Shown here: piece by piece, positions 1 to 64,000 of the stretch
How positions within the stretch are numbered: the first letter of the stretch is position 1
Layout of the letters: every line of letters starts with the position of its first letter
DNA from: an uncultured Acidobacteriota bacterium
GTDB lineage: Bacteria > Actinomycetota > Acidimicrobiia > Spongiisociales > ZC4RG35
Direction of reading: 5' to 3'
DNA length: 64,000 nucleotides
NCBI GenBank assembly: GCA_963828465.1
Contig: CAWHEU010000022.1
Location: forward strand, 64,001-128,000
The notes under the pieces: generated by a model
Databases searched by the model: none
The model's input: the letters and a program-made list of their open reading frames with translations, nothing else
What the model was told of the DNA's origin: nothing
Program-made: the position numbers and the translations under genes

Positions 1-1126
1 AGTCCGGGAAGTGTTGGGTCTCGAGGGCAAAGCCGGCGCTCTGCCGGTACATCTTCCCGCTGGTCCCGATCAAAGTCCCGTCGAGGAAGTTGCCGGCATA
101 GAACTGGATCCCGGGCTCGGTGGTCAGCACCTTCAGCGTGCGGCCACTCTCCGGATCCGTGGCCTTGGCGGCCAGCTCGAGCCGATCGTCGGTCTTGCGG
201 TCGAGGACCCAGTTGTGGTCATAACCACGACCGATCACCAGCTGCTCGAAGGTGCCGTCATTGATCCGCTCCCCGATGGCGGTGGACTTGTTGAAGTCCA
301 TCGGCGTTCCTTCCACCGGATCGATAGGCCCGGTGGGGATCAGGGTGTCGTTGACCGGCGTGTACTCATCGGCGTTGATGAAGAGCTTGTGGTCGTAGAT
401 ATCGCCGTTGCCCTCACCCGCCAGGTTGAAATAGGCATGGTTGGTGAGGTTGACGATCGTCTCCAAACCCTCGCCCTCCTCCAGTTCTGCCCGATAATCC
501 ATCCTGATCTCGTTCTTCGGGGTGAGCAGATAGGTGACGGTGACGTGCAGGGTCCCCGGATAGTTCTCCTCGCCGTCCGGGCTCGTGTAGGTGAGCCGGA
601 GACCGACGTTCTTCCCGTCGTCGATCGGCTCGGCAGCCCAGATCCGCTTGTCGAACCCGAAGTCGCCGCCATGGAGATGGTTGGGATCGTTGTTGGTGGC
701 CAGCTGGTACGTCTCGCCGTTCAACTCGAACTGTCCCAGCGCGATCCGATTGGCGTAGCGACCGGTGATGTTCCCGAAGTAGGGGTTCTCGTTCACGTAC
801 TGGTCCAGGTTGTTGAAACCCAGGGTGACGTTGGTAAGCCGCCCCCTGCGCCCCGGGATCTCGATGGATTGGAGGATCCCCCCATAGGTGAGGATGTTCA
901 CCTTCATCCCCTTGCGGTTGGTGAGGGTCCATATCTCGACCGGGTTGCCCTGTTCCGGGTGTTCCGGGTTGGTCGAGTTGACCTCACCGAATGGCTGGCT
1001 GGTGATACTCGCTCCTTGCGTGGTGGCGGCCTGATTGGCGGCCGCGGCGGGCACAACCGCGAGGGCTGTGAGCAGGAGAACGAGAGTCGTGGCGAAGACT
1101 CTGCTTCGCTTGATTGCTCTCCGCAT
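1..1126 (-). CDS. galM: Aldose 1-epimerase (mutarotase) with N-terminal signal peptide; 3' end runs off the window
   Basis: Not in the ORF track; translated by hand from ATG 1126 (RBS AAGGAGAAGG): MRRAIKRSRVFATTLVLLLTALAVVPAAAA...PYFGNITGRYANRI...NHLHGG...GFALETQHFPD, the typical GalM motifs. Confidence 0.93.
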   Translation of the reverse strand, partial: MRRAIKRSRVFATTLVLLLTALAVVPAAAANQAATTQGASITSQPFGEVNSTNPEHPEQGNPVEIWTLTNRKGMKVNILTYGGILQSIEIPGRRGRLTNVTLGFNNLDQYVNENPYFGNITGRYANRIALGQFELNGETYQLATNNDPNHLHGGDFGFDKRIWAAEPIDDGKNVGLRLTYTSPDGEENYPGTLHVTVTYLLTPKNEIRMDYRAELEEGEGLETIVNLTNHAYFNLAGEGNGDIYDHKLFINADEYTPVNDTLIPTGPIDPVEGTPMDFNKSTAIGERINDGTFEQLVIGRGYDHNWVLDRKTDDRLELAAKATDPESGRTLKVLTTEPGIQFYAGNFLDGTLIGTSGKMYRQSAGFALETQHFPD

Positions 1127-1204
1127 GACCTTCTCCTTTGGTCGCGGATGAGCAACCCTAGGTCTGAATTGCTAAAGCCGCAAGCGTGTGCCTGCATACG
1201 TAAT

Positions 1205-4200
1205 TCAGGATGTTGTCGCCAGTACCTCCCGCGCCGCGACCAGGTCGTGTTCCTCGAGGCCTTCGGTGAATGTGGCGTAGAGCGATGCCAGCTCCTCGCT
1301 GCCGTCGGGGGTCTTGCCCATCTCCCGATGGAGGTCGACCAGCCGGGTCAGTGCCTGCAACTCGACGAGGTGGAACCCTCCCGCCCCTCCTCCTAGAGCC
1401 GCGATCAGATAGGCCTGTTCGGCGGCCTCCAGATCGGGGTCGGGGAATGTCCTCAGAATGTCACCTCTGACGATGAGGAACTCAGGATTGGTCAAGACGT
1501 CGGGCCCGCCGGTCGTGACGGCCTCATCGATCAGCTCCAGGGCTCGCTCGGAAAGACCCGCGATGTTGTGCACCAAAGCTCGCAGACGGAGCAGATCGGG
1601 CCAGAACACCGGGGGCGCGGTCAGCCCGTGGTACAGCTCGATTCCCTTCTCGGTCATTGTGAGACCGGTCTCGGGGTCCCCCAGATAGGACGTCGCCACC
1701 CCATCGCAGACGGTGGAGAGGGTTCGCCATACCGGATAGTCGTTCTGCTCGGATACCACGTCCAGCTCCCTGGCCCGATCCCGCGCCTCCTCGTACCGCC
1801 CGCGATAGAGGGCGAGAAGACCGTTGTGATGGAGTCCATAGGCGATGCTGTAGGGGTGGCCGATCTGCCGTGCCACATCGAGGGCGTCCTCGACGCGGTC
1901 TACGGCCTGCTCCAACTTCCCGCACTGCCAGAGGAGGATTCCCGAGGCGGTTCGGGCCACCACACCGGTGTTGGGGCCGAGCCGAAATCGGCCAGAGTCA
2001 TGGACCTGAGGGTCGTGAAGCTCGATAGCCCGGTCGAGGCTGGGGAGCCCCACCTCGAGGTTCCCGGTGAAGGCGGTTGCGGCCCCGTAGACATAGTGGC
2101 CCTCGATCAGCATCGAGTCGTCGCCGGCCTGCTCACCGAGCTCGAGCAGCTGCTGGCCGAGTTCGGCGACCGCGGCGAATTGAGCGATACCCATGTAGTA
2201 GGTAGCCAGGGCACGGAGCACCGGAAACCGTTGGGTCGGAGTCCCGACCGTCTCCGAGGCCTCCATGGCTTTCTTGTACGCCGCCTCGGTTTCTGGTCCG
2301 TAGCCGCGGACGGCCATCATCGCCCGCGCCAGACTCATCCGGAGTGCCAGCTGCTCGGCGGCGACCTTCGGTGACGGCTCGACCCCATCCAGCATTTCGA
2401 TCCCGTCGTTGGCCAATTCGATTGCGGCCCGGTACCAACCCCTCGACTCGTGGAGAGCCCACATCCCCTCGATCATCCCGAATATCTGCTCGACTCCGCC
2501 TTGGGCGATCCAGTAGTCCCAGGCGGTCCTCAGGTTGCCCAACTCCCGCTCCAGATCGTCCAGCGCTGCCTGCCGGTCCGCAGCGTGCAGGCGCCCGCCT
2601 ATGCCGTCGACCAACCTGCAGAAATAGTCGGCGTGGGAGTGCCGGCCCGCCGCTTCCCGGTCCGGCGACTCGGCCAGCTTCGACTCGGCGAATTCCTTGA
2701 TCATGAGCAGCATCGAGAACCGCTGGGTCAGCCCCGTGTCTGCACGTCGCACAAGGCTCTTGTCCACCAGCGAGCCGAGAGTGTCGAGGGCGTCGACCCC
2801 ACCGAGGACTTCGGCGGCCACGGCCTCTAGCGCGCGAAGGTCGGTGGCGGAGAACACCGACAGCAGTTCGAAAACTTCACGCTCGTTCTGGTCGAGTAGC
2901 TCGTAGCTCCATCCGATCGCCCCCCAAAGGGTGCGTTGACGATCGGGCAAGTCTCGGCCACCCGCACCGAGGACGTCGAGCCGCTCCCGGAGCCGTTCCA
3001 ACAGATCCGACGGGGTGAACACGTTGAGCCGAGCCGCGGCTAGCTCGATTGCGAGCGGGAGCCCGTCGAGTCGGAGACAGATCTCGGCGATCGTGGAAGC
3101 GTTGTCATCCGTCACCGTGAACTCGGGGCGCACTGCCCGGGCTCGGTCGGCAAACAGAGCCACCGCCTCCGACTCGGCGATGACGGAGGCCTCGTCGTCA
3201 GGATGAGGGAGGCCGAGCGGGGGCACCGGGAACACCTTCTCCGCCCGGACCCGAAGTGTCTCCCGGCTGGTAACGAGGACCTTGATCCCTGGTGCGTGTT
3301 GGAGGAGCTCAGACAGCCCCACGGCGGCGGGTGCCACCTGTTCGAAGTTGTCGAGGACGAGGAGCATCCGGGAATCGCGCAGTCGGGTCTTCAGCACTTC
3401 GAGAGCATCGCTACCGCCCGACACAGGGATGGCGAGCGTCGCTGCGACCGCATCGAACACGTTGTCCGGTTCTCGTTCGGAGGAGAGATCGACGAAGAAG
3501 ACACCGTCCAGGTAGTGGTCCAACTCATCGGCGGCGACCTGGAGACCGATCCGTGTCTTGCCCGCACCGCCTGGGCCGGTGATAGTGAGCAGCCTTGTGG
3601 TCGGGGATTCCAGCATGAGGTGGATGGCCGCCAGCTCGTCCTCACGACCCAGGAACTCGGTGGCCTGCTGGGGGAGGTTGTTCGGTCTTCCGTCCAGGGT
3701 CCGTGGCGCCGGGAATTCGGAACGGAGGGCGTCGTGGATCACCTGATAGAGATGCTCGGGCTCGGTGAGGTCCTTGAGCCGGTGGATCCCGAGATCTCGC
3801 AGCTCTACACCTGGCGGCAGATATCCGGACGCGGAAGACGTGCCAGAAACCAAGCACTTGGCCTCCGTGCCCGGCGGCCATGATCCGGGCGGCGCGGTTC
3901 ATCGCCGGCCCGAAGTAGTCGCCCTCACGGCTCTCGGTGTCTCCGCTGTGGATCCCCATTCGGACCCGGAGAGGGCCCGTCGGTCCCCACTGCTCCTCAT
4001 CCAGTGAGCGTTGGCTGTCGACGGCTGCGGAGACGCCATCCGAGACCGAGTCGAACATGGCGATCATTCCATCACCCGTGGTCTTCAACACCGAGCCCCC
4101 GGCTTGGGCTATCGCCTGGTTGAGTATCTGGTCGTGACGAGCGAGTGCGGCTGCCATCTCGTCGCCGTGTTCCTCCCAGAGACGTGTGCTTCCTTCGATG

Positions 4201-4223
4201 TCGGTGAAGAGGAACGTCTGCAT
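1205..4223 (-). CDS. Class III adenylate/guanylate cyclase + NB-ARC/STAND ATPase + TPR protein, split by a frameshift near 3852
   Basis: TFLFTDIEGST, GDG, DYFGPAMNRAAR in ORF 3642-4541; continues in ORF 1205-3853 with GPGGAGKT, LLVLDNFE, LDGLPLAIELAA and helical repeats; junction GGQVL/VSGT has one extra base. Confidence 0.88.
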
Positions 4224-4263
4224 CGACGGGGGAATATACGAAATGGCGGGCCACCGCCGCGTC

Positions 4264-5133
4264 TCAGCTGTCGTCGAGCACTTTTCGCAAGGCGCCGGCG
4301 AAAGCCTCTGGGTCGCCCGTCTGGCCATATTCGCCGCCCAGGAAGCCTCCATGGTCACTGGGGAACGTGGTGACTTTCGTCCCGAGGTGTTCGGCCGCTG
4401 CCTCCGCTCCGCGATGGGCCAGTTCGCCATCCGATTCGACGCCGGCGGCGAGGATGATGCGCGTGGAAGCGGCTCCCAGCGCATCGAAGTCGGGTTGGTA
4501 GTGGGTGTTCGTGATGAGGTTCTGCCCGAGCAGCACGTCATCCCGGGAGCCGTCGTCTCCCGTCGGCAGTCCGAACATTGCCGGATCCGGTGCGGGCTGC
4601 TCGGAGAAGTCAGCGGGGACGGGTCCCTTGTGCATCACGATGGCGATGAACTTCGCCATCCCCGGCCCGAGCCCGTCCCGCTGGTAGGTCTCATCGATGT
4701 CCCGGATTGCGGCAAGCGCCTCTTCACGATCAGGGAGCAGTTGCGCCAGTGGCGGCTCGTGGGCAACGAGGGTTCGCACCTGCTCAGGGTGTTGGGCAAC
4801 GAGGGCCAGCGCGTTGATGGCACCACCACTACTGGCGAATAGGTCGACTGGACCGGCGTCGAGCGAGGCAATGAGCCGGTGCAGGTCGTCGGCGTGGACA
4901 TCCGGCGTCGACTGGGTGGCGTCGTCGGTCAGTCTGCTGCGCTCGGCACCGCGGGGGTCGTAGGTCACGACGGTGCGGTCGGTGAAGTAACCCGAAAGGG
5001 TGTCGAATCCAGCCGCACCCATCGGTGATGCGATCATGAGCAACACCGGCTCGGTGCTCGAGTCGTTGCTCCGGACGTCGAAAGTCAGCACGGCGCCCGG
5101 CACCTCGAGCGTGTCCGTTTTGGGCTCGGTCAT
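4264..5133 (-). CDS. Alpha/beta hydrolase
   Basis: YDPRG, ASSGG nucleophile elbow, HEPP, C-terminal DHGGF; RBS GAAGGAGA before ATG 5133. Confidence 0.85.
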   Translation of the reverse strand: MTEPKTDTLEVPGAVLTFDVRSNDSSTEPVLLMIASPMGAAGFDTLSGYFTDRTVVTYDPRGAERSRLTDDATQSTPDVHADDLHRLIASLDAGPVDLFASSGGAINALALVAQHPEQVRTLVAHEPPLAQLLPDREEALAAIRDIDETYQRDGLGPGMAKFIAIVMHKGPVPADFSEQPAPDPAMFGLPTGDDGSRDDVLLGQNLITNTHYQPDFDALGAASTRIILAAGVESDGELAHRGAEAAAEHLGTKVTTFPSDHGGFLGGEYGQTGDPEAFAGALRKVLDDS

Positions 5134-5227
5134 GATCTCTCCTTCGGCTCTTGGCACTCTGACTTACCGACTCCCCGGGAGGACCAAACTCATCGGTGGG
5201 CAGTGGTTGGCGGCGTAGCCTCCGATC

Positions 5228-6034
5228 ATGGACGTTGCACACAAAGTTGTTGTAGTGACCGGTGGCGGGAATGGGATCGGGCAGCAGGTCGTCCTCGAGC
5301 TGCTTCGACGCGGGGCCCGGGTCGCGGCCGTTGATATCCGTGAGGAAAGCCTGAACGAGACGACGAAGCTGGCCGGGGCCGCTGACCGACTGGCCACGTT
5401 CGCGGTGGACATCACCGACCGGGCCGCCACCGAGGCTCTGCCGGAGAAAGTGGTCGCCGCCCACGGGGCGGTAGACGGACTGATCAACGTTGCCGGGATC
5501 ATCCAGCCGTTCGTGAAGCTCAACGAGCTCGAATACGAAGTCATCGAGCGGGTCATCAACGTCAACCTCTACGGGACGATCCACATGGTCAAGGCCTTCC
5601 TCCCCCATCTGTTGGAACGCCCGGTTGCCCACATCGCCAACGTTTCCAGCATGGGAGGATTTCTCCCCGTCCCGGGACAGACGATCTACGGGGCGTCCAA
5701 GGCAGCGGTCAAGCTGATGACCGAGGGCCTCTATGCCGAACTCCTCGACACCAACGTTGGCGTGTCGGTGGTCTTCCCCGGCGCGGTCGCCACCGAGATC
5801 ACCTCCAACTCGGGGGTGGACATGCCCATGGAGATCCCGAACGAAGAAGAGATGCGGGCCCGCACCACGTCGCCCGAAGACGCGGCCACGATCATCCTCG
5901 ATGGCATCTCGGAGGACCAACTCCAGATCTTCGTCGGCCGTGACTCCAGGATGATGAACGTGTTCAACCGGGTTTCGCCCAAGCGGTCGACCCATCTGAT
6001 CTACAAGCAGATGAAGAGCTTGCTCTCCTCCTGA
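5228..6034 (+). CDS. SDR family oxidoreductase
   Basis: TGGGNGIG, INVAG, YGASK motifs. Confidence 0.93.
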   Translation: MDVAHKVVVVTGGGNGIGQQVVLELLRRGARVAAVDIREESLNETTKLAGAADRLATFAVDITDRAATEALPEKVVAAHGAVDGLINVAGIIQPFVKLNELEYEVIERVINVNLYGTIHMVKAFLPHLLERPVAHIANVSSMGGFLPVPGQTIYGASKAAVKLMTEGLYAELLDTNVGVSVVFPGAVATEITSNSGVDMPMEIPNEEEMRARTTSPEDAATIILDGISEDQLQIFVGRDSRMMNVFNRVSPKRSTHLIYKQMKSLLSS

Positions 6035-6039
6035 GCGCC

Positions 6040-6705
6040 ATGAACATCGTCGATCTGACCGTCCCGATCGGGAGGGACACCTACAGCCCGCCGTCGGTGA
6101 ACCAGCCGATCCGGATCGAGGAGTACCACAAGGAGCCCGGGTTCTGGATGGTCTCCGAGATCACGATGATGCTCCATGCCGGCTCGCATGTGGACTTCAC
6201 CAAGCACTACACCGCCGACGGGGAGACGGCGGAACAAGTGCTCCTCGACCGCACCTGTGGCGAGGCGGTGCTGATCGACCTCACCTCGATCGAGCCGGAC
6301 CATGACATCACCCCCGAGGATCTGGCCTCCGCCGCTCCGGAGATCCGACCCGGGGACATCGTGCTGGTCAGGACCGGATGGTCGGATGAGGCGTGGGGCG
6401 ATTTCCCCCGCTACTACGTGGGATCACCGGCCTGCACTCCGGAAGCGGCACGGTGGCTTGTGAGCAGCCGAGCTAAGGCGATTGGATTCGACTGTTTCCC
6501 GGAGCGGGCGGCGAAGAAGCAGAACTACCTGCCCAGCGAGTTCGTCGTTCACGAGATCGTCGGCGACTCGGGGGCGATCCTCATGCAGACGCTCACCAAC
6601 CTCGGGTCATTGCCTGCCGATCGGCGGTTCATGTTCTACGCCGCGTTCCTCAAGGTCAGCGGTGGGGAAGGCGCCCCGGCCCGTTTCTTCGCCGTCCTCG
6701 ACTGA
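6040..6705 (+). CDS. Cyclase family (kynurenine formamidase-like) metal hydrolase
   Basis: IVDLT, HAGSHVD, GDIVLVRTGW, GAPARFFA. Confidence 0.88.
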   Translation: MNIVDLTVPIGRDTYSPPSVNQPIRIEEYHKEPGFWMVSEITMMLHAGSHVDFTKHYTADGETAEQVLLDRTCGEAVLIDLTSIEPDHDITPEDLASAAPEIRPGDIVLVRTGWSDEAWGDFPRYYVGSPACTPEAARWLVSSRAKAIGFDCFPERAAKKQNYLPSEFVVHEIVGDSGAILMQTLTNLGSLPADRRFMFYAAFLKVSGGEGAPARFFAVLD

Positions 6706-6744
6706 AGTCGGTGACGGCACCCACGCCGACCGCCGACCCCTCGG

Positions 6745-7341
6745 CTAGACGGGGGCTGGCACCGGCTCGGGCATCAGCTCGAGCAAGTGGGTGTTCAACT
6801 GATAGAACAGGGAGGTCGGCAGCGAGCCCTCGCCGAGACGCCGGTTGATCTCCTTGAGCAACCTCAGCCACCGGGCGAAAACGTCCGCGGGCGGCACCGC
6901 ATCCGCGGCTAGATCCCGGGCGAAATCGGATATCCGACGTCGAAGATCCTCGAGCTCTGGGTCGCTCGGCTGAGCAAAAGCGGTTGGACGGAGCGACGTG
7001 CTCGTCTGGCCCACACCGGCGGTGACCGGGCGAACTGGTGAGGCTTCGATGCCCAGCGCGGCGGCGAAGGCCTTCGAGTCGGTCACGTTGAGCACCATCT
7101 CCTCGCCGTCGACCCTGATGTGAAAACCATCTGCTTGGACGACGATGTCCAGTTGCTCGAGTGGCCAGTTCGCGACGGTTCGCTCACCGGCGGTCAAGGT
7201 CATCCGCTCGTTGAGAATGTCGACCTCCACACCGAGCGGAAGACGGGTATGGCCCGGCAGGCGGAGCCTGGCGTTGAACGACGACAATTCATCCCTCCAC
7301 ATCGTCTCGGAGGGGCGGAGGCCCCAATCAGCTTGCCTCAC
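6745..7341 (-). CDS. Hypothetical protein
   Basis: 198 aa ORF filling the gap between neighbours, protein-like composition; start uncertain. Confidence 0.6.
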   Translation of the reverse strand: MRQADWGLRPSETMWRDELSSFNARLRLPGHTRLPLGVEVDILNERMTLTAGERTVANWPLEQLDIVVQADGFHIRVDGEEMVLNVTDSKAFAAALGIEASPVRPVTAGVGQTSTSLRPTAFAQPSDPELEDLRRRISDFARDLAADAVPPADVFARWLRLLKEINRRLGEGSLPTSLFYQLNTHLLELMPEPVPAPV

Positions 7342-7437
7342 GTAATCGCCCGGAGCGGGTGGATGGATACTCTTCGCAGCGAATTCCTAAGGATTTTGGC
7401 CCCAAGAGGCCATCAGACCGTCGAATACACTCGTCGG

Positions 7438-8400
7438 GTGATGCCGCCCACTCGATCGCCGGAGATCGAGTCCGTGACGCGCAGGGTGCTGCTCGCCTTC
7501 GAGACGGGCGACATGGCTGCCATGGCCAACCTGGTTTCAGCGGATCCCAGTCTGCGTGTTCTCGGATTCGCAGTCGACGAATGGTGGGCCGGTCCAGAGG
7601 AGTTCCTCACCATCCGGGAAACGCAGATCGCTGAGATCCCCGCCCTTCACATCCAGATCGAACGGGTCGATGCCTTCGAAGATGGTGCCTTCGGGTGGGC
7701 GGCGATCGCCACGACGGTGATCACACCCGAGTTGAAGACACCTATGAAGCACGCCGCCGTGCTGAGACTCGAGGCCGGGGCGTGGAAGGTGATCCTCTGG
7801 ACCAACTCGGTTCCGGTGCCAAACATCCAGATCTTTGGCGTTGAGTTGACCACCACCCTCGACGACCTGGTCACCTCGGTTCTGGACGAGCACAGCCGGT
7901 CCTCCACGGCTCTCGAGGGCACCATGACCCTGGTGTTCACCGACATCGTCGACTCGACGAGCCTCGCCGAGACCCTCGGAGATACCGCCTGGGCCGAGCT
8001 GATCAGCCGGCACGAATCCACTATCAGGCAGGTGACCGCATCACAGGGCGGGACGGTGGTCAAGCTGCTCGGTGACGGCTCGATGCTTGCCTTCGAGTCG
8101 GCCCGCGCCGCAGTACGTGCGGCAGTGGACATTCAGCGGGCCTCGGCTAGTGGCCCGTTCGGGGTCCGAATCGGTGTCCACACCGGAGAGGTGATCCGCA
8201 CCGCCGACGATCTACTGGGTCTGACGGTCAACAAAGCGGCCCGGGTTGCTGCTGCCGCCGATTCCGGGAGCATCATGCTCTCCTCGACAACCAGGGACCT
8301 GGTCGGCTCACTGGAAGGGATCAGAATGGGCGAGCCGAGGATCGTGGCGCTGAAAGGTCTCTCGGACACCCACCAAATCGTCCCCATCGGGTGGGAATGA
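7438..8400 (+). CDS. SnoaL/NTF2-like domain + class III adenylate cyclase
   Basis: N-terminal NTF2-like segment; VFTDIVDST, VKLLGDG, DLLGLTVNKAARV; TACACT 6 nt before GTG 7438. Confidence 0.88.
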   Translation: MMPPTRSPEIESVTRRVLLAFETGDMAAMANLVSADPSLRVLGFAVDEWWAGPEEFLTIRETQIAEIPALHIQIERVDAFEDGAFGWAAIATTVITPELKTPMKHAAVLRLEAGAWKVILWTNSVPVPNIQIFGVELTTTLDDLVTSVLDEHSRSSTALEGTMTLVFTDIVDSTSLAETLGDTAWAELISRHESTIRQVTASQGGTVVKLLGDGSMLAFESARAAVRAAVDIQRASASGPFGVRIGVHTGEVIRTADDLLGLTVNKAARVAAAADSGSIMLSSTTRDLVGSLEGIRMGEPRIVALKGLSDTHQIVPIGWE

Positions 8401-9809
8401 CGGCCGGCGATCTTCTCGAACCCGACGTCGACCCGCTGACCGCACCGGTCGGGACCGAGTTCGTAATCCAGCAGCATCATGCCACCCGCCTCCATCACGA
8501 TGTCCGATTGGAGATGATGAGCGGTGACGGCCCGGTCCTGGTCTCGTGGGCCGTTCCAAAGGGTCTGCCCCGACGCCGGGGTGACCGTCATCTCGCCATC
8601 CGCACTCCGGACCATGAGATGGAATGGGGCAGCTTCTCCGGGTCGATCGGGGAGGGGGAGTACGGGGGTGGGGATGTGCGAATCTTCGACCACGGCGAGT
8701 ACGAGCTCGTTGGCCGGACCGAGGACCGTCTCACCTTCCAGCTGAAAGGCGAGCGGCTCGCCGGTGTCTGGCATTTGGTGCACACCGGGCCTAAGGATGG
8801 AAAGGATCAGTGGCTGGCGTTGATGTCCAAGGACCTGCGACCGAAAGAGGAAGGACGACCGCCGGCGAAGCCCATGCTCGCCACTCTCACGGCTGAGGCT
8901 TTCGACGACGCGCAGTGGGGCTTCGAGCCGAAGTGGGACGGGATTCGTGCCATCGCCATGTGTGACGAGGAGACCCATCTCGTCACCCGCAATGACAAGG
9001 ACGTCACGATTGCCTACCCGGAACTACGCCGATTGCACGAGCAGACGGTCGCCCTCGAGGCGATGCTCGACGGAGAGATCGTCGCCTTCGACCACGGGGT
9101 GCCGTCGTTCCAGCGCCTCCAACAGCGGATGCATCTGAGGGACGAGCGGAAGATAGAGGAGATGGCCCGCCAGATACCAGTGGTCTACATCGTCTTCGAC
9201 CTCCTCTACGTCGACGGTGAGGACCTGACTGACCAGCCGCTGGAGGAGCGTCGCCGGATACTCGACGAATCGATCGTCCCCTCCGAGCAGATCCAGGTGT
9301 CACCGGTCACTCAGGGGAACGGAAAGGCGCTCTACAAAGCGGCGGAGAAGCAGGGCCTGGAGGGGATCATGGCCAAACGCTTTTCCTCGGTCTATCAGCC
9401 GGGGGAGCGATCCAAGGATTGGCTCAAGGTGAAGGTCACCTTCGACGCCGACGTGGTGATCGTGGGATGGACCGAAGGGGAGGGGAGCCGCGTCGGAAGT
9501 CTTGGTTCGCTGATGATGGCGGTGTACGACGACGGTGTGTTGCGTTACGTGGGCAATGTCGGGACCGGGTTCAAGACTCGTTCCCTCCCGGACATCTTCG
9601 ATCAGCTCAAAGCGCTCACGGAGACAAAGCCACCGTTTCCCTCCCGTCCCGAGCTGCGCCGTGCCCATTGGGTCAAGCCTTCGCTGGTGGCCGTGGTCGA
9701 GCATCGTGGTGTGACGTCGGCGGGGCGTCTCAGGTCGCCGTCGTTCCAGAGGTTCCGCGACGACAAGAAACCCAAGGAGTGCACCTTCGACTTGTTGTCG
9801 CCCGGCTGA
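8397..9809 (+). CDS. ligD: NHEJ LigD, phosphoesterase + ATP-dependent ligase domains (no polymerase domain)
   Basis: HHATRLHHDVRLE and SWAVPKG (PE domain); FEPKWDGIR, LDGEIV, EGIMAK, WLKVK (ligase); ATGA overlap with the upstream cyclase. Confidence 0.92.
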   Translation: MTAGDLLEPDVDPLTAPVGTEFVIQQHHATRLHHDVRLEMMSGDGPVLVSWAVPKGLPRRRGDRHLAIRTPDHEMEWGSFSGSIGEGEYGGGDVRIFDHGEYELVGRTEDRLTFQLKGERLAGVWHLVHTGPKDGKDQWLALMSKDLRPKEEGRPPAKPMLATLTAEAFDDAQWGFEPKWDGIRAIAMCDEETHLVTRNDKDVTIAYPELRRLHEQTVALEAMLDGEIVAFDHGVPSFQRLQQRMHLRDERKIEEMARQIPVVYIVFDLLYVDGEDLTDQPLEERRRILDESIVPSEQIQVSPVTQGNGKALYKAAEKQGLEGIMAKRFSSVYQPGERSKDWLKVKVTFDADVVIVGWTEGEGSRVGSLGSLMMAVYDDGVLRYVGNVGTGFKTRSLPDIFDQLKALTETKPPFPSRPELRRAHWVKPSLVAVVEHRGVTSAGRLRSPSFQRFRDDKKPKECTFDLLSPG

Positions 9810-9831
9810 TCACTACTGGCATACTCGGGCG

Positions 9832-12007
9832 ATGTCGGGCGATCACCACGACGCCGGCGACCGCTGGACGAATCTCCTGGGCGATTTCAAACTCGGTCGG
9901 CTTCCGGCAACAGTCGGCACAGGGCTGGTGTTGGCATTGGTCAATTCTCTGCTGAGCATCGCCCTGATGTCCCTGATCTTCGACGGGGCGCTCGACGAGC
10001 GCGTTTCCGATCGGGATTGGCTTGGGATTGGTTGCGTCGGCATTGGTCGCCGTGATAGCTGCCCTCGGCAGCAGCTTCCCCGGCATGTACGCAGGCGTTC
10101 AGGACGCGAGCGCGGCGATTCTCGGGCTCAGCGCAGCGTCGATCGCAGCCACGCTCGTGGGGCCCGCTGCAATCGACACAGTGCTCGTCATGTTGGCCGT
10201 GACGTCCCTGGCCACCGGGCTGGTGTTCTTGCTCATGGGCTACTTCGCCCTCGGTGACGTCGCCAGATTCGTGCCCTTTCCAGTGATCGGGGGCCTGCTC
10301 GCCGGCACCGGCTACCTCATCCTGGTCGGGGGGATCGAGATCATGGGAGTGGAGTCTGTGAGCGATCTGATGGCCGGGAATGCTCTGGGTCTGTTCTGGC
10401 CCGGCGTTGTGCTCGCTGTCATGTTCTTCATCGCCTCCCGTCGGAGGTGGCCATCATGGGCCTACCTGGTGTTCCTGGCCGCTGGTGTCATCGGCTTTCA
10501 CGCAATCACCCGAGCTCTGGGGATCGACAAGGCCGAATCCCTCGAGAGGGGCTGGCTGCTCGGCCCTTTCCCGGAAGGCAGCATGTGGCCAGGACTCGTC
10601 GTGGACGCCCTCGGCGGCGCCGACTGGGGGGCACTCGCCGGTGAGGCTGCGGGCCTCGTCACCATCCTGCTCATCGTTCCGATAACTCTCCTTCTCTACA
10701 TCGGTGCGCTCGAGATCGAGACCAAGTCCGATGTCGACATGAACGCCGAGCTGCGGGCGACCGGCTGGGCGAATGTCGCCGCCGGCGCAGTGGGCGGTCC
10801 GCCCGGCTACATGTACCTGGCCGACACATTGATCACCCAGCGACTTGTGGGCAGACGACGGGGTCCTGCGGTTGTCGCCGCCGTCGGGATCCTGAGCGTG
10901 TTGGTGGTCGGGGGCGTCGTCCTGGAGTTCGTGCCCGAATTCGTCATCGGCGGCCTGCTCTTGTTCGTCGGAGCCGACTTTGTGGTGGAGTGGTTGTGGT
11001 CTTCCCGCCGACGGATGACACGCCTGGATTACGCCCTCATGTGGGGAATTGTGCTGGTGATCGCCACTGTCGGGTTCCTTCCCGGTGTCGCCGCCGGTCT
11101 GGTGGCGGCGATCGCCCTTTTCGTCGTCAGATACAGCCGAATCGATGTCGTCAAGCACTCCCTGACTGCCAGAGACCACCGAAGCAACATGGAGCGTTCC
11201 GAGATAGACGCCGACTATCTCCAGGAAGCGGGTGATTCGGTTCTGATCCTCCAGCTCCAGGGATTCATCTTCTTTGGCACGGCGAGCCGGATCACCCGGC
11301 ATGTCCGGACCCGCCGGGAAAGCACCGAGACGCTGCGGTTCGTCATCTTCGACTTTCGACAGGTGACCGGAATCGACTCCTCGGCGGTGGTGCTGTTCGA
11401 GAGGATCGCCCTGCTCGCCCGAGAACACGGATTGATCCTGGTGTTCACCGGGCTGAGCCCGACCCACCGGGCCCAGTTCTCCGAGCTCATGAGTGATTAT
11501 GAAGACGTGATCCGGGACGAGACCGACCTCGATCACGGGATGGCCTGGGCGGAAGACCGTCTCCTCGCCGCCGCCGGAGTGGGTGACGGGCAGCAACGGG
11601 CCCTTCCGGCCCGGCTAGCCGATGAGCTCGCCCCCTACCTCGCCAGGCGCTCGATCCCTGCCGGGAGTCAGCTAATGCGGCAGGGGGAGCCCACATCTGG
11701 CATCTTTCTCATCGTGTCCGGGCGCGTGACTGTTCTTCTCGAAGGGCGCGACGGAGAGCAGGTTCGGCTTCGTACCCTTCTCGAGGGGACCGTATTGGGC
11801 GAGATCAGCCTGTATAGAGACGAGCCGCACACCGCCACGGCGGTCACCGACACCGAGTGTGAGGTGCTGCACCTCACGCCTGAGCGATTCAATGATCTCT
11901 GTCGGGACGCGCCGGCGGTGGCTGCCGACTTCCATGCCTTCGTGGCTCGGACCCTTGCCGGTCGGGTGAGCCACGCCAACCGCGCCATCAGGGCGCTCCA
12001 GAGTTGA
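9832..12007 (+). CDS. SulP family anion transporter with STAS and cNMP-binding domains, frameshift near 10000
   Basis: RFVPFPVIGGLLAGTG, LQGFIFFGTA, DFRQVTGIDSSA, LGEISL..PHTATA; N-terminus in ORF 9832-10257, rest in 10022-12007. Confidence 0.88.
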
Positions 12008-12032
12008 CTCGACGACCGAGGATTCGCCTGCC

Positions 12033-13172
12033 TTGACCACCATCCGCGGGACCGAGGAGCAGGGTGCGACCTTCGTCGAGCTCTTCTTCGATCTCGTCTT
12101 CGTATTCGCGGTGACCCAGGTGACCGCGGTCCTCGCTCATGACCTCACCGGGGCGGGTCTGACGCGCGCTCTGATCCTCTTCTGGCTGGTGTGGTGGGCG
12201 TGGACCCAATACACCTGGTCGCTCAACGAGGCCGACACGGAGCATGTCTCGATCCGGTTCATCACCCTCGTGGCGACGGCAGTCGCCTTTCTCATGGCGG
12301 TGACAATCCCTTTGATCACGAGCCCGTTTGGCTGGTTGTTCCCTCTCTCCTATCTGGTGCTCCGCACAGTGGGTATCTCCCTGCAGTGGAGACTGGCCGC
12401 AGGCGACCCGGTATGGGTTCGATCGGTGAAGACGTGGACCGTCCTGTCGAGTCTTGGCCTGCTGGCGATCATCGCTGCTGTCTTCCTCCCGCCGGATCGC
12501 CGGTTTCTCGCCTTGGGTATCGCCGCTCTCCTCGATGTGGTCGCGGCTCTAGGAGCCGGTCGAGGCGAGTGGAGGCTGTTCCCGGGTCATTTCGCCGAAC
12601 GGCACGGGCTGTTTGTCATCATCGTGCTCGGCGAATCTCTCATTGCGGCCGGTTTGACCCTCGCCGATCAATCGCTGACCGTTGGTCTCCTGTCGGTAGC
12701 AGTCACCGCCGTTGCCGGAAGCTGCGCCCTTTGGTGGACGTATTTTGGATGGGCGAGGGAGGCGCTCGAAGACAGGATGAAGGCACAGCCTCCGAAGAGG
12801 CTGGGGAGGTATGCCCGGGACGTGTACTCCTTTGCCCACTTCCCCCTCATCTTCGGAGTCATTGGCTTCGCAGTCGGCATCGAGGAGGCCATCGCCCATC
12901 CCAAGGACCCATTTTCGTTTCCCGGGGCCTTGGCGTTGTGCCTCGGAGTCGCCTTGATCCTGGGCGGGACGGGACTGGCTCTGACGCTGGCTCGCGTTCG
13001 CGTGCCTCCGATCCGCTGGTGGGCGGTAGTCGTGCTGATCGTCGCTGTCCCGTTGGTGCGGCTCATGCCGGCTTGGGTCGCAATGACCTTCGTGTCAGTC
13101 GTGGTGGCGGGTCTGGCCATGGCCGAGGAGTCCTCGCAACACGATCGCGGGACATCGGAGGCATCTGTCTAA
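12033..13172 (+). CDS. Low temperature requirement protein A (LtrA) family membrane protein
   Basis: ATFVELFFDLVFVFAVTQ, HFAERHGLFVIIVLGES. Confidence 0.92.
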   Translation: MTTIRGTEEQGATFVELFFDLVFVFAVTQVTAVLAHDLTGAGLTRALILFWLVWWAWTQYTWSLNEADTEHVSIRFITLVATAVAFLMAVTIPLITSPFGWLFPLSYLVLRTVGISLQWRLAAGDPVWVRSVKTWTVLSSLGLLAIIAAVFLPPDRRFLALGIAALLDVVAALGAGRGEWRLFPGHFAERHGLFVIIVLGESLIAAGLTLADQSLTVGLLSVAVTAVAGSCALWWTYFGWAREALEDRMKAQPPKRLGRYARDVYSFAHFPLIFGVIGFAVGIEEAIAHPKDPFSFPGALALCLGVALILGGTGLALTLARVRVPPIRWWAVVVLIVAVPLVRLMPAWVAMTFVSVVVAGLAMAEESSQHDRGTSEASV

Positions 13173-13453
13173 AGCACCAGCTGGGTTTCTGCCGATCATC
13201 TCTTTGTGAACTGAGGAGAGCCCAGATGGACATGGCACCGGCAGTGAGGACCAAGCGAGTGCGCCTCCCCGAGATAGTCGGGCAGTGGTCGACGCGAGAG
13301 ACTGCGCTCCTCAGGGTCGACGCCGATGGGGACGGCCTCGGGGATAGGTTCATAGCGGTCAGGGTGACGAGCGAACCCACCGGACACGGGCTGGTTGGCG
13401 CCCTGCACAGGCTGTTGTATCCCCGATAGCGGGCGGCACGACCCTCGCTCTGG

Positions 13454-14623
13454 TCAGCTCGCCGTACTCGAGATAGCCGTTTGGAACACCGGGAGACCTC
13501 GCTCGATCATCTCCATGGTCCCGGTGAGCGAAATCCGGAAGTGTCCTGGCGAGGCGCACGTGGACCCCGGCAAGACCAGGACTCCGCGCTCGGCGAGCCT
13601 CTCCACGAAAGCCCCGTCATCAGGATCGGGAGATCGGACCCAGAGGTAGAAGGTTCCTTCCGGCGACTGGAGCTCGTAACCGGCGTGTAGGAGCTCGGTG
13701 ACAAGGAGGTCACGCTTTCGCTCCAGCTCGACGAGGTCGATCGAGAGCTTGTCCAATTCGGCCAGTGAGTACTGCATGATTGCGCTGGGGAACAACCAGC
13801 CGCCTGCGATCTGGGCCATGAAGATGGCGGAACGCAGCGCCTCCCGGTCCGGCATCCTTGGCGTCCAGGCGAGCCACCCCACCCGTTGACCAGGTGTGAG
13901 CAGGATCTTGCCGTAGCTGTAAGAGATGAGAGTGTGCGGGTAGTACTCCGCAGGGCTGGAGAACTTGGCGTCGCTGAACACCAGCTTGGAATAGGGCTCA
14001 TCGGAGAGCAGGTAGATCGGCTTTCCGAACCGCTCGGAAGCGTCGGTCAGGAGATCGGCAAGGCCCTCGAGGGTGGAGGGCGGGTAGATGCGACCCGTGG
14101 GGTTGTGTGGTGTGTTCACGATCAGCAAGCGTGTCTTCTCGGTGATTGCCTGGCCAAGGCGTTCCAGGTCGAGGTCGTAGTCGTCGCTCCGGACGGGGAC
14201 GTTGACCGGGATCGCGCCGGACGCCAGGATCATCGATCGGTAGAAGAACCACGGGGGATCGAAGTAGACGACCTCGTCACCGACATCCACTAGCGCCCCG
14301 AGGGCGATGGCGATGGCGCCGAAAGCGCCCGGTGTCATCGCGATGTCCTCAGGGTCGAAGGTCTGACCACGCCATTCGAGGAGATGATTCGCCACAGTGC
14401 GCTGCGACTCCACCTCGGAGAACTTGTAGGCGTAGTGGTTCTTGCTACGCGGAGTGGTGGACGAAGTAAGGGCCGAGGCAAATCCGTCCACAACCATCTC
14501 CTGAGGATTCCCGAAGGCGAAATCAGCGATGTCGGGCTTGTGGCGATGCTCCTCCCAGAGAGGCAGGAAAGAGAGCAACGCGTGGTTGGCTGCCGTGATT
14601 CGTTGGATCCGCTCGGTCACCAT
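13454..14623 (-). CDS. Class I/II PLP-dependent aminotransferase
   Basis: FGNP, NTPHNPTG, SDEPY, SYSYGK...PGQRVGW. Confidence 0.92.
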   Translation of the reverse strand: MVTERIQRITAANHALLSFLPLWEEHRHKPDIADFAFGNPQEMVVDGFASALTSSTTPRSKNHYAYKFSEVESQRTVANHLLEWRGQTFDPEDIAMTPGAFGAIAIALGALVDVGDEVVYFDPPWFFYRSMILASGAIPVNVPVRSDDYDLDLERLGQAITEKTRLLIVNTPHNPTGRIYPPSTLEGLADLLTDASERFGKPIYLLSDEPYSKLVFSDAKFSSPAEYYPHTLISYSYGKILLTPGQRVGWLAWTPRMPDREALRSAIFMAQIAGGWLFPSAIMQYSLAELDKLSIDLVELERKRDLLVTELLHAGYELQSPEGTFYLWVRSPDPDDGAFVERLAERGVLVLPGSTCASPGHFRISLTGTMEMIERGLPVFQTAISSTAS

Positions 14624-14716
14624 GCAGGTAGCTGACGATAACCGCGACTACGCGCTCGACCATGGGGGGTTTGCCCCAGCTGACCCGGTTCTCCGCCATA
14701 TTCTCCCGGGCAAGAC

Positions 14717-15319
14717 ATGTTGATCCGTCCGGTCGAGCCAGCAGATCTCGATGCCCTCTACGAGGTCTGTCTCCGCACCGGTGACGCCGGGGAGGACGCG
14801 AGCGCCCGGTTCGTCGACGGCCGTCTCCTCGGTGAGGTCTACGTCGGGCCCTACTTGATGATGCCTAGCGGGATCGGTTTCACCGCAGTAGCGGAAGGCT
14901 TCCCGTCCGGGTATGTCCTGGCCGCCGTCGACACCCGGCGATTCGAGGCCGAATGCGAGGCGGAGTGGTGGCCTCCGTTGCGCGATCGATACCCACAACC
15001 GGTGGTCGACGATCCGTCGACCGACGACGCCGAGATCATCGCCCTGATCCACGATCCGGAGAGCCCACCCGACGAGATCGTGGCCCGATATCCGGCCCAT
15101 CTCCACATCGATCTGCTCCCCGTCTTGCAGGGTAGAGGGGTGGGTCGAGAGATGATGAGCCGTCTCCTCGATGAGCTGCGGGCCAGGGGAGCGCCCGGTG
15201 TCCACCTCGGAGTCGACGCACGCAACCAGCGCGCCGTCGGCTTCTACGAGCACCTCGGTTTCGAACATCTCGATGACAGCGATGCTGTCGTGATGGGGGT
15301 GCGGCTCGACGAGAGCTGA
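14717..15319 (+). CDS. GNAT family N-acetyltransferase
   Basis: YPAHLHIDLLP.LQGRGVG, GVHLGV, N.RAVGFYEHLGF. Confidence 0.92.
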   Translation: MLIRPVEPADLDALYEVCLRTGDAGEDASARFVDGRLLGEVYVGPYLMMPSGIGFTAVAEGFPSGYVLAAVDTRRFEAECEAEWWPPLRDRYPQPVVDDPSTDDAEIIALIHDPESPPDEIVARYPAHLHIDLLPVLQGRGVGREMMSRLLDELRARGAPGVHLGVDARNQRAVGFYEHLGFEHLDDSDAVVMGVRLDES

Positions 15320-15585
15320 GGTCGAGGGGCCGAGAGTCCGGGGTGAATGGCATCTGGCGCCCTGTCAGGATCTGACGGGCGTCTTGCGGGTGCCACGTGG
15401 CGGACGGCCGGGCCGGGAGGAGCCCAAATTGACCATCCACCACGCGACCTCTGGTCTGTCGTGGCGACAGAGCCGATGCCGTGGGCCCAATCGGCCGCAC
15501 GAGCCAGAGCCAGGCCGTTTCGGCTGAAGGGCCCACAGCATCACTCATCGCCGCGTATCACCTCCTCTCTGACATCCACCCACCG

Positions 15586-17178
15586 TCAGCTGGAGAGATG
15601 TTGCGACTGACCGATCGACTGACCAGTGCCGTTCCGGTTGGCGGCTATCGCCTTGGTCCCGGCTTCGTTGGACTGATCGAGGTCCTTCTGGCCGCGGTCG
15701 GACATGTTGGACTGATCGGTTTCAGCGTTCGGCTGTGCGTTCTGGTTGGTGGTGTTGTTGTTCCCAGCCGTCTGTGACTGAGTCCTGACACACCGGTCGC
15801 AGTCCGCCCCGAGGCAGTCCTTGTCCTTGTGGTCGCGGTCGTCCTTGTCCTTGTGGTCGCGGTCGTCCTTGTCCTTGTGGTCGCGGTCGTCCTTGTCCTT
15901 GTGGTCGCGGTCGTCCTTGTCCTTGTGGTCGCGGTCGTCCTTGTCCTGGTGGTCGCGGTCGTCCTTGTCCTGGTGGTCGCGGTCGTCCTTGTCCCGGGCA
16001 GTCTGATCCTGGTCGATCGACTGCTCGGTGCCGTTCTCGTTGACGGCTAAGACGGTGGTCTCAGCCTCGTTGGACTGCTCGGCGCCATCGCGTTCGCGCT
16101 CCGACTCGTAGCCCTTGTTCCAGGTCGGATTCGGGGCCTGAGCCTGGTCGGATCCGGTCTGATTGGACTGGTTGGTCGTCGCGCTGGGAGTGGCGTCTTG
16201 GTTGGTGGTGTTGTTGTTCTCAGCTGTTTGCGTCTGAGATCCGCCACTTTCCGAACCGCACTTGCCGCAGCTATCACGGTCGTCACCGGCGGTCTGATCC
16301 TGGTCGATCGACTGCTCGGTGCCGTTCTCGTTGACGGCTACGACGGTGGTCTCAGCCTCGTTGGCTTGTTCGGCGCCACCGTTTTCACGATGCGAGTCAT
16401 CACTTTTCCACTCCTTCGGGGCCCAGGACTGACCCTTGTCAGACCCGATCTCGTTGGACTGGTTGGTCGTCGCGCTGGGAGTGGCGTTTTGGTTGGTGGT
16501 GTTGTTGTTCTCTGCGTATTGCTCGAGATAACCGTCACCTTCCGAACCGCACTTGCCACAGCCACCAAAGTCGTCACCGGCGGTCTGATCCTGGTCGATC
16601 GACTGCTCGGTGCCGTTCTGATTAACCCCAACGACAGTGGTCTCAGCCTCGTTTGACTGATCGACTTTGCCGTTGTTGCTGTCCTTGCTGAGGACGGCCA
16701 CCGGGGCATACACGTTGACCTGATTGGTCTCCGCGCTCGGCTCTGCGTTCTGGTTGGTCGTGTTGTTGTTCTCAGCTGTTTGCGTCTGAGATCCGCCACT
16801 TTCCGAACCGCACTTGCCGCAGCTATCACGGTCGTCACCGGCAGTCTGATCCTGGTCGATCGACTGCTCGGTGCCGTTCTCGTTGACGGCGACCACCTTC
16901 GTATCAGCCTCGTTCGACTGATCCACTTTGCCGTTGTTGCTACCGGTGCTGAGGACAGCTATCGGTGCATACACGTTGACCTGATTGGTCTCGGCGCTCG
17001 GCTCGGCGGTCTGGTTGGTCTCGTTTGTGTTGGTTGCTTCTTGGGTCAGGCTGATGATCGCCTCGGGGTCCACAGGGAGTGGACTCTCCGAACTGGCACT
17101 CGCCATTCCGGCGGTTGCGATCATTGCCCCACTGGCGAGCGCGGCCGTTGTCAGCGCTCTCTTGAGCCAGTGCTTCAT
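15586..17178 (-). CDS. Secreted Asn/Gln/Thr-rich repeat protein with CxxC linkers (functional-amyloid/beta-solenoid candidate)
   Basis: Signal peptide ending AGMASA; five imperfect repeats of A.N.N.TNQ.A.P.A.T.Q.N ... Q.NEA.T.V.AVN.NGTEQSIDQDQ; CGKC three times plus CDRC; RBS GGAGGTG. Confidence 0.8.
   Translation of the reverse strand: MKHWLKRALTTAALASGAMIATAGMASASSESPLPVDPEAIISLTQEATNTNETNQTAEPSAETNQVNVYAPIAVLSTGSNNGKVDQSNEADTKVVAVNENGTEQSIDQDQTAGDDRDSCGKCGSESGGSQTQTAENNNTTNQNAEPSAETNQVNVYAPVAVLSKDSNNGKVDQSNEAETTVVGVNQNGTEQSIDQDQTAGDDFGGCGKCGSEGDGYLEQYAENNNTTNQNATPSATTNQSNEIGSDKGQSWAPKEWKSDDSHRENGGAEQANEAETTVVAVNENGTEQSIDQDQTAGDDRDSCGKCGSESGGSQTQTAENNNTTNQDATPSATTNQSNQTGSDQAQAPNPTWNKGYESERERDGAEQSNEAETTVLAVNENGTEQSIDQDQTARDKDDRDHQDKDDRDHQDKDDRDHKDKDDRDHKDKDDRDHKDKDDRDHKDKDDRDHKDKDCLGADCDRCVRTQSQTAGNNNTTNQNAQPNAETDQSNMSDRGQKDLDQSNEAGTKAIAANRNGTGQSIGQSQHLSS
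15817..15993 (-). repeat. 24-bp coding tandem repeat, about 7.4 copies, encoding DKDDRDH(K/Q)
   Basis: gtccttgtccttgtggtcgcggtc units read directly. Confidence 0.97.
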
Positions 17179-17182
17179 GATT

Positions 17183-17255
17183 CACCTCCATTGGGTGTCT
17201 GAGAAAACGCGCGACGGGCAGTCAGTCCTCGCTCGCGCGTTGCGAAATGGAGGTG
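17183..17255 (-). promoter_or_regulatory. RBS-sequestering nested stem-loop (anti-SD) between the two repeat-protein genes
   Basis: Minus-strand mRNA: stop UAA, C, CACCUCCAUU ... AACGCGCGA ... UCGCGCGUU ... AAUGGAGGUG, AAUC, AUG; outer 10-bp and inner 9-bp perfect inverted repeats. Confidence 0.8.
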
Positions 17256-17256
17256 G

Positions 17257-18552
17257 TTAGCCGGGTAGCTCTAGTGCCTCTGCCAGGGCGAATGGGCGCC
17301 AGACAACCGGTCGAGGCCGGAGCCAGCGGCTCAACCGGGGCGCGATCAACCCGAGCAGAACGAGTACAGCTAGAAGACCTGATGTCGAGCCGGAGCTCGA
17401 GGAGGATGATGAGACAACGACCCCTGGTCGAGCTCGAAGCCCGGCACCCTCAAAGTCATACGGTGGGGGTTCAGGGCGGTTGGCGGCAGCTCTCGCGTCG
17501 GCTGCGCCGCCGGCCGCACTAGGAGTCGGCGACGCAGCAGCCACGACGGAATCCGAACCGTCGTCGACGATTACAGGCCGAGCCGTGAGCGGCGGTGGCA
17601 GCGGGCTACCGATTGTTGGCGGCTGTGGCCTCGTGGTGGGTCTCGTGGACCCCTGGTCCGGAGTGGGGATGGCTGTCTCCGGGTCATCGGAAGGGGGATT
17701 GGGCGCTGCCGGATCAGGATCCGTAGCAGAACCTCTGTCTGGGACGTCGTCGACTCCTCCGAGCAGATCTTCTGGCGAGGGGACCAAAGGGAGGGTGACA
17801 CCGACTAGATCATCGACCCCGTCGAGAATCGGGCCCGATACGTCATCGACGAGCCCGGTCGTTTCTTCGACCGTGGTCGTAACCACACCGAGAACGGGTT
17901 GCAGCGGCTCCGCGATCTGTTCGAGTGTCGGCGGAACAGTCCGGACAATTCGAGTCACCGGCTCTTCGATGGTGCCGGCGACGGAATCCACGACTTTCGG
18001 CACCGTATCGGTGACCGGTTCGGCGGCTTCGGTGACCGGTTCGACGACCCTGGTGACAGGTTCCACGGCTTCGGTGACCGGTTCGACGGCTTTGGCTACC
18101 GGTTCGACGACCCTGGTGACAGGTTCCACGGCTTTGGTGACCGGTTCGACGACTTGGGCTACCGGCTCGACGACCCTGGTGACCGGTTCCACGACTGCGT
18201 TCACGGGATTCTGCGGGGCGGGTTGCTGCGTGGGAGCGACGTCGCGCGAGGCTGGCTCAGGGACGATTTCGGTCACATCTTCGACGACTTCGGCAACACC
18301 AGTCTCCGACTGCTCGGGCTCCGGCTCGGGCGTAGATCCGGTTCCGGTTCCGAGGTCAATCTCCACTGGAAGCTCTTCGACGACCTCACCGATGCCGAGG
18401 GCCTGTGCGGTCCCGGCAGAGAGCGAGATCATGAATGCAGCCAGAGCGAGTGCGCCAGCGATCCTGGCGAGGGGATGTGCCTGACGCCGGTCTGCTGTTC
18501 CGGCCCGTGGAGCCTCTGTTACCGAATGCCTATCCATACCCAGCCCATGCAT
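17257..18552 (-). CDS. Exported Pro/Val/Glu-rich repeat protein with C-terminal TM helix and basic tail ending LELPG
   Basis: RBS GGGAGG before ATG 18552; hydrophobic signal ending AGTAQA; VEPV repeats; Ser run, GLLAVLVLLGLIAP, RLSRWLRPRP. Confidence 0.78.
   Translation of the reverse strand: MHGLGMDRHSVTEAPRAGTADRRQAHPLARIAGALALAAFMISLSAGTAQALGIGEVVEELPVEIDLGTGTGSTPEPEPEQSETGVAEVVEDVTEIVPEPASRDVAPTQQPAPQNPVNAVVEPVTRVVEPVAQVVEPVTKAVEPVTRVVEPVAKAVEPVTEAVEPVTRVVEPVTEAAEPVTDTVPKVVDSVAGTIEEPVTRIVRTVPPTLEQIAEPLQPVLGVVTTTVEETTGLVDDVSGPILDGVDDLVGVTLPLVPSPEDLLGGVDDVPDRGSATDPDPAAPNPPSDDPETAIPTPDQGSTRPTTRPQPPTIGSPLPPPLTARPVIVDDGSDSVVAAASPTPSAAGGAADARAAANRPEPPPYDFEGAGLRARPGVVVSSSSSSSGSTSGLLAVLVLLGLIAPRLSRWLRPRPVVWRPFALAEALELPG
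18007..18195 (-). repeat. 21-bp imperfect coding tandem repeat, 9 copies, encoding (V/A)VEPV(T/A)x
   Basis: VVEPVTR VVEPVAQ VVEPVTK AVEPVTR VVEPVAK AVEPVTE AVEPVTR VVEPVTE AAEPVTD. Confidence 0.93.
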
Positions 18553-18669
18553 ACCGTCGGACCTCCCGCGAGGGAGGTGCCTGGCTCCGGCGACGAGCAC
18601 CATACCCGACTCATGGGATCTCGAAACCACAACGGTTAGAAGCGCGAAAAGAAACCTTGCCGTGGCTCG

Positions 18670-18777
18670 TCATCCATCCGAGGCCGCGAGCGCCAGAGGT
18701 CGCGACCCCTCATCGGGTCCACCGGGACCCTGCATGATGCCGTCCAGGGTGACGAATGTGGTCGCGGTCAGGTTCAT
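18670..18777 (-). pseudogene. N-terminal remnant (35 aa) of a dihydrofolate reductase/RibD-C family gene
   Basis: RBS GAAGGAGAAGG, then MNLTATTFVTLDGIMQGPGGPDE, matching the family N-terminus, then early stop. Confidence 0.75.
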
Positions 18778-18897
18778 GACCTTCTCCTTCCTGACCGGTT
18801 TTCGGCCTTCATGACTAACGAATCGGTCCGGCCCGGATCGGCAAGTCCGAGAGTTCAATCCCAGGATGCCGACCACGCCCTGGTTAACGTTTTTCGC

Positions 18898-20289
18898 ATG
18901 GGAGCGAAGGTGGCGGGTCGAAACAGGGCTGGGCCCGCGTCCAAGCAATGGAGTATCCCCTCCAAGCTGACCTTGGCCACTGTGCCGATCGTGGTGGTTG
19001 CTGGCCTGCTCGGGGTGTTCCTGGTGTGGTCGCTGTCGGCTTCAGGAGATGTCTGGCTTGCGGTGATAGTCGGGATCGTTGTCGGGCTCGTGGCTGTCGG
19101 ATCGCTTGTCGTCTCTTACCGGATCGGCCGAGCGATCGGCACCCGAATCGGTGCTGTCACCCACGCAGCGAGGCGTGTCGCCCATAAGGATCTGGTCGAG
19201 CTGCTCGACGCACTGCGCACATCCGATCCTGGCTCCGACGCCATCTCACCACTGGGTCTCGACATCGACTCGGGCGATGAGATCGGTGATCTGTCCCGAT
19301 CATTCGAAAACATGCACCGGGCCTTGATCGATACTTCGACCCGACAGATGGAGTCTTTGCGTGTAGGGGTGTCGGGCATCCTGGTAACTCTCGCTCGGCG
19401 CAACAGCTCGCTGGTCGATCGACAGCTGGCGCTGCTCGACGAACTCGAGTCCCGCGAGGAGGATCCTGAGACCCTCGGAGGGTATTACCAGGTCGACCAT
19501 CTGGCGGCACGGATGCGCCGGAATGCCGAAAGCCTCCTCGTGCTCGCCGGGTCCGAGTCACCCCGTGTATGGGCTAAGCCCACGGAGATCTCCGATGTGG
19601 TTCGAGCTGCGCTGAGCGAGGTGGATGAGTACCAGCGCGTCGAGCTGCTCGCCTTGGAGCCGGCTCGCCTGTCTGCCGGAGCCGTTACCGATGTCGCACA
19701 TCTCCTCGCCGAGCTCTTCGAGAACTCCCTGCAGTTCTCTCCGCCGACCGAGCCCGTGCGCGTCACCGGGCTATTCGACGTCGGTGGGTATGAGCTCTCG
19801 ATCTCGGACCACGGGGTCGGGATATCCGACCCGAGGCTGGCCGAGATGAACCGGATCCTCGAGCGCCCGCCCGCCCTCGGCCTATCGGTCGAGCCCACGA
19901 TGGGGATATATGTCGTAGCGAAGCTCGCCCATCGGCACGGGCTCGATGTCCAGCTGATCCCCAGTGTCCCCGGAATCACTGTCAAGGTGACCATTCCCCG
20001 CGATCGTCTGGAGATGGCGAGGGTAGAGCCGGACTACGACGTCATCGATCTGACACAGCCAGAGATGATCGAAACCGCCGACCCTGAGCCGGTCGCGGTG
20101 GCGCCGGTGCCTGTCGCCGAGGTGGAAGCCGGAGATCTGCCGGTGCGCATCCCGGGCCGAGCGTTCCGCGAGGAGGAGCCGGCAACAACCATCGCTGCCG
20201 GAGAGGGCGGCGGCACCCTCAGATCGGCGCTGGTCGATTACAACCGGGGCAGGGCCGAGGCCGAGGCACAGGGGGAGAGCGATGACTGA
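18898..20289 (+). CDS. Conservon sensor histidine kinase-like protein (CvnA)
   Basis: Two TMs, HAMP (DEIGDLSRSF), LARR...LDELESREEDPETL...DHLAARMRRNAESLLVLAG, LAELFENS..FSPP, DHGVGI; TAACGT 7 nt before ATG 18898. Confidence 0.92.
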   Translation: MGAKVAGRNRAGPASKQWSIPSKLTLATVPIVVVAGLLGVFLVWSLSASGDVWLAVIVGIVVGLVAVGSLVVSYRIGRAIGTRIGAVTHAARRVAHKDLVELLDALRTSDPGSDAISPLGLDIDSGDEIGDLSRSFENMHRALIDTSTRQMESLRVGVSGILVTLARRNSSLVDRQLALLDELESREEDPETLGGYYQVDHLAARMRRNAESLLVLAGSESPRVWAKPTEISDVVRAALSEVDEYQRVELLALEPARLSAGAVTDVAHLLAELFENSLQFSPPTEPVRVTGLFDVGGYELSISDHGVGISDPRLAEMNRILERPPALGLSVEPTMGIYVVAKLAHRHGLDVQLIPSVPGITVKVTIPRDRLEMARVEPDYDVIDLTQPEMIETADPEPVAVAPVPVAEVEAGDLPVRIPGRAFREEEPATTIAAGEGGGTLRSALVDYNRGRAEAEAQGESDD

Positions 20290-20707
20290 CGCTGCCACCA
20301 ATCTCAACTGGCTGATCGAGCGTCTCTGCGCGACAGTGCCCGCCATCAAACAGGCGGTCGTGGTCTCATCCGATGGGCTCGCCATGGCCAAGTCACAGGA
20401 CGTCGACCGCGAGACGGCGGAGAGATTGGCTGCCGTGTCATCAGGCATGATCGGCCTGGCCTACGGGTCCGCCGGCCGGTTTGGGGCCGGTGCGGTGTCG
20501 AACATCATCGTCGAGATGCAGCAGGGTTGGCTCTTCGTCACCGGCATCCGTCACGGCTCCCTCCTCTGCTGTCTCACCAGCAAAGAGATCGACCTTGGGG
20601 CGGTCGCCTTCGAAATGTCCATCTTCGTGCAGCGGGTCGGCGACAGTCTCACTCCCGACGTTCGGGAGGAGCTCAAGGCACGGCTGGTCGAACCCGAGCC
20701 GGCATGA
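20282..20707 (+). CDS. Roadblock/LC7 domain protein (CvnB)
   Basis: LNWLI, AVVVSSDGL, AERLAAVSSG, VEMQQGWLFV. Confidence 0.93.
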   Translation: MTDAATNLNWLIERLCATVPAIKQAVVVSSDGLAMAKSQDVDRETAERLAAVSSGMIGLAYGSAGRFGAGAVSNIIVEMQQGWLFVTGIRHGSLLCCLTSKEIDLGAVAFEMSIFVQRVGDSLTPDVREELKARLVEPEPA

Positions 20708-21084
20708 GCACCGAGCCCGGAACCCCTCTCGGCGGCCGGATCGTCCGCCCATACACCATGACCGGTGGGCGGAGCGGTGTGGGACTCCCCAATATCGCCC
20801 TCGAAGCCCTGGTCGCCGTGACCCCTGCTGGGATGCGAATGCGGGGTCGTTTCCGCTGGGAAGCCGCTGAGATCATCGCCCAGAGCCGCAAGGAGATCGC
20901 CATCGTCGAGCTGGCGGCGAATCTCGAGGTCCCGGTCGGCGTGATCCGTGTTCTCGCCGCTGACCTGCGCGACCAAGGAGCGATCACCATCACCGAGCCG
21001 CTGTCCGAAGCCACGGTCGATTCAGGTGACACCGAATATGCCGAACTCCTCCACAAGGTGCTCGATGGGATCCGGGCTCTCTGA
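20704..21084 (+). CDS. DUF742 domain protein (CvnC)
   Basis: IVRPYTMTGGR, VELAANLEVPVGVIRVLAADL, LLHKVLDGIRAL; ATGA overlap. Confidence 0.93.
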   Translation: MSTEPGTPLGGRIVRPYTMTGGRSGVGLPNIALEALVAVTPAGMRMRGRFRWEAAEIIAQSRKEIAIVELAANLEVPVGVIRVLAADLRDQGAITITEPLSEATVDSGDTEYAELLHKVLDGIRAL

Positions 21085-21652
21085 GCGCACCGGGCTGACC
21101 CCGGTCAAGATCGTCATCGCCGGCGGCTTCGGCGTGGGCAAAACGACCTTCGTTGGCGCCATCTCCGAGATCGAGCCATTGCGAAGCGAGGCGATCATCA
21201 CCGACGCCAGCGCGGGGATCGATGAGCTCTACCCCGACGGCACTAAGACCGAAACGACGGTGGCCATGGATTTCGGCCGCATCAGCCTCAAGCATCGTCT
21301 CGTCCTCTATCTGTTCGGCACCCCCGGTCAGGACCGCTTCCATTTCATGTGGGACGAGCTGGCCCGGGGCGCCATTGGGGCAGTGGTCCTGGTCGACACC
21401 CGCCGAATCGAGGCGTGTTTTGCCGCCATCGACTTCTTCGAGAAGCGGGGAACACCGTTCGTAGTGGCGGTGAACACCTTCCACGGGCGTCGAATCCACG
21501 AGCCCGAACTGGTTCGGGAAGCACTGCGCATTGGCCCCGACATCCCGATTGTCTATTGCGATGCCAGGGTCCGTGTGGATGTCCAACGAGCGCTACAGGC
21601 GGTGGTCGAACACACCTTGGAACGGGTGATGTCCGAGTCTGCGGCCAGCTGA
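21065..21652 (+). CDS. Small ATP/GTP-binding protein (CvnD, MglA-like)
   Basis: KIVIAGGFGVGKTT, TTVAMDFGRI, LYLFGTPGQDRF, CDAR. Confidence 0.94.
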   Translation: MGSGLSERTGLTPVKIVIAGGFGVGKTTFVGAISEIEPLRSEAIITDASAGIDELYPDGTKTETTVAMDFGRISLKHRLVLYLFGTPGQDRFHFMWDELARGAIGAVVLVDTRRIEACFAAIDFFEKRGTPFVVAVNTFHGRRIHEPELVREALRIGPDIPIVYCDARVRVDVQRALQAVVEHTLERVMSESAAS

Positions 21653-21653
21653 C

Positions 21654-23282
21654 TCAGGCCGGAATGCCGACGGGCTCCGCCTCCCAAAGGCCCTGATTGA
21701 CCCTCAGCGATTCGGAGGGAAGCCGCAATTCGAAGACATTGTGCCCGTCTCCGGTGCGTCGGTAGGTGATGTCACCGTCCATCTGCCGGGCGAGACGTCG
21801 GGCCACCGTGAGGCTGAGACCCACAGCGGCCGGCCGGGTCACCGGGCCGCCGGCTCGAAGGTCGCCGTTGAAAATCTTCTCCCGATCAGGGACCGGTATG
21901 GCAGGCCCGTCATCGATGACGGATACGACGGTATCGGGTCCGGAGCCAGCCGTCTCCAGGCTGACGACCGATCCGCCGTATCGAACGGAATTGGCGATGA
22001 GGCTGTCGAGGATCCTGATGGTGATCCCTGGATCGGCCCACAACGAAGTCGCATCGATGTCGACCGCGATGTTCTCGGCACCAGGAATGTCGGACAGGGC
22101 CTCCCGGCATAGAACGGCGGCGTCGACGGAGCGCGCCAGATGATGTGACGGGGCCTTGCTAGCGGAGACGATGAGATCGTCGACGATCGAGGCCATCTCC
22201 TTGACTAGGGAATCGATGCGGCGAACGCTGCGATGCAGGTCGACCGGATCCCCCTCGGCCCGAGCAGTCAGATCGAGAACAGCGCCAATCGATACCCGGA
22301 GATCCTCGGCTATCGCCGCGACGAACTCGTCTCTGCCCTGGATCAAGCGCTCCAGGCGGAGTTCGTCGTGATGCGCTCGGGTCGAATCCTCAAGTTGGAG
22401 GAAGATTGTGGCCGGCCGATGCCTACCGGCGCGCAGGAAAGAGAGCGACAGCTGGCCCCAGATGGCCCGTCCGTTGGAGGCTCGCCAGCGCATCCAGGTG
22501 GTGGCGCTCTGTGTTTCGCCGTTGCCCATGTCCTCCCAGACCTGTCCCAACTCGGTGAGGTCGTCGGTGTGCACGACGCCCCTGATGTTTGTGCCGGCCA
22601 CCGGCCCGAGCACGCCGGTCAGAGCCTCATTGGCGTCGAGGAATTCACCGGAAGGTGTGAGCACGGCCATACCGATGTTCGCCTTTTCGAAGCCAAACCT
22701 GTACCCGTCCTCGCCAATTGCCCGCTTGGATTCCCCCCGCGCCGCCAGGCGCCAGCCGGCGATCAGGAGCGCCACCAGGACGAGCGTCAACGTAAGAAAC
22801 ACAACTGGCATCGCGACATGGCCCACGCCATAGCGTTGGATATACGCCTCTCGATACATCACGACGAAATTGAATATCTGGAACCCGACTACATAGACGA
22901 ACCCGGCGAGGACCAACCGCCACTCCTGATAGAACGAGATGGCGACGAGGGCGAGCAGGAAAGCGAATTGCGATTCGGCCGAACCCTCGAGGTAGCGGAC
23001 GACGATCCCCGCCGCGGTTACGAGGCCTAGCGAGACTGCTCCGGCGGCCATGCCCTGCGTCCTCGAGGTCATGCCGATCACGGCCATCACCACGAGGATC
23101 AGCGATGCGATCACGATCTCGTAGATAGGCACCTCCCTGACCAAGCCAACCACGGCGAGAACGGGCACCTGGACGAGGAGCAGAACGAGCAAGAAGCGAT
23201 GCCGGGTGGCGAAGACCTTCGCGTCCGTTTCCTCGCGGACTCGAAGCGGCCTTCTCTTCCCCGGAAAGAGACGCCTGAGCAT
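21654..23282 (-). CDS. Membrane PAS-domain sensor kinase-like protein with degenerate H-box
   Basis: About 5-6 TMs, PAS (ANIGMAVL, DANEAL, VHTDD), EFVAAIAEDLR, LIANSVRYGG, DDGPAIP, VGLSLTVARRLARQMDG; TATCGT 6 nt before ATG 23282. Confidence 0.85.
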   Translation of the reverse strand: MLRRLFPGKRRPLRVREETDAKVFATRHRFLLVLLLVQVPVLAVVGLVREVPIYEIVIASLILVVMAVIGMTSRTQGMAAGAVSLGLVTAAGIVVRYLEGSAESQFAFLLALVAISFYQEWRLVLAGFVYVVGFQIFNFVVMYREAYIQRYGVGHVAMPVVFLTLTLVLVALLIAGWRLAARGESKRAIGEDGYRFGFEKANIGMAVLTPSGEFLDANEALTGVLGPVAGTNIRGVVHTDDLTELGQVWEDMGNGETQSATTWMRWRASNGRAIWGQLSLSFLRAGRHRPATIFLQLEDSTRAHHDELRLERLIQGRDEFVAAIAEDLRVSIGAVLDLTARAEGDPVDLHRSVRRIDSLVKEMASIVDDLIVSASKAPSHHLARSVDAAVLCREALSDIPGAENIAVDIDATSLWADPGITIRILDSLIANSVRYGGSVVSLETAGSGPDTVVSVIDDGPAIPVPDREKIFNGDLRAGGPVTRPAAVGLSLTVARRLARQMDGDITYRRTGDGHNVFELRLPSESLRVNQGLWEAEPVGIPA

Positions 23283-23376
23283 CGGTACACGATATCGCCA
23301 CGGAGTCTCGAGGCCTGGCACCTCCAAATCCCGAGGTCCTTGGTTGGGCGGGCGCCGCGGAATACCGTTTGTGGCC

Positions 23377-24108
23377 ATGGACATCGCCCAATTGATCGAT
23401 ATCTCATTGGCCAACGGTGACGAGCGACGTGTTGAGGTGATGTCGCTGGAGCCGGCCGAGGTCCCCGCCCGAGCTGTTGGGTCATTGGTTGGCCTGCTCA
23501 CTGAGGTGACGGGTGTCCTGCGGGCTGCCAGGGCGGCCGAGAGGATCAGGGCCAGCGGTTCCTGGGCAGGCGACACCTATCGGATTTCGATCTCCACACC
23601 GGTTGGAGACTTCGGTGACGGGGTGTCGGCCATCAACCGGTTGTTGGGAGAGCCGGCGTTGGCTATGGGCGTCGCCTCAGCTGCTCGCCTGGCCGAAGGT
23701 CAGGATCTCTCGGTCCGTCTTGCCCCGGACGGCGCCGGCGCGGCATTCCATGTGCTGCTACCGGAGCATCTGGTGAAGAAAGTCGCACCATCTGAGCTGC
23801 CGACGATCGCTGAAGAGCCTCTTGCCGAATTCATCCCCCATGAGATGGATCGTCGGATCCTGGTGCCGGCGGATTCGGCCCGGGACGAAACCGAGGCGTT
23901 CCTGGAGAGTGTGTTCGGGATGCTGCGAGACCCGTGGCACGAGCCCGATCGCCCTGAGCCTGCGGTGCTAAAGGTGCGTGAGCCGGGGGAGAGCTTCTCG
24001 ATGACCGAAGACGATGCCCCGAGCACCTCTGCCGCGGAGGCTGCGGTGGACATCCGGTCGGCATTGTCCACCTTCGACCGTGGTCGTCGAGCCGCCGAAA
24101 TCGCATGA
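23377..24108 (+). CDS. Soluble degenerate paralogue of the CvnA C-terminal (HATPase-like) region
   Basis: RVEVMSLEPAEVPARAVGSLVGLLTEV vs CvnA RVELLALEPARLSAGAVTDVAHLLAEL; LKVREPGESF...IRSALSTFDRGR vs LPVRIPGRAF...LRSALVDYNRGR. Confidence 0.75.
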   Translation: MDIAQLIDISLANGDERRVEVMSLEPAEVPARAVGSLVGLLTEVTGVLRAARAAERIRASGSWAGDTYRISISTPVGDFGDGVSAINRLLGEPALAMGVASAARLAEGQDLSVRLAPDGAGAAFHVLLPEHLVKKVAPSELPTIAEEPLAEFIPHEMDRRILVPADSARDETEAFLESVFGMLRDPWHEPDRPEPAVLKVREPGESFSMTEDDAPSTSAAEAAVDIRSALSTFDRGRRAAEIA

Positions 24109-24204
24109 GAGGCGGTCGAAGCCACGGCGTGAGCCCGCCCAGGCCCGGATTCGTTGTGTAGGTTGTGGCATCAGAATTCGTGGCCCCGGTGAAAGGACTC
24201 TGAT

Positions 24205-24513
24205 ATGTGCTGTGTCGCGACGGTCATGGTCCTGCTCGGGCCCCGTCTAGGGATCATTGTCTGGGGTCTGGCGCAGCCCGCCCGCTGGGATCTGGCCTTC
24301 TCCACGTTCGTGTGGCCGCTCCTCGGGTTCGTATTCCTTCCGTGGACCACCCTGATGTACGTGGCCGTCGCCCCAGGCGGGGTAACCGGCTTCGATTGGT
24401 TTGGGATCGTTCTTGCGGTCGTGGCCGATATCGCCTCCTACTCCGGCGGTGCCTACGGGAACCGGGAACGGATCAGGAGCTACACGCCGAGTGCTCCGCC
24501 GGTGCCCAGGTAG
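24205..24513 (+). CDS. Small hypothetical membrane protein
   Basis: About three hydrophobic segments, GPR...PLLGFVFLPWTTLMY...ADIASY. Confidence 0.8.
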   Translation: MCCVATVMVLLGPRLGIIVWGLAQPARWDLAFSTFVWPLLGFVFLPWTTLMYVAVAPGGVTGFDWFGIVLAVVADIASYSGGAYGNRERIRSYTPSAPPVPR

Positions 24514-24566
24514 TCGGGCAAGTCTCGGCCCTTTGAGCGGCGCCGGTCACCTCAGGCAGGTGGCTC

Positions 24567-25738
24567 CTATACGGCCATGTCGGCTGTCAGCACGGCCGCC
24601 AGGACACCGGTAGCTCCGACGAGAACCCATAGAGGATCGGTCTGAACCAACAGACCGATGAGCGCCAGGAATGGGACTCCAGCCAGCCGGTTGATAGCTA
24701 TCGCTCGGTTCACCGCCCCGGGGGTGTGGCTGACGGACGCGATCTGGATGACCGCCATGCATACCAGGGCAAGGGCGACACCCCCACCAGGAGCCAGCGC
24801 TGGGCGGTGAGCATCGGCTCCTCACCCGCACTGAGAATGGCCTGGTCGAGTGCGACTCCGACGATCGCCAGCGATGCCGCTAGCGGTAGATGGGTGTAGA
24901 TCCAACCCGTCGGACGCCACGTCTTGCCCTCGATGTTCCGGCGCCTGACGACACTGCCCTCGGCGTTGTCGAAGTAGAGCCACCAGAGAAGCGTCGCCAA
25001 CAACACACCCAGGATCGTGGCGATCAGCGACGAAGACGACCATCCGATATGGCTGAGCCCGGACACGACGGCGGCGAGCGATTCGCCGAGCACGAGGATC
25101 ACGAACAGCCCGAAGCGCTCGGGGAGATGTGACTGGTCGAGAGGCACTGTGGCCTGTTGGCGTCTGACCACCCACGGTGTGGCGAGATCGATGGCCAGGG
25201 CCACCCCCCAAACGTAGAAGCGGGCCGGATCCGGTACGAGAACCGATGCCGTCCACACCACTGCCGCCGCGCCGAAGCCGATCAGGTAACCGGAGACCAG
25301 GCTGCGTGTCTCGGCGACATGCCGGTACACCCTGTAATAGAGGGCGAGGAGAACCAATCGGGCACTCGCATATCCGACTGCGAACACGGTGGTAGAGGCA
25401 GACGGGCCTTCGGCCAGAGAAGCGGCTATTACGAGGATGGCAACCATTTGTGCCGCCGACCACAACCGATAGATGAGATCGTCGGTGTCATAACGATCGG
25501 CGTAGAAAGTGTTGCTGGCCCAGAGCCACCAGAGCAGGGCGAAGTAACCGAAGAACGACCACAAGCCTGTCCACGACGTGTCGGCGAGGAGACGTGCTCC
25601 GAGAACTGCGATGGCCACCACAAAGGCGAGGTCATAGAAGAGCTCGAGCCAGGTGGCACTCCGATGCCCACCGTCTCCCATCGTCTGAAGACGGGGGGGA
25701 GCAATTCTTGCCATCCGCGCCGCTCTTGGCTCGCTCAC
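24567..25738 (-). CDS. Second LtrA family membrane protein, frameshift near 24783
   Basis: ATWLELFYDLAFV, HLPERFGLFVILVLGES; last TMs continue in ORF 24567-24758 after a G run one base short. Confidence 0.88.
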
Positions 25739-25844
25739 CTCGATTTGCTCCCTAGCTCGTCACCACATTCCAGCCATTGGACAATATCCGGCGTCGGGCC
25801 GGTGGCGGCGGGGGCGGGACCAATGTGGCTCTAATCTCCCTCAC

Positions 25845-28800
25845 ATGAGCGCCTCTCCTCAGCCCTACCTGCCGCGCATGGTGCGCGACTGGGACGAGGA
25901 GGCGCCCGGCCAATTGCACCAGTGTCTCGAAGGGTCGATGGTCTTCGTTGACATTTCGGGGTTCACCGCGATGTCCGAGCGACTGGCCAAGCACGGGAAG
26001 CTCGGGGCTGAGGAGCTCACCGCGGTGATCGCCGCCACCTTCCATGAGCTGCTCGCAGCCGCCTACTCCTTTGGATCCAGCCTCCTCAAATTCGGCGGAG
26101 ATGCCTTGTTGCTCTTTTTCGCCGGTGACCAGCACGCGCTTCGCAGCTGCGCCGCGGCCCGGGCTATGCAACAGCGGCTGGATGAGGTCGGCGTGTGTGT
26201 CACCAGTGCCGGCAAGGTCACGCTGCGGATGTCGGTCGGCATTCACAGCGGCATGTTCGACTTCTTCTTGGTGGGAGGGTCCCATCGAGAATTGATCGTC
26301 TCCGGCCCTGCAGCCTCTCGAACAGTTGAGATGGAGGGCGCAGCGCGAGCTGGCCAGGTCCTGATCAGCCCGGGGACCGCTTCCGCGATTCCGGCGGCGA
26401 ACAGGGGAAGGCCGTCGGGTCCCGGTGTCCTGCTCAGAGGGGCAGTGGACGTGGAGAGCAAGCCGCGAGAACACGTCGAATCGTCACCCGACGAGCTGGC
26501 TCAGTTCGTCCCGATCGGTCTTTGCCAGCTGTTGTTGAGTGGCGAGGTAGAGCCTGAACACCGACCGGCCACGGTGGCCTTTCTCCAGCATCACGGTCTC
26601 GATGATGTCATCGAGCGTGATGGTGCCGACGTGGCCGCCCAGAGGCTGGATTCCTTGATCCGTTCGGTCCAGGAGGCCGCAGACGCCCGTGCCATCACCT
26701 TCCTCGCGACTGACATCGCGACCAATGGCGGAAAGATCATCCTCACCGCCGGCGTTCCGTCGACGACCGGCCGGGATGAAGAGGAGATGTTGCTCGCACT
26801 TCGTCAGGTGATGTCGAGCGGACCTGACCTACCCACCTCGGTAGGTGTCAATTGGGGTCGGGTATTCGCCGGCGAGGTTGGCACGCCTTACCGCCGCACT
26901 TACACGGTGATGGGGGACACAGTGAACCTCGCTGCACGACTCATGGCGCGGGCGCCTGCAGGTGAGATATATGCCACATCCGAGGTGGTGACAGCTTCAC
27001 GAACCACCTTCGTGCTAAGCACCATCGAACCATTCATGGTCAAGGGGAAGAAACTCCCGGTCAACGCGGTGTCGGTTGGCGATCCGCAGGGGAGCAAGAG
27101 CCAGCGGGCAGCCGGTGGGCTCCCACTCATCGGGCGTGACCAGGAGCTGACGCTACTCACAGCCGCCTGGGAGAGGGCTCGGGCCGGCAACGGCCAAATG
27201 GTGGAGCTCGCCGCCGATGCCGGCATGGGAAAGAGTCGCCTCGTAGAGGAATTCCTGGCCACTACTCAACCGGACCGGGTGATTCACACCGAATGCCGTC
27301 TCTATCAATCGGCGACGCCGTACTTCCCATTCCGGGAGCTCCTGAGCGAGGTCTGGGGGCTCACGGGCCTCGATCCCGATGCCTCAGAGAAGGCGCTGTT
27401 TGAGCTGGTCGACACGCTGGCACCAGAGCTCGGCCCGTGGCTTTCCCTGATCGGGCTGGCGTTGGGCTTGGAGATCGCCGACTCTGTCGAGGTGTCGCAG
27501 CTAGAGGATCAGTTCCGTCCGGTGCGTGCCATGGCCGCTATCGGTTCTTTGCTCGAGGCGACGATGAAGGACCCGGTCGTGTTCGTCGTCGACGACACGC
27601 ATTGGATGGACGAGCCATCTAGGGACTTGCTGGCAAGCCTGGTCTTGGGAATGGACCGCTATCCATGGATGTTCGTGCTGACCCGGTCACTCGGTGCAGA
27701 GGGGTTTATGGCACCTGAGTCTCCGTCCGTGACCAGGGTCGAGCTCCATCCCTTGGGACTCGATGAAGCAAGAAATCTCATTTTCAGCGCCACAGAGGAA
27801 GCTCCGCTGCCCCCTCAGCAAGTGGAGCAGCTGGCCCGGCAGGCTGATGGGAACCCACTCTTCTTGGTCGAGTTGCTGCAAGCCCTACGCCATAGTGGGT
27901 CGCTCGAGGAGATCCCACAGTCCGTGGAAGCGATGATCGCGGCCCGGATCGACACCTTGCCGCTCTCTGACAGGAATCTTCTCCGCCGGCTCTCGGTCCT
28001 TGGCAATGGGTTCCAACTGGAGCAGGTGTCGGCTGTGCTCGGAATGGACGGGGAGATCCCGCAGGATCAGGGGCGCTCGGTGCGAAGGCTCTCCGCATTT
28101 CTCAACGTGGACAAGTCGGGATGGGTCGATTTCCAGCACTCGCTGATCCGGGACGTCGCCTACGACGGGCTTCCCTACAAGACTCGCGAACGGCTCCATG
28201 CCCAGGTGGGCGACGCGACCTTCGCCACTTGCCGGGGTCGGCCCGAGGAGTTTGCCGAGATCCTCTCGCTGCACTACTTCTATGCCAAAAAGTGGAGCCG
28301 CACCTGGCGTTTCTCCCGCATGGCGGGCGACCGCGCTCGGGAGATCTACGCCAATCACGAGGCGGCCGTCTTCTACGAGCGGGCCCTCACTTCCTCCCGG
28401 CATCTCGACTGGGTAACGCATGCCGACCGGGCCGACGTGCTCACGGCCATGGCCTCGGTCCTGTACGAGGCCGGCTCGTTCGACCGGACCATTACGTCCC
28501 TGCGCGAAGCCACCCGGCTCATCGACGACGATCCGGTTGCCCGGGCCGACCTGCATCTCTCATTGGCCCGTTCCTATCAACGCAAAGGCGCCCTATCGCG
28601 AGCCCTGCGTGAATCAGCCCTGGGATTGAAATTGGTGGAGAGGAGCGATCTTCCCGAGGCCCGGAGGGCAACCGCCAGACTTCGGGCAGTTCGCGCAGGC
28701 CTCTTCGCCGATCAGTTCCGACCCCGGATGGCACTTCAGGTTGGTCTGAAGGCGGTCGAGGAGGCAGAGGCCAGCGGGGAGATGGACGCCCTGGCGCGGG

Positions 28801-29639
28801 CCTACACCAAGATCGACGAGGCCTACCAGATCCTCGGTCTCCGCGACCAGGCCGTCCACGAGGAAAGGGCTCTTGAGATCTTCGAGGAGCTCGGCGATCT
28901 GTCCGGCATATTGCTCCTCGCCATCAACCTCGGGGTTCAGGCCTATGCCGATGGTCGCTGGGATGACGCCATCACCATGTACGCCAAGGCTCAGGAGGTG
29001 AGCCGGCGCAGCGGCAACAGCTCAGCCGAAGGTGCGGCCGCGGCCAATCTGGGCGAGGTCCTGATCAGTCGGGGAAGACTCAATGAGGCAGAGACGGTCC
29101 TGAACGAGGCGAGACGGGTGTTGCGCGGTCAGAAAGTGGTCGGGTTCGCCCTCTTCGCCGAGACCCAACTGGCGCGGCTCGTGATGGAGCGAGGCGAGAA
29201 TCAACTGGCGGCGGACGCCCTGAAACAGGTCATCGACGAGGCCAATCGCATAGGACAGCCGTTCTTCGCAGTCGATGCCGCGGTCCATCTCGCCGATGCG
29301 CTGACACGGTCAGGAGACCCAGGACGCGCTCTCGAGGTCATCGATGTCGCCAAAGATCTGGCCGGCGAGGATGCCGCCCTGTACGAAGTGCCCCTGGAAC
29401 GATTGCGGGCTGGGGCTCTAATCGCCATGGGCCGATCCGACGAGGCACTTGGTCATGTGGAGCCGGCCCTTGCGAGCGCTCGTGAGCAGCGACTCGTCTA
29501 CGAAGAAGCCCTGCTCTTATGCCTCAAGGCAGAGACAGGCACCGACAACGGCGCTGCCTTCGAGGAGGCGACCCGCCTCCTCGAAGACCTAGGAGCTTCT
29601 CCGCCTTACGTCCACCGTTTGCCATCGCCGACGTTGTAG
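25845..29639 (+). CDS. Tandem class III cyclase + AAA/STAND ATPase + TPR protein (soluble adenylyl cyclase-like)
   Basis: FVDISGFTAMSERL, KFGGDALL, YTVMGDTVNLAARLM, LIGRDQEL, GMGKSRL, DDTHWMD, GNPLFL, TPR-like tail; TAATCT 7 nt before ATG. Confidence 0.92.
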   Translation: MSASPQPYLPRMVRDWDEEAPGQLHQCLEGSMVFVDISGFTAMSERLAKHGKLGAEELTAVIAATFHELLAAAYSFGSSLLKFGGDALLLFFAGDQHALRSCAAARAMQQRLDEVGVCVTSAGKVTLRMSVGIHSGMFDFFLVGGSHRELIVSGPAASRTVEMEGAARAGQVLISPGTASAIPAANRGRPSGPGVLLRGAVDVESKPREHVESSPDELAQFVPIGLCQLLLSGEVEPEHRPATVAFLQHHGLDDVIERDGADVAAQRLDSLIRSVQEAADARAITFLATDIATNGGKIILTAGVPSTTGRDEEEMLLALRQVMSSGPDLPTSVGVNWGRVFAGEVGTPYRRTYTVMGDTVNLAARLMARAPAGEIYATSEVVTASRTTFVLSTIEPFMVKGKKLPVNAVSVGDPQGSKSQRAAGGLPLIGRDQELTLLTAAWERARAGNGQMVELAADAGMGKSRLVEEFLATTQPDRVIHTECRLYQSATPYFPFRELLSEVWGLTGLDPDASEKALFELVDTLAPELGPWLSLIGLALGLEIADSVEVSQLEDQFRPVRAMAAIGSLLEATMKDPVVFVVDDTHWMDEPSRDLLASLVLGMDRYPWMFVLTRSLGAEGFMAPESPSVTRVELHPLGLDEARNLIFSATEEAPLPPQQVEQLARQADGNPLFLVELLQALRHSGSLEEIPQSVEAMIAARIDTLPLSDRNLLRRLSVLGNGFQLEQVSAVLGMDGEIPQDQGRSVRRLSAFLNVDKSGWVDFQHSLIRDVAYDGLPYKTRERLHAQVGDATFATCRGRPEEFAEILSLHYFYAKKWSRTWRFSRMAGDRAREIYANHEAAVFYERALTSSRHLDWVTHADRADVLTAMASVLYEAGSFDRTITSLREATRLIDDDPVARADLHLSLARSYQRKGALSRALRESALGLKLVERSDLPEARRATARLRAVRAGLFADQFRPRMALQVGLKAVEEAEASGEMDALARAYTKIDEAYQILGLRDQAVHEERALEIFEELGDLSGILLLAINLGVQAYADGRWDDAITMYAKAQEVSRRSGNSSAEGAAAANLGEVLISRGRLNEAETVLNEARRVLRGQKVVGFALFAETQLARLVMERGENQLAADALKQVIDEANRIGQPFFAVDAAVHLADALTRSGDPGRALEVIDVAKDLAGEDAALYEVPLERLRAGALIAMGRSDEALGHVEPALASAREQRLVYEEALLLCLKAETGTDNGAAFEEATRLLEDLGASPPYVHRLPSPTL

Positions 29640-30934
29640 ACGATGTCGATCTTGAGGAATGTCCCCAAGGGGAAATTGGGGAGGTCGAGTAACCCGGTGA
29701 CCCGGCTGCTCGACTCGATCAGACACGAGGTGTGGCCCGTGGGCAGATAGAGGGATGTATTCACAGGAACCGATACCGTGCCGAGCGGAAGATCACCGGC
29801 TGCATTGGTTCGCGGATCCCTCTTGCACCAGGGCATGACCCTTTTACCGGCGTTGGTGTGGTCGTCGTAGCTGAGGGTGCGGTGTTGATCACTTCCCCCG
29901 GGGACGTTGGGTGGGCTGTCGAACTCCCAGGTGATCACCTCGAGGAACTGAGCCACTGATGCTCCACCGACCGGCTCGGTGATGAAATCGATGAAGAGCT
30001 CGTTGCTATCGGTGCCCGACTCGAAATTGAACAACAGACCGTCTGTGGGGCCTTTGCATCCGCCATTGGTGTCGAATCCGCGGGTGATGTTGAGTGTCGC
30101 GTCTTCACCACTTTGCGTTTCGTCCTCGCCGCAGTCGATTTCGCCATCGAAGGCGTCGACCACGCGGAAGTAGGTGTCGTCGAGGCCGCCCTTAGGCCCG
30201 GGAGGTGAGCCGTTGAAGCCGCCTTCGAGAGAAACGACGCCTTTTGCCGGCGGGACATTGGCACTCGGCTTGATGACGATCGTGTCGAAGACACCAGCAA
30301 TCTTGAACTCCTGCCAGTGTCCTGGGGGCGGATCATCAAGCGGGTCAAGCCAGAGGACCACTCGCTCGTTGTCGCTGGCGCCCGAGTCAGGCCCACAGTC
30401 GGAGGCGCCGCTGCATGGCACATTGATGGGATTGCCCACCGGTTGGCCGGAACGGAACAGCTGGAGGGTCGCTTCCCCGTTGAACTTGAAGCCGAGATCG
30501 ATCTCGGCGTAGTTCACTGCCCGGCCGTTCAATGCCCCGGTCAGGCTGAGCGTCAGGACCTGCCCAAGGTCCTTGTTGATCCGGGCGCAGGGTTCTCCGG
30601 CGCCCTCACCATTGGTCTGGCCGACACCGATTCGATGATTAAACAGGCCGGGGAACGGATTCCTGTTGGCTTGTGTGCCTGACGCGGCGAAGCTGACCAG
30701 GGAGGCGCCGGTGGATGTTAATTTGCAGCTGGGTGCGGTCAGCGTCTGGGTCTGATCCAATCCGGGCGCGGTGGGGTCGAAGACCAATCTGTCGCCGTCG
30801 GAGTCGAGATGGAGGCGCAGGACGCCAACCTCGGTTGTGATCGGACCATCTCCGAAGGCGGGCACCATGAGCAGCGAAACCGCCGCCACAACTCCCGCCG
30901 CACCAGCCAGCCACCAGCGTCGACGCCGTTTCAT
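29606..30934 (-). CDS. Secreted hypothetical protein, beta-rich, with several Cys
   Basis: RBS GGGAGG; MKRRRRWWLAGAAGVVAAVSLLMVPAFG signal peptide; 3' end overlaps the convergent cyclase. Confidence 0.72.
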   Translation of the reverse strand: MKRRRRWWLAGAAGVVAAVSLLMVPAFGDGPITTEVGVLRLHLDSDGDRLVFDPTAPGLDQTQTLTAPSCKLTSTGASLVSFAASGTQANRNPFPGLFNHRIGVGQTNGEGAGEPCARINKDLGQVLTLSLTGALNGRAVNYAEIDLGFKFNGEATLQLFRSGQPVGNPINVPCSGASDCGPDSGASDNERVVLWLDPLDDPPPGHWQEFKIAGVFDTIVIKPSANVPPAKGVVSLEGGFNGSPPGPKGGLDDTYFRVVDAFDGEIDCGEDETQSGEDATLNITRGFDTNGGCKGPTDGLLFNFESGTDSNELFIDFITEPVGGASVAQFLEVITWEFDSPPNVPGGSDQHRTLSYDDHTNAGKRVMPWCKRDPRTNAAGDLPLGTVSVPVNTSLYLPTGHTSCLIESSSRVTGLLDLPNFPLGTFLKIDIVYNVGDGKRWT

Positions 30935-31065
30935 CTTGCCTCCCATTTGCTCATGCGTGCATTGAGGGCGAGTGCGCATGACAGCCCCTGCCCCTGAGCC
31001 TCCGCCCGTTCGCAAGACCTTACCCACCGACACGCGCTTGCGTGCAAGTTCGATGGCGAGGCGCG

Positions 31066-31776
31066 ATGATGAATGACATGACAGGAGCCGAGAGCCCTGC
31101 CGAGGCCGCCGACCTCTACATCCTCCCTCTAGACCAGTTCACCGCAGCTCGAGATGCGCTGGCAGAACGACTCAAAGCAGAGGGTGATCCCGATGAGGCG
31201 AAGCGGGTAGCCAAGCTGCGCAAGCCCTCAGTGGCGGCCTGGGCTCTGAACCGGGCGGCAAGGAGCCATCCCGAACTGGTCAGCCGGCTTGTCGACGGTC
31301 ACAAGATGTTGCGGCAGGCGGGATCGAGACAGGCGGTCGAGGAGGCCTCGGTGACGCGCCGGCAGGCGGTCGCGGCTCTGACTGATGCCGCCATGAACGA
31401 GCTGGACAATGGATCACTCCAGACGCGGGACCGCGTCAATCGGACGTTGCTGGCAGTCGCCACCGATGCCGAAGGTGAGGCCGATCTCGTCACAGGCACC
31501 CTGGTCCGGGAGCTGGAGCCGTCCGGGGGCGGTTGGGGTGAGATGGAGCTGCCGCCTGTGCCGGAGCCAGATCCCGCCGAACAAGATGCTCGGGTAGCAG
31601 AGGAAGCACGTGAGCGCGCCCGTGCGCTCGAGATCGAAGCCGCCGACGCCGAATCACAGGTCGAGACCGCCAAGCAGGCCCTCGCCGAGGCGAGACGTCG
31701 AGCCAAACAGGCTCGGTCGGCTGCCGACAAAGCAGCGGGTGAGGCCCGGCAGGCGGAGAAGAAAACGGCGAGCTGA
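31066..31776 (+). CDS. Conserved actinobacterial hypothetical helical/coiled-coil protein
   Basis: LY.LPLDQFTAARDALA...VAKLRKPSVAAWALN pattern; Ala/Glu/Arg-rich tail; start uncertain. Confidence 0.78.
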   Translation: MMNDMTGAESPAEAADLYILPLDQFTAARDALAERLKAEGDPDEAKRVAKLRKPSVAAWALNRAARSHPELVSRLVDGHKMLRQAGSRQAVEEASVTRRQAVAALTDAAMNELDNGSLQTRDRVNRTLLAVATDAEGEADLVTGTLVRELEPSGGGWGEMELPPVPEPDPAEQDARVAEEARERARALEIEAADAESQVETAKQALAEARRRAKQARSAADKAAGEARQAEKKTAS

Positions 31777-31832
31777 GGCCTGGGGGTGTTCCCCGGTTGA
31801 CATTTCGGCCGGCGGTCGATACTCACATCCGG

Positions 31833-32876
31833 GTGGGACGCGTCTCCAATGAGAAGGACCTCGAGTTGGCACTCGAGGTGGTCACCGAGGGCCGTAGAGG
31901 GCTCCGCCGACTCGGGGGTGATTTCTCGCTTGAAACGGCGGGCGCCGGTGTGGCCGAGGAGGCCGAAACGGTCCGTACCCGGTCGCGTGACTGGGTGCAT
32001 GGCTCAGGTGTCCAGGGTTTGGGGATCGGAGACAAGCTCACCCACGGCGAGCCCACGGGTGAGTTGGCGCTGCGGGTCTATGTCGAGAAGAAAAAGGCAA
32101 AGGCGAAGGTCGCCAACCCGGTGCCCAAGGTCGTGGTCGTCCCCGGTGTTGGGGAGCGGATCACTGATGTCATCGAATTGGGGCGGGTTGTCCCCGAGCT
32201 GTTCACCGAGCGGGTCCGGCCCGCGATGCCGGGATCCGGTCTCGGCCACACCGCGGTCACGGTGGGCACTTTCGGCTGCCTGGTGCGCAAGAAGGGGGAC
32301 GCGACCGGCATCTACGTATTGAGCAACGCTCATGTCCTCGCCAACGAAGGTCTGGCGGCGCCGGGCGACGGGATCGTCCAGCCCGGCTCGCTCGACGGGG
32401 GCACGTCTGCCGGGGACTCATTCGCGCGCCTCACCGATTTCGTGCCATTCGAGTTCACCGATACGAGCTTCCCGAATCTTGTCGATGCCGCAATCGCCAA
32501 GGTTCGAAGGCGCACCTGGGTCGGTCCGAAGCTGCGCATCCTCGACATAGCTCCGGCCGGGGTGAGCAAGACTGTTCGCAGGGGGATGCACATCAAGAAG
32601 GTGGGACGGACCACGGATTACACCACCGGCGTCATAACCGACGTTCACCTCCGCCTTGCCCTCAAATATCACCGGCCGTCGGGCTCGGGCCGGGCTCGGG
32701 TCGGGTTCAGAGACCAGGTCCTATGCACCCGCTACAGCGCCGGTGGTGACAGCGGCTCGGTGATCTTGAACAACAACGACAGGGTCGTCGGTCTCCACTT
32801 TGCGGGCGCTACCTCGGGGAGCGTCTTCAATCGGATTACCCATGTTCTCGAATTGCTCGACATCGAGGTGGTGTGA
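31833..32876 (+). CDS. Trypsin-like (Nal1-type) serine protease, no signal peptide
   Basis: GTFGCLV, LSNAHVL (His), VDAAIA (Asp), KVGRTT..TTG, GGDSGS (Ser), VVGLHFAG; start uncertain. Confidence 0.88.
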   Translation: MGRVSNEKDLELALEVVTEGRRGLRRLGGDFSLETAGAGVAEEAETVRTRSRDWVHGSGVQGLGIGDKLTHGEPTGELALRVYVEKKKAKAKVANPVPKVVVVPGVGERITDVIELGRVVPELFTERVRPAMPGSGLGHTAVTVGTFGCLVRKKGDATGIYVLSNAHVLANEGLAAPGDGIVQPGSLDGGTSAGDSFARLTDFVPFEFTDTSFPNLVDAAIAKVRRRTWVGPKLRILDIAPAGVSKTVRRGMHIKKVGRTTDYTTGVITDVHLRLALKYHRPSGSGRARVGFRDQVLCTRYSAGGDSGSVILNNNDRVVGLHFAGATSGSVFNRITHVLELLDIEVV

Positions 32877-33175
32877 TGGCCAGCCGCAATCATGTCCAGC
32901 GCGCCATCGAGTTGTACGAAGAAGAGCTTGCCCGATACCCGAATGTGACCGGGATAGGAGTCGTCCCGGTTACCGATGGCACTGATAGCCCGGCCGACCT
33001 CGCCGTCGCGGTCTATGTCACCAAGAAGGTGCCTCGCGACGAGTTGAACGCCGGTGATCGCATACCGCGCACGCTCGAGATCCCGAGCCGTGATGGGGCC
33101 CAGAACGTTCCGACGAGGGTCATCGCGACAGGGGAGTTCGCCCTCGAGGATCAATTCGACATCGAGCCTGCATAG
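32873..33175 (+). CDS. Small protein resembling the N-terminal (pro)domain of the upstream protease
   Basis: PNVTGIGV...LAVAVYVTKK...IP...TRVIATG vs protease GVQGLGIG...LALRVYVEKK...VP...TDVIELG; start overlaps the upstream stop. Confidence 0.8.
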   Translation: MMASRNHVQRAIELYEEELARYPNVTGIGVVPVTDGTDSPADLAVAVYVTKKVPRDELNAGDRIPRTLEIPSRDGAQNVPTRVIATGEFALEDQFDIEPA

Positions 33176-33197
33176 GCATCGAGGAAGGAGGGCTGTC

Positions 33198-34160
33198 ATG
33201 CCCGACGGTAATGAGGTCGTCGACAAGGACACACCGGTATCCAGCTTCGACGTGGGGGAGGAGTCGATTTCCGACGAGGGTTCGACCGGCGAGGACGATC
33301 AGGTCGAGAAGACTCCGCGCAGCGGGTTCGAGAAGATCGAGGGCTATCGGCCCCCGACACCCCAAACTCACAGTGACTTCTCGCCGGAGTCGGTTGGGGA
33401 GGTGTTGTCGATCCCTGACGAGACCACACAACTACCCGATATCGGCGAGGCGTCGTTTGGACCGCCCGACGCCCGGGCCGAGACGGTTCACGGCGCCGAT
33501 GATCGGTTTCAGATCACCAACACTTCCGCCTACCCGTGGCGTGCCCATGCTTCCCTGCGAATCACTGCGGCGGACAACTCGGTGTGGATCGGAACCGGAT
33601 GGTTCGTGGGGCCGAGGCTGTTGGTTACCGCCGGTCACGTCGTCTACATCAAGAACAGCGGTGTCCCCGGACGTGATGGCTGGGTGCAGAAGATCGTCGT
33701 CATGCCCGGCCGAAATGGAGGGACGCTTCCGTTCGGGTCAGCGACGACCTCCAAATTCTGGTCCGTGGTGGGCTGGGCCACCGATGGCGATGGCGAGTAC
33801 GACTACGGCGCCATCGTCTTGGGCGAGTCGCTTGGCGACAGGACTGGCTGGTTGGGATTTGGCAACTGGCCAAGTCTCGATGGGGTCCACGCCAACATCT
33901 CGGGGTATCCGGGTGACAAGCCGGCGGGCACCCAGTGGTATGCGGCCAGGACGATCGACTCCGCGAGCACCCGCAAGGTGTTCTACGACATCGACACCGC
34001 CGGCGGCCAGAGTGGATCCGCCGTCTACCGGTTCGCCAACGGGTCCAGATACGGGATCGCCATCCATGCCTACGGGGGCGCCACGGTGAATTCCGGGACC
34101 CGGATCAGCCAACCGGTCTTCAACAACATCAAAGCCTGGAAGGAGGCGTCCCAGGCGTGA
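33198..34160 (+). CDS. V8/glutamyl endopeptidase-like serine protease, no signal peptide
   Basis: RBS GGAAGGAGG; VHGADDR..ITNTSAYPWR, GTGWFVG, VTAGH, DYGAI, SGYPGDK, DTAGGQSGSAV, IAIH. Confidence 0.9.
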   Translation: MPDGNEVVDKDTPVSSFDVGEESISDEGSTGEDDQVEKTPRSGFEKIEGYRPPTPQTHSDFSPESVGEVLSIPDETTQLPDIGEASFGPPDARAETVHGADDRFQITNTSAYPWRAHASLRITAADNSVWIGTGWFVGPRLLVTAGHVVYIKNSGVPGRDGWVQKIVVMPGRNGGTLPFGSATTSKFWSVVGWATDGDGEYDYGAIVLGESLGDRTGWLGFGNWPSLDGVHANISGYPGDKPAGTQWYAARTIDSASTRKVFYDIDTAGGQSGSAVYRFANGSRYGIAIHAYGGATVNSGTRISQPVFNNIKAWKEASQA

Positions 34161-34426
34161 ACGACGGAGGCACGCGGATTGACGGACGTTCCCATCTCGT
34201 CGACGACAGCCCGGTGATCGAAGCACGGGTGTTCTTCGGCACGGCTCCGGTGCCGATGCCCGACATCGCCACTCTCACCGATGAGGACGGTCGGTTCTCG
34301 CTATACGCGCCGGCCCCAGGCAACTACGAGATCGTCTGCCACGCCGATGGTCTCGACCCGGCCTCCGTTGCAGTCGACGTCGATGGAATGTCCGACAGCA
34401 TCGGGGTGGACATCGAGATGGGTTGA
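34157..34426 (+). CDS. Small carboxypeptidase-regulatory-like (prealbumin-fold) domain protein
   Basis: GTGA overlap; PVIEARV...LTDEDGRFSL..PAPGNYEI..HADG. Confidence 0.75.
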   Translation: MNDGGTRIDGRSHLVDDSPVIEARVFFGTAPVPMPDIATLTDEDGRFSLYAPAPGNYEIVCHADGLDPASVAVDVDGMSDSIGVDIEMG

Positions 34427-34451
34427 ACGCCGCAGAAACCGGTGCTGTGCC

Positions 34452-36414
34452 TCAGGCCAACCGTTCTGCCAGCCGGGTGGCGCCACGATGGGCGATTGCG
34501 CCGATGGAAATCATGGGGTTCACCCCGGATGCATTCGGGAAGCAGGACCCGTCCATCACATAGAGCCCTGCCGTGTCGTGGGCCTGGTTATCGGCGTCGA
34601 CCACCGATGTGCCCGGGTCGGAACCCATGCGCGCGCTGCACATTTGATGAAACGAGAAATAGGAGGTCTGGTTCGGGCCGTATCCGACGGCGTCGGTCCG
34701 GGCCATCAGATCCTCGATGTTGCCCTGGCCCGGAACCCATCGCACCGGCCGGATCGTCGAGGTGAACACCTCGGTCGCACCAGCCTCGGCGAGCCATTCG
34801 GCAGCCTCTTCGCACCCCTTCCCTGATATGAGAACGGTCGTAGTCAGAGATCCGGTATTTCCAGAGCGGGCTGCCGTCTCGCCGAATGGTGACACGGCCA
34901 TGATCACGGTCGCGGAGAAGGATCCCGGCCACGGCAAGGTGGCCCAGCCCGAGGATGTCGTGCTTGAACGACTCACCGTCCTCCCATCCCACGAAACCAG
35001 CGGGGAACAGAGGGTGGACGGGGGCGGTCTCGAAACGGAACCCATACCCGTGACCGTCGAGATCGGCGAACTCGTCGCTGTACCGGGTCTGCAGCCTCCC
35101 GGTCCAGGGGTCGACCCGTTCCTGAAATCGGCCCCAGAGGGCGGTCACCGGATGGATCCTGAGATATTGGCCGGCGGCGCGGCCACCGAGACCGTTCCGT
35201 AAGAGCAGGGCCGGGGTGTTGAGCGCCCCCGCTGCAAGCACCACTGTCTTGGCCCGAACCTTGAGAGTGTGGTCACCGACGCTCGCTACGACACCTGCGA
35301 CACGACTCTGATCGGTGTCGATCAGCCGCACATCGGCATCGACGACGATCCGGGCACCCCCTTCGGCTGCTTCCTGGAGATAGGTGGCGAGGGTCGATCG
35401 CTTGGCTCCAATGCGGCATCCCATGGTGCAATAGCCGCAGTCCTCGTCGGTGCAGCCGTCCACATTCCGCGGCATCTCGTCGACGTGCCATCCGAGATTA
35501 CGCAGACCCTTTTCCATGATCTGGTCGCGGGACGAGGGTGCGCCATGGTCTTGGTTGACTCCCAGTCCCTCCTGCACAGCTGTCAGCGATGCGCCGAAGC
35601 CATCACCGGTGAAGACGTCAGGGAATCCGGCGACGCGATCCCACTGCTCCCGCACCGAATCGGGGGTGGCGAACGACGTTGTGTAGTTGATCACCGTGCC
35701 CCCGCCCAGCGTGGACCCGGCCAGCATGAATACGCCGCCATCCGCGGTGGACTTGAGGCCGCCGTCTAGATACATCGAGCCATACGCATCGGACTCCAGA
35801 TGGGTGAAGTCCGACTCGTTGTGATAGCCCCCGCGCTCGAGGACGGTCACAGTCAGGCCGGCGGAGGCGAGGACTGCGGCGGCGATACCACCGCCGGCAC
35901 CGGAGCCGACGACCACGACATCGCAGTCGATGGTCCTGTCACGGTCTACGACTTCGGTGGTGATCGTCTTGGGCGTCGCCGGGGGAGGGCCATCCGGGCC
36001 CGGGTACCCCATCGCAGCCCAAGCCGTCGGCGGCCTGGCGGGGTCGTCGGTGGTGACCCACAGGAAGGCTGTCAGTGTCTTCAGCGCCCGGACCCCCTTG
36101 CGTACGATCTGCAACCGGTTGCCCTGCATGGCGAGCAGGGCGGCGGCCCGCTGGTCGGGAGCCATGTCCGTGAATTTCTTCGCCCGGCCGAAGAGCACCA
36201 GACCACCCGCCGCCGAGTCGAGTAGACCGAGGAACAGTGCGAGATCCTTTCGATCGCGCTCGTGGGGTAGTGCCTCGAAGAGATCGGGGAGCCCCGCCGA
36301 CAGCCGGAGATCGGAGCCAGGGGTGGTCCAGGCAGCCCCTTCGCCCGGGACAGCAGGAAGGAAGGTGTCGACCAACAGGTCGAAGGCGCGGCCGTTGGCC
36401 GGGCTGAGGCTCAC
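34452..36414 (-). CDS. GMC family oxidoreductase (long-chain alcohol oxidase-like), frameshift near 34806
   Basis: DVVVVGSGAGGG, GSTLGGGTVIN, CGYC..GC, HQMCSARMG, DGSCFPNASGVNPMISI; TATCTT 7 nt before GTG 36414. Confidence 0.88.
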
Positions 36415-36460
36415 CTCTCCAAAGATACCTTCACGGTCATCGGGTAGCTTTCCCGACGAG

Positions 36461-37060
36461 GTGGATCGGGATTCACTCAGGGACCGTGTGTTCATCCCCG
36501 TGGTCATCGACGCCGAGCGGGTGGTCGACGGGGAGGAGATGGTTCGGGTCACCTATTTCGCCGTCGCCACGGAAGCCCCGGCAGCAGTGTGGGAGGTGGA
36601 GCTTCCAGCGGTGGCGCAGCTCCACGGGATCGGAGCGCTCGGTCTTGCCGGCGTGATCTACAGCGCGATCCGCGAGAACCCGACTTCGGGGCCTGAAGCG
36701 GTCGAGTTCGACCTGTTCATGGATGCCGACGACGTCGCTGCCATCTTCGCCCTCGAGGAGTCGGACATGCCCCTGACGGTGCAAGTCGAGGACGTGTGGA
36801 TGCCCCGCGCCTGGTTCGACGACGAGACGATGCGGGGCGATGTCTACCGGGTAGACCTCGATCCCTTCCAGTCGGCTTATCGGTACACGTCGGGGACGAT
36901 CGGGCTGGATCACCTGACAAATGTTGACGTCACCGGGCAGGTGATCAGCTCGCCGGTGGAGACCGTGGCCTTGGCCCAGTGGTCACAGGACCAGATCGAG
37001 GCCACGAGGAGGGCCTTCCCCGACAAAGAGGTCAAGCTGAGGTGGAGAGACGATGGCTGA
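36461..37060 (+). CDS. Acidic hypothetical protein coupled to the downstream MBL hydrolase
   Basis: Non-overlapping 3' part of ORF 35930-37060; 8-nt overlap with the next gene; start inferred. Confidence 0.68.
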   Translation: MDRDSLRDRVFIPVVIDAERVVDGEEMVRVTYFAVATEAPAAVWEVELPAVAQLHGIGALGLAGVIYSAIRENPTSGPEAVEFDLFMDADDVAAIFALEESDMPLTVQVEDVWMPRAWFDDETMRGDVYRVDLDPFQSAYRYTSGTIGLDHLTNVDVTGQVISSPVETVALAQWSQDQIEATRRAFPDKEVKLRWRDDG

Positions 37061-37916
37061 GCTGGCGGTGACCATCATCGATGTCGGATGGGGCGATTCG
37101 ATCATGGTCGAGTCACGAGACGATGTCGGCGACCGTCGCTTCGGTCTGATCGACTGCAACGACTATGAGCGCCAGCGCACCGCCTTACCGTTCGTCAAGC
37201 GCTATTTCGAACGGATCGGCCGTAACTGGCAGGGGACCCAGCACAACTTCGAATGGGTCCTTCTAACCCATGGCCACGCCGACCACGCCCGTGGCCTGAA
37301 GGAGATGATGAACACTTTCGGGACCACCCATTTCTGGTACCCGAAGTCGGTCGCCTCGACCACCTACGGAGTTCTACTCGACTTCGCCAATCGGTCGAAT
37401 CGGGTACTCCATCATCAGGCTGTGGACGAGACCAAGCTCCTCGAGGCGCCGGAGGTCACCTTTCACTGCGGGATGCGCATCCTGTGGCCCAACTTCGACC
37501 AGATCGACACCAATAACGAGAACAACAACTCGGTGGTCCTGGCACTGACTCTCGGTGAGGTCACCATCGTGCTCACCGGCGACGCGGAAGCCGAGAACTG
37601 GCCGCAGATCGTGGCTCGGCTACCGGTCCAGACCACGTATCTCCAGGTGCCGCATCACGGTGGGCGCAACGGGCTCTTCGACCCCAATGACGCGACACCG
37701 TGGCTCGATCACCTCAATCCTCGCCACACGCGGTTGGTGATGAGCAGCCACGTCGTTCCCCACGGCCATCCCCATCCCGACGTGGTCACCGAGCTCTCGA
37801 ACCGCCGCTTCGTCTCCTACCGGACCGATCGCAACTATCACCTCACGCTGAGCACGACAGGTGAGAAGGTCACGGTGGGATACACCCACGTCAGCGGGCG
37901 CCTGCCTCGGGGATGA
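37053..37916 (+). CDS. Stand-alone ComEC/Rec2-type metallo-beta-lactamase fold hydrolase
   Basis: IDVGWGDS, THGHADHARG, NENNNSVV, LTGDAE, VPHHGG, HGHPH, RTD. Confidence 0.88.
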   Translation: MAELAVTIIDVGWGDSIMVESRDDVGDRRFGLIDCNDYERQRTALPFVKRYFERIGRNWQGTQHNFEWVLLTHGHADHARGLKEMMNTFGTTHFWYPKSVASTTYGVLLDFANRSNRVLHHQAVDETKLLEAPEVTFHCGMRILWPNFDQIDTNNENNNSVVLALTLGEVTIVLTGDAEAENWPQIVARLPVQTTYLQVPHHGGRNGLFDPNDATPWLDHLNPRHTRLVMSSHVVPHGHPHPDVVTELSNRRFVSYRTDRNYHLTLSTTGEKVTVGYTHVSGRLPRG

Positions 37917-37927
37917 GAGGATGACCG

Positions 37928-39364
37928 CTAGCCGGCCGGCTCCAGATTGCGGTTGATGCGGAACAGATTGTCGGGGTCGTACTCCGCCTTGATCCTCCGC
38001 AATCGCTCGTAATTGCCTCGATATGCGCTCTCGATGCGGGTGACGTCATCGTCAGTCGTCTGGAAGTTGATGTAGTTGCCTCCAGTCGAGAACGGTCTGA
38101 TGCGATCCCACGCGGAGCGTGCCCACTGTTGATGGGTGTCACCCTTGGGATCGGTCGAGGGCCATGCCGCTGCGGCTCCGACCACGAAAGCGGCGTCCCG
38201 GTTCCCCACCGCCCCGTCGTCCTCGGAGTGGTCGTTCACCCCGCCCGCGATGTGAAACGTGATGAACTGTGACATGGGGGACTCGATCTCGGCAGCATTG
38301 GCTCGAACGGCCTCGAGGTAACCCTCACTCAGTTCCGGAATGAACTCGGTCTTCCAGTAGTAGTTGGCTCCCTTCGGCTGCGTCGCGTTGAGCATCGACT
38401 GTTGCTCGACATAGGTCTTGGGCATGATGAGATCGGCGATTGGCCGGCCGAAGCCTTTGATCGGGGCCAGGTCCTGCTCTGCTGCATCCGGATCACCGCT
38501 GTGGCAGGCGATCATCGCCACCATCGGCTTGCCGTGCCAGATCTCAGGGATGAACGGGGCCGGAGGGGCGAGACGCATCGTGGCGACGAGGGTCATCTCT
38601 CGCGGTGCCGAGGCAGTCAGGTCGCGATACAAGCCGAGGACGTCTTCGGCGTGGTCCTCGGCCGGCCATGCGATCAGACCTGCCATGATCCCCGGCCCCA
38701 CTTCGTGCAGTCGGTAGGTGAAGTCGGTGACGACTCCGAAGTTCCCGCCGCCGCCGCGGATAGCCCAGAACAAATCAGGTTCCGATTCCCGGCTCGTCGT
38801 CCGCACCTGGCCATCGGCGGTGACGATCTCGACCTCGACCAGATCGTCGACGGTGAATCCGAAACGGCGAGATAGATACCCGAACCCGCCACCGAGCGTC
38901 AGGCCGGCCACCCCGGTCTCGGACACGAAACCGAGAGTCGTGGCCAGCCCAAGCTCCTGGGTGGCCCGGTCCACATCGCCGAGAAGACAGCCGGCGCCGA
39001 CATGAACCAGCCGCTGTTCGGGATCGACCCGAACCTCTCGCATCCGTGACATGTCCAGCGTCAAACCTCCATCGGCCAGCGCCAAACCCGAGATGTTGTG
39101 GCCGCCCCCCTTTATCGAGAGCAGCAGTCGCTGTTCCCGGGCCAGATTGACGGCGGAGGTGACCTCGTCGGTGCTCTCTGGCTGGATGACGAGGGCGGGT
39201 TCTTTGTCTATGAGCCCGTTCCAGATCAACGTGGCGTCGTCAAAGCCCGGGTCGCCGGGTCGGAGCCGCCCCGTGTCGGGGATCATCTCGAGGAGGGACA
39301 AGTCGATATCGACCTCGCCGCCGTCGAGAGTTCGAAGGTTCAATTTCTCAGAAGACAAGAGCAT
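37928..39364 (-). CDS. FAD-binding oxidoreductase (berberine bridge enzyme-like)
   Basis: KGGGHN, GVAGLTLGGGFG, LFWAIRGGGGNFGVVT, YINF, YDPDNLFRIN. Confidence 0.93.
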   Translation of the reverse strand: MLLSSEKLNLRTLDGGEVDIDLSLLEMIPDTGRLRPGDPGFDDATLIWNGLIDKEPALVIQPESTDEVTSAVNLAREQRLLLSIKGGGHNISGLALADGGLTLDMSRMREVRVDPEQRLVHVGAGCLLGDVDRATQELGLATTLGFVSETGVAGLTLGGGFGYLSRRFGFTVDDLVEVEIVTADGQVRTTSRESEPDLFWAIRGGGGNFGVVTDFTYRLHEVGPGIMAGLIAWPAEDHAEDVLGLYRDLTASAPREMTLVATMRLAPPAPFIPEIWHGKPMVAMIACHSGDPDAAEQDLAPIKGFGRPIADLIMPKTYVEQQSMLNATQPKGANYYWKTEFIPELSEGYLEAVRANAAEIESPMSQFITFHIAGGVNDHSEDDGAVGNRDAAFVVGAAAAWPSTDPKGDTHQQWARSAWDRIRPFSTGGNYINFQTTDDDVTRIESAYRGNYERLRRIKAEYDPDNLFRINRNLEPAG

Positions 39365-39445
39365 GGGCCTTTCCGCTGACAACGGTACCGACGGCCGTTT
39401 GTGGCCGCATCGACAGTGGTATGTGTAGTGCCAGGAGGCCTTGCA

Positions 39446-40384
39446 ATGGCGACGAAAACACTGGAAAAGCTGAGCAAGAGCGAGTTGTACGAGCGCGCCC
39501 AGGCAGCAGACGTTCCCGGCCGCTCCCAGATGGACAAAGACGAGTTGATCGATGCTCTCTCCGACGGGGGGAGTGCGTCGAAGGGCGCGCCCTCGACCTC
39601 GAAGCGCTCGATCTGGAACGGCGCAATAACTTTTGGGTTGATCACCATCCCTGTCGGGCTCTACACAGCCACTGAGGACCGGGATGTCTCTTTTCATCTC
39701 CTTTCCGGCAAGGACGAATCACGCATCGAGTACAAGCGGGTCTCGACCAAGAGCGGTCGTGAAGTCGATTGGGACGACATCGTCAAGGGCTACGAGTACG
39801 AGAAGGGGAAGTACGTCGTGTTCACGCCCGAGGAACTCGAGCAGATCGCCCCTGAGAGTGCCAGATCCGTCGACGTCGTCCAGTTCGTGGATGAGTCTGA
39901 GGTCGATCCGATCTTCTTCGAGAAGTCTTACTACGTCGCCCCCACCGACGTGGCGGTCAAGGCCTATGAGTTGTTTGTGCGTGCCCTCACCGAGTCTGGT
40001 CGGGTCGCTGTGGCCAAGGTGGCTATCCGGGAGAAGGAGCGACTCTGCGTCCTCCGCGTCAGGGACGGAATGCTCGTCCTCGAAACGATGAAATGGCCGG
40101 ACGAAATCCGGCAGGCCGAATTCGAGCAATTGCAGAAGAAGCCCCGGGTGTCCGCTCAGGAATTGAAGATGGCCCGTCAGTTGATCGACCAGCTGAGCGG
40201 TGACTTCGATCCAGAGGTATTCGAGGACAGCTATCGCCGGCGGCTCGAGGAAGCGATCGAGGCCAAGATCGAGGGGAACGAGATCACGGTGAATCCGGCT
40301 GAGGCCCCAACGGAGAAGGTGGTCGATCTCCTCGAAGCGCTCAAGGCCAGTGTCGATCAGACCCGGGCCAAGAAATCAGCCTGA
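39446..40384 (+). CDS. ku: NHEJ Ku protein with N-terminal Rho_N-like domain
   Basis: RSIWNGAITFGLITIPVGLYTAT, IVKGYE, DPIFFEKSYY, VVDLLEALKASV; RBS AGGAGG. Confidence 0.95.
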   Translation: MATKTLEKLSKSELYERAQAADVPGRSQMDKDELIDALSDGGSASKGAPSTSKRSIWNGAITFGLITIPVGLYTATEDRDVSFHLLSGKDESRIEYKRVSTKSGREVDWDDIVKGYEYEKGKYVVFTPEELEQIAPESARSVDVVQFVDESEVDPIFFEKSYYVAPTDVAVKAYELFVRALTESGRVAVAKVAIREKERLCVLRVRDGMLVLETMKWPDEIRQAEFEQLQKKPRVSAQELKMARQLIDQLSGDFDPEVFEDSYRRRLEEAIEAKIEGNEITVNPAEAPTEKVVDLLEALKASVDQTRAKKSA

Positions 40385-40447
40385 TCCCAACGTCTTGACG
40401 CGCCGATCCCGCCCTATAGAACGGGATCTCCGCGCCAGAATGAACCC

Positions 40448-41722
40448 GTGACGGCCGGGCCCAACTTCGCAACGACTCCATACGAGGAGCGACGAATTGG
40501 GGAACTGAGGCGCTGGAAGCGGCGAGCGAACCTCTTCCTACTCGGAGCTTTCGTCGTCTTCCTCGTCAGTCATTTCTTCGGCGGCGAGGGCGGAGTCAAT
40601 GGCTTCATTCGGGCAGCATCGGAGGCGGCATTAATCGGTGGCATCGCCGATTGGTTCGCCGTAACGGCCCTGTTCCGACACCCGCTCGGGATCCCGATAC
40701 CGCACACCGCGCTCATACCGGAGAGCAAGGACGAGATCGGACGGGGGCTGGCCGAGTTCGTCCAGCAGAACTTCCTCGATCCGGCCAATCTCGGTGAATG
40801 GCTGACCAATGCCGAGATCGCGAGCCGGTTGGCGAAATGGCTGGACTCCCCCGAGCACGCGACTCTGGCGGCGCGGCGGACCATCGAGACCGGATCCACA
40901 ATCGCCCAGTCCCTCGACGATGAACGTGTGGCATCCGTCATCACCCAGACCTCTCTCGATTGGCTGCGACAGACCCCGGTCACACCACTCATCTCCCTGG
41001 TGGTGGACGCCTGGCTGAAGGGTGGTCGTACCCGCGAGTCGGTGGAGGCCACGCTCCGAGGGCTCGACGTCGTCATCGTCGACAACCTCCCGTACTTCAG
41101 AGAGAGCTTCGCCGAGGCTTCGCCGTGGTGGATGCCGGCTTGGGCCGGCGAACTCGTCTTCGAGCGGATCATCGCGTCCTTCCGAATCCTCGTGGACGAT
41201 GTGGCATCGGACCCGTCGCACCCGATCCGCGCCGATATCGAGATGATGATGTCGAAGATCGCCGACGATCTTCGTAACTCCGCGGATCTGGCGGATCGCA
41301 TCGAGGAATCGAAGCTGCACATCCTCGACTCACCGGAATTGGCCACCGCCCTCCAGACCCAGTGGCAAGTCCTGCAGGAGAGTCTGGGCCGTGCCGCCTC
41401 CCGGCCAGGCTCGGATCTCGAGAAGCGCCTTGCGGAGTTGATCCAGTGGTGGGCGCACCGCGTGCTCGAGGACGAAGCACTCCGAACTCGTATCGACACG
41501 TGGATAGCCGATGCCGCCGAGCGACTCGCTCATCAGTGGGATGAAGAGGTGATCGGGATGATCGAGACAACTGTGGCCGGCTGGGATGCCACGGAGATCT
41601 CCCACCGTCTCGAGCTTCAGTTGGGCAGAGATCTCCAATTCGTGCGGATCAACGGAACCGTAGTTGGCGCTCTGGTTGGGATCGCCATCCACGCCTTGCT
41701 GGTGCTGAGCGGCAACGTCTGA
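40448..41722 (+). CDS. DUF445 family membrane protein
   Basis: EAALIGGIADWFAVTALFRHPLGIPIPHTALIP; GRDLQFVRINGTVVG. Confidence 0.93.
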   Translation: MTAGPNFATTPYEERRIGELRRWKRRANLFLLGAFVVFLVSHFFGGEGGVNGFIRAASEAALIGGIADWFAVTALFRHPLGIPIPHTALIPESKDEIGRGLAEFVQQNFLDPANLGEWLTNAEIASRLAKWLDSPEHATLAARRTIETGSTIAQSLDDERVASVITQTSLDWLRQTPVTPLISLVVDAWLKGGRTRESVEATLRGLDVVIVDNLPYFRESFAEASPWWMPAWAGELVFERIIASFRILVDDVASDPSHPIRADIEMMMSKIADDLRNSADLADRIEESKLHILDSPELATALQTQWQVLQESLGRAASRPGSDLEKRLAELIQWWAHRVLEDEALRTRIDTWIADAAERLAHQWDEEVIGMIETTVAGWDATEISHRLELQLGRDLQFVRINGTVVGALVGIAIHALLVLSGNV

Positions 41723-41725
41723 GGA

Positions 41726-42085
41726 CTATCGAGGCTCGAGGCGAAGGGTGGTGCCCAGCGTCTCGGGGAGAAGCATGTTCTCGAGTGATCTGCCCCGATA
41801 CTTCTCTCGCAATGCTTCAGAGGCCGATTCGACCGAATCGAGGTCATTCGCCGCTACCGCTCTGAACTCCAACCGCGCAGCTCCGACTCGGACGGCAACA
41901 TCCGGGTCGGCCACGGCCCTTTGATACCAGCGTCCCGATTCGCCCCGAACCGAGCGCACATAGACGTCATCGCCCCCGACGACGACCCAGATCACCGTGC
42001 CGATGACCCGGTCTCCTCGCCTGGTCTCGATTACTACTTCCCGGGCATCCGCTATCTCCTGAAGCTGCTCTGCGGTCAACGACAT
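41726..42085 (-). CDS. DUF2255 family protein
   Basis: IWVVVGGDDVYVRSVRG..GRWYQ; TTLRLEP. Confidence 0.82.
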   Translation of the reverse strand: MSLTAEQLQEIADAREVVIETRRGDRVIGTVIWVVVGGDDVYVRSVRGESGRWYQRAVADPDVAVRVGAARLEFRAVAANDLDSVESASEALREKYRGRSLENMLLPETLGTTLRLEPR

Positions 42086-42094
42086 TGGTCGAGA

Positions 42095-43126
42095 CTAGGT
42101 GTCCGACCGCACGCCGGTCCCCGTACGCGCCGTGTGGACCAGGTCGAACCAGTCTTCGGATCCCAGGTGTGAACCCGAGAAGCGGCTTGCGATCGGGGCG
42201 AGAAGGGCTTCCGCGCCGAACGCGATAGCCACCGTCGATCTGGTCCGGGGCCCGCCGTGAGCGCCGCGAAGGTAGGGCAGGTTGGGATCGGCGAACCACC
42301 ACTCAGGCAGAGAGAACACAAATACGACGCCAGGTGCAATCCGGACCCAGCTCTCCACTCCTTGGACTCCTTCGACCCATGTCGGCCGTAAAGCCCCCGC
42401 CCCCGTGATCATGGCCGCCGTGCCCTCATCCACGATGGTGACGTCGATGCCCGACTCGTCGGCAACAGTATGGAGGTCGATGCGTTTGGTCGGGTCGACG
42501 GTCTCCTGATCGTGATCCGATGTAACCAACACCAGGTCCTGGTCCCAGCGAATCGCCGAGCCGATCGTTGCGAGGTACGCGTCCAATTCCCGGTATGACT
42601 GGATGGCCTCCTCCGAGTCCGGCCCGCACGCATGGGCAAAGGTGTCAGGGCTGTTGATCTGGGCGAAAATCATGCCGGGTCTTCGATCCAGCGCCTCGAT
42701 CGCCCTCGTGGTGACCTCAGGATCGGTCACGTATCCGAAAAGGTCGAGCTGAGTCCCATCGGGAACGAGACCTTCTGGCGGCCAATGTCTGCCCGCCGTC
42801 TGCGCCGCCGTCACCCCGATCAAGTGCTGATCGCCCACGACTACCTCGCAATCCTCGTCGAGGAAGGTCGGGGTTCGGGGACCCACCTCGGCTGCAGGTC
42901 GGACCACACCATCGACCACCACCTGATTGGTCATGATCCCGTGCTCGAGCGGAAGCCTCCCGGTGACGATGCTGGCGAAATTCGGATAGGTGCTGGAACA
43001 CATCACGCTCGTGGCGCCCTTGCGCCGCACCAGCCCGCCGGCCGCCCAAGCGGTCAGCGTCGGCATTACGTTGGGCGTGACCGAGCGGGCTCCGATCCCG
43101 TCGAGGACCAGTACGACAAGAGTCAC
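42095..43126 (-). CDS. Alkaline phosphatase superfamily (nucleotide pyrophosphatase/phosphodiesterase-like) protein
   Basis: VLDG, STYPNFASIVTG..P.EHGI, PDTFAH, TSDH, GAHGG. Confidence 0.85.
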   Translation of the reverse strand: MTLVVLVLDGIGARSVTPNVMPTLTAWAAGGLVRRKGATSVMCSSTYPNFASIVTGRLPLEHGIMTNQVVVDGVVRPAAEVGPRTPTFLDEDCEVVVGDQHLIGVTAAQTAGRHWPPEGLVPDGTQLDLFGYVTDPEVTTRAIEALDRRPGMIFAQINSPDTFAHACGPDSEEAIQSYRELDAYLATIGSAIRWDQDLVLVTSDHDQETVDPTKRIDLHTVADESGIDVTIVDEGTAAMITGAGALRPTWVEGVQGVESWVRIAPGVVFVFSLPEWWFADPNLPYLRGAHGGPRTRSTVAIAFGAEALLAPIASRFSGSHLGSEDWFDLVHTARTGTGVRSDT

Positions 43127-43130
43127 TTGC

Positions 43131-43958
43131 TCACACGTCGAAGACAGCTCCGTGCGTCCCGGGGACTATCTCGTAGTCCTGACCAGTGGCCCGTAGCCGC
43201 TCGTGCGCCTCGTCGAGCTTTTGATCACTGTGATCCGGATCGTGGTGGAACGTCATCAGGGTCCCGACACCGGTCATGGCGGCGAAAGCGAGCACGTGGC
43301 TGTACGAGCTGTGGCCCCACCCAATGCGCTGTGAATACTCCTCGTCCGTGTATTGAGAATCATGGATCAGCAGATCTGCCCCTGCGGCCAGGTCGTAACC
43401 GGAAGTCCATTCAGGGTTCTTGGGGAAGTTGTGCATGCCCAGTGCGGGCTCATGGTCGGGGAGATAGGTGAGGACCCTCCCGGCCTCCTCGAGCCGGTAA
43501 CCGAGAGTTGGGCCTGGGTGAGAGACCAGGTCGGCAGTGACCTGGATCCCATCGATGTCAAACGTGCCCGGTGGGACGTCGTGAAAGGCCACGTTGGACA
43601 GGTCCCGCACCCGCAGCGGGAAGAGCGGTGGGGACAGATACCGGGTCAGTCGCTCCTTGAGGGTCTGCGTGGTCGAGATCGGTCCCCACACATCGACCCG
43701 GATGTCGGGGTCGTGCAACGGGGCGAAGAATGGCAGCCCCTGGATGTGGTCCATGTGCAGGTGCGTGATGAGAACGTCGACCTGTTCCACCGATTCGACG
43801 TTCGCCCCTAGCGCCCGCATCCCACTCCCGGCGTCGAGGACGAGGAGCCTCCCGTCCTTCCCCAGCACCTCGACGGCCGACGTGTCGCCGCCGTATCTGG
43901 CCGTTTCCAACCCGGCGCTGGCGATCGACCCCCTCGTTCCCCAAAGCCGGGCTCTCAG
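43131..43958 (-). CDS. MBL-fold metallo-hydrolase (RNase Z/phosphodiesterase-like)
   Basis: WGTRGS, YGGDTS, DAGSG, THLHMDHIQGLPFF, HDSQYT, GWGHS, FHHDP; apparent CTG start overlapping the upstream TGA. Confidence 0.88.
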   Translation of the reverse strand: MRARLWGTRGSIASAGLETARYGGDTSAVEVLGKDGRLLVLDAGSGMRALGANVESVEQVDVLITHLHMDHIQGLPFFAPLHDPDIRVDVWGPISTTQTLKERLTRYLSPPLFPLRVRDLSNVAFHDVPPGTFDIDGIQVTADLVSHPGPTLGYRLEEAGRVLTYLPDHEPALGMHNFPKNPEWTSGYDLAAGADLLIHDSQYTDEEYSQRIGWGHSSYSHVLAFAAMTGVGTLMTFHHDPDHSDQKLDEAHERLRATGQDYEIVPGTHGAVFDV

Positions 43959-44353
43959 TCCTCGACCTCCCAGAAGGTGGCGAGTACGCCGAGGAATCTC
44001 CCGCCCTGACCTTCGATCGGAAGGGCAGTCACCTCGACCGCCCGCCACTCCCCGTCCATTCCCTGGAAGCGCACGGCACGATGGGCGGGCTTCCTCTTGC
44101 TGAGCGCGACAACGACCGGGAAGTCGTAGTCGGGGACTTCCGACCCGTCGAGCTGAGTCACGTTCCATGCCCCGACCAATTGCTCGGCGGCCATCGGGCC
44201 CACATCGTCGAATTGCACCCCGAGCAGCCCTTCGGCGGACTCGTTGTAATAGATGAGGTTTCCCGCTTCATCCATCATCCACATCGGGATGGCCAGATAG
44301 CTGGCGAGCTGCCTGAGGAGGATCATCTCCACAGGCTGTTGCTGATGCGGCAT
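43955..44353 (-). CDS. Stand-alone PAS domain protein
   Basis: IPMWMMDEAGNLIYYNESAEGLLG; TAGGTT 6 nt before ATG. Confidence 0.85.
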   Translation of the reverse strand: MPHQQQPVEMILLRQLASYLAIPMWMMDEAGNLIYYNESAEGLLGVQFDDVGPMAAEQLVGAWNVTQLDGSEVPDYDFPVVVALSKRKPAHRAVRFQGMDGEWRAVEVTALPIEGQGGRFLGVLATFWEVED

Positions 44354-44385
44354 AGGGAGAACCTACTGCCGCCTGCGCTCGAATG

Positions 44386-45360
44386 TCACCTCGGGAGCAG
44401 CCGGTATGTCAGGCCGTCGTTGTCCACAGCCGCAGCCCGAATCGAGCCACCCGGGAGGTAGACAGCGGTTTCGATAGCCACGAGTGGATTGCCATGCAGC
44501 CCGTGGGGAAGGGGCTCGACAGTGACCCATCGGTCATCTCCCGGCTCGAGTACCTCCACCGACGCGAGAGCCTGGTCAGGCGAAAATACCTCGCCGCCGG
44601 CCACCACGATGGCCCCGTCGACCACTGCAGCCCCAAACCCGGAACGGGCCTCACCGAGAGAGGGCCCTGCCCGCCAGGTTTGTGTGTCTGGGTCGAAGAC
44701 TTCAGTGGTGTCGAAGACCTCACCTTCCCAGCGGCCGGCGATCGCCCAGATTTCGCCGCTGAGGACGACGCTGGCGACATGCTCCCGCTCCCTTGCCGGC
44801 TCTCGAAGCCTCGACCACGAATCGCCTTCCAAGTCGTATCGGAGGAAGAGCCCGCCGGGCGCCCCACCCAGTACATAGATAGCTTGCCCCATAACCACGG
44901 CCGCTCCCGCAGCCACCGGCTCGGGCACGGGAGCCCGATCGACCCAGACGTCATCGACCAACTCCCACACAGATGTGGAGGGATCTCCAGACGCGGTGTA
45001 ACCACCGATGAAGAACGCCCGGGCCCCGACCACTGCCGCCATCCCATGATGGCGGGCCTCAGGGAGATCAGGAAGGTCGCGCCAGGTGTCGCTATCGGGC
45101 GAGTAGGCCTCGACGGTAGGTGTGACCCCAGTCCGGCCCACCCCAACCTCGATGAATCCCCCGGCGACCACGACCTCGTTCCCGAGAAGGACCGCAGGAT
45201 GTTCGCTGCGTGCCAGGGACATCGGAGCCAGCTCCACCCAACCGGCCGGCGGCACCGTGGTCGGGCCCGAGGCCTCTGCCGGCGTGGTCGAGGTGTCTTC
45301 GACGCTTGACGGGTTGCACGCCGTGGACACGATGAGGAGCAATGCGGCGAGGCGTCGCAC
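44386..45360 (-). CDS. Kelch-repeat lipoprotein
   Basis: Lipobox STAC; about six GG...Y/W...W...P..R repeats. Confidence 0.88.
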   Translation of the reverse strand: MRRLAALLLIVSTACNPSSVEDTSTTPAEASGPTTVPPAGWVELAPMSLARSEHPAVLLGNEVVVAGGFIEVGVGRTGVTPTVEAYSPDSDTWRDLPDLPEARHHGMAAVVGARAFFIGGYTASGDPSTSVWELVDDVWVDRAPVPEPVAAGAAVVMGQAIYVLGGAPGGLFLRYDLEGDSWSRLREPAREREHVASVVLSGEIWAIAGRWEGEVFDTTEVFDPDTQTWRAGPSLGEARSGFGAAVVDGAIVVAGGEVFSPDQALASVEVLEPGDDRWVTVEPLPHGLHGNPLVAIETAVYLPGGSIRAAAVDNDGLTYRLLPR

Positions 45361-45402
45361 GCGACAAGCCTACGAGAGGGGTCGGTGATAGCTTCAGGCC
45401 CG

Positions 45403-45843
45403 ATGACCATCGAGGATCGTGCGCTCGACCCTTCACGGCCCCATGCGGCCAAGCATGTCCGTCAATACCTGGAGAGCGATGGGGCGGCCGTCGACCATCC
45501 GGCTACCGGTCATCTGATCCTCCTCTATACGACCGGCCGAGCCTCCGGTGAGATCCGTCGCACACCGCTGCGGTTCTTCGAGGTCGACGGCGATCTCGTC
45601 GTGGCCGCCTCGTATGGTGGCTCACCCCAACACCCCGATTGGTACCTCAACCTCGTCGAGGATCCCAGGGTGTGGGTGCGGCGGGATGCCGACCTTTACG
45701 AAGCCGATGCCATTCCGATCGACCGGGCGGATCGGGACCGGCTGTGGGACACCGTTGTGGTGCCCACTGCGCCGCAATTTGGCGCCTATCAGCAAAAGAC
45801 AGAGCGAATCATCCCGCTCGTTCGGTTGGTCGCTCGCAGCTGA
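45403..45843 (+). CDS. Deazaflavin (F420)-dependent nitroreductase family protein
   Basis: LLYTTGRASGEIRRTPL, ASYGGSPQHPDWYLNL, YQQKTERIIP. Confidence 0.92.
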   Translation: MTIEDRALDPSRPHAAKHVRQYLESDGAAVDHPATGHLILLYTTGRASGEIRRTPLRFFEVDGDLVVAASYGGSPQHPDWYLNLVEDPRVWVRRDADLYEADAIPIDRADRDRLWDTVVVPTAPQFGAYQQKTERIIPLVRLVARS

Positions 45844-45844
45844 G

Positions 45845-46198
45845 TCAGCCGAGGACGCGGTTTGCCTCAGCCAGCAGGTCATCGATGTCCGTGCCCGATT
45901 CCTCCGCAAGGAGTCGACGGATTCCGGGGGAGACCTTGTCGAGGACGGTTGTCATCTTGTTCAGCACCGAGCGTTGCGCCTTCATCCGCGCCGCCTCGTC
46001 GGCGGGTGTGACCAGATCGTCGACGATCGATCCCTCCGCCCGTGAAGCGACCAGTGGATCGGTCACGCCACGGACCCACACCAGGGATCGTTTTCCGGGA
46101 CCACGGCCGTCGGTGATCGGCTCGACGGCAGTCACGTCGTCTGAGCGCACGTACGCCCCATAGCCCAACGCGACCAGCTGGCCGGTCTGTATCCGCAT
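45845..46198 (-). CDS. Hypothetical protein, weak resemblance to RemA/DUF370-type regulators
   Basis: RBS GGAGGA; LVALGYGAYVRSDDVTAVEP...GKRSLV...LVAS. Confidence 0.65.
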   Translation of the reverse strand: MRIQTGQLVALGYGAYVRSDDVTAVEPITDGRGPGKRSLVWVRGVTDPLVASRAEGSIVDDLVTPADEAARMKAQRSVLNKMTTVLDKVSPGIRRLLAEESGTDIDDLLAEANRVLG

Positions 46199-46232
46199 GG
46201 TTTCCTCCTATGCCCGGAAGCTACAGACAGGA

Positions 46233-46457
46233 TCAGGTCCCGGCGTCCTCAGCCAGTGTGTAGGCGACGAGGGCATTGGCGTGCCCATGCCCCATCCCGT
46301 ATTCGGTCTTGAGCCAGTTGACCAGTTCCATGTGCTTGGTCAAGTCACTGGCGCGGATCAAGGCTTGCCACTCGTCGATGGGGCGGCCGTACTTCTTCTC
46401 GATCGAGGGGAAGTAGGACGCCGGCCCTTGCACACGATCGGTCTTGTCATCACCCAT
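46233..46457 (-). CDS. DUF4287 family protein
   Basis: GPASYFPSIEKKYGRPI.EW, KHMELVNWLKTEYGMGHGHANALV. Confidence 0.92.
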   Translation of the reverse strand: MGDDKTDRVQGPASYFPSIEKKYGRPIDEWQALIRASDLTKHMELVNWLKTEYGMGHGHANALVAYTLAEDAGT

Positions 46458-46500
46458 GGCCGAAGCGTATCCCTCGGCGGTCGCTGGTTGAATCGGCACG

Positions 46501-47529
46501 GTGTTCACCCCGATCCGCACCAAGCGGCTGCTCATCCGCCCATTCGAGCTAAACGACCTCGCCGAATACCACGCCCGGCGCAGCGATCCGGAGGTGGCCC
46601 TCTATCAGGATTGGGAGCTCCCGTATCCCATGGAAAGAGCCGAGAAGGTCGTTTCCGCGCAGGCCGCAATGGACGGACCCGCGAACGACGAGTGGTGGAT
46701 GGCTGTGGTGTGCAATCCCGACACCGGTGAGGTCTTCGGCGATGTCGGGACGAGGCTCTCGTGGAAGGGTCGTTCCGCCGAAGTTGGCTACACGTTCGCC
46801 AACGAGCATTGGGGCAAGGGGTATGCCGCCGAAGCTCTGGAGGCCCTGGTTCAGTATCTGTTCGACGAGCACAACGTGACCCGCGTCTTTGGCATGCTTC
46901 ACCCCGACAACCCGGCTTCGGCCATGGTCCTTGAGCGGACGGGGCTCCTTTTCGAGGGTGAGACGAAATCGTCGTTCTGGGTGGGCGACGAGGTGTCGGA
47001 CGACTGGATCTACGGGATGACGCGGCCCGATTGGGAGACCTGGGGTAACCGTCCCCGGCACCCGCCGGACTCGGTGCATTTGGTCGAAGTGACCACCGAA
47101 AACGTGGCGACAGTTTCCGGCCTCACCACGCATCGGACGCAGGAGGAATTCGTGGCGCCGATGTTGCAGTCGTTCACCGACGCTTTGTTCCCTGAGGTGG
47201 TCGACGACGCCCCGGTCGTGCCGTGGATGCGGGCCGTAGTGGCCGACGACGTGATCGTTGGGTTCGTGATGCTGGCCCTGAGCACTGAGCACCATCCGGA
47301 GCCGTTTCTGTGGCGTCTGCTGATCGACCGTCTCCACCAGCGACGTGGCATTGGGGCCAGGATCCTGGAGCTCGTCGAGGCCGAATGCCTGGCGATGGGC
47401 GACGAGAGCCTTCTCACCAGTTGGGGTGAGGGAAAGGGCTCGCCCCGGGCTTTCTACCTGGCTCACGGCTTCATCCCCACCGGCAGGGTGGTCGACGACG
47501 AGACCGAAGGGCGCAAACGGCTGTCTTAG
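46501..47529 (+). CDS. Tandem GNAT acetyltransferase (RimJ-like + second GNAT)
   Basis: TKRLLIRPF, AEVGY, WGKGYAAE, NPAS..VLER; LWRLLID..HQRRGIG, FYLAHGF. Confidence 0.9.
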   Translation: MFTPIRTKRLLIRPFELNDLAEYHARRSDPEVALYQDWELPYPMERAEKVVSAQAAMDGPANDEWWMAVVCNPDTGEVFGDVGTRLSWKGRSAEVGYTFANEHWGKGYAAEALEALVQYLFDEHNVTRVFGMLHPDNPASAMVLERTGLLFEGETKSSFWVGDEVSDDWIYGMTRPDWETWGNRPRHPPDSVHLVEVTTENVATVSGLTTHRTQEEFVAPMLQSFTDALFPEVVDDAPVVPWMRAVVADDVIVGFVMLALSTEHHPEPFLWRLLIDRLHQRRGIGARILELVEAECLAMGDESLLTSWGEGKGSPRAFYLAHGFIPTGRVVDDETEGRKRLS

Positions 47530-47542
47530 GGGACTGCTGCGA

Positions 47543-47592
47543 CGAACCTCAGGTACTCCGGCCCGGATATGAAACGCAGAACCTGAGGTTCG
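47543..47592. promoter_or_regulatory. 12-bp perfect inverted repeat upstream of the polymerase-ligase operon
   Basis: CGAACCTCAGGT-N26-ACCTGAGGTTCG, ending 3 nt before a TAGTTT -10 candidate. Confidence 0.55.
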
Positions 47593-47607
47593 ACCTAGTT
47601 TTGGGTT

Positions 47608-48513
47608 GTGGAAGTGAGCAATCCCGATCGGGTGGTCTTCCCCGAAGATGGGATCACCAAGGGCGAGGTAGCCGACTACTACGTCCGCGTCGCCGATCGC
47701 ATGCTCCCCTTCATCGAGGGCAGGCTCCTATCGGTCGAGCGATTCCCGCGAGGGATCGAGGGTCAGGGCTTCATGCAGAAAAACGTCCCCGATCATGCGC
47801 CCGAGGACTTGATCGGGCGTCACGAGGTGCCCAAGGAGGGAGGCGGGACGACTCTCTATCCAATGGTCGACTCTGCGGAGGGGATCGCCTTCTTCGCGAA
47901 TCTCGGCGTGATCACGTTCCACGTGCCGCCGGTTCGAGCCGCGGACGAGGAGCACCCGGATTGGGTGATCTGGGACCTGGACCCGCCCGCCGACCGGGTC
48001 GAATTGGTCCGGGAGGCGGCCCGCGAGATGCGTGCAATTCTCGAAGCGTTCGGCATAGAGACTTTTCTCATGACCTCTGGTTCGAAGGGCTACCACCTTC
48101 GTGCGCTGCTCGAGCCGACCACCCATGGGGAAGAGGTCGCCCTGGTCGCCCGGGGCACCGCTGCTCTCGGCGCTGCCGCCAACGACAACCTGTTGACCCT
48201 CGCTTTCCGAAAAGCCGACCGTGGTGACCGCGTCTTTGTCGACTGGATGCGGAACACCCCGCGGTCCACGTCGGTCGTCCCCTGGTCCCTTCGGCCGAAG
48301 GCAGGTGCACCCGTCGCCACGCCGATCGCGTGGCCCGAGTTGGACGAGATCGAGCCTGACGGGATCGGGCTCATGAATGTCCAGAGTCGATCGCGAAAAC
48401 GTCCCTGGTCGAAGCTCCAGCCGGTCGACCTGGGCCCCGCCGTCGAGAAGGTGCGCAACGCGCTCGACGATGCAGCCATCGAGTTGGAGCCCTTCGACCG
48501 ATTCCGGTCTTGA
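47608..48513 (+). CDS. Stand-alone LigD-type primase-polymerase domain protein
   Basis: SNPDRVVFP..GITK, RFPRGI..GFMQKN, WDLDP, TSGSKGYH, RVFVDW.RN, WSLRP. Confidence 0.93.
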   Translation: MEVSNPDRVVFPEDGITKGEVADYYVRVADRMLPFIEGRLLSVERFPRGIEGQGFMQKNVPDHAPEDLIGRHEVPKEGGGTTLYPMVDSAEGIAFFANLGVITFHVPPVRAADEEHPDWVIWDLDPPADRVELVREAAREMRAILEAFGIETFLMTSGSKGYHLRALLEPTTHGEEVALVARGTAALGAAANDNLLTLAFRKADRGDRVFVDWMRNTPRSTSVVPWSLRPKAGAPVATPIAWPELDEIEPDGIGLMNVQSRSRKRPWSKLQPVDLGPAVEKVRNALDDAAIELEPFDRFRS

Positions 48514-48516
48514 GCC

Positions 48517-50025
48517 GTGCTCCTGGCCGATCTCGTCAATGTCTCCGCCGCGGTATCCGCGACGAGGGCTCGATCCAAGAAGATCGAGTTGCTCGCCGCG
48601 ATGCTTCGACGGCTCGCCCCCGATGAAACGGCGCCGGCCGTCTCCTATCTGAGTGGCAGGCCACGACAAGACCGGCTCGGAGTGGGATGGGCGACGGTCT
48701 ACTCCGTCGAAGCCGCCGCGGCGGAGGAGGCGTCCCTGGAGATACTCGAAGTCGATACAACTCTGGAGAGCCTGGCGGGCATGTCCGGCCCCGGATCCAA
48801 GAAGCTGCGGGAGGACCTCCTCGCCGGGATGTTCGGCCGGGCTACGGAGGCCGAGCAGCGGTTCCTGCGCGATCTCATCGTGCGCAACCTCCGGCAGGGG
48901 GCCCTTGAAGGAGTGATGGCGGACGCCGTCGCAGTTGCCCTGGGAGTGACGCCTGATCGGGTGCGTCGGGCCACCATGCTCGAGGGCGATCTGGTCACCG
49001 TTGCCTCACGGGCCCTGGCAGAAGGTCCCGACGCATTGCGGACATCGTCGCTCGGTTTGTTCACTCCGGTGCAGCCGATGCTTGCCAAAACTGCCGCCAG
49101 CGCCGGTGATGCAGTGAATGGCCTGGGCCGGGCTTTCGTGGAGTGGAAGCTCGACGGCGCCCGCATCCAGGTGCACCGGCGAGGGACTGAGGTGGCGGTC
49201 TATACCCGGAACTTGAGGGACATCACCAGTGGAGTCCCCGAGGTGGTCGCCTCAGTGCTCGAGTACCCGGCCTCCTCGTTCATCCTCGACGGCGAGGCAT
49301 TGCTCTTCGGTCCTTCAGGCCCGGAGCAGTTCCAGGACTCGATGAGCAGGTTCGGGGCTGAGGTCTCTGATCAGGCTCCGCCCCTGCGCGCCTTCTATTT
49401 CGATTGTCTCCATCTCGACGGGGTAGATCTAATCGACCAGTCGCTGCTCGAGCGTCGTGGGGCGCTGACCGGTGCGGTACCCGGGGAGTCTCTCGTGGGT
49501 TCGGTCCTCACCGATGATCCCGAAGTGGCGGATCGTTTCTTCGACGATTCGGTGGCCGCCGGCTACGAGGGTGTAGTGGTCAAGGACCCAAACCAGCCCT
49601 ACGAGGCCGGGCGAAGAGGATCGGGCTGGCTGAAGGTGAAACCAACCCACACGCTCGACCTTCTCATCCTGGCCGCAGAGTGGGGATCGGGGCGCAGAGA
49701 AGGTTGGCTGTCCAATCTCCATCTCGGTGCCGCAGACGGCAAGGGCGGGTACATCATGCTCGGTAAGACCTTCAAGGGCCTTACCGACGAAATGCTGGCA
49801 TGGCAGACCGAGCGATTTCTCGAGATCGAAGATCGCCGCACCCGGAACACCGTGTTTGTGAAGCCTGAGATCGTCTACGAGATCGCCTTCGACGGCGTCC
49901 AACGCAGCACCCGCTACCCGGGCGGTGTGGCCCTCCGTTTTGCCCGGGTCAAGCGATATCGAGAAGACAAAGGGGCCCGAGACACCGACACCATCGAGAC
50001 GGTTCGGAGCTTCGCCCGCGGCTAG
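48517..50025 (+). CDS. ligB: ATP-dependent DNA ligase (LigB type)
   Basis: PVQPMLA, EWKLDGARIQVH, EGVVVK, WLKVKP, GKTFKGLTD, ALRFARV. Confidence 0.93.
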   Translation: MLLADLVNVSAAVSATRARSKKIELLAAMLRRLAPDETAPAVSYLSGRPRQDRLGVGWATVYSVEAAAAEEASLEILEVDTTLESLAGMSGPGSKKLREDLLAGMFGRATEAEQRFLRDLIVRNLRQGALEGVMADAVAVALGVTPDRVRRATMLEGDLVTVASRALAEGPDALRTSSLGLFTPVQPMLAKTAASAGDAVNGLGRAFVEWKLDGARIQVHRRGTEVAVYTRNLRDITSGVPEVVASVLEYPASSFILDGEALLFGPSGPEQFQDSMSRFGAEVSDQAPPLRAFYFDCLHLDGVDLIDQSLLERRGALTGAVPGESLVGSVLTDDPEVADRFFDDSVAAGYEGVVVKDPNQPYEAGRRGSGWLKVKPTHTLDLLILAAEWGSGRREGWLSNLHLGAADGKGGYIMLGKTFKGLTDEMLAWQTERFLEIEDRRTRNTVFVKPEIVYEIAFDGVQRSTRYPGGVALRFARVKRYREDKGARDTDTIETVRSFARG

Positions 50026-51989
50026 GCCGGGGTCTTCCAGTCGATGGTGTGGAGCTTCACCGCGCCATCGATCCCTTTGAGCTCGACGTCCCTTCCCTCG
50101 GAGACGCCGTATGAGATCGCATCGATTGTCTGTAGCGCGGCCTCGGAGATGACGATCTCGTCGGCATCCGCCGCCGCGCTGACCCTGGCAGCCCTATGCA
50201 CTCCGAGTCCCCGGTAGTCACTGCCATCCGTGGTGGCCTCGTCGGTGTGAAGCCCGATTCGGACCGAAGGGGCGAACCCCTGGTCGCGTGAGTGTTCGGA
50301 GAGGCGACGCTGGATGGTCACCGCCGCCTCCACGGCATCGGTTCCGCTGTCGAAGCTGACGAAGAATCCATCGCCGGTGTGGCTCACCTCGGTGCCGTGA
50401 TGCTCGACGAAGGCGGCCCGCACGATGCGATCATGGGAGGCGAGAAGCGATTCCCATTTCGCATCCCCGATCAGGCTCACCAGATCGGTGGAGGTGACGA
50501 TGTCGGTGAACATGAAGGTCTTGGTGACTCGAGATCGATCTGGTGCTCCGTCGATGGCGTAGAGGATCTCATCCACCCGCCGCAGATCGAGGGCCGCTCC
50601 CAGCTTCTCGAACACCGAACGAGCAGCGCCCAGCTCCAATCGAGCCTGAGCCTCGTCGTCGGCCGCGACGTGGGCCTGACCCAACAACACTCGAGCTCGA
50701 GCACCCTCGTAGGGAAAGCCGATCTCCCGCCAGACCCGCCCCGCCCGGGTCAATTCGCGGATCGCGGCTGGGTGGTCGCCCTCTTCCAGCAGGACCGAGC
50801 CGCGAGCGGTGAGGGCCATCGCTTGGAATGCCGGTCGTTGGTACTCCTCGGCGAGTCGCTCCAACTCCTCAGTTGCGGTTCGGGCGGTGTCGGTGTCGCC
50901 CCTGGCCAGGGCCACCTCGACCTGAGCCGGGAGCAGGCGGGCCCTCATCAGCAAGTCGGTGGCCGGACCCGCCTCGTCGTCGGAGAGTGCGATCATCAGT
51001 GCCCGGGCCGCTTCGTCGGCCTGACCCCTGGCCAGCATCAACAAGGCAAACCCGGGTTGGGGAACGACACCGTGCTCGTAGGCGATGTTGAAAGCGGCTT
51101 CCGCCCCGGCGAGATCGCCCATATGGAGGCGGATCTCGCCCACCTCATATTGTCCGTGGCCGACCCCGTCGAGCATGTGATAGCGCTCCAACTCCTGGCA
51201 TGCGCTGAGCGCCTCCTGCTCGGCCTCGGTCCAATTCCCATGAAGACGCTTCAACTCGGCGCGATGGACCCGGCATACCCCTGAATAGCCCCCGACCGAA
51301 TGGCGGGTCATCCATCTGTCTGCTTCTTCAGTCCATTCCCCGGCGCGTCGGAAATCGCCAACGTCGCGGCAGGCCGAGATCGTGACGCAGTAGACGTCGC
51401 TGGCCGACCGCAATCCGGCATTTCCGGACAAGGCCACGGAGGTTGCTTCGTCGATCAGGGCCAGCCCCTCCATCCAATCGCCCCTGGCCAGCATGGCGTA
51501 GCCCTTGAACACTTGCGCTTGAGACTCGGCATCGCTGCTTCCGGTCCGGCGGGCAATCTCCAGAGCCTCGTCGGCCAGGACTATGCCCTCGTCCAGATCT
51601 CGACGCATCGCGATGGCTTCGTAGACCTCCATCACTTTCAGCGACGCATGGGCGGTCGATTCGGGTTGACCTTCCAACAGCCTGACCGCCCTTGCCCGCC
51701 AACCGTTGGCCACCGAGCCTGCAAGCCTCCGAGCCGCCAGATAGGCGAGGAGAACGGCGACCCTGGCGGCATCCATTGGCATGTCGGCGCCGACATAGCC
51801 GTTGAAGGCCCGTTCCAAAGCGTCGACGGACTCGTCGGGGTGGGCGGTCCACCATGCGGCGTCTGCGAGTAGCTCGAGGTCCGCCGGTGACAACGCCTCT
51901 TCGCCATCGGCTTCGGTCAGCGTTTTCCGCGCTTCTTCCCAGGCCTCGCGGCCGGCTGCTGCCCTTCCCGTCTCCAGCGTTAGCACCAC
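50022..51989 (-). CDS. TPR-like N-terminus + C-terminal class III cyclase domain protein
   Basis: TFMFTDIVTST, TGDGFF, VRIGLH, DYRGLGVHRAARV; TAGTCT 6 nt before GTG. Confidence 0.9.
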   Translation of the reverse strand: MVLTLETGRAAAGREAWEEARKTLTEADGEEALSPADLELLADAAWWTAHPDESVDALERAFNGYVGADMPMDAARVAVLLAYLAARRLAGSVANGWRARAVRLLEGQPESTAHASLKVMEVYEAIAMRRDLDEGIVLADEALEIARRTGSSDAESQAQVFKGYAMLARGDWMEGLALIDEATSVALSGNAGLRSASDVYCVTISACRDVGDFRRAGEWTEEADRWMTRHSVGGYSGVCRVHRAELKRLHGNWTEAEQEALSACQELERYHMLDGVGHGQYEVGEIRLHMGDLAGAEAAFNIAYEHGVVPQPGFALLMLARGQADEAARALMIALSDDEAGPATDLLMRARLLPAQVEVALARGDTDTARTATEELERLAEEYQRPAFQAMALTARGSVLLEEGDHPAAIRELTRAGRVWREIGFPYEGARARVLLGQAHVAADDEAQARLELGAARSVFEKLGAALDLRRVDEILYAIDGAPDRSRVTKTFMFTDIVTSTDLVSLIGDAKWESLLASHDRIVRAAFVEHHGTEVSHTGDGFFVSFDSGTDAVEAAVTIQRRLSEHSRDQGFAPSVRIGLHTDEATTDGSDYRGLGVHRAARVSAAADADEIVISEAALQTIDAISYGVSEGRDVELKGIDGAVKLHTIDWKTPA

Positions 51990-52109
51990 GCCGCAAGACT
52001 ACCGAGGAAAATGGGCCTTATTCCGACTGGTTCCGGTTGACCGTGCTACACCGTTAGGGTGATTGCGCGGTCGCGGGAGGGCGATCTGACAACATTCTCG
52101 AGGTCCACC

Positions 52110-53312
52110 ATGTATCGACGTACTGCTGTTTTGCTCGTCCTAGCCGTCATCGCCGCTGCGTGCACCGCCGAGGAAGCGGTCGAATCCACCACCACATCGA
52201 CGACAGAATCCACCACGACGACGACTTCGACGACGACGACGGTGCCGCCGACGACCACGACCACCATCCCGCCGTTCAACATCAAGGATGCTCCTCCCCG
52301 TCTCGAGAGGGTGATCCAGCAGTTCTACGCCTATGCCAGTGGCGACGCTCCCAATCCACCACGGATGTCACCGCCGATTCTGAATGCGATCAAGCCTGCA
52401 CCGGTGAAAACGCCCCGCTCGGGGGTCGCCTCCGTCGGTTTGTTCAAGAAAGACCGTGTCGCCACTGTCAAGATGAATGATGACATCTTTCTCCTGGTGC
52501 ACAACGGCGACGGGTGGCGCATCGTCGGCGGCAAATGGCCCAGCATCTCGGTCCCTGCCCGATGGGGCCCGAGCCCACGTCTGGTCGCGGTGGTGGGTTC
52601 AGACGCCCGGCCAGGGGAGAACATCCTCACGACCCGAACCGACAGCATTCATTTCGTCGGTCTCGACGGCAAGGGCCACGGTGGGATCGTGGGCGTCCCC
52701 CGTGACTCCTGGGTCCCCATCGCCGGAGGGGGACGGTCGAAGATCAATGCCGCACTCAGTTGGGCCGGCCCCGAGGGGATGATGGAGACCTTCCGCGACC
52801 TGAGCGGTCTCCCCGTCGAGGGATACGTGATGACAGGATTTCTCGGGTTCGAGGAGATGATCAGCTCGGTCCTGGGTGGGTTCGAGCTCGGCGTGCCATA
52901 TCGCATGAAGGACCAAGCCGCCAAAGCTGACTTGGAGGCGGGCCGACAGATAGTCGATGGCGACCAGGCTCTTGCTTTCTCACGGGCCCGCAAGACCCTC
53001 CCCAACGGCGACTTCGACAGATCGTTCAATCAGGGGCGCGTGATGCTCGATGTCATGAAAAACCTGAAGGGGCGGGGGATCATGGCGATACCGAAACTCC
53101 TCGAGTTGTCGGAGCCGTTCATGATGACCGACCTCGGTCCGGCAGAGCTTCTCACCTTCGCCGCTCAGACCGTCGTAGCCAAGCCGGCGGCGGTCCCCAA
53201 TGTGGTGTTGCCCGGCTCGGCGGGTCAGGCGGGTCAGGCCAGTGTCGTCTTCTTGTCAGACTCGGCATCCGACGTGTTTGCCGACCTGGCCGACGGCCGA
53301 TTGGGCGGCTGA
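52110..53312 (+). CDS. LCP (LytR-CpsA-Psr) family lipoprotein
   Basis: Lipobox AAAC, Thr-rich linker, GSDAR, RTDSI, VPRDSWV, KINAA, ALAFSRARK..GDFDR..NQ. Confidence 0.92.
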   Translation: MYRRTAVLLVLAVIAAACTAEEAVESTTTSTTESTTTTTSTTTTVPPTTTTTIPPFNIKDAPPRLERVIQQFYAYASGDAPNPPRMSPPILNAIKPAPVKTPRSGVASVGLFKKDRVATVKMNDDIFLLVHNGDGWRIVGGKWPSISVPARWGPSPRLVAVVGSDARPGENILTTRTDSIHFVGLDGKGHGGIVGVPRDSWVPIAGGGRSKINAALSWAGPEGMMETFRDLSGLPVEGYVMTGFLGFEEMISSVLGGFELGVPYRMKDQAAKADLEAGRQIVDGDQALAFSRARKTLPNGDFDRSFNQGRVMLDVMKNLKGRGIMAIPKLLELSEPFMMTDLGPAELLTFAAQTVVAKPAAVPNVVLPGSAGQAGQASVVFLSDSASDVFADLADGRLGG

Positions 53313-53321
53313 GCCCGAGGG

Positions 53322-53606
53322 TCAGCGGGAGTCGATGCTCCCCGTCCCGCTCGGGGAATTCTCGAAGAGACGAAGGTCGATCACTTCCTGGTGATCACGG
53401 AAATGCTCCCAACAAGGATCGCAGAAACGCACGCGCCATGTAATGGCTCGGCCGGAATGACCAACCACGTACTCACCGCGGTCGGCCTCCCCAACGTGCT
53501 CGCAGTTGGCAGTCAGTTCGCCGACAAGGGCGTCGCCGACCACCGAGGCAACGACGCTTCCCGAGCCTCGCACCAATGTGACCTTGGTATCTACAGCAGC
53601 CATCAC
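53322..53606 (-). CDS. Small hypothetical protein with CxH...CxxC
   Basis: Fills the gap between genes; CEH and CDPC. Confidence 0.5.
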   Translation of the reverse strand: MMAAVDTKVTLVRGSGSVVASVVGDALVGELTANCEHVGEADRGEYVVGHSGRAITWRVRFCDPCWEHFRDHQEVIDLRLFENSPSGTGSIDSR

Positions 53607-53704
53607 ACATATTCACTCGGCATATAGGTCCAGCGACCCAAGCGACTTCTGAGAACTTTTTCGACAATTTGTCCTGCCCGATGCCCGGTTAGCGTGCTCC
53701 GCCC

Positions 53705-54376
53705 ATGGACCGACCCATCCGGCTGATGACGGCCAACCTGCTCAGCGGCAGGGCAGACATCGTCCATCTCGACGACATCCTGCGCCAGTTTGATCCTGAC
53801 CTGCTCCTGATTCAGGAACTCGGCGAGAACGCGGCCGACCTCATCGCAGACCGCTTCGACTACCACGATCTTCATCCCGATCTCGAGGCCAAAGGCCGCG
53901 GGATCGCCAGCAGGCTGCCTGCAACCTTCCTGGAATTGCCGCTTCCGTGGCGGCCCGGATTGTGGGCGCGACTCGACCTCGGACTTCAGGTAGCCAACAT
54001 CCACGTTCGGAACGCCGTGACCTTTCCGTGGTGGACGTCGGTGAAGTATCGGGGAACGCAGCTGGAATCCTTGTTCGAGTGGGCCGAGGTCAATCTCGAT
54101 CCATCTGTTCCCTTCGTGCTCGCCGGCGACATGAACGCTTCGCCCGCCTGGCCGGTATATCGGAGTCTCGCCGAGCGTTGGGACGATCTCGTCGCTCGTT
54201 GGGCTGAGCAGTCGGGCAACAGGCCGATGCCGACCTGGGGGTGGCGACCCGGGTGGCCAAGGATGCTGCGAATCGACCACGTCTTCGGACGAGGGGTCAG
54301 CGTCGCCTCGACATCGGTGGCTCCGATACGGGGATCCGATCATGCGGCGGTCGTCGTCGATCTCGTCTCCGACTGA
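53705..54376 (+). CDS. Endonuclease/exonuclease/phosphatase family protein
   Basis: RLMTANL, PDLLLIQE, AGDMN, RIDHVF, GSDH. Confidence 0.92.
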   Translation: MDRPIRLMTANLLSGRADIVHLDDILRQFDPDLLLIQELGENAADLIADRFDYHDLHPDLEAKGRGIASRLPATFLELPLPWRPGLWARLDLGLQVANIHVRNAVTFPWWTSVKYRGTQLESLFEWAEVNLDPSVPFVLAGDMNASPAWPVYRSLAERWDDLVARWAEQSGNRPMPTWGWRPGWPRMLRIDHVFGRGVSVASTSVAPIRGSDHAAVVVDLVSD

Positions 54377-54504
54377 TCCCGAGCCGTTTCAAACGGTTCG
54401 CAACCGCGATCTGGAACGACTGGGCCGTCCGACCTATGGCCTCCCACCCACCGCGGGGCCAGCCTGTCGGTCGGGGTTGGCCCTCGAGTGGAGGCTTGTC
54501 AAAT

Positions 54505-54735
54505 ATGCGCGTCCTGAGCCGCAAATTGCGGAAGAGTCGTTGTCGTCATCTCAGCACTGTTTCCGTTCACACGTTGGGGTTCGAGCGCCTCGTGTGTGAA
54601 ACCTGCGGGCACGTCGATGTCCACATGCCCGATGGCGGCGGAACGGTCGAAACCGAAGTCGACCGAGCCGTATTCGCTCGACCTTCCGATCTCGAGCCAG
54701 ACACGTCTTCGGGTCGTCACCGAATGGGCCGATAG
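54505..54735 (+). CDS. Small putative zinc-ribbon protein
   Basis: RBS GGAGG; CRH...ERLVCETCGHV. Confidence 0.62.
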   Translation: MRVLSRKLRKSRCRHLSTVSVHTLGFERLVCETCGHVDVHMPDGGGTVETEVDRAVFARPSDLEPDTSSGRHRMGR

Positions 54736-54741
54736 CCCAGC

Positions 54742-57039
54742 TCAGGCTTGGAGCGCCGCCTCCAGGACGTCGCCTGCGTTGTCGGCGATGGTGAAGGCCA
54801 TCTCGTCCCGCACCTTCTCCGGCACGTCGTCGAGGTCGGCTTCGTTGCGACGAGGCACGATCACTTCTTTGAGACCGGCCCGGTGGGCGGCGAGCACTTT
54901 CTGCTTTACCCCCCCGATCGGCAGCACCTTGCCCTGAAGCGTGATCTCCCCGGTCATCCCGACCGTGTCCTTGACCTTGCGCCCTGTGAGCAGCGATACC
55001 AGCGCGGTGAGCATCGCCACACCGGCCGATGGGCCATCTTTCGGGATGGCTCCGGCGGGGACGTGGACGTGGTATCGCTTGGTCATAGCAGTTGGATCGA
55101 TGCCGAGCTCGTCGGCGTGGGCCTCGACATACGACAGAGCGATTCGAGCCGACTCTTTCATCACATCGCCGAGTTGACCGGTCAATGTCAGGCCGGGTTC
55201 GCCGTCCATGGCGGTGGCCTCGATGAACAACACGTCGCCACCGGCGCCGGTGACGGCCAGACCGGTCGCCACCCCGGGCACATCGGTGCGGTCAGATGCC
55301 TCGTCTTTCCAGACCTTTGGCTTGCCCAGATAGTCCCTGACCAAATGCTCGTCGATCACCACTTGGTTCGTTACAGATTCCTTGGCCACCTCGGTGGCGA
55401 CCTTGCGGGCGAGCTTGCCCAGCTCCCGCTCGAGATTCCTCACTCCGGCCTCCCGCGTGTAGCGATCGACCACGGCGGCCAGGGCGTCCTCGGTGACCTC
55501 CAACTCTTCGGGCTCGAGTCCTGTTGCGCGGAGCTGACGGGGGAGGAGGTGGTCACGTGCGATCTCCACCTTCTCGGCGTCGGTGTAGCCGTCGATGTTG
55601 ATCACCTCGGTCCGATCCAGGAGCGGGCCGGGGATGGTCTCCAGCACGTTGGCGGTGCCGATGAAGAGAACCTGTGACAGGTCGAGATCGACCTCGAGAT
55701 AGTGGTCCCGGAAGGTGTGATTCTGGGCAGGATCCAGCACTTCGAGCAGGGCAGACGACGGGTCCCCCCGCCAGTCGGCGCCGACCTTGTCCATCTCATC
55801 GAGCAGGAACACTGGGTTCATCGTCTCGGCTTCGGTGAGGGCACGGGCGATTCGCCCCGGCCGTGCTCCGACATAGGTCCGGCGGTGCCCGCGGATCTCA
55901 GCTTCGTCCCTCACCCCACCAAGGGCGACGCGGACAAACTTGCGGCCGAGGGCACGGGCGACTGACTCACCGAGAGAGGTCTTGCCGACGCCGGGAGGGC
56001 CGACGAGGAGCAGGATCGTGCCAGTGTTGCGATCGTCGCCATCGATCAGGCCACGTTCGGCACGGAGCTTCCGCACGGCCAGATGCTCGATGATCCGCTC
56101 TTTGACATCGATGAGGCCCGTGTGATCGGCGTCGAGCACGGTCCATGCCTCCTCGAGGTCGAGCCGGTCCTCAGAAGAAACGCCCCAGGGCAGCTCGAAC
56201 ATGGTGTCGAGCCAAGTGCGGATCCACGAGTGCTCCGGTGATTGTTCGCTCATTCGGTCCAGGCGGTCGATCTCCCGCTCGATGGAATCGGCCACCTTCT
56301 CGGGAAGATCCCGCTCGGCCAGCTTGGCCCGGTATTCAGAACCAATGTCCGCGTCCTCGCCCAACTCCTTGCGGATGGCGTCCATCTGCTGACGGAGGAT
56401 GTAGTCCTTCTGCCCCTTTTCGATCTGCTCGGCAGCCTCGTCGCGCACCTTGCGCCGAAGCTCGAGGTCGGCCAGTACCTCACGCATCCAGACCAGGAGC
56501 TTGCCGATGCGTTGGCGGATGTCGAGGGCCTCGAGGAGCTCTACCTTCTGTTCCAGGGAGAGGTCGGGGGAGTAGACGGCCAGGTCGGCCAGACGCGACG
56601 GATTGTCGACGTCGAGGAGACGCTCGGCCACGCCGGCCATGCCCCTGTTCTCGAGGACGGCGATGACCACCGCCCTGTACTCGGCCACCAGGGAATCGAG
56701 CTCGTCATCGATGATGTCGACCTCGGGGGAAGACTCGGCGTCGACCCACAAGGCACCGGTCTCGTCGACCGAACCGGCGCCGACGCGCGCCCGGGAGACG
56801 CCAGACACGACGATGTTGCCATCGTTGTCAGCCTCCTGGATGTCGGCAATGGTCCCGACGGTGGCGTATCGACCTTCGAGCCGGGGGACAAGGAGAAGGC
56901 GCCCGTCAGCCCTGGATGCAGCGGCGAGGGCGGTCCGGCCCTCTTCAGTCTCGATCCGAATGGTCACGACCATGTGCGGGAAGACCACACCGTTGTGAAG
57001 AGGGAGGACGGGAAGGGTCAGTTGGGCGGTCTCGGGCAT
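54742..57039 (-). CDS. lon: Lon protease (endopeptidase La)
   Basis: LPVLPL..GVVFP, GPPGVGKTS, GHRRTYVGARPG, DPSSALLEVLDP, PKDGPSAG, PIGGVKQK. Confidence 0.97.
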   Translation of the reverse strand: MPETAQLTLPVLPLHNGVVFPHMVVTIRIETEEGRTALAAASRADGRLLLVPRLEGRYATVGTIADIQEADNDGNIVVSGVSRARVGAGSVDETGALWVDAESSPEVDIIDDELDSLVAEYRAVVIAVLENRGMAGVAERLLDVDNPSRLADLAVYSPDLSLEQKVELLEALDIRQRIGKLLVWMREVLADLELRRKVRDEAAEQIEKGQKDYILRQQMDAIRKELGEDADIGSEYRAKLAERDLPEKVADSIEREIDRLDRMSEQSPEHSWIRTWLDTMFELPWGVSSEDRLDLEEAWTVLDADHTGLIDVKERIIEHLAVRKLRAERGLIDGDDRNTGTILLLVGPPGVGKTSLGESVARALGRKFVRVALGGVRDEAEIRGHRRTYVGARPGRIARALTEAETMNPVFLLDEMDKVGADWRGDPSSALLEVLDPAQNHTFRDHYLEVDLDLSQVLFIGTANVLETIPGPLLDRTEVINIDGYTDAEKVEIARDHLLPRQLRATGLEPEELEVTEDALAAVVDRYTREAGVRNLERELGKLARKVATEVAKESVTNQVVIDEHLVRDYLGKPKVWKDEASDRTDVPGVATGLAVTGAGGDVLFIEATAMDGEPGLTLTGQLGDVMKESARIALSYVEAHADELGIDPTAMTKRYHVHVPAGAIPKDGPSAGVAMLTALVSLLTGRKVKDTVGMTGEITLQGKVLPIGGVKQKVLAAHRAGLKEVIVPRRNEADLDDVPEKVRDEMAFTIADNAGDVLEAALQA

Positions 57040-57186
57040 GGGCTGGGTTGTCCTTTGAGTCTCGATTGGAAACCGGTGCAACACGCATCCCCGGTTTCCT
57101 ATTCCACGATCTGAGTCGACCTTGCTCAGGTTTGGTCAGCCAGGAGTAGGTAAGCCCTTGATCAATGACGCCCGTCTGCTCTGATC

Positions 57187-58017
57187 TCAGAGCCCAGTCG
57201 TGTCGGAATCGTCCGCAACCCGTTGACCGTTGTCCAGAGTCGATAGGGCCCGCATCTCGTCATCGCTGAGCGAAAAGTCGAATACGTCCAGGTTTGGTGC
57301 GAGGCGTTCGCGTCGAGCGGTCTTCGGTATCGGGATCAACCCGAGCTGGAGATGCCATCGAAGCACGACCTGTGCCGGCGTTCTGTCCCGGGCACGTGCC
57401 ATCTCGGCGATCACCGGGTCGGCGAGCAAGCCCCCACCTTGACCGATTGGGGCCCACGACTCGGTGACGATGCCATGGTGGTTGTGGTACTCCCGTTCCG
57501 CCTCCCGCGCCATCCAGGGATTGAGCTGGATCTGATTGACGTGGGGGACCACCCCCGTCTCGTCGATGAGTCGCTGCAGATGTGACGGCTTGAAGTTGGA
57601 GACTCCGATCGCCCTGACTCTTTCCTGCTGCAGCAACTCGATCATCCCTCGCCAGGCGTCGACGAACTTCCCCAGCCTCGGATTCGGCCAGTGGATCAGG
57701 AACAAGTCGAGATAGTCGAGCCCGAGACGTTTGCAGCTGATGGCAAACGCTTCTTGGGCTTCCTCGTACCCGTGCCACCGCTGGCTGAGCTTGGTCGTGA
57801 CGAACAGCTCGCCACGCTCGACCCCACCAGCGCGCAATGCCCGCCCCACTCCTTCCTCGTTGCGATACATCTCGGCGGTGTCGATCAGCCGGTATCCGGC
57901 ATCGATGGCAGCGACCACCATTTTCTCGGCATCTCCATCCGGGATGGGCCAGGTCCCGTATCCGATCGCGGGCATCGACACACCGTTGGAGAGGTCGACG
58001 TGCTTTCCGGCGGTCAT
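57187..58017 (-). CDS. Aldo/keto reductase (2,5-DKG reductase-like)
   Basis: GYRLIDTAEMY.NE, LFVTTK, LIHWP, IGVSNF, IPK. Confidence 0.95.
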   Translation of the reverse strand: MTAGKHVDLSNGVSMPAIGYGTWPIPDGDAEKMVVAAIDAGYRLIDTAEMYRNEEGVGRALRAGGVERGELFVTTKLSQRWHGYEEAQEAFAISCKRLGLDYLDLFLIHWPNPRLGKFVDAWRGMIELLQQERVRAIGVSNFKPSHLQRLIDETGVVPHVNQIQLNPWMAREAEREYHNHHGIVTESWAPIGQGGGLLADPVIAEMARARDRTPAQVVLRWHLQLGLIPIPKTARRERLAPNLDVFDFSLSDDEMRALSTLDNGQRVADDSDTTGL

Positions 58018-58092
58018 GAATCGAACCGAACTTTTTTTCCACGTCGCATAGGTGTTGCCCCACTCAGGAGGAGTTTGGTGATTCTCCCAGCA

Positions 58093-58135
58093 ACGAGCTC
58101 GCGAACCCAACGGGGCCGCGGCTCGTAATGCCCCG
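58093..58135 (+). promoter_or_regulatory. Candidate H-type RNA pseudoknot upstream of the cupredoxin RBS
   Basis: Stem 1 ACGAGC(T)CGCG / CGCGGCTCGT; stem 2 CGGGGC / GCCCCG. Confidence 0.4.
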
Positions 58136-58156
58136 ACAAGCTAAGAAGGAGCATAT

Positions 58157-58501
58157 GTGAAACGTGTTCTCGTCCTTGGGGCGGTTCTGGCCTCGTTGCT
58201 GGCGGCTTGTAGCGGGGAGAGCACTGATACCACCGAATCCACCGGAGGCGAGGAGCAGAGGGTCGAGATCGCCGATCTCGCATTCGACCCGGACACCCTG
58301 ACCGTAGCTGTCGGCACCACGGTCACCTGGGTGAGTGCAGACCCGAACCTTCCCCACACGTCTACCTCGGAAGATGAGCTTTGGTCCTCGGGGACATTGA
58401 ACGAAGGGGACGAGTTCCCGTTCACTTTCGAGGAGGCGGGCACGTTCGCCTACTTCTGCGAGGTACACCCTGACATGACGGGGACGATCGTCGTCGAGTA
58501 A
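58157..58501 (+). CDS. Cupredoxin (plastocyanin/amicyanin-like) lipoprotein
   Basis: Lipobox LAAC; PHT and YFCEVHPDM type-1 Cu ligands; RBS AAGGAG. Confidence 0.92.
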   Translation: MKRVLVLGAVLASLLAACSGESTDTTESTGGEEQRVEIADLAFDPDTLTVAVGTTVTWVSADPNLPHTSTSEDELWSSGTLNEGDEFPFTFEEAGTFAYFCEVHPDMTGTIVVE

Positions 58502-58532
58502 GCCGGGGAATCCGCCTGCCTATCCTCCGGCA

Positions 58533-58910
58533 ATGGATTGGAAGATAGAGCTGGTCGGGATCCCCGTATCCGATGTGGAGCGGGCCAAAGCCTTCTACAC
58601 CGAGCAGGTCGGGTTCGTGCTGGACCACGACCACAAAGTCAGCGACGACCTCCGCTTCATCCAACTGACGCCACCTGGATCTGCATGCTCGATCACCATC
58701 GGCGTCGGTGTGATCGATACGCCTCCCGGGTCGGTCCAGGGGGTACAGATGGTCGTTTCCGATGTTCAGGCGGCGCACGACGAGCTAGCCAGTAGGGGAG
58801 TCGAGGTGAGCGACGTCCAGCATTTCGATTGGGGAGAATTCGTTTTCTTCAGTGACCCCGACGGCAACGGCTGGGCGGTGCAGCAGCTGCCCTCGTGGCT
58901 AGACAGCTGA
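58533..58910 (+). CDS. VOC/glyoxalase family protein
   Basis: PVSDVERAKAFY, QLTPPGSACSI, FSDPDGNGW. Confidence 0.93.
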   Translation: MDWKIELVGIPVSDVERAKAFYTEQVGFVLDHDHKVSDDLRFIQLTPPGSACSITIGVGVIDTPPGSVQGVQMVVSDVQAAHDELASRGVEVSDVQHFDWGEFVFFSDPDGNGWAVQQLPSWLDS

Positions 58911-59474
58911 GGTCGGTCTTCCCGGGCGGTAGGTGAGGAGAACGTTCCCCGACTCGAAGACCGTAGTCCTGAGCAGGTCGAACGTGAGCCTTCCAGTCAT
59001 CATGGTGAAAATTGACCTGCCCGAGCCGAGTGCCACGGGATGGATCATCAGTCGCAGCTCGTCGACGAGGCCCATCTCGATCAGGCTGAAAGTGAGATTC
59101 GGGCTACCGAATATCCCTATCGACCTCCCCGGTTGACTCTTCAGTTTCGAGATCTCAGTGGCGACGCCGTCGCCCTTGATCAAGGTCGAGTTGTTCCAGG
59201 TGGCTTCTCGCAGGGTGCTCGACACGACCGCCTTGGGGATCTCGTTCATCAGCGGGGCGATCATGGGGTCCTCATCCAGAGCTGCCGGCGAGGTCCAATA
59301 GCCAGCCATGCCTTCGTAGGTGACGCGGCCGAAGATGATGATGCCAGTGTCGTTGAGATTGGCGACCGAATATCGGTTGAACTCGTCGTCGACATTGGGC
59401 CAGTCGAACTCGCCTTTGGGCCCTTCGTAGAAGCCGTCGACGGTCACAACCAGGAACGTGTAGAGGATTCTCAT
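58899..59474 (-). CDS. Dihydrofolate reductase/RibD C-terminal family protein
   Basis: TVDGFYEGP, FGRVTYE, FGS, GLVDELRL.IHPVALGSG. Confidence 0.9.
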   Translation of the reverse strand: MRILYTFLVVTVDGFYEGPKGEFDWPNVDDEFNRYSVANLNDTGIIIFGRVTYEGMAGYWTSPAALDEDPMIAPLMNEIPKAVVSSTLREATWNNSTLIKGDGVATEISKLKSQPGRSIGIFGSPNLTFSLIEMGLVDELRLMIHPVALGSGRSIFTMMTGRLTFDLLRTTVFESGNVLLTYRPGRPTSAV

Positions 59475-59508
59475 GATGCACCCAGGCTACGAGGGCAGTA
59501 TTCAGGTC

Positions 59509-60831
59509 ATGAACGCCGGGTTGGCCGAGGAGCTCTCGAAACTGGCATATCGCAACGGTGCCGCCGGCTTCGGTGTGACCGGGGTGGAAGTCTTCACCCG
59601 GGAGAGGGCGGCGGTTCGCGCTTCGCGTGATACGGGACGTTCCGGACCGCTTCGGTTCACCTACGACGACCCCGATCTTGCCACAGACATCTCACGATCT
59701 TTCCCCTGGGCAAAATCGCTGGTCGTCGTGAGCTACGACTATTTGTCGCAGGCCGAAACGCCGTCACCGGAGGGGGCGGTCGTGGGTCGATTCGCCACTA
59801 CCAACCAATACGATGGCGTGCGGAAGATCACCGGGGCGATCGCCGAATTCCTCGGATCCCGGGGGTACCGGTCCGAGATGTTGAGTGACGACAACCGGCT
59901 CGTCGATCGGGCGGCCGCCGTTCGCGCCGGTGTCGGTTGGCTGGGTAAGAGCACCATGTTGCTGGCGCCCGGGCATGGGCCCTGGATGCTGCTGGGGACC
60001 GTGGTGACCGACGCCTCGATCCTGGCCAGCAGTCCAATGCAGCGGGACTGCGGGACCTGTTCAGCCTGCATCCCGGCCTGTCCAACCGGGGCGCTGGGGG
60101 AGCTGGGGCTCGACGCCCGCCGTTGTCTGTCGACTTGGCTACAGACCCCTGGCTCGGTCCCCCAATGGATCCGGCCCGTCATGGGACGGCGGATCTACGG
60201 GTGCGACGACTGCCTCACGGCATGCCCACCGGGTGGCCGCGCTCTTGTGGCGGCAGGAGACAAACCAGGACGGCTCCCGTTCACCGAATTGCTCGAGCTG
60301 TCCGACGACGACCTGCTCGATCGATTCGGGTGGTGGTACGTGCCGCGGAGACAGGGACGGTTCATACGCCGCAACCTCCTGGTCGCCGCCGGCAATTCCC
60401 GGGAGTCAGGGGCGAGGTTTGCTGTCGAGGCTCATACCCGCCACGCGTCCTCGATGATCCGCGGTCATGCCTACTGGGCGATGGCCCGAGGATTCGACGG
60501 ACGGCGCTCACTTCGGGAAGCCCTGGATTCCGAGACGGTGCCAGAGGCACGTGACGAGCTGTTGCTTGCCGTGCTCATGACGGAGTATCCCGGTGCGCAT
60601 GCCACCGTGCTGGAGGCCGATGAAAGGGCTCGCAGCGACGAATCAACACGGGCTCTGGCCCTTGTCGGCCCGCATGCCTCAGCGGATGGGCGTGGCGACG
60701 ACGATCTCGAGCTCGTATTTATCGGCCGCGATGACCTGGAGATCGAAACGATCGAAGCGCCGATGGTCCGGGTCTACGACCCAGACCGCCTCCTCGAAGA
60801 GCGTCGCCGAGCGGTCTCGGCGTCCGTCTGA
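59509..60831 (+). CDS. queG: Epoxyqueuosine reductase with C-terminal extension
   Basis: DRAAAVRAGVGWLGK, CGTCSACIPACPTGA, DARRCLS, IYGCDDCLTACP, RRNLLVAAGN. Confidence 0.9.
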   Translation: MNAGLAEELSKLAYRNGAAGFGVTGVEVFTRERAAVRASRDTGRSGPLRFTYDDPDLATDISRSFPWAKSLVVVSYDYLSQAETPSPEGAVVGRFATTNQYDGVRKITGAIAEFLGSRGYRSEMLSDDNRLVDRAAAVRAGVGWLGKSTMLLAPGHGPWMLLGTVVTDASILASSPMQRDCGTCSACIPACPTGALGELGLDARRCLSTWLQTPGSVPQWIRPVMGRRIYGCDDCLTACPPGGRALVAAGDKPGRLPFTELLELSDDDLLDRFGWWYVPRRQGRFIRRNLLVAAGNSRESGARFAVEAHTRHASSMIRGHAYWAMARGFDGRRSLREALDSETVPEARDELLLAVLMTEYPGAHATVLEADERARSDESTRALALVGPHASADGRGDDDLELVFIGRDDLEIETIEAPMVRVYDPDRLLEERRRAVSASV

Positions 60832-60896
60832 TCGGCCTGACCCCGCTCCACGGCGGCGACCGGCTTCGCTCATGAACAACCCAATAGGGTGAAGAG

Positions 60897-62072
60897 ATGA
60901 GCAACGCAGGCACCCCCGCTCCGGACATCCGCCCGTTCCAGATCCAGGTCCCGCCGGAGAAACTCAACGATCTCCGTGACCGACTCTCAATGACCCGATG
61001 GCCTGCCCAACCCAGTGGCACCGGCTGGGAGCGAGGAGTGCCGCTCGACTATCTCCGGGGTTTGGCCGGCTACTGGTCAAATGGCTTCGATTGGGCGAAC
61101 CAGCAGAAAGAGCTCAATCGGTTCGCTCACCACATGACGACTGTGAACGGCCAGGACATCCATTTCGTCCATGCCCCCTCTCCCGAGCCCGACGCTCTGC
61201 CGCTGGTGCTGCTTCATGGCTGGCCGGCATCATTTGTCGAGTTCGACCGGGTCATCGGCCCCCTCAGTGATCCGGTCGCTCACGGCGGCAATGCCGGGGA
61301 TGCCTTCCATGTGGTCGTGCCGTCGATTCCCGGATTCGGGTATTCGCCGCCGCCTCAGGAGCCGGGATGGTCCACCGGCCGAGTGGCCGCGACCGTCGTC
61401 GAAGTCATGCATCGCCTCGGCTATGAGCGATACGGCGCCCACGGCGGCGATATCGGCGCCGGCGTCGCTGGGGGTCTGAGCCCTGCCGACCCGGCCGGGG
61501 TGGTAGGAGTGCATGTGGCGTCCGACCCGCGCACTGCGGTGTCATTCGCCATGTTCGCGGGCGATCCTGCTGAGACACCGGGACTCAACGACCAAGAGCG
61601 GGAGCGAGTGGAGGCCATGAAAGTGGCTTCCGCCGACGACATGGGCTATCTCCAGATCCAAGCCACCCGTCCCCAGACGTTGGCTTATGGCCTCAACGAC
61701 TCGCCGGTCGCACAGCTGGCCTGGATCGTTGAGAAGTTCCGGGCATGGACCGACGCAGTCGCTGAGTTACCCGAGGACGCCGTCGACCGCGATCAGTTGC
61801 TGACAAACGTCGCGGTCTACTGGTTCACAGGGACCGGCGCTTCGGCCGCCCATTTTCTCTACGACAGCATGCATTCCCAGGACTGGGGTGAGGAGGGGGC
61901 GGCGCCGACGGGCTTTGCTGTGTTCGGTCGGGACACGGTGACCCGGCGCCTGATGGACCCCGAAGGGCGGATCGAGCACTGGACGGAGTTCGACCGCGGC
62001 GGGCACTTTCCGGCCATGGAGGTGCCCGACCTACTCGTCGAGGACATCAGGTCCTTTTTCAGGCTCCGCTGA
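60897..62072 (+). CDS. Epoxide hydrolase (microsomal type)
   Basis: HGWP.SFVEF, PSIPGFGYS, GGDIG, DSPVAQLAWIVEKF, GGHFPAME. Confidence 0.94.
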   Translation: MSNAGTPAPDIRPFQIQVPPEKLNDLRDRLSMTRWPAQPSGTGWERGVPLDYLRGLAGYWSNGFDWANQQKELNRFAHHMTTVNGQDIHFVHAPSPEPDALPLVLLHGWPASFVEFDRVIGPLSDPVAHGGNAGDAFHVVVPSIPGFGYSPPPQEPGWSTGRVAATVVEVMHRLGYERYGAHGGDIGAGVAGGLSPADPAGVVGVHVASDPRTAVSFAMFAGDPAETPGLNDQERERVEAMKVASADDMGYLQIQATRPQTLAYGLNDSPVAQLAWIVEKFRAWTDAVAELPEDAVDRDQLLTNVAVYWFTGTGASAAHFLYDSMHSQDWGEEGAAPTGFAVFGRDTVTRRLMDPEGRIEHWTEFDRGGHFPAMEVPDLLVEDIRSFFRLR

Positions 62073-62083
62073 GAAGCGAAGAA

Positions 62084-62464
62084 TCAGGCTTGATCGGAGG
62101 TATCGGTCTCGACAGGGATAACTGTCACATCTCCCGACGGTGGAGTCGGCTCAGCCTCGACGACGATGGGATCGACGGGTACGACGTCGTCCGCGACTGA
62201 AGGTTTGGCGGTCTCCTCCTCTGTTTCCTGATCGCCGGCCGCCCATCGCTCTTTGGCGGCGGCGATTCCCTGGTCGATCACCTCGCCCAACTCCGTTGCT
62301 GCCTGCTTGGCGGACTCGAGGGCGCTCATGCGGCTATCTCGTGTGGCGTCCCACGCAGTGCGTAGGGCGTCTCCGGTGCGGTCCAGCGCCTCCTGTACTT
62401 CAGCAAACCAGCGCTGCTGTTTGCTCTCGCCGGCTTCGGTTGCATTGTCGCCTTGGTCGGTCAT
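62084..62464 (-). CDS. Hypothetical amphipathic-helical protein with acidic tail
   Basis: RBS AAGGAGG before ATG 62464; protein-like composition. Confidence 0.7.
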   Translation of the reverse strand: MTDQGDNATEAGESKQQRWFAEVQEALDRTGDALRTAWDATRDSRMSALESAKQAATELGEVIDQGIAAAKERWAAGDQETEEETAKPSVADDVVPVDPIVVEAEPTPPSGDVTVIPVETDTSDQA

Positions 62465-62555
62465 CGCGTCCTCCTTGGTTATCCGTCGGCCCATTCTTGT
62501 CCCAATGAGGAGTTGATGCGCCCGAGAGACGCGCACTGCCGATATCGTCGCCCCC

Positions 62556-63029
62556 GTGGACGCCTATCCCGCCCGACCAGTGTCTGTGTCGGCGCATATC
62601 CCCGCCCCTCCGGACGTGGTGTTTGCCTTCGTCTCGGACACACGCAATGACCCCTCGTGGTGCGAAAACGTGGAGAGCGTGGACCTGATCGAGGGGACCA
62701 GGGTCGAGGTGGGCACCCGATTCCGGTTTCACCAGCATCTCGATCGACCCGGGGCCGAACGGGTGCAATTCGACGTCGATGTCGAGGTCATCGACAAAGG
62801 GGAGCATTCGATCAGCTGGCGGGCAAAGGATCGGTTTCAGACGAGAGAGATAAGCCTGGGCGTCGAGCCCCATGGATCAGGATCACGCATCACACAGGTG
62901 ACGAGGGCCACCTTCCTCCGTCCCCCGGGGATGGCTAAGTGGCTTTACCCGTTGCTGGCCCGCCGCATAGTCGGCAAGCAATTCCGCGACCTCGCCGCCC
63001 ACTTCGAGCGACTCACTCCTGCTGAGTAA
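62556..63029 (+). CDS. SRPBCC family protein
   Basis: IPAPPDVVFAFVSD.RNDPSW, VGTRF. Confidence 0.85.
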   Translation: MDAYPARPVSVSAHIPAPPDVVFAFVSDTRNDPSWCENVESVDLIEGTRVEVGTRFRFHQHLDRPGAERVQFDVDVEVIDKGEHSISWRAKDRFQTREISLGVEPHGSGSRITQVTRATFLRPPGMAKWLYPLLARRIVGKQFRDLAAHFERLTPAE

Positions 63030-63669
63030 CGGTGCCAGAACCGCTGACTGAGCTATCGACGTTTGGCTCTCCGAGATACTCCACCTCGCCCGACCCGGAG
63101 ACCGATACCTCGAGGTCGTCGGTGACATTGACCACGGCGTTACCCGAACCGGACACATCGACCTGACCTTCGGGCACGGTCAGCGACTCACCGTCGAACT
63201 CTCCGGAACCACTGATCGACACCGATAGGAGACCGCTGAGCGTCCCCTCGACGACGACGTCTCCAGAGCCGCTGATGTCGACCCGGAAATCGGTGCTGTC
63301 GACGGCTTCAGCCTCGACGACTCCGCTCCCGCTGATGACCAGTCCATCGAGGGTTTCCGCCGTGATCGTGTAGACGATTTGGACCGTCGGCGAGATGCTC
63401 CCACTCGTGTCCAGCCGGAGACGCCCGTTCCTGACCCTGGTCTCGAGCAGTGGCATGATGTTGTCCTCGGCCTCGATAGTGAGCGACTCGGTCCCGGTGA
63501 CGTTTACGACCACCCTCCCGGTGCCGCCGAGGACGATCTCGTTGAAGTCACTGACCTCTCTCGACTCGGTGATGACATTCCCGGATCCCTGGACCCCGGG
63601 CCTGATGCACGACGCGCCAAGAATCGCAGCGAGGAGCACGGCCAATATGACGCGGGCACGTGTTGGCAC
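63013..63669 (-). CDS. GIN/DUF2807 beta-helix lipoprotein
   Basis: Lipobox GASC; QGSGNVITESR.VSDF, repeated ISGSG; TAGGGT 7 nt before GTG 63669. Confidence 0.9.
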   Translation of the reverse strand: MPTRARVILAVLLAAILGASCIRPGVQGSGNVITESREVSDFNEIVLGGTGRVVVNVTGTESLTIEAEDNIMPLLETRVRNGRLRLDTSGSISPTVQIVYTITAETLDGLVISGSGVVEAEAVDSTDFRVDISGSGDVVVEGTLSGLLSVSISGSGEFDGESLTVPEGQVDVSGSGNAVVNVTDDLEVSVSGSGEVEYLGEPNVDSSVSGSGTVTQQE

Positions 63670-63722
63670 CGAGCCAACCCTAAGCCGGCGATTCGATCGC
63701 CTCGAGGCGATATCGTCCCAGC

Positions 63723-63917
63723 ATGGAAGATCGCCCGCCGAGCGATATCTACGAGTCACTCCCTGAGAGGTTGATTCGTGAGGCGATCGAAGCCGGAGAG
63801 TTCGACGAGCTTCCTGGTGCAGGCAAGCCTTTGCCCGGCGCCGGTGTGCCGGACGACGACGTGTGGTGGGTCCGCGAATGGTTGAAGCGCAACCAGGCCC
63901 AGCCAGATCGAGCATGA
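63723..63917 (+). CDS. Short DUF1992 family protein
   Basis: ERLIREAIEAGEFDELPGAGKPL...WWV. Confidence 0.85.
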   Translation: MEDRPPSDIYESLPERLIREAIEAGEFDELPGAGKPLPGAGVPDDDVWWVREWLKRNQAQPDRA

Positions 63918-64000
63918 TGGAACTCGGGATAACCACTTTCGCCGAGACATATCCCGACCCGAAGACCGGCGAGAAGATCGGTCACGGCGAGCGTCTGCGC
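63914..64000 (+). CDS. Probable LLM-class flavin-dependent oxidoreductase, 5' fragment
   Basis: ATGA overlap; MMELGITTFAETYPDPKTGEKIGHGERLR resembles LLM N-termini; truncated by the window end. Confidence 0.6.
   Translation, partial: MMELGITTFAETYPDPKTGEKIGHGERLR

Follow-up and report, generated by a model that had tools for sequence, protein, structure and literature searches.

A Shine-Dalgarno-sequestering hairpin behind a Pro-Gly-stop ending: a candidate translational-coupling device between two repeat-protein genes

Two repeat-protein genes and the RNA between them

On the minus strand of the window (the whole 64,000-nt stretch of DNA that was analysed), two ORFs with tandem repeats lie one behind the other (Table 1). 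The upstream protein opens with a hydrophobic, signal-like segment ending in AQA, continues into Pro-rich repeats of the VEPVT type, and closes with a C-terminal hydrophobic segment (LLAVLVLLGLIA) and a basic tail of 27 aa, the last residues of which are ELPG. No Pfam or NCBIfam family matched it at cut-off. The downstream protein carries a putative signal peptide (MKHWLKRAL...GMASA), followed by imperfect repeats of ~90 aa rich in Q, N and T, which show an alternating N/Q/T/A pattern and carry CGKCG motifs; a DKDDRDH(K/Q) tandem array is also present.

Table 1. Features of the gene pair and of the intervening RNA in the window
Feature	Position	Strand	Remark
Upstream ORF, 430 aa from ATG 18549	17257..18549	-	ORF list, tandem repeats; GTG 18630 also possible in frame
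(E)xPG-stop motif, E-L-P-G-stop	17257..17271	-	GAG CUA CCC GGC UAA; C-terminus conserved family-wide
Upstream stop codon UAA	17259-17257	-	followed by C at 17256
C directly 3' of stop	17256..17256	-	same base at 23/24 loci
Anti-SD arm CACCUCCAUU	17246..17255	-	5' arm of outer stem; exact complement of 17192-17183
Inner hairpin, AACGCGCGA (17241-17233) with UCGCGCGUU (17214-17206)	17206..17241	-	imperfect extension, then UUUUCUC
SD arm AAUGGAGGUG	17183..17192	-	core GGAGG 6 nt 5' of AUG; predicted probability paired 1.00
Start codon AUG of downstream gene	17178-17176	-	read from sequence
Downstream ORF, 530 aa	15586..17178	-	ORF list, tandem repeats

The sequence-only reading had described the downstream gene as a target outside the translocon and its product as amyloid-like. 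The first description holds, as the Q/N-rich repeat protein belongs to no Pfam or NCBIfam family and is not SecA, SecDF or YidC. The second is not supported. The protein resembles CsgA and other functional amyloids in being, by prediction, secreted and built of imperfect Q/N-rich repeats; unlike the curli proteins CsgA and CsgB, it has no detectable Curlin repeat homology, with neither a Curlin_rpt nor any other match in a Pfam search extended to E≤1 and an hhalign probability of 0.1% against E. coli CsgA. Its fold could not be predicted, since AlphaFold2 models of two repeat units, built from alignments of 16 and 40 rows, reached pLDDT values of only 40.9 and 47.0 and were unusable.

A profile of two repeat units found 907 cluster representatives in public data at E≤1e-3 and 560 at E≤1e-10; of six representatives checked, five came from clusters named 'hypothetical protein' and the sixth from a cluster without any name. 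Matches in the ESM Atlas were confined to unnamed Actinomycetota clusters, all below 0.9. Paralogous Q/N-repeat genes were also seen in two related genomes, G682 (contig C25) and G837 (contig C1); they are preceded by long non-coding leaders, lack a partner ending in xPG-stop and are therefore uninformative on the switch.

The stop codon, the anti-SD and SD arms and the inner stem lie exactly where the earlier reading had placed them. The two outer arms form 10 of 10 possible pairs, and the inner 9-bp hairpin is nested within this outer stem. When the 87 nt from 17262 to 17176 were folded with RNAfold, the nested structure was both the minimum free energy (MFE) and the centroid structure, at -33.1 kcal/mol (z = -3.18), and none of 200 dinucleotide shuffles was as stable. 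Both stems were kept in a 151-nt fold of 17150-17300, for which the whole-fold z was only -1.27 and 21 of 200 shuffles were equally good. The covariance models of Rfam 15 gave no match at E≤1 on either strand between 15000 and 19500. The possibility of an RNA thermometer was dismissed on two grounds, the excessive stability of the -33 kcal/mol stem and the absence of an Rfam match.

A scan for promoters and terminators predicted neither kind of site between the two genes. Contigs from relatives (85–95% identity) in two metatranscriptome libraries cover 17073-17213 and 17262-17436, and none in either library, which may contain DNA, bridges the intergenic gap. The contig on 17073-17213 diverges from the window beyond 17213.

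Recurrence of the pairing across lineages

In total, 24 loci in ~10 lineages carry the gene pair, a range that extends beyond the class to which the window belongs. Weak matches in G818, G852, G778, G706 and G679, which were unrelated proteins or lay in wrong frames, were excluded, and locus L053 was rejected as a chance signal-peptide match; in G017 the gene sits at the contig start, with no upstream DNA to compare. The SD-sequestering stem at the end of the upstream ORF recurs at all 24 loci, where the SD is predicted to pair either just 3' of the upstream stop or within the last 5–8 upstream codons. In the MFE structures the partners of the SD core lie at +6 to +16 or at -22 to -14 relative to the stop in every case. 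The probability of SD pairing with the stop region falls below 0.59 at none of the 24 loci and is at least 0.77 at 22/24.

The sequences that pair are unrelated between lineages, and so are their registers different. In the family of the window the anti-SD begins 1–3 nt after the stop, and in the other lineages it lies inside the last 5–8 codons. The window's genome (G000) pairs CACCUCCAUU with AAUGGAGGUG; the corresponding partners are ACUUCACCU and AGGUGAAGU in G076, the codons CUCCUCGAG and GAAGGAG in G682, UCCUUGAUCGA and UCGAUUCAAGGA in G887, and UCCUGAUCGAG and CUCGAAUCAGGA in G881. One or two stable hairpins, again unrelated in sequence, occupy the position of the inner hairpin in the other lineages, and the stop-to-start spacing ranges from 56 to 111 nt across loci.

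Covariation among the close relatives, a check proposed together with the original description of the hairpin, gave a divided answer. Positions 1–7 of the anti-SD arm are invariant in all ten close relatives, the flanking spacer is variable, and 7 of the 10 outer-stem pairs have no variation at all. In the inner hairpin 86.8% of cells are paired and two pairs have changed on both sides. The covariation score for these ten sequences is weak; its value of 0.069 compares with 0.056 in shuffles, and 46 of 500 shuffles reach it. As variation within the close clade is too small for significance, the argument rests on the comparison between lineages.

This comparison also bears on whether the inner hairpin and its U-rich run might act as an intrinsic terminator or attenuator, ending most transcripts after the first gene. 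The 9-bp GC-rich stem followed by UUUUCUC in the window has the look of such an element. Against this, the terminator scan does not call it, its loop being larger than the limit of the scan; two of the U residues belong to the stem; the U-run is missing from locus L057 (where GUGUCC is found) and from G076, and the remaining lineages have unrelated hairpins without U tracts. What is conserved is the SD-pairing architecture and not the U tract, and a terminator is accordingly regarded as very improbable.

Predicted opening of the ribosome-binding site by a finishing ribosome

The pairing was set against a control group drawn from the window's genome, 152 pairs of genes on one strand chosen for an intergenic distance of 45–125 nt and the presence of an SD-like motif; the genes in this set are crude ORF calls filtered by codon-position GC, not curated annotation. 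Each control was scored by the probability that its SD pairs with the segment from -30 to +16 around the upstream stop. The median was 0.005, and the window's pair, at 0.9997, ranked first. A value of 0.59 was reached by 20/152 controls, 0.77 by nine and 0.95 by six.

Occlusion by itself is a different matter. Opening the downstream ribosome-binding site in free mRNA would cost a mean of 12.1 kcal/mol over the 24 loci (range 7–21), and the control median is 8.3 kcal/mol; structured ribosome-binding sites are thus the rule in this genome (64% GC), and a buried site is not in itself unusual. The two sets differ once a ribosome is modelled on the upstream ORF. With a footprint over the last 30 nt or the stop, the predicted opening cost drops by 3 kcal/mol or more at 21/24 loci and by 5 kcal/mol or more at 18/24, as against 18/152 and 7/152 controls (median control drop 0.34 kcal/mol), the minimum being taken over six ribosome positions for the family and four for the controls. 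The three loci below 3 kcal/mol are those of G046 (2.1), G888 (2.9) and G884 (2.8). In the window's clade (10/10 loci) and in G076, a lower cost is predicted solely for a ribosome whose A site holds the last sense codon or the stop. The model therefore agrees with the earlier proposal that a ribosome at the Pro-Gly-stop would cover the anti-SD, opening being predicted at the last codon or the stop itself. Under an equilibrium model, 4–8 kcal/mol of residual structure would still lie on the ribosome-binding site with the ribosome placed, and in G887, G888, G890, G881 and G884 the SD core would remain mostly paired under the footprint, through alternative local partners.

Such residual pairing with the ORF end blocked, together with the high cost of opening free mRNA and the frequency of structured ribosome-binding sites in this genome, would also suit a constitutive throttle or mRNA-stability element that fixes the ratio of the two proteins whether or not the upstream gene is being translated. 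A pure throttle would be free to take its partner from any position, whereas here the anti-SD lies within ~22 nt of the stop at every locus despite the replacement of the pairing sequences, and the ribosome-dependent drop distinguishes the family from the controls. A throttle is therefore considered rather improbable.

The explanation preferred here, with a probability of roughly 0.6, is that the hairpin couples the translation of the two genes by RNA unfolding. In free mRNA, the downstream ribosome-binding site would be locked in a long-range helix with the end of the upstream ORF, and the one or two stable hairpins that fill the interval between the two strands would hold the stop and the start near each other. 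A ribosome terminating, or decoding the last codons, would cover or unwind the anti-SD and free the SD for a new 30S subunit, with the stop-to-start spacing leaving room for both ribosomes; on its departure the helix would re-form. If the helix is opened by the finishing ribosome in this manner, production of the secreted Q/N-rich protein would be limited to mRNAs whose membrane-targeted partner is under translation, and probably to the time in which a ribosome completes that partner. Co-transcription of the two genes, dependence on upstream translation and any pause at the stop are inferred.

Coupling by RNA unfolding is established for rpmI-rplT (+52 nt), MS2 coat-lysis and f1 genes VII-IX, as summarised in part of PMC12548453. 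The architecture described here resembles these cases in that the downstream ribosome-binding site is predicted to be helixed with the end of the upstream ORF and opened by finishing ribosomes, and, as in E. coli rpmI-rplT, the spacing would admit a second ribosome (same excerpt of PMC12548453). It differs from them in three respects. The anti-SD of the window's clade lies wholly 3' of the stop and would be opened only by the last decoding step and termination; an invariant C-terminal Pro-Gly-stop accompanies the hairpin; and the two genes so joined encode secreted repeat proteins of no assigned function.

If the coupling reading is right, such a device has been kept across ~10 lineages while its pairing sequences were repeatedly replaced, and what was retained is a geometry, with the anti-SD close to the stop and hairpins between anti-SD and SD. 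To our knowledge, the operons with documented RNA-unfolding translational coupling are few. The recurrence of this arrangement also marks out an uncharacterised two-gene module, consisting of an anchored Pro-rich repeat protein and a secreted Q/N-rich repeat protein.

The Pro-Gly-stop ending and the possibility of arrest

The upstream proteins of the family are 300–470 aa long and look like structural repeat proteins. An N-terminal hydrophobic segment ending in AQA or AHA can be read by eye from their sequences, and at all 24 loci the protein ends in xPG-stop, so that the conservation of Pro-Gly-stop in homologues, a point on which the sequence-only reading had left its proposal to be judged, is complete. 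ERPG is the commonest ending (7/10 lineages), and ELPG, EVPG, ALPG, ESPG and ECPG also occur. The motif varies synonymously (GAA/GAG, CGG/CGC/CGA, CCC/CCU/CCG and GGC/GGU), and all three stop codons are used. Synonymous variation around an invariant xPG-stop points to selection on the peptide and not on the RNA. As background, 28 of 2598 crude ORFs in the window's genome end in PG-stop, and none of these 28 on inspection had a similar module. The base 3' of the stop is U in G1261 and C at every other locus, compared with C after 32.4% of the same 2598 ORFs. The stop codon is TAA at 13/24 loci. TAA is usually an efficient stop, and its frequency here does not suggest selection for weak termination.

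The invariant ending hints at a deliberate pause. Release of peptides that end in Gly or Pro is reported to be slow (Pierson 2016, cited in the discussion of PMC7246954). As opening in the window's clade is confined to decoding of the Gly codon and termination, a Pro-Gly-stop is likely to keep the site open for longer, peptidyl transfer and release both being slow, and coupling is probably helped in this way.

A stronger form of this idea, proposed in the sequence-only reading, is that the conserved (E)RPG-stop tail acts from within the exit tunnel to hold the ribosome at the stop codon until pulling force, from export or membrane insertion of that nascent chain, relieves the arrest. Downstream translation would then report the export state of the partner, as in SecM-secA or MifM-yidC2. 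Besides the invariance of xPG-stop, the signal-like N-terminus and the preference for C after the stop, such a mechanism is favoured by the layout of the C-terminus. A hydrophobic segment is present in 8/11 proteins examined, and the tail behind it has a conserved length of 23–28 aa by hydropathy windows (~26 aa in G1130 and ~31 aa in G1046 by peptide reading), which would place the whole tail inside the exit tunnel at termination. Because stem opening in the window's clade is limited to the last two decoding steps, dwell time at those steps would matter. Arrest at stop codons by C-terminal motifs is documented, with NSP-stop, NAP-stop and DGMK-stop as examples in part of PMC10987492. Like these peptides, the present family has conserved residues directly 5' of the stop in a candidate regulatory upstream ORF; its last residue, unlike theirs, is Gly, preceded by Pro. 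SecM, MifM, VemP, ApcA, ApdA and ApdP combine an upstream export signal with a conserved motif at the extreme C-terminus, to which the putative signal-like segment and the xPG ending would correspond here, and these systems share with the present pair an SD-sequestering stem with its 5' arm where the ribosome would sit.

The resemblance to these systems stops at the motif and the target. The suspicion that LELPG has little in common with known arrest motifs is borne out, as ELPG and ERPG fall outside the (R/Q/H)(A/G/D)(P/G/S)(P/G) family, members of which stall with the third residue in the P site, in the form in which an excerpt of PMC10987492 gives it. Where the SecM, MifM and RAPP-like (RQH) systems described in portions of PMC10987492 and PMC7897499 have their own motifs and control sec or yidC genes, the present one has (E)xPG-stop and a downstream gene that is neither a Sec nor a YidC component. 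The upstream ORF is also long and structural-repeat-like, unlike a short monitoring peptide, and it would be an odd logic to raise the output of an aggregation-prone secreted protein upon a failure of export. The hydrophobic segment is degenerate by hydropathy in the G682 and G839 lineages, and in locus L056 an in-frame deletion has removed it from a module that retains LELPG-stop and the hairpin. Regulated arrest is on balance unlikely. It is similarly doubtful that (E)RPG-stop represents a new class of termination-arrest peptide, one gating a Q/N-rich, fibre-like protein to completion of its partner at the membrane and perhaps sensing export or insertion; if it did, this would be the first switch of the monitoring-substrate kind to target a cargo protein and not a Sec or YidC component.

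Under the coupling reading, the gene pair offers a clean natural system in which to ask whether a nascent peptide tunes the dwell at termination and thereby coupling efficiency, and it equally suits the question of whether arrest-type control reaches beyond Sec and YidC genes. The anti-SD of most lineages is embedded in the final codons of the upstream ORF, where ribosomes translating normally up to the stop would open the stem, with no arrest required.

The hairpin at the gene junction

The junction of the two minus-strand genes carries a hairpin that is real and conserved, and whose most likely function (probability about 0.6) is to couple translation of the downstream gene to that of the upstream one. 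Both stems are visible in the sequence and in the RNAfold minimum free energy (MFE) structure, exactly where the sequence-only reading had placed them. The nested fold is the MFE and centroid structure of an 87-nt segment (-33.1 kcal/mol, z -3.18), with none of 200 shuffles equalling its stability; folding 151 nt retains the same stems, with an overall z of only -1.27. Rfam contains no family matching the hairpin region. That the structure is instead an intrinsic terminator is contradicted by its U tract, which is not conserved, and a scan called neither a promoter-like nor a terminator-like site between the two genes.

Features of the window at and around the gene junction
Feature	Position	Strand	Detail
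End of upstream ORF, GAG CUA CCC GGC UAA	17271-17257	-	ELPG-stop; from sequence
C directly 3' of upstream stop	17256	-	from sequence
Anti-SD arm, CACCUCCAUU	17255-17246	-	exact complement of AAUGGAGGUG
SD arm, AAUGGAGGUG	17192-17183	-	holds GGAGG SD, 6 nt 5' of AUG 17178
Inner stem, AACGCGCGA + UCGCGCGUU	17241-17233 + 17214-17206	-	nested within outer stem
C-terminal tail with Trp	17257-17340		WRPFALAEALELPG
24-nt tandem repeat	15817-15994		7.4 copies, 99% identity; within downstream gene
Four-gene cluster	18811-21652	+	divergent from gene pair

Pairing across lineages and predicted opening

The gene pair is rare, the downstream gene occurring in 6 of 201 family genomes. The comparative set comprises 24 loci with DNA spanning the junction, from about ten lineages: the window's clade (ten loci: the window's own genome G000, relatives G046, G019, G003 and G233, and metagenome loci L054-L058; junction identity 87-92% in the four genomes compared), G682 with G688, G836 and G837 (four loci), G887 with G888 and G890 (three), G076, G839, G884 and G881 (one each), and G1261, G1130 and G1046 (one each, every one its own lineage, from other classes of the phylum). 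L053 was excluded because its signal-peptide match is due to chance, and five weak matches were discarded as unrelated once inspected; also left out were G017, where the gene sits at a contig start, and two paralogous genes without a partner gene. The control consisted of 152 same-strand gene pairs, from crude gene calls, of the G000 assembly (3.07 Mb, 29 contigs, 64% GC).

At all 24 loci the MFE structure pairs the SD core with sequence beside the upstream stop, the partner lying, for the window's clade and G076, at +6 to +16 from the stop, and at -22 to -14, within the last five to eight codons, in all remaining lineages. In the structural ensemble, every locus gives the SD a probability of 0.59 or more of pairing with the segment from -30 to +16, and 22 loci give 0.77 or more; the control median is 0.005, with 20 of 152 pairs reaching 0.59 and nine reaching 0.77, and the window's pair ranks first against them. 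Helix sequences are unrelated across lineages (ACUUCACCU with AGGUGAAGU in G076, Leu-Leu-Leu-Glu codons with GAAGGAG in G682, UCCUUGAUCGA with UCGAUUCAAGGA in G887, and UCCUGAUCGAG with CUCGAAUCAGGA in G881, where one strand differs by a single base and its partner carries the matching change), and the loop between the strands always holds one or two stable hairpins, unrelated in sequence. Within the close clade the anti-SD is invariant, the adjoining spacer variable and covariation weak, with two pairs changed on both sides and a score equalled in 46 of 500 shuffles. The evidence that the stem is conserved in homologues is thus the geometry kept between lineages, at 24 of 24 loci, not classical covariation. 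A hairpin acting as a constitutive throttle would leave the constant placement of the anti-SD at the stop unexplained.

Opening cost, from SD start to start codon, was computed with and without a ribosome footprint (-12 to +14 from the first P-site base), taking the minimum over six ribosome positions for the family and four for the control. In free mRNA it averages 12.1 kcal/mol in the family (range 7-21), against a control median of 8.3. A footprint on the stop, or within the final 30 nt, lowers it by at least 3 kcal/mol at 21 of 24 loci versus 18 of 152 controls, and by at least 5 kcal/mol at 18 loci versus seven controls, which include the window's pair; the control median drop is 0.34 kcal/mol. 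Smaller drops were found in G046 (2.1), G888 (2.9) and G884 (2.8). In the window's clade (10 of 10 loci) and G076, opening becomes cheaper, 4-8.6 instead of 9-16.5 kcal/mol, only while the A site holds the final Gly codon or the stop; in other lineages the drop starts about ten codons earlier. For the window's clade, the model agrees with the earlier suggestion that a ribosome at the Pro-Gly-stop would cover the anti-SD. Counting against the opening model, 4-8 kcal/mol of structure is left with the footprint in place, and alternative partners keep the SD core mostly paired in five loci.

On these predictions, translational coupling by RNA unfolding is the best-supported reading; examples outlined in PMC12548453 include rpmI-rplT (at +52 nt), MS2 coat-lysis and f1 genes VII-IX. 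A 30S subunit could bind while the first ribosome remains on the stop, the spacing of 56-111 nt allowing both, and for the window's clade opening would be limited to Gly decoding and termination. Other G000 pairs in the crude gene calls show predicted SD pairing to the upstream-stop region at a probability above 0.98 (in strand-oriented coordinates: C26, minus strand, stop 61422; C20, plus, 185795; C18, plus, 168544; C12, minus, 1569), and are possible further coupling hairpins.

The Pro-Gly-stop ending

The upstream ORF ends in xPG-stop at all 24 loci, so the C-terminal motif singled out by the sequence-only reading is kept throughout. Residue -4 is Glu at 23 loci and Ala in G019; ERPG occurs in seven of ten lineages, the other endings being E(L/V)PG in the window's clade, ESPG in the G682 clade and ECPG in G884. 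Synonymous codons vary (GAA/GAG, CGG/CGC/CGA, CCC/CCU/CCG, GGC/GGU) and all three stop codons are used, from which the constraint is judged to act at the level of the peptide rather than the RNA. PG-stop ends 28 of 2598 crude G000 ORFs, and none of the others there is similar to this module. C directly follows the stop at 23 of 24 loci; its background frequency there is 32.4%. TAA is the stop at 13 of 24 loci, versus 193 of 2598 (7%) crude G000 ORFs.

Pro reacts poorly as donor in peptide-bond formation, and Gly poorly as acceptor. In vitro, release is slowed by a C-terminal Gly or Pro (Pierson 2016, as cited in PMC7246954). Gly decoding and termination are expected to be slow here, and the Pro-Gly-stop ending would therefore prolong the open time.

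Known monitoring substrates, as outlined in PMC10987492 and PMC7897499, lie upstream of secA, secDF or yidC and carry a RAPP-like motif, (R/Q/H)(A/G/D)(P/G/S)(P/G), stalling while its third residue occupies the P site; a few of them stall at the stop codon (NSP-stop, NAP-stop, DGMK-stop). The xPG-stop motif does not fit the consensus outlined there and, as had been recognised from the sequence, the downstream gene is not a translocon gene; the upstream ORF is therefore outside the RAPP-like family. That its ending works like the stop-codon arrest class is unlikely, and regulated arrest with secretion monitoring by the upstream protein is a less likely candidate reading, not supported beyond the motif. 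The ending (I/L)ExPG resembles that of viral 2A (ExNPG then P), a likeness not counted as evidence. No description of an ERPG-stop element or of this gene pair was found in the article text consulted.

Eleven upstream proteins were examined for a hydrophobic segment and tail, nine by hydropathy with G1130 and G1046 added, and eight have a clear segment followed by a tail, of 23-28 aa by hydropathy windows and, by peptide reading, about 26 aa in G1130 and 31 in G1046. The best 15-residue window is below 2 in G682 (0.93), G839 (1.66) and G890 (1.89). At L056, a metagenome contig, an in-frame internal deletion about 170 nt 5' of the downstream start joins mid-protein ...EIHEP to PLELPG-UAA; the hydrophobic segment is lost, while reading frame, stop and hairpin are intact. 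Trp precedes the C-terminal Gly by exactly 14 residues in the distant lineages G000, G076 (WRDDGLALAIERPG, locus L050) and G1046 (WPAAAPSRAFERPG, locus L133), and is absent at that place from the remaining lineages.

The two proteins and their surroundings

Neither protein reaches a Pfam or NCBIfam cut-off. The upstream protein (~430 aa) opens with a hydrophobic, signal-like N-terminal segment that ends in AQA, continues with VEPVT-type Pro-rich repeats and has, towards the C-terminus, a hydrophobic segment with a 27-aa basic tail. The downstream protein (530 aa) combines a signal peptide with imperfect ~90-aa repeats showing a conserved N/Q/T/A pattern and CGKCG motifs. Its earlier description as amyloid-like is not supported: Pfam Curlin_rpt has no match in it, hhalign against E. 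coli CsgA gives a probability of 0.1%, and two AlphaFold2 runs gave low pLDDT (40.9 and 47.0). A two-repeat-unit profile found 907 cluster representatives among 1.84 billion at E<=1e-3, 560 at E<=1e-10 and 285 at E<=1e-30; of six whose cluster names were checked, five are "hypothetical protein" and one is nameless.

The tandem repeat in the downstream gene codes for DKDDRDH(K/Q) units. Three close relatives carry this gene in collapsed or out-of-frame form, with the hairpin kept in each: G019 (L052; last repeat fused to the signal peptide), G003 (L008; frame change past the signal peptide) and G046 (L051; several short frames). These changes may reflect true repeat deletions or repeat assembly errors. 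L114 (G682 contig C25) and L115 (G837 contig C1) encode paralogous secreted Q/N/S-rich repeat proteins, with GGGGNLTPQ and NVNxPxT repeats and CxxC motifs, preceded by a non-coding leader of ~300-400 nt in place of the partner gene. The neighbouring four-gene cluster, replaced by different neighbours in G682, encodes a HAMP/HATPase sensor kinase, a Roadblock/LC7 protein, a DUF742 protein and an ATP_bind_1 GTPase-like protein, an order that matches actinobacterial 'conservons'.

Follow-up and report, generated by a model that had tools for sequence, protein, structure and literature searches.

In the window (the whole 64,000-nucleotide stretch of DNA that was analysed), a secreted five-repeat protein (P0001) is encoded next to a conserved partner gene, and the family to which it belongs resembles curli in pattern yet is unrelated to them, suggesting a new kind of stacked beta-sheet surface fibre. 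We tentatively propose that the two genes make up a new surface-fibre or ribbon system, a reading that we hold to be plausible and just short of probable.

The repeat protein is encoded on the minus strand by a 530-aa open reading frame (ORF), whose GC3 of 0.78 is similar to that of the neighbouring genes and whose ribosome-binding site, judged by its letters, is strong. An earlier note on this DNA had described a Sec-type signal peptide followed by five repeats, and both were confirmed in the 530-aa ORF; the signal peptide (MKHWLKRALTTAALASGAMIATAGMASA/SS), judged by eye, combines a basic n-region and a hydrophobic core with an A-x-A site. The same note had placed CGKC in three linkers and C....CDRC in one, which is correct, the fourth linker containing C-x4-C-x2-C (C455-x4-C460-x2-C463). 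Absent from it was the DKDDRDH(K/Q) array of linker 4 (~8 copies), the copy number of which varies among close homologues, with more copies in P0002 and 2 in P0003. The features of the gene are listed below.

15586..17178, minus strand: repeat protein gene P0001, from the ORF call and homologues
17183..17189, minus strand: Shine-Dalgarno sequence GGAGGTG, 4 nt 5' of the ATG at 17178, from sequence reading
17095..17178, minus strand: signal peptide (residues 1-28; cleavage site predicted to follow ASA), from the translation, rule-based
16846..17049, minus strand: repeat 1, residues 44-111, with canonical arc, NVYAPIAVLSTGSNNGKV; repeat HMM over residues 45-111, 84.6 bits
16585..16788, minus strand: repeat 2, residues 131-198, with canonical arc; HMM 77.6 bits
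16294..16527, minus strand: repeat 3, residues 218-295, arms intact, a longer polar insert in place of the arc; HMM 49.4 bits
16003..16236, minus strand: repeat 4, residues 315-392, arms intact, a longer polar insert in place of the arc; HMM 42.7 bits
15601..15780, minus strand: repeat 5, residues 467-526, arc shortened; HMM 41.1 bits
16810..16821, minus strand: CGKC of linker 1, residues 120-123, from the translation
16549..16560, minus strand: CGKC of linker 2, residues 207-210, from the translation
16258..16269, minus strand: CGKC of linker 3, residues 304-307, from the translation
15790..15816, minus strand: CLGADCDRC of linker 4, residues 455-463, from the translation
15817..15994, minus strand: DKDDRDH(K/Q) tandem array of linker 4; TRF period 24, 7.4 copies, 99% matches

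Two anchor motifs recur through P0001, N[TN]N[ET]TNQ at residues 50, 137, 224, 321 and 473 and GT[EG]QSI[DG]Q[DS]Q at residues 102, 189, 286, 383 and 517, and at the DNA level the gene repeats itself every 291 and 261 nt (84-85% matches). Just 4 residues lie C-terminal to repeat 5. No sigma-70-like promoter was found in 15200-19000, and searching Rfam at gathering thresholds over 12 loci returned one tRNA only, which argues that no riboswitch lies upstream. The sequencing runs listed with near-identical DNA included no RNA. Contigs aligned to the window were fragmentary; one contig in X1 omits exactly 291 nt, the length of one repeat, and one in X5 omits 105 nt of the partner's repeats, both of which may be assembly collapses.

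P0001 belongs to an unnamed family of Actinomycetota (282 clusters at 50% identity with E≤1e-3, 48 with E≤1e-30), with lineages in Acidimicrobiia, Solirubrobacterales and Conexibacter; another homologue search with P0001 gave 66 homologues. The protein matches no family in Pfam, NCBIfam, PHROG or PDB: the family profile produced chance matches only in a PDB sequence search (E 0.33 and 1.3), and the PHROGs search yielded only weak low-complexity rows. Inhibitor_I78, Chisel and CD34, which appeared as Pfam rows in relatives, were rejected as composition artefacts, no single stretch passing alone. No fused known domains were found in long family members, and the W-rich extension at the N-terminus of P0050 was not seen again at any of the loci examined. 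A limited literature word search by literal matching retrieved no description of the repeat family or of the ERPG tail of the partner. That P0001 has no curlin, Fap or chaplin domain, as previously stated, was borne out by Pfam and NCBIfam, and for CsgA and CsgB by hhalign, which gave the repeat profile a probability of 0.1-0.2% against the E. coli proteins, the same as 5 shuffles. Neither the curlin repeat PF07012 nor the chaplin domain PF03777 matched P0001 at E≤10, and FapC-type repeats gave no Pfam or NCBIfam match in it. A curlin search of the whole genome found none, with the E. coli control positive, and a chaplin profile search of the genome had no match, the control likewise being without a match.

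Across the family, the unit comprises 68 residues with two 27-residue arms, in which residues are conserved at every second position. In 998 aligned units the conserved positions are the odd ones from 1 to 27 and the even ones from 42 to 68, the positions between them are variable, and the period of conservation is strictly 2 residues over both arms; the alternation of conserved and variable residues noticed earlier in P0001 is real, well beyond what chance would give, and family-wide. The conserved arm residues are Q, N, A, S or T, and charged ones are all but absent, the composition of this face being 49.9% N+Q, 40.8% A/S/T/G, 8.7% hydrophobic and 0.3% charged; the variable face of the arms is 23% acidic. 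In mean-field DCA, 10 of the 20 top pairs at a separation of ≥5 fell precisely on the line i+j=69, and every one of these 10 was on the conserved face. Fifteen pairs beat the best of 5 column-shuffled controls, including 7 on this line, which also appeared within each subfamily (7/20 and 8/20 top pairs). After removal of hub columns, the mean MI was 0.105 at sum 69 and ≤0.013 on all 16 other antidiagonals, and the variable face had no MI peak. This coupling of i with 69-i, which compensates for volume and is confined to the conserved face, is what a strand-arc-strand beta-arch would leave in the sequences, an arch of the curli kind but roughly fourfold wider.

For a homologue (P0029, 30% identical), the ESM Atlas model has a pTM of 0.83 and a pLDDT of 0.80, and its non-family structural neighbours are the beta-helix proteins SufD and Antigen 43, at low TM of 0.17-0.23. 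ESMFold does not share the bias of AF2 toward false beta-solenoids, according to PMC11795689. We infer the fold from the sequence statistics together with this single P0029 model. The sequence signature of the beta-solenoid or cross-beta subunit suspected in the earlier note is present, and the period, the N/Q face, the coevolution and the lack of caps make it stronger than the note could see. Two features of P0001 itself count against the proposed fibre system: mid-arm position 17 is Pro in all five units, and units 3-5 are without the canonical hydrophobic arc and score no more than 41-49 bits.

The repeat proteins have no terminal caps. Counting the signal peptide, a median of 35 residues precedes the first unit, and a median of 9 follows the last; in 114 proteins the terminal units score 63.5 and 57.4 bits versus 66.9 for internal units. 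Family proteins contain 1-14 units, and the genes with a single unit include two that look complete (L029:350-691, 113 aa, and P0160); that one-unit genes could be assembly collapses counts against the fibre reading.

Upstream of the repeat gene on the same strand lies the partner gene, which the earlier note lacks.

17257..18630, minus strand: partner gene, 78 nt upstream of the P0001 gene, from the ORF call and alignments; no Pfam/NCBIfam family
17260..17439, minus strand: last 60 residues of the partner, with a membrane helix, a basic stretch and a conserved ..PG end, from alignment and genome searches
18008..18196, minus strand: tandem repeats in the DNA (periods 21 and 63) that code for the VEPVT stalk of the partner, from a tandem repeat search

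The partner probably starts at Met27 (18552), by comparison with the L009 locus, and consists of a signal peptide (..AQA/LG), a tandem array of acidic VEPVTxx repeats, a segment rich in Pro and a C-terminal membrane helix; its tail ends in ..RWLRPRPVVWRPFALAEALELPG, and across relatives the tail finishes in (E/D)RPG. In 20 of the 22 genome loci that could be assessed, the partner is the immediate upstream gene on the same strand; of the remaining two, one has a variant tail and the other the N-terminal part only. Using a tail HMM, the partner was detected in 33 of 45 assessable metagenome loci; of the other 12, 8 showed an RPG or RPPG end on visual inspection, 3 had a variant and the last had none. 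Full-length tail matches occurred only in genomes carrying the repeat gene (2/100 family genomes and 2/400 phylum genomes), and the repeat and partner genes co-occur strictly in the genomes sampled. No terminator-like site was found between the two genes on the minus strand. The window neighbours of the repeat gene are an aminotransferase, a GNAT protein, the ERPG-tail protein and a conservon, and the ERPG-tail gene is the sole conserved neighbour across loci; no conserved sorting enzyme was found near the locus. A general regulatory link to the adjacent conservon was rejected, its synteny being limited to the window and the L014 locus. Six partners had no match in Pfam and chance low-complexity rows only in NCBIfam at E≤1. 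The partner has no homology to the repeat and no Cys, so its link to a fibre is guilt by association.

In the proposed system, the host, a monoderm actinobacterium of soil, would carry on its surface a hydrophilic, acidic protein fibre or ribbon built by the two-gene cassette. Sec would export the 530-aa protein, presumably unfolded, and outside the cell each 68-residue unit would fold into a strand-arc-strand beta-arch, with the inward faces of the two arms packing as a dry zipper that has Gln/Asn at its ends and Ala/Ser/Thr in the middle. The five arches would stack in register, as parallel rungs, into a flat two-sheet solenoid held together by Asn/Gln ladders, and the Gly/Ser/Asp linkers, with the CxxC pairs and the DKDDRDH array, would protrude as loops on one edge and give it a fuzzy coat. 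Each end would be an uncapped full rung, and head-to-tail stacking of subunits into a polymer would thus be possible. The partner, its signal peptide removed, would keep its C-terminus in the membrane while the low-complexity stalk crosses the wall, and may tether or seed the polymer.

The same two-sheet stacked beta-arch could also exist without polymerisation, as a monomeric or oligomeric hydrophilic coat protein kept near the cell by the partner, in which cations or water are bound by the acidic face and by linkers rich in Asp, His and Cys, serving the cell in soil against desiccation or as a metal buffer; we consider this possible, if doubtful. Consistent with it, the exposed face is strongly acidic, the mature protein having a pI of 4.2 (D+E 103 versus K+R 43), G, S, D, K, C and H abound in the linkers across the family, the DKDDRDH array is zwitterionic and variable in copy number, and near-identical DNA comes mostly from soil metagenome runs (shares ≤0.25), four of the runs having been aligned to the window. 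Charged pairs at the same exposed position of adjacent units have the same sign in 3122 of 3771 cases, and no salt-bridge ladders were found between adjacent units. In-register stacking would set these like charges atop each other, a point against the fibre, as is the strong acidity of the mature protein, and the resulting ladders would require counter-ions, a point in favour of the coat. However, uncapped canonical terminal rungs and members with one or two units hardly fit a stable monomer, and the exposed face is unconserved, so that a specific ligand surface is not evident.

The contacts at i+j=69 suit an in-plane hairpin no less than an arch, and the repeats might accordingly be antiparallel in-plane hairpins that together make one flat beta-meander sheet, whose conserved N/Q/T/A face would be a functional surface binding a periodic substrate such as ice, mineral or polysaccharide. 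T/N/Q/A arrays on a flat sheet resemble ice-binding sites, which speaks for such an arrangement; we nevertheless regard it as very unlikely. What favours the arch over the hairpin is solely the lack of coupling on the exposed face: cross-arm pairs there are without coevolution, and there is no charge pairing, the opposite-sign fraction of 0.28 at sum 69 being the lowest of nine sums. Size compensation at pair 5-64 (A-I 213 observed versus 154 expected, I-A 64 versus 19, G-L 43 versus 12, A-A 63 versus 129) indicates packing against another layer. The connecting arc of 14 residues, with its conserved hydrophobics, also argues against a flat sheet, and a coreless single layer of ~9 x 5 nm matches no known stable design.

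Cys-containing linkers account for 376 of 776 in the family, and 31 of 195 proteins have no Cys at all; Cys cross-linking appears to be an accessory, not a defining, feature. Vicinal Cys pairs (CxC 223, CC 84, CxxC 60) are present in 353 of the 776 linkers, the number of Cys is even in 346 of the 376 linkers that contain any, and some relatives have CxxxC/His runs (for example ...NPCHDKC...). These observations would fit an extracellular metal- or redox-active scaffold in which the Cys/His-rich linkers are the functional part and the repeats mere spacers, a reading that is highly improbable, since 400 of the 776 linkers and the 31 proteins have no Cys and conservation is highest in the repeats and lowest in the linkers. 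The genome (92% complete) has one DSBA-family gene, and VKOR and Thioredoxin_4 were not found in it. An intrinsically disordered, low-complexity secreted acidic protein, with repeats that reflect recent duplication and not structure, would agree with the GRAVY of -1.52, the very few hydrophobic residues and the purely spurious low-complexity Pfam matches in relatives, but is equally improbable in view of Q or N at 98-100% in twelve positions over 998 units from proteins down to 30% identical, the strict conservation period, the specific pairwise coevolution and the pLDDT of 0.80 for the homologue model.

To our knowledge, bacterial functional amyloids of known architecture are few, namely curli, Fap and, in part, chaplins and TasA-like fibres, and those with a stacked-repeat design all come from diderm bacteria. 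If the two-gene fibre reading is true, the stacked beta-arch design would have been invented independently in monoderm soil Actinomycetota, with rungs about three to four times the width of curli and a core almost purely of polar and small residues, and several hundred 'hypothetical' proteins of abundant, poorly cultured soil lineages would gain a function. A system for which two genes suffice would be an attractive minimal, engineerable protein material, and the (E/D)RPG-ended membrane module of the partner is an unannotated motif that can now be searched. A fuller version of the proposal, which we consider unlikely as a whole, envisages a non-curlin 'giant-rung' cross-beta subunit of soil Actinomycetota, whose 68-residue arches, ~9 nm wide, are closed by a polar Gln/Asn and Ala/Ser zipper with hardly any hydrophobic core and polymerise into a ribbon-like amyloid; a membrane stalk with a new membrane-helix-plus-(E/D)RPG module would seed and tether this surface fibre, and cations neutralising the acidic ladders, together with Cys pairs stapling the linkers, would gate its formation.

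Among monoderm systems, Bacillus TasA fibres have the accessory TapA, and Streptomyces chaplins have wall-anchored long chaplins. The gene pair would follow the same monoderm logic, a Sec-exported fibre subunit with a cell-bound accessory encoded beside it. Unlike chaplins and TasA, P0001 matches no chaplin-domain or TasA-type family, and the partner has a membrane helix and a conserved (E/D)RPG tail without a sortase signal and is not homologous to the subunit. The partner resembles C-terminal sorting signals (LPXTG, PEP-CTERM, GlyGly-CTERM) in having a Pro/Gly-rich motif and Ser/Gly spacer, then a hydrophobic helix and an Arg cluster; unlike them, it extends ~17 residues beyond the Arg cluster to end precisely in (E/D)RPG, and no NCBIfam or Pfam model covers it.

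Like FapC, as portrayed in PMC12392863, the protein has a few imperfect repeats, each of which may form one cross-beta layer, and linkers of very variable length that may be disordered and form a fuzzy coat; conserved Asn/Gln would likewise be buried. FapC does carry a CxxC, as the note had said: 10.64898/2026.04.28.719052 places CTVC outside the core, where the C-x-x-C pairs of P0001 also lie. Unlike those of the repeat family, FapC layers are Greek-key with five short strands and hydrophobic cores, and FapC is encoded in the six-gene fapA-F operon with an outer-membrane channel (FapF), to which the present locus has no homology or comparable operon.

The curlin repeat is described in PMC10192328 as strand-arc-strand with an inward N...Q zipper and the signature N-$-Psi-$-Psi-$-Q occurring twice. 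Unlike in curli, the host is monoderm, the locus has no equivalents nearby of csgB, the homologous nucleator gene of curli, or of the export and assembly genes csgE, csgF and csgG, the linkers between rungs are long and variable and often contain Cys, and the protein has no sequence relationship to CsgA. Like CsgA, as far as that source describes it, P0001 is a secreted protein of tandem repeats, each of which would form a strand-arc-strand beta-arch with an inward zipper in which Asn/Gln at the ends flank small or hydrophobic residues, while polar or charged residues occupy the exposed positions; repeat number is variable and the ends uncapped. Each arm here has 14 inward positions (27 residues) versus 4 (7 residues) in the curlin motif, and the rung, of 68 residues versus ~20-23 in curli, would be about three to four times wider.

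The repeat gene and the partner gene directly upstream of it form a two-gene cassette in the window:

15586-17178, (-) strand, repeat gene, a single open reading frame encoding the 530-aa protein P0001
17257-18630, (-) strand, partner gene, 78 nt upstream of the repeat gene on the same strand

The earlier note had described a signal peptide, five repeats and Cys-bearing linkers, and all three were recovered when the reading frame was read. The gene has a GC3 of 0.78, similar to that of its neighbours, and a Shine-Dalgarno-like GGAGGTG lies 4 nt upstream of the ATG. Read by eye, residues 1-28 resemble a Sec signal peptide (K/K/R, hydrophobic core, ASA). Two anchors are each present exactly five times, and DNA periods of 291 and 261 nt also mark the repeats. 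Linkers 1-3 carry CGKC and linker 4 carries C-x4-C-x2-C together with about eight copies of DKDDRDH(K/Q). With a pI of 4.2, 103 D+E vs 43 K+R and a GRAVY of -1.52, the mature protein is extremely acidic and hydrophilic; 15 residues lie between the predicted cleavage site and unit 1, and 4 beyond unit 5.

The note recognised no curli, FapC or chaplin domain, and this was likewise upheld. Nothing meaningful was found for P0001 in Pfam or NCBIfam at E<=10, in PHROGs, or among PDB sequences searched with a profile; aligned to E. coli CsgA and CsgB, a repeat profile scored no better than against shuffled CsgA, and a genome-wide search found no curlin repeat in the genome of P0001. A word-indexed search gave 66 relatives and an exhaustive search 282 clusters (50% identity), of which 48 reached E<=1e-30, with no named member found among the relatives. 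One relative, P0050 (827 aa), has a 431-residue N-terminal extension with four W-x-W-x-W...C modules (e.g. LDWSWEWTWEWLCG), followed by an Arg-rich stretch that is apparently out of frame; such an extension was absent from all fetched loci.

A repeat HMM, seeded with the five P0001 repeats and iterated, detected 994 units in 195 of 196 family proteins, at 1-14 units per protein. The 68-residue unit consists of two arms of 27 residues each and, between them, an arc of 14 residues with the consensus A-P-V-R-V-L-S-P-G-S-N-G-G-D. Conserved positions are odd in arm 1 (Q1, Q3, A5, Q/N7, A/N9, T/N/S11, Q13, A15, A17, A19, T/A/S21, Q23, N25, N27) and even in arm 2 (V42, Q44, N46, A48, A/S/T50, A52, A54, N56, N58, T60, Q62, I/V/A64, Q66, Q68); twelve of them are Q or N in 98-100% of cases, and the intervening positions are variable. 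The conserved face is 50% N+Q, 41% A/S/T/G, 9% hydrophobic and 0.3% charged, and on the variable face 23% of residues are acidic and 8% basic. This exclusion of charge, combined with the two-residue period, indicates that the arms are probably beta-strands with one face buried.

Coupling between the arms was analysed by mutual information and mean-field DCA over 863 distinct units (effective number 594). Both methods coupled position i in arm 1 with position 69-i in arm 2. Of the 20 top DCA pairs, ten fell on this line (19-50, 21-48, 11-58, 15-54, 17-52, 23-46, 5-64, 3-66, 27-42 and 25-44), compared with one or two in column-shuffled controls, whose top score of 2.0 was exceeded by 15 observed pairs, 7 of them on the line. 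Separate analyses of two subfamilies each showed the same pattern. In the coupled pairs, the size of one residue compensates for that of the other: at 5-64, A-I, I-A, V-A and G-L were enriched and A-A depleted; at 21-48, T-A, A-V and S-S were enriched. Pro at position 17, the residue found in P0001, was coupled with Val52 (P-V observed 24 times vs 1.1 expected). On the variable face, mutual information gave no antidiagonal signal, and there was no charge pairing. Coupling confined to the conserved face argues that the arms run antiparallel with their conserved faces packed together and their variable faces apart, and the unit is accordingly read, from its sequence, as a beta-arch with two sheets face to face. 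An in-plane hairpin was considered unlikely, since it would give cross-strand neighbours on both faces and the variable face is uncoupled.

The earlier note had proposed a beta-solenoid or amyloid fibre subunit, and this was supported in part: the two-sheet arch gained a strong quantitative signature, and stacking of units and polymerisation are inferred. At every buried position nearly all units carry the same residue, a prerequisite for Asn/Gln ladders in a parallel stack with its units in register. Linkers have a median length of 15 residues (5th percentile 6), and about 6 residues are enough to form a return arc. Caps are absent: the median is 35 residues (counting the signal peptide) ahead of the first unit and 9 past the last, and first and last units are nearly as canonical as internal ones. 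Close relatives at syntenic Solirubrobacteraceae loci have 1, 2, 3 or 4 units; apparently complete one-unit proteins exist, collapse of repeats in assembly being a possible artefact, and a lone single arch cannot be stable. The confident ESM Atlas model of the homologue P0029 (pTM 0.83, pLDDT 0.80) resembles, outside the family, beta-helix proteins at low TM. Three observations count against stacking in register. Where equivalent exposed positions of adjacent units are both charged, the sign is the same in 83% of pairs, which would create acidic ladders in need of counter-ions; every P0001 unit has Pro in mid-arm, at position 17; and the arcs of P0001 units 3-5 are degenerate. Fibre formation is a candidate property of the family. 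A soil-metagenome contig (run X1) omits exactly 291 nt, one repeat unit (window 16162-16454), and a run X5 contig from a ~92%-similar relative is 105 nt short within the partner's VEPVT repeats (window 18016-18122); each gap reflects either copy-number variation or assembly collapse.

Cysteines occur in 376 of 776 linkers, in even number in 346 of the 376, and mostly as CxC (223), CC (84) or CxxC (60). Since 31 of 195 family proteins and many linkers have none, Cys pairs appear to be a frequent accessory that is inessential to the family; possible roles are cross-linking of adjacent linkers at one edge and metal binding.

The partner comprises a signal peptide (..AQA/LG), acidic VEPVTxx tandem repeats, a Pro-rich stretch, a hydrophobic helix, RWLRPRP and a tail, which in the window has ..ELPG at its very C-terminus. 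It is unrelated to the repeat, has no Cys, and matched no Pfam or NCBIfam model. Elsewhere the same arrangement precedes the repeat gene, usually with the tail ..RRLRLA....APFVLIPERPG. The partner was present at 20 of 22 assessable genome loci (one locus cut at a contig end is left out); one more has a variant tail (..LESPG) and one the N-terminal part only. In metagenomes, a tail HMM detected it at 33 of 45 assessable loci, the remainder being 8 that end by eye in RPG or RPPG, 3 variants and 1 with none. Full-length tail matches occurred only in genomes with the repeat gene and adjoining it (G061 and G073 among 100 family genomes, G319 and G462 among 400 phylum genomes); other, weak matches span only low-complexity or helix parts. 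No further gene was conserved around the pair at the loci compared. The membrane partner is obligatory and, like the repeat family, undescribed. By the positive-inside rule its tail would be cytoplasmic and its stalk external. TapA serves TasA as an accessory (tether or seed) protein, and from this analogy and the gene association we infer that the partner may tether or seed the repeat protein.

The repeat gene occurs rarely and patchily, with one copy in its own genome; P0001 as query found it in 0 of 5 other genomes of the genus and 2 of 100 of the family (leaving out G029, matched in the DKDDRDH stretch only), and the family alignment in 2 of 400 of the phylum. Record titles of the 23 genome loci name Acidimicrobiia, Solirubrobacteraceae/Solirubrobacterales, Conexibacter, unclassified Actinomycetota MAGs and one 'Acidobacteriota'. 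The MAG so labelled (locus L014) has a repeat gene 67% identical to the window's and shares its conservon and sensor-kinase neighbours, so its phylum label or binning looks doubtful; frameshifts split both of its cassette genes. Beside the cassette lie:

18670-18948, (-) strand, gene remnant, whose ORF residues 58-80 align with the N-terminal 23 residues of a 202-aa gene (MKLTVTTFVTLDGVMQGPGG...) of same-genus genome G046
18811-21652, (+) strand, complete conservon-like operon, divergent from the cassette
18811-20289, (+) strand, HAMP/HATPase sensor of this operon
20282-20707, (+) strand, Roadblock/LC7 protein of this operon
within 20527-21084, (+) strand, ORF with the VRPYTMTGGR motif typical of DUF742
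20948-21652, (+) strand, ATP_bind_1 GTPase of this operon
21654-23576, (-) strand, second HATPase protein, after the operon on the other strand

Synteny of cassette and conservon was found in the window and L014 only. Between the GNAT gene and the conservon kinase, two same-genus genomes have an interval of ~7.4 kb, which in the one that was read (G046, locus L106) holds ABC-transporter genes, a large regulator and the 202-aa gene; in the window it is 3.5 kb, with the cassette inside and only the first 23 codons of the 202-aa gene left (83% identity, after which homology ends). This difference and the remnant argue that the cassette is an accessory insertion or replacement, and the remnant marks one edge of the replacement that introduced it. 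The window also holds two LtrA-family (low temperature requirement A) paralogues less than 13 kb apart (12033-13172, (+), and 24710-25738, (-); Pfam E ~1e-78 each) and a LigD-type ATP-dependent DNA ligase with a 3'-phosphoesterase domain (8391-9809, (+)), adjoined by a SulP-family transporter fused to STAS and cyclic-nucleotide-binding domains (10022-12007, (+)).

Collectively, there is a strong signature, at the sequence level, of a curli-type two-sheet beta-arch repeat in a family that appears unrelated to any known amyloid. As in FapC, according to excerpts of PMC12392863 and 10.64898/2026.04.28.719052, linkers are variable and C-x-x-C lies outside the core. The zipper is pseudo-symmetric, with Q/N pairs at either end and an Ala/Ser/Thr stretch mid-way, and an excerpt of PMC10192328 describes the same principle (N/Q ends, small middle) for curli, in which, by the same excerpt, each arm has 4 buried positions, whereas the sequence of the present unit predicts 14.

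What the first reader, a model, noticed from the sequence alone, without database searches (positions are those of the whole stretch)
31833..34426. Four-gene protease operon without signal peptides, including a stand-alone prodomain copy
Seen: a Nal1-type trypsin-like protease, a 100-aa protein that aligns by eye with that protease's own N-terminal domain, a V8-like protease with an acidic N-terminal extension ending AE/TVHGADDR, and a lone carboxypeptidase-regulatory-like domain. Two junctions overlap start and stop codons. Both catalytic triads are intact and no gene has a signal peptide. Established: V8-type proteases are usually secreted zymogens, and cytoplasmic trypsin-like proteases occur in bacterial conflict systems. 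Inference: an intracellular zymogen cascade with a trans-acting inhibitor or chaperone; no effector is evident in the operon.
Basis: partly seen in the sequence, partly recalled or inferred. Interest (0 to 1): 0.74.

Follow-up and report, generated by a model that had tools for sequence, protein, structure and literature searches.

The report
Cytoplasmic NAL1-like and V8-like protease operon
Four same-strand genes encode two serine proteases without export signals, each followed by a small partner protein; the first pair is an unstudied bacterial counterpart of the rice cage protease NAL1, and its small partner is predicted to sit in the protease's active site.

Summary
A is a NAL1-type serine protease by sequence profile and predicted fold. 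B (99 aa) is a paralogue of A's own N-terminal domain (hhalign 98.3%, E 1.2e-14). That domain matches NAL1's ATP-binding/oligomerisation domain, not a known prodomain. C is a V8/GluBI-type glutamyl endopeptidase with a 95-residue acidic extension. The extension ends at an invariant Glu, exactly where the mature Bacillus intermedius enzyme begins. D is a small CarboxypepD_reg-like beta-sandwich. No export signal was seen in any of the four or in the sampled relatives.

The operon is composite. A-B is a conserved pair in many phyla: 56 of the 58 closest loci. C-D joins it in only 19 of 80 loci, mostly titled Actinomycetota. A complex model puts B's C-terminal tail on A's catalytic triad (score 0.61, best control 0.00); a pass may reflect likeness to solved NAL1.

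Best reading: a cytoplasmic gated protease (A) with a pseudo-substrate partner (B), joined to a self-activating zymogen (C) and its partner (D). The cascade and any defence role remain untested: PADLOC gave no significant hit, and the region is not a defence island. It is a new variant of a known kind, of moderate interest.

The parts
31833..32876 (+). Gene A: NAL1-type serine protease, 347 aa. Layout: N-terminal helices (about 1-55), ATP-binding-domain-like module (about 58-126), chymotrypsin-fold domain with H167/D218/S307. An alternative TTG start at 31797 would add 12 aa.
   Evidence: Profile against PDB hits 9 NAL1 sequences at E 1.4e-4 to 1.4e-3. AF2 model pLDDT 75, pTM 0.79. Best Foldseek PDB hits are full-length rice NAL1, E 6e-14, TM 0.59 over about 350 columns.
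32876..33175 (+). Gene B: 99-aa stand-alone paralogue of A's ATP-binding-domain-like module (helix 4-19, four strands, C-terminal tail ...GEFALEDQF...). It is translationally coupled to A.
   Evidence: hhalign 98.3%, E 1.2e-14. AF2 pLDDT 80. Best PDB fold hits are NAL1, E 2e-3, TMq 0.56-0.60. B profile against PDB hits only NAL1, E 0.045-0.08. Conserved next to A. Complex model.
33182..33192 (+). Shine-Dalgarno-like AGGAAGGAGGG, 5 nt before the ATG of C
   Evidence: Read.
33198..34160 (+). Gene C: V8/GluBI-type glutamyl endopeptidase precursor, 320 aa, triad H147/D202/S272
   Evidence: phmmer against PDB: 1P3C glutamyl endopeptidase E 1.6e-19; V8 protease 1QY6 E 1.4e-8. 3020 relatives with E<=0.001 among 4636 candidates, some source-named 'V8-like Glu-specific endopeptidase'. 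Invariant columns.
33198..33482 (+). Acidic N-terminal extension of C (residues 1-95), ending at invariant Glu95. Contains the invariant motif IGEASFGPP...AE before TVHGxDDR.
   Evidence: 24 D+E against 6 K+R. E84, A85, S86, G88 and E95 invariant in 17 sequences. C V97 aligns with residue 2 of the mature 1P3C chain, so T96 corresponds to residue 1.
34157..34426 (+). Gene D: 89-aa CarboxypepD_reg-like beta-sandwich; its start overlaps the stop of C
   Evidence: Pfam PF13620 E 2.1e-5, below cut-off. Atlas nearest clusters (score 0.97-0.98) are 88-92-aa stand-alone PF13620 proteins. A D-like ORF follows C in 18 of 19 C-bearing loci.

Best explanation
The cluster joins two cytoplasmic protease modules.

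Module 1 (A+B) is a bacterial two-gene form of the NAL1 protease.
- A carries an ATP-binding-domain-like module and a chymotrypsin-fold domain. By analogy with NAL1, it probably works as a self-compartmentalising oligomer (inferred).
- B is a duplicated copy of A's N-terminal module. It has lost two of the three conserved nucleotide-ligand positions.
- B is made together with A. It most likely docks on A's protease domain with its C-terminal tail (consensus xVxLE) lying in the catalytic cleft. There it would act as a pseudo-substrate or inhibitory subunit, or as a first substrate, that gates A. This rests on a model and is not shown.

Module 2 (C+D) is a Glu-specific endopeptidase made as an inactive precursor.
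- Cutting after invariant Glu95 would create the Thr96 N-terminus that corresponds to residue 1 of the mature Bacillus enzyme. C can therefore activate itself in trans once triggered, or be activated by another protease (inferred).
- D is a co-translated small beta-sandwich, probably a binding partner of C: an inhibitor or an adaptor (inferred from position only).

In the lineage of this window the two modules form one operon. They probably act in one pathway of regulated intracellular proteolysis. Whether A activates C is open.
For: Shown by tools:
- Gene structure and coupling.
- A is NAL1-like by profile and by fold over its full length.
- B is paralogous to A's N-domain and NAL1-like in fold.
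- A B-like gene lies directly after A in 56 of 58 loci L001-L058, spanning titles from Acidobacteriota/Thermoanaerobaculia, Planctomycetota, Chloroflexota, Gemmatimonadota, Verrucomicrobiota, Nitrospirales, Pseudomonadota and Actinomycetota. The gap is <=70 nt in 50 of the 53 downstream cases listed.
- A-B fusion proteins exist: P0244 (A-like 41% identical, then B-like, E 9e-13) and P0321.
- Stand-alone B relatives: 2590 representative clusters at E<=1e-3; 140 of the best 150 are <=140 aa.
- Complex model: score 0.61, best of 3 controls 0.00. The mark was reached by 51 of 78 solved complexes and 2 of 108 mismatched pairs. The runs agree in at least 91% of contacts and the partner pLDDT is at least 80. 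The interface includes A 167-168, 218 and 302-307 (the triad) and 322-331, against B 25-31, 45, 47 and 84-94; S307 pairs with B L90.
- Nucleotide ligands: A K68, K87 and D112 are invariant and align with NAL1 R120, K139 and D166 (alignment; ligand list from PMC12012508 section 5). In B only K51 is kept (33 of 36). The D112-equivalent position is D in 2 of 36 and R/K in 22 of 36.
- C.
- No export signals.
- Other peptidase genes without an N-terminal hydrophobic stretch sit on the same strand beside A-B in 28 of the 58 close loci: 19 with C, 7 with a PepT-like M20, 2 with an S8 subtilase.
Against: - The complex pass may come from likeness to solved NAL1 oligomers, whose ATP-binding domain contacts a neighbour's protease domain (PMC12012508). 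It was folded from single sequences, because the alignment-based job failed twice. It is a model, not a measurement.
- Pfam family scores are below the gathering cut-offs, and pairwise B-A BLAST is not significant.
- The residue mapping to NAL1 rests on a weak alignment (domain i-Evalue 0.68).
- A's first 55 residues are predicted helical, unlike the NAL1 N-terminal strand that builds the hexamer, so a cage is unproven.
- C-D is linked to A-B in only 19 of 80 loci. In the A tree that trait needs two changes (0 of 200 bootstrap trees with one), so the functional link between the modules may be loose.
- V8-type enzymes are normally secreted. Absence of a signal was judged by hydropathy only.
- No substrate or trigger is known.
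Confidence: 0.45

Rival explanations
1. Conflict or abortive-infection system. A/B would be a gated sensor-protease that, on a trigger such as phage infection, releases a toxic effector. Here the effector would be the cytoplasmic Glu-specific protease C, held inactive by its extension and by D.
For: - Longer relatives of A are mostly fusions to a non-specific DNA/RNA endonuclease: 103 of the 120 listed long relatives carry PF01223. The three fetched examples keep the DRGH motif and have no hydrophobic N-terminus, by my reading.
- Distant A-type loci have a B-like gene, then A, then an EndoU nuclease (L079) or a Macro domain (L061, L071).
- The distribution is patchy and neighbours vary between phyla.
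- A ComEC-type MBL protein that matches defence MBL models lies 2.6 kb downstream: PDC-M48B 2.6e-13, RTasMBL 9e-9.
- Protease-activated effectors are an established defence logic (PMC12799240, abstract and passages seen).
Against: - PADLOC: 0 families for A, B and D; for C only E 0.0022 and 0.023 over about 30 residues around the catalytic Ser. The nuclease fusions also match nothing in PADLOC.
- The window carries metabolic, LigD, Lon and cyclase genes, no mobile-element genes, and no tRNA.
- A relatives cluster largely by phylum in the tree.
- Almost nothing in phages: 3 weak matches in 50,697 records for A, none for B.
- The nuclease fusions are only about 30% identical to A.
- The MBL gene is separated from the operon by an opposite-strand oxidoreductase. 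Among the 12 closest loci that have sequence beyond the oxidoreductase it is present in L001, L003, L005, L008 and L009, and absent in L006, L007, L027 and L043.
Confidence: 0.2
2. Two unrelated modules that merely lie side by side. A-B and C-D would each work alone, for example in general cytoplasmic protein and peptide turnover, with no cross-talk.
For: - A-B occurs without C-D in 37 of the 56 close loci that have B.
- C relatives at <=66% identity come from other phyla (source names include a cyanobacterium, Zetaproteobacteria and Anaerolineae). This is a weak lead only.
- Elsewhere, neighbours of A-B include a PepT-like M20, an amidohydrolase, an amino-acid permease and a peptide-binding SBP.
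Against: - The A-B-C order is kept in 19 of 19 C-bearing loci, from titles as far apart as Acidimicrobiia, Nitriliruptorales, Egicoccus and Jiangellaceae, with short gaps and a 22-nt B-C spacer here.
- Every close-subfamily locus titled Actinomycetota or one of its sub-groups (11 loci: L002, L004, L009, L011, L037, L041, L045, L046, L049, L050, L051) carries C.
Confidence: 0.2
3. Exported digestive or peptide-maturation proteases. The proteins would leave the cell by a non-classical route, or would trim ribosomal peptide natural products.
For: - V8-type glutamyl endopeptidases are classically secreted zymogens (established knowledge).
- Distant relatives sit in peptide-modification clusters. 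A C-like gene lies among radical SAM genes next to an M23 peptidase on a Tropicibacter plasmid. An A-like gene follows a radical SAM gene and a HEXXH peptide-modification gene on a Rhizobium plasmid. A RamC-like lanthipeptide synthetase lies upstream of the A-like gene in L053.
Against: - No signal peptide in the window's proteins or in 0 of 20 A, 0 of 17 C and 35 of 36 B relatives.
- No precursor peptide, radical SAM, LanKC or transporter genes in the window or in the close loci examined.
- The plasmid relatives are only 34-44% identical.
Confidence: 0.08

Closest known systems
Rice NARROW LEAF 1 (NAL1) serine protease (PDB 7Y77, 8HAU, 8PMM and others; PMC12012508)
   Same: - Domain order: an ATP-binding-domain-like module followed by a chymotrypsin-fold domain with a His/Asp/Ser triad.
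- NAL1 is the best PDB match for A over its full length and for B.
- Three nucleotide-ligand positions are conserved in A.
- Neither protein has a signal peptide.
   Different: - Identity is only about 18%, and Pfam NAL1 models score below cut-off.
- A's N-terminal 55 residues are predicted helical, not the strand-bearing NAL1 N-terminal domain.
- NAL1 has no separate ATP-binding-domain-only subunit. Here a stand-alone paralogue (B) is encoded next to the protease.
- Oligomeric state and ATP binding of A are untested.
V8 / GluBI-type glutamyl endopeptidases (Bacillus intermedius 1P3C; Staphylococcus aureus V8 1QY6)
   Same: - C aligns over the whole catalytic domain (E 1.6e-19 and 1.4e-8) with the triad in place.
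- C's extension ends exactly where the mature 1P3C chain begins.
   Different: - C has no signal peptide.
- It carries a 95-residue acidic extension with its own invariant motifs.
- It is followed by a small beta-sandwich gene.
Trypsin-MBL nuclease-protease modules of Hachiman, AVAST, Lamassu and DRT (PMC12799240; bioRxiv 10.1101/2025.09.03.673762, abstract only)
   Same: - A cytoplasmic trypsin-fold protease paired with a latent enzyme.
- A ComEC-type MBL protein matching those defence MBL models is present 2.6 kb away.
   Different: - In those systems the MBL gene sits immediately upstream of a protease that is fused to a defence enzyme. Here the MBL gene is downstream, behind an opposite-strand gene, and neither protease is fused to anything.
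- A, B and D have no PADLOC hit; C has two non-significant ones (E 0.0022 and 0.023).
Co-encoded protease inhibitors and in-trans prodomains (staphostatins after staphopain genes; the alpha-lytic protease pro region and subtilisin I9 propeptide, whose C-terminal tail lies in the active site). Recalled from memory, not from any call.
   Same: - A small protein without a signal peptide is encoded right after its protease.
- The complex model puts B's C-terminal tail in A's catalytic cleft.
- A B-like domain occupies the N-terminus of an S8 subtilase in P0358.
   Different: - There is no sequence or fold relation to those inhibitors.
- B is a paralogue of a domain that stays attached in the mature protease.
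- Inhibition has not been measured.

Membership tests
NAL1-type serine protease (Pfam NAL1_N + Nal1_C) | Chymotrypsin-fold domain with a His-Asp-Ser triad | tested here: met
   H167, D218 and S307 invariant in 20 sequences. Trypsin PF00089 scores 26.8 bits, above its 20.6 cut-off.
NAL1-type serine protease (Pfam NAL1_N + Nal1_C) | ATP-binding-domain-like module N-terminal to the protease domain, and full-length structural likeness | tested here: met
   Profile hit to 9 NAL1 sequences covering A 57-166. Foldseek E 6e-14, TM 0.59 over about 350 columns, while other S1 proteases match only the protease domain.
NAL1-type serine protease (Pfam NAL1_N + Nal1_C) | Score above Pfam gathering cut-offs | tested here: not met
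   Nal1_C 16.3 bits against 26.1 for A; NAL1_N 16.1 against 27 for B. Some fused or tandem relatives do pass NAL1_N: P0321 at 45.3 bits, P0305 at 64.7 bits.
NAL1-type serine protease (Pfam NAL1_N + Nal1_C) | ATP ligands (NAL1 R120, R122, K123, K139, D166) | tested here: inconclusive
   A K68, K87 and D112 align with R120, K139 and D166 and are invariant. The R122 and K123 positions are not basic. The alignment is weak and no binding test was possible.
NAL1-type serine protease (Pfam NAL1_N + Nal1_C) | Hexameric cage (two trimers) required for activity | not tested
A's N-terminus is predicted helical, unlike the NAL1 strand used for hexamer formation.
V8-like Glu-specific endopeptidase (S1B) | Catalytic-domain homology with the triad | tested here: met
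   1P3C E 1.6e-19 over C 97-305. H147, D202 and S272 invariant.
V8-like Glu-specific endopeptidase (S1B) | Propeptide whose removal creates the mature N-terminus | tested here: inconclusive
   The boundary Glu95|Thr96 aligns with residue 1 of mature 1P3C and is invariant. Processing itself is not testable here.
V8-like Glu-specific endopeptidase (S1B) | Signal peptide / secretion | tested here: not met
   No hydrophobic N-terminal stretch in C or in 0 of 17 relatives. Judged by hydropathy only.
V8-like Glu-specific endopeptidase (S1B) | Cleavage after Glu | not testable with these tools
   Needs an enzyme assay.
CarboxypepD_reg domain (PF13620) | Pfam match and beta-sandwich fold | tested here: inconclusive
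   25.2 bits against a cut-off of 32.3. All listed Atlas neighbours carry PF13620, scores 0.95-0.98.
Known anti-phage systems (PADLOC-DB v2) | A significant match to any component model | tested here: not met
   A, B and D: 0 families. C: E 0.0022 and 0.023 over about 30 residues.
Trypsin-MBL nuclease-protease module | MBL nuclease gene immediately upstream of a protease fused to a defence enzyme | tested here: not met
   The MBL gene (37053-37916) is 2.6 kb downstream, beyond an opposite-strand gene. A and C are unfused.

The most novel reading that the evidence does not exclude
A+B would be the minimal two-component form of an ATP-gated NAL1-type protease that bacteria and archaea use as a general switch for latent, dangerous enzymes. 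B plugs the catalytic cleft until a signal removes it. The freed protease then unleashes a fused or neighbouring effector: a non-specific nuclease in the widespread roughly 620-aa fusions, EndoU or Macro proteins in other loci, and here the cytoplasmic Glu-specific protease C, held by its acidic extension and by D. That would make this operon a protease-to-protease death or defence cascade. It would also give plant NAL1 a prokaryotic ancestry in conflict systems.
Probability: 0.15. Interest if true: 0.8.

Novelty: new variant of a known kind. Interest (0 to 1): 0.58.

Why it matters
NAL1 is a much-studied rice yield gene. Its protease has an unusual ATP-binding domain and a cage architecture. 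I found no paper on bacterial counterparts in three full-text searches (listings and abstracts only).

This window shows that a NAL1-like protease is widespread in bacteria. There it is nearly always paired with a free-standing copy of its own ATP-binding-like domain, and that copy is predicted to occupy the catalytic cleft. This offers a simple, testable model for how this protease class is gated. It also provides a small prokaryotic system for structural work on NAL1-type enzymes.

The attached glutamyl endopeptidase has no signal peptide and a conserved Glu-bounded extension. It is a candidate intracellular zymogen from a family usually thought of as secreted. The many protease-nuclease fusions among relatives hint at a role in programmed self-damage or defence. 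If confirmed, that would add a new protease family to bacterial immunity.

Tried and rejected
- **Defence libraries.** PADLOC on A-D, the upstream genes, the Thermoanaerobaculia neighbours and the nuclease fusions gave nothing significant.
- **NCBIfam** gave no family for A-D.
- **Tyrosinase link.** Tyrosinase genes neighbour A-B in 7 loci and a fusion relative on a Rhizobium plasmid. Six of the 7 carry lipoprotein-type or hydrophobic N-termini (L039 does not), and six lie on the opposite strand. I dropped them as clients.
- **MBL link.** The Thermoanaerobaculia MBL neighbour is unrelated to the window's MBL and has a lipoprotein signal. The window's ComEC-type MBL is not kept with the operon in all close relatives. 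I kept it only as a side note.
- **Peptide natural-product role.** Seen only around distant relatives.
- **Phage origin.** Essentially no matches.
- **RNA elements, tRNAs, promoter and terminator scans.** Nothing useful.
- **Upstream 244-aa gene (31042-31776).** No Pfam family; Atlas gives only unnamed Actinomycetota clusters. It is kept only in the closest relatives, so it is not counted as part of the unit.
- **Complex job with alignments A1+A3.** It failed twice on the server. The answered job used single sequences.


Full report
**What is there.** On the + strand of a 63% GC window, four genes follow each other.
- A: 31833-32876, 347 aa.
- B: 32876-33175, 99 aa.
- C: 33198-34160, 320 aa.
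- D: 34157-34426, 89 aa.

The A stop shares a base with the B ATG. The C stop overlaps the D GTG. B and C are 22 nt apart, with a strong Shine-Dalgarno-like run before C. Third-position GC is 0.78 for the A and C frames, as for the other genes of the window. Each protein has many conserved relatives, so these are real genes. No Rfam family or tRNA lies in the window.

**Protein A.** Pfam gives only general trypsin matches and a sub-threshold Nal1_C hit.
- A profile of 20 relatives finds the rice NAL1 protease in the PDB: 9 of the 15 distinct sequences, E 1.4e-4 to 1.4e-3.
- The AF2 model (pLDDT 75, pTM 0.79) matches NAL1 over its whole length: E 6e-14, TM 0.59, about 350 columns. Alpha-lytic and streptogrisin proteases match only the catalytic domain.
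- H167, D218 and S307 are invariant.

The NAL1 paper (PMC12012508; passages and section 5 read) describes three parts: an N-terminal domain, an ATP-binding domain (aa 89-172) and the protease domain. Contacts between the ATP-binding domain and a neighbour's protease domain build trimers. Only the hexamer is active. Through the alignment, A's invariant K68, K87 and D112 fall on the NAL1 ATP ligands R120, K139 and D166. This mapping rests on a weak alignment.

**Protein B.** Pairwise BLAST against A is not significant.
- The B family profile against the A N-domain profile gives 98.3% probability, E 1.2e-14, with B 22-95 aligned to A 58-126.
- The B profile also hits inside A in most loci.
- B's AF2 model (pLDDT 80) and its sequence profile find only NAL1 in the PDB.

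B is therefore a free copy of the ATP-binding-like module. It keeps K51 (33 of 36 relatives). The position of A's D112 is D in only 2 of 36 and R/K in 22 of 36. The positions of A's K68 are basic in at most 5 of 36.

**Conservation of A-B.** A scan of one genome per species with the A alignment found 212 relatives, of which 80 loci were kept. By tblastn and HMM search:
- A B-like gene lies directly after A in 56 of the 58 loci L001-L058. The exceptions are L030 and L057.
- These loci span many phyla.
- A B-like gene lies directly before A in 5 of the 22 more distant loci (L061, L062, L068, L071, L079).

Against 1.84 billion representatives, the B profile finds 2590 clusters at E<=1e-3. Of the best 150, 140 are <=140 aa. 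The rest include A-B fusions (P0244, P0321), tandem B domains, and a B-like domain fused to an S8 subtilase (P0358).

**Conservation of C-D.** C occurs in 19 of the 80 loci, always in the order A-B-C. A D-like ORF follows C in 18 of those 19. L051 has none, L001's copy is split between two frames, and L004 is cut.

Eleven of these 19 loci have titles in Actinomycetota (Acidimicrobiia, Nitriliruptorales, Egicoccus, Jiangellaceae and others). Eight are titled 'uncultured Acidobacteriota', although their A proteins are 82-95% identical to the window's. I left that label conflict unresolved.

In a careful maximum-likelihood tree of 75 A sequences, the C-bearing rows need two changes of state (0 of 200 bootstrap trees with one).

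**Other neighbours of A-B** differ between phyla:
- a PepT-like M20 peptidase plus a TPR protein in Thermoanaerobaculia;
- S8 subtilases in L012 and L040;
- amidohydrolase and ornithine cyclodeaminase after D in Acidimicrobiaceae;
- many unrelated genes elsewhere.

**Protein C.** The best solved relative is the Bacillus intermedius glutamyl endopeptidase 1P3C (E 1.6e-19), followed by V8 protease. C's V97 aligns with residue 2 of the mature chain, so T96 corresponds to residue 1, directly after Glu95. In 17 relatives from several phyla, E84, A85, S86, G88, E95, V97, G99, D101, R103 and the triad are invariant. None has a hydrophobic N-terminus. The family is large: 3020 proteins at E<=0.001 among 4636 candidates, and some sources name them V8-like Glu-specific endopeptidase.

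From memory, not from any call: in this enzyme class the new N-terminal amino group helps form the Glu-binding pocket. That would make the extension a true activation peptide.

**Protein D.** It has a sub-threshold CarboxypepD_reg match. Its Atlas neighbours are stand-alone 88-92-aa PF13620 proteins in several phyla. PDB sequence hits are uninformative.

**Does B bind A?** The alignment-based complex job failed twice. The single-sequence job gave score 0.61 with best of 3 controls 0.00.
- That mark was reached by 51 of 78 solved complexes and 2 of 108 mismatched pairs.
- The runs agree in at least 91% of contacts, and the partner pLDDT is at least 80.
- The confident interface holds A residues 167-168, 218 and 302-307 (the triad), 269-277 and 322-331.
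- On B it holds strands 25-31, 45 and 47 and the tail 84-94. S307 pairs with B L90.

The tail carries the family motif xVxLE (E91 in 28 of 36). A related oligomer (NAL1) is solved, so the pass may reflect that likeness. It supports binding but does not show it. The A-B fusions and the near-universal adjacency point the same way.

**Context and defence.** PADLOC has no model for A, B or D and only marginal hits for C. The window is ordinary chromosome: dehydrogenases, LigD, Lon, several adenylate cyclases, and no mobile-element genes. Phage genomes hold almost nothing similar.

On the other hand, 103 of the 120 listed long relatives of A are fusions to a non-specific endonuclease (PF01223). The three sequences I read have no hydrophobic N-terminus. 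Some distant loci place EndoU or Macro genes after the protease. A ComEC-type MBL protein that matches defence MBL models lies 2.6 kb downstream, but it is not consistently linked to the operon. A conflict role is therefore possible but unsupported for this operon.

**Verdict.**
- B as a trans-acting plug of A, and C as a zymogen, are the best readings.
- The 'prodomain' label, the generality of the four-gene unit, and the cascade are not established.

The A-B pair is a new bacterial variant of the NAL1 protease type. I saw no description of it in the papers searched.

Noticed in passing
window 37053-37916 (+), with a small ORF at about 36563-37060 overlapping its start: A stand-alone ComEC/Rec2-type MBL-fold protein (TIGR00361 C-terminal part, E 2e-19). 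It matches the PADLOC defence MBL models PDC-M48B (2.6e-13), an LmuA-associated model (3e-9), RTasMBL (9e-9) and Avs1a (2e-3), and NCBIfam '6A-MBL' (4e-8). No protease or defence enzyme is directly adjacent. The small upstream ORF matches nothing.
   Followed up: partly
relatives of A (e.g. P0432, P0435, P0406); plasmid loci L083 and L084: A large family of proteins about 610-640 aa long joins a NAL1-like protease (with its ATP-binding-like module) to a C-terminal DNA/RNA non-specific endonuclease (DRGH motif), with no signal peptide. Source names include Streptomyces, Rhodococcus, cyanobacteria, Nitrospira and ammonia-oxidising archaea. Neither these fusions nor the window's A protein match PADLOC.
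   Followed up: partly
relatives of A (P0391, P0394, P0398): Some long A relatives carry intein/homing-endonuclease domains (PF14528, PF14890) inside a NAL1-like protease.
   Followed up: no
plasmid collection: Distant A-like proteases (about 32% identity) occur in many copies per record (up to 17-25 places) on plasmids of Clostridium botulinum and C. novyi. The records were not fetched.
   Followed up: no
L079 7242-7799; L061 3957-4523; L071 6977-7522; L053 2692-5478: In the distant A subfamily, the order is a B-like gene, then the protease, then an EndoU nuclease (L079) or a Macro-domain protein (L061, L071). In L053 a RamC-like lanthipeptide synthetase lies directly upstream of the protease.
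   Followed up: partly
P0358; L012 7088-9146: A B-like domain is fused to the N-terminus of an S8 subtilase that lacks a signal peptide (P0358). In L012 the B gene is followed, with a 40-nt overlap in another frame, by such a subtilase.
   Followed up: partly
window 25845-29639 (+), 7120-8400 (+), 50022-51989 (-), 10022-12007 (+), 1205-3853 (-): The window holds three adenylate/guanylate-cyclase-domain proteins, one a 1264-aa cyclase-AAA-TPR protein just upstream of the locus. It also holds a cNMP-binding SulP transporter and an NB-ARC STAND protein.
   Followed up: no
loci L001, L003, L005-L008, L027, L043: Record titles call these bins 'uncultured Acidobacteriota'. Yet their A proteins are 82-95% identical to the window's, as are those of bins titled Actinomycetota/Acidimicrobiia (86-93%), and they nest among them in the tree. 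One of the two labels is probably wrong.
   Followed up: no
L001 8326-8593: The D gene of this close relative is split between two reading frames, an apparent frameshift.
   Followed up: no
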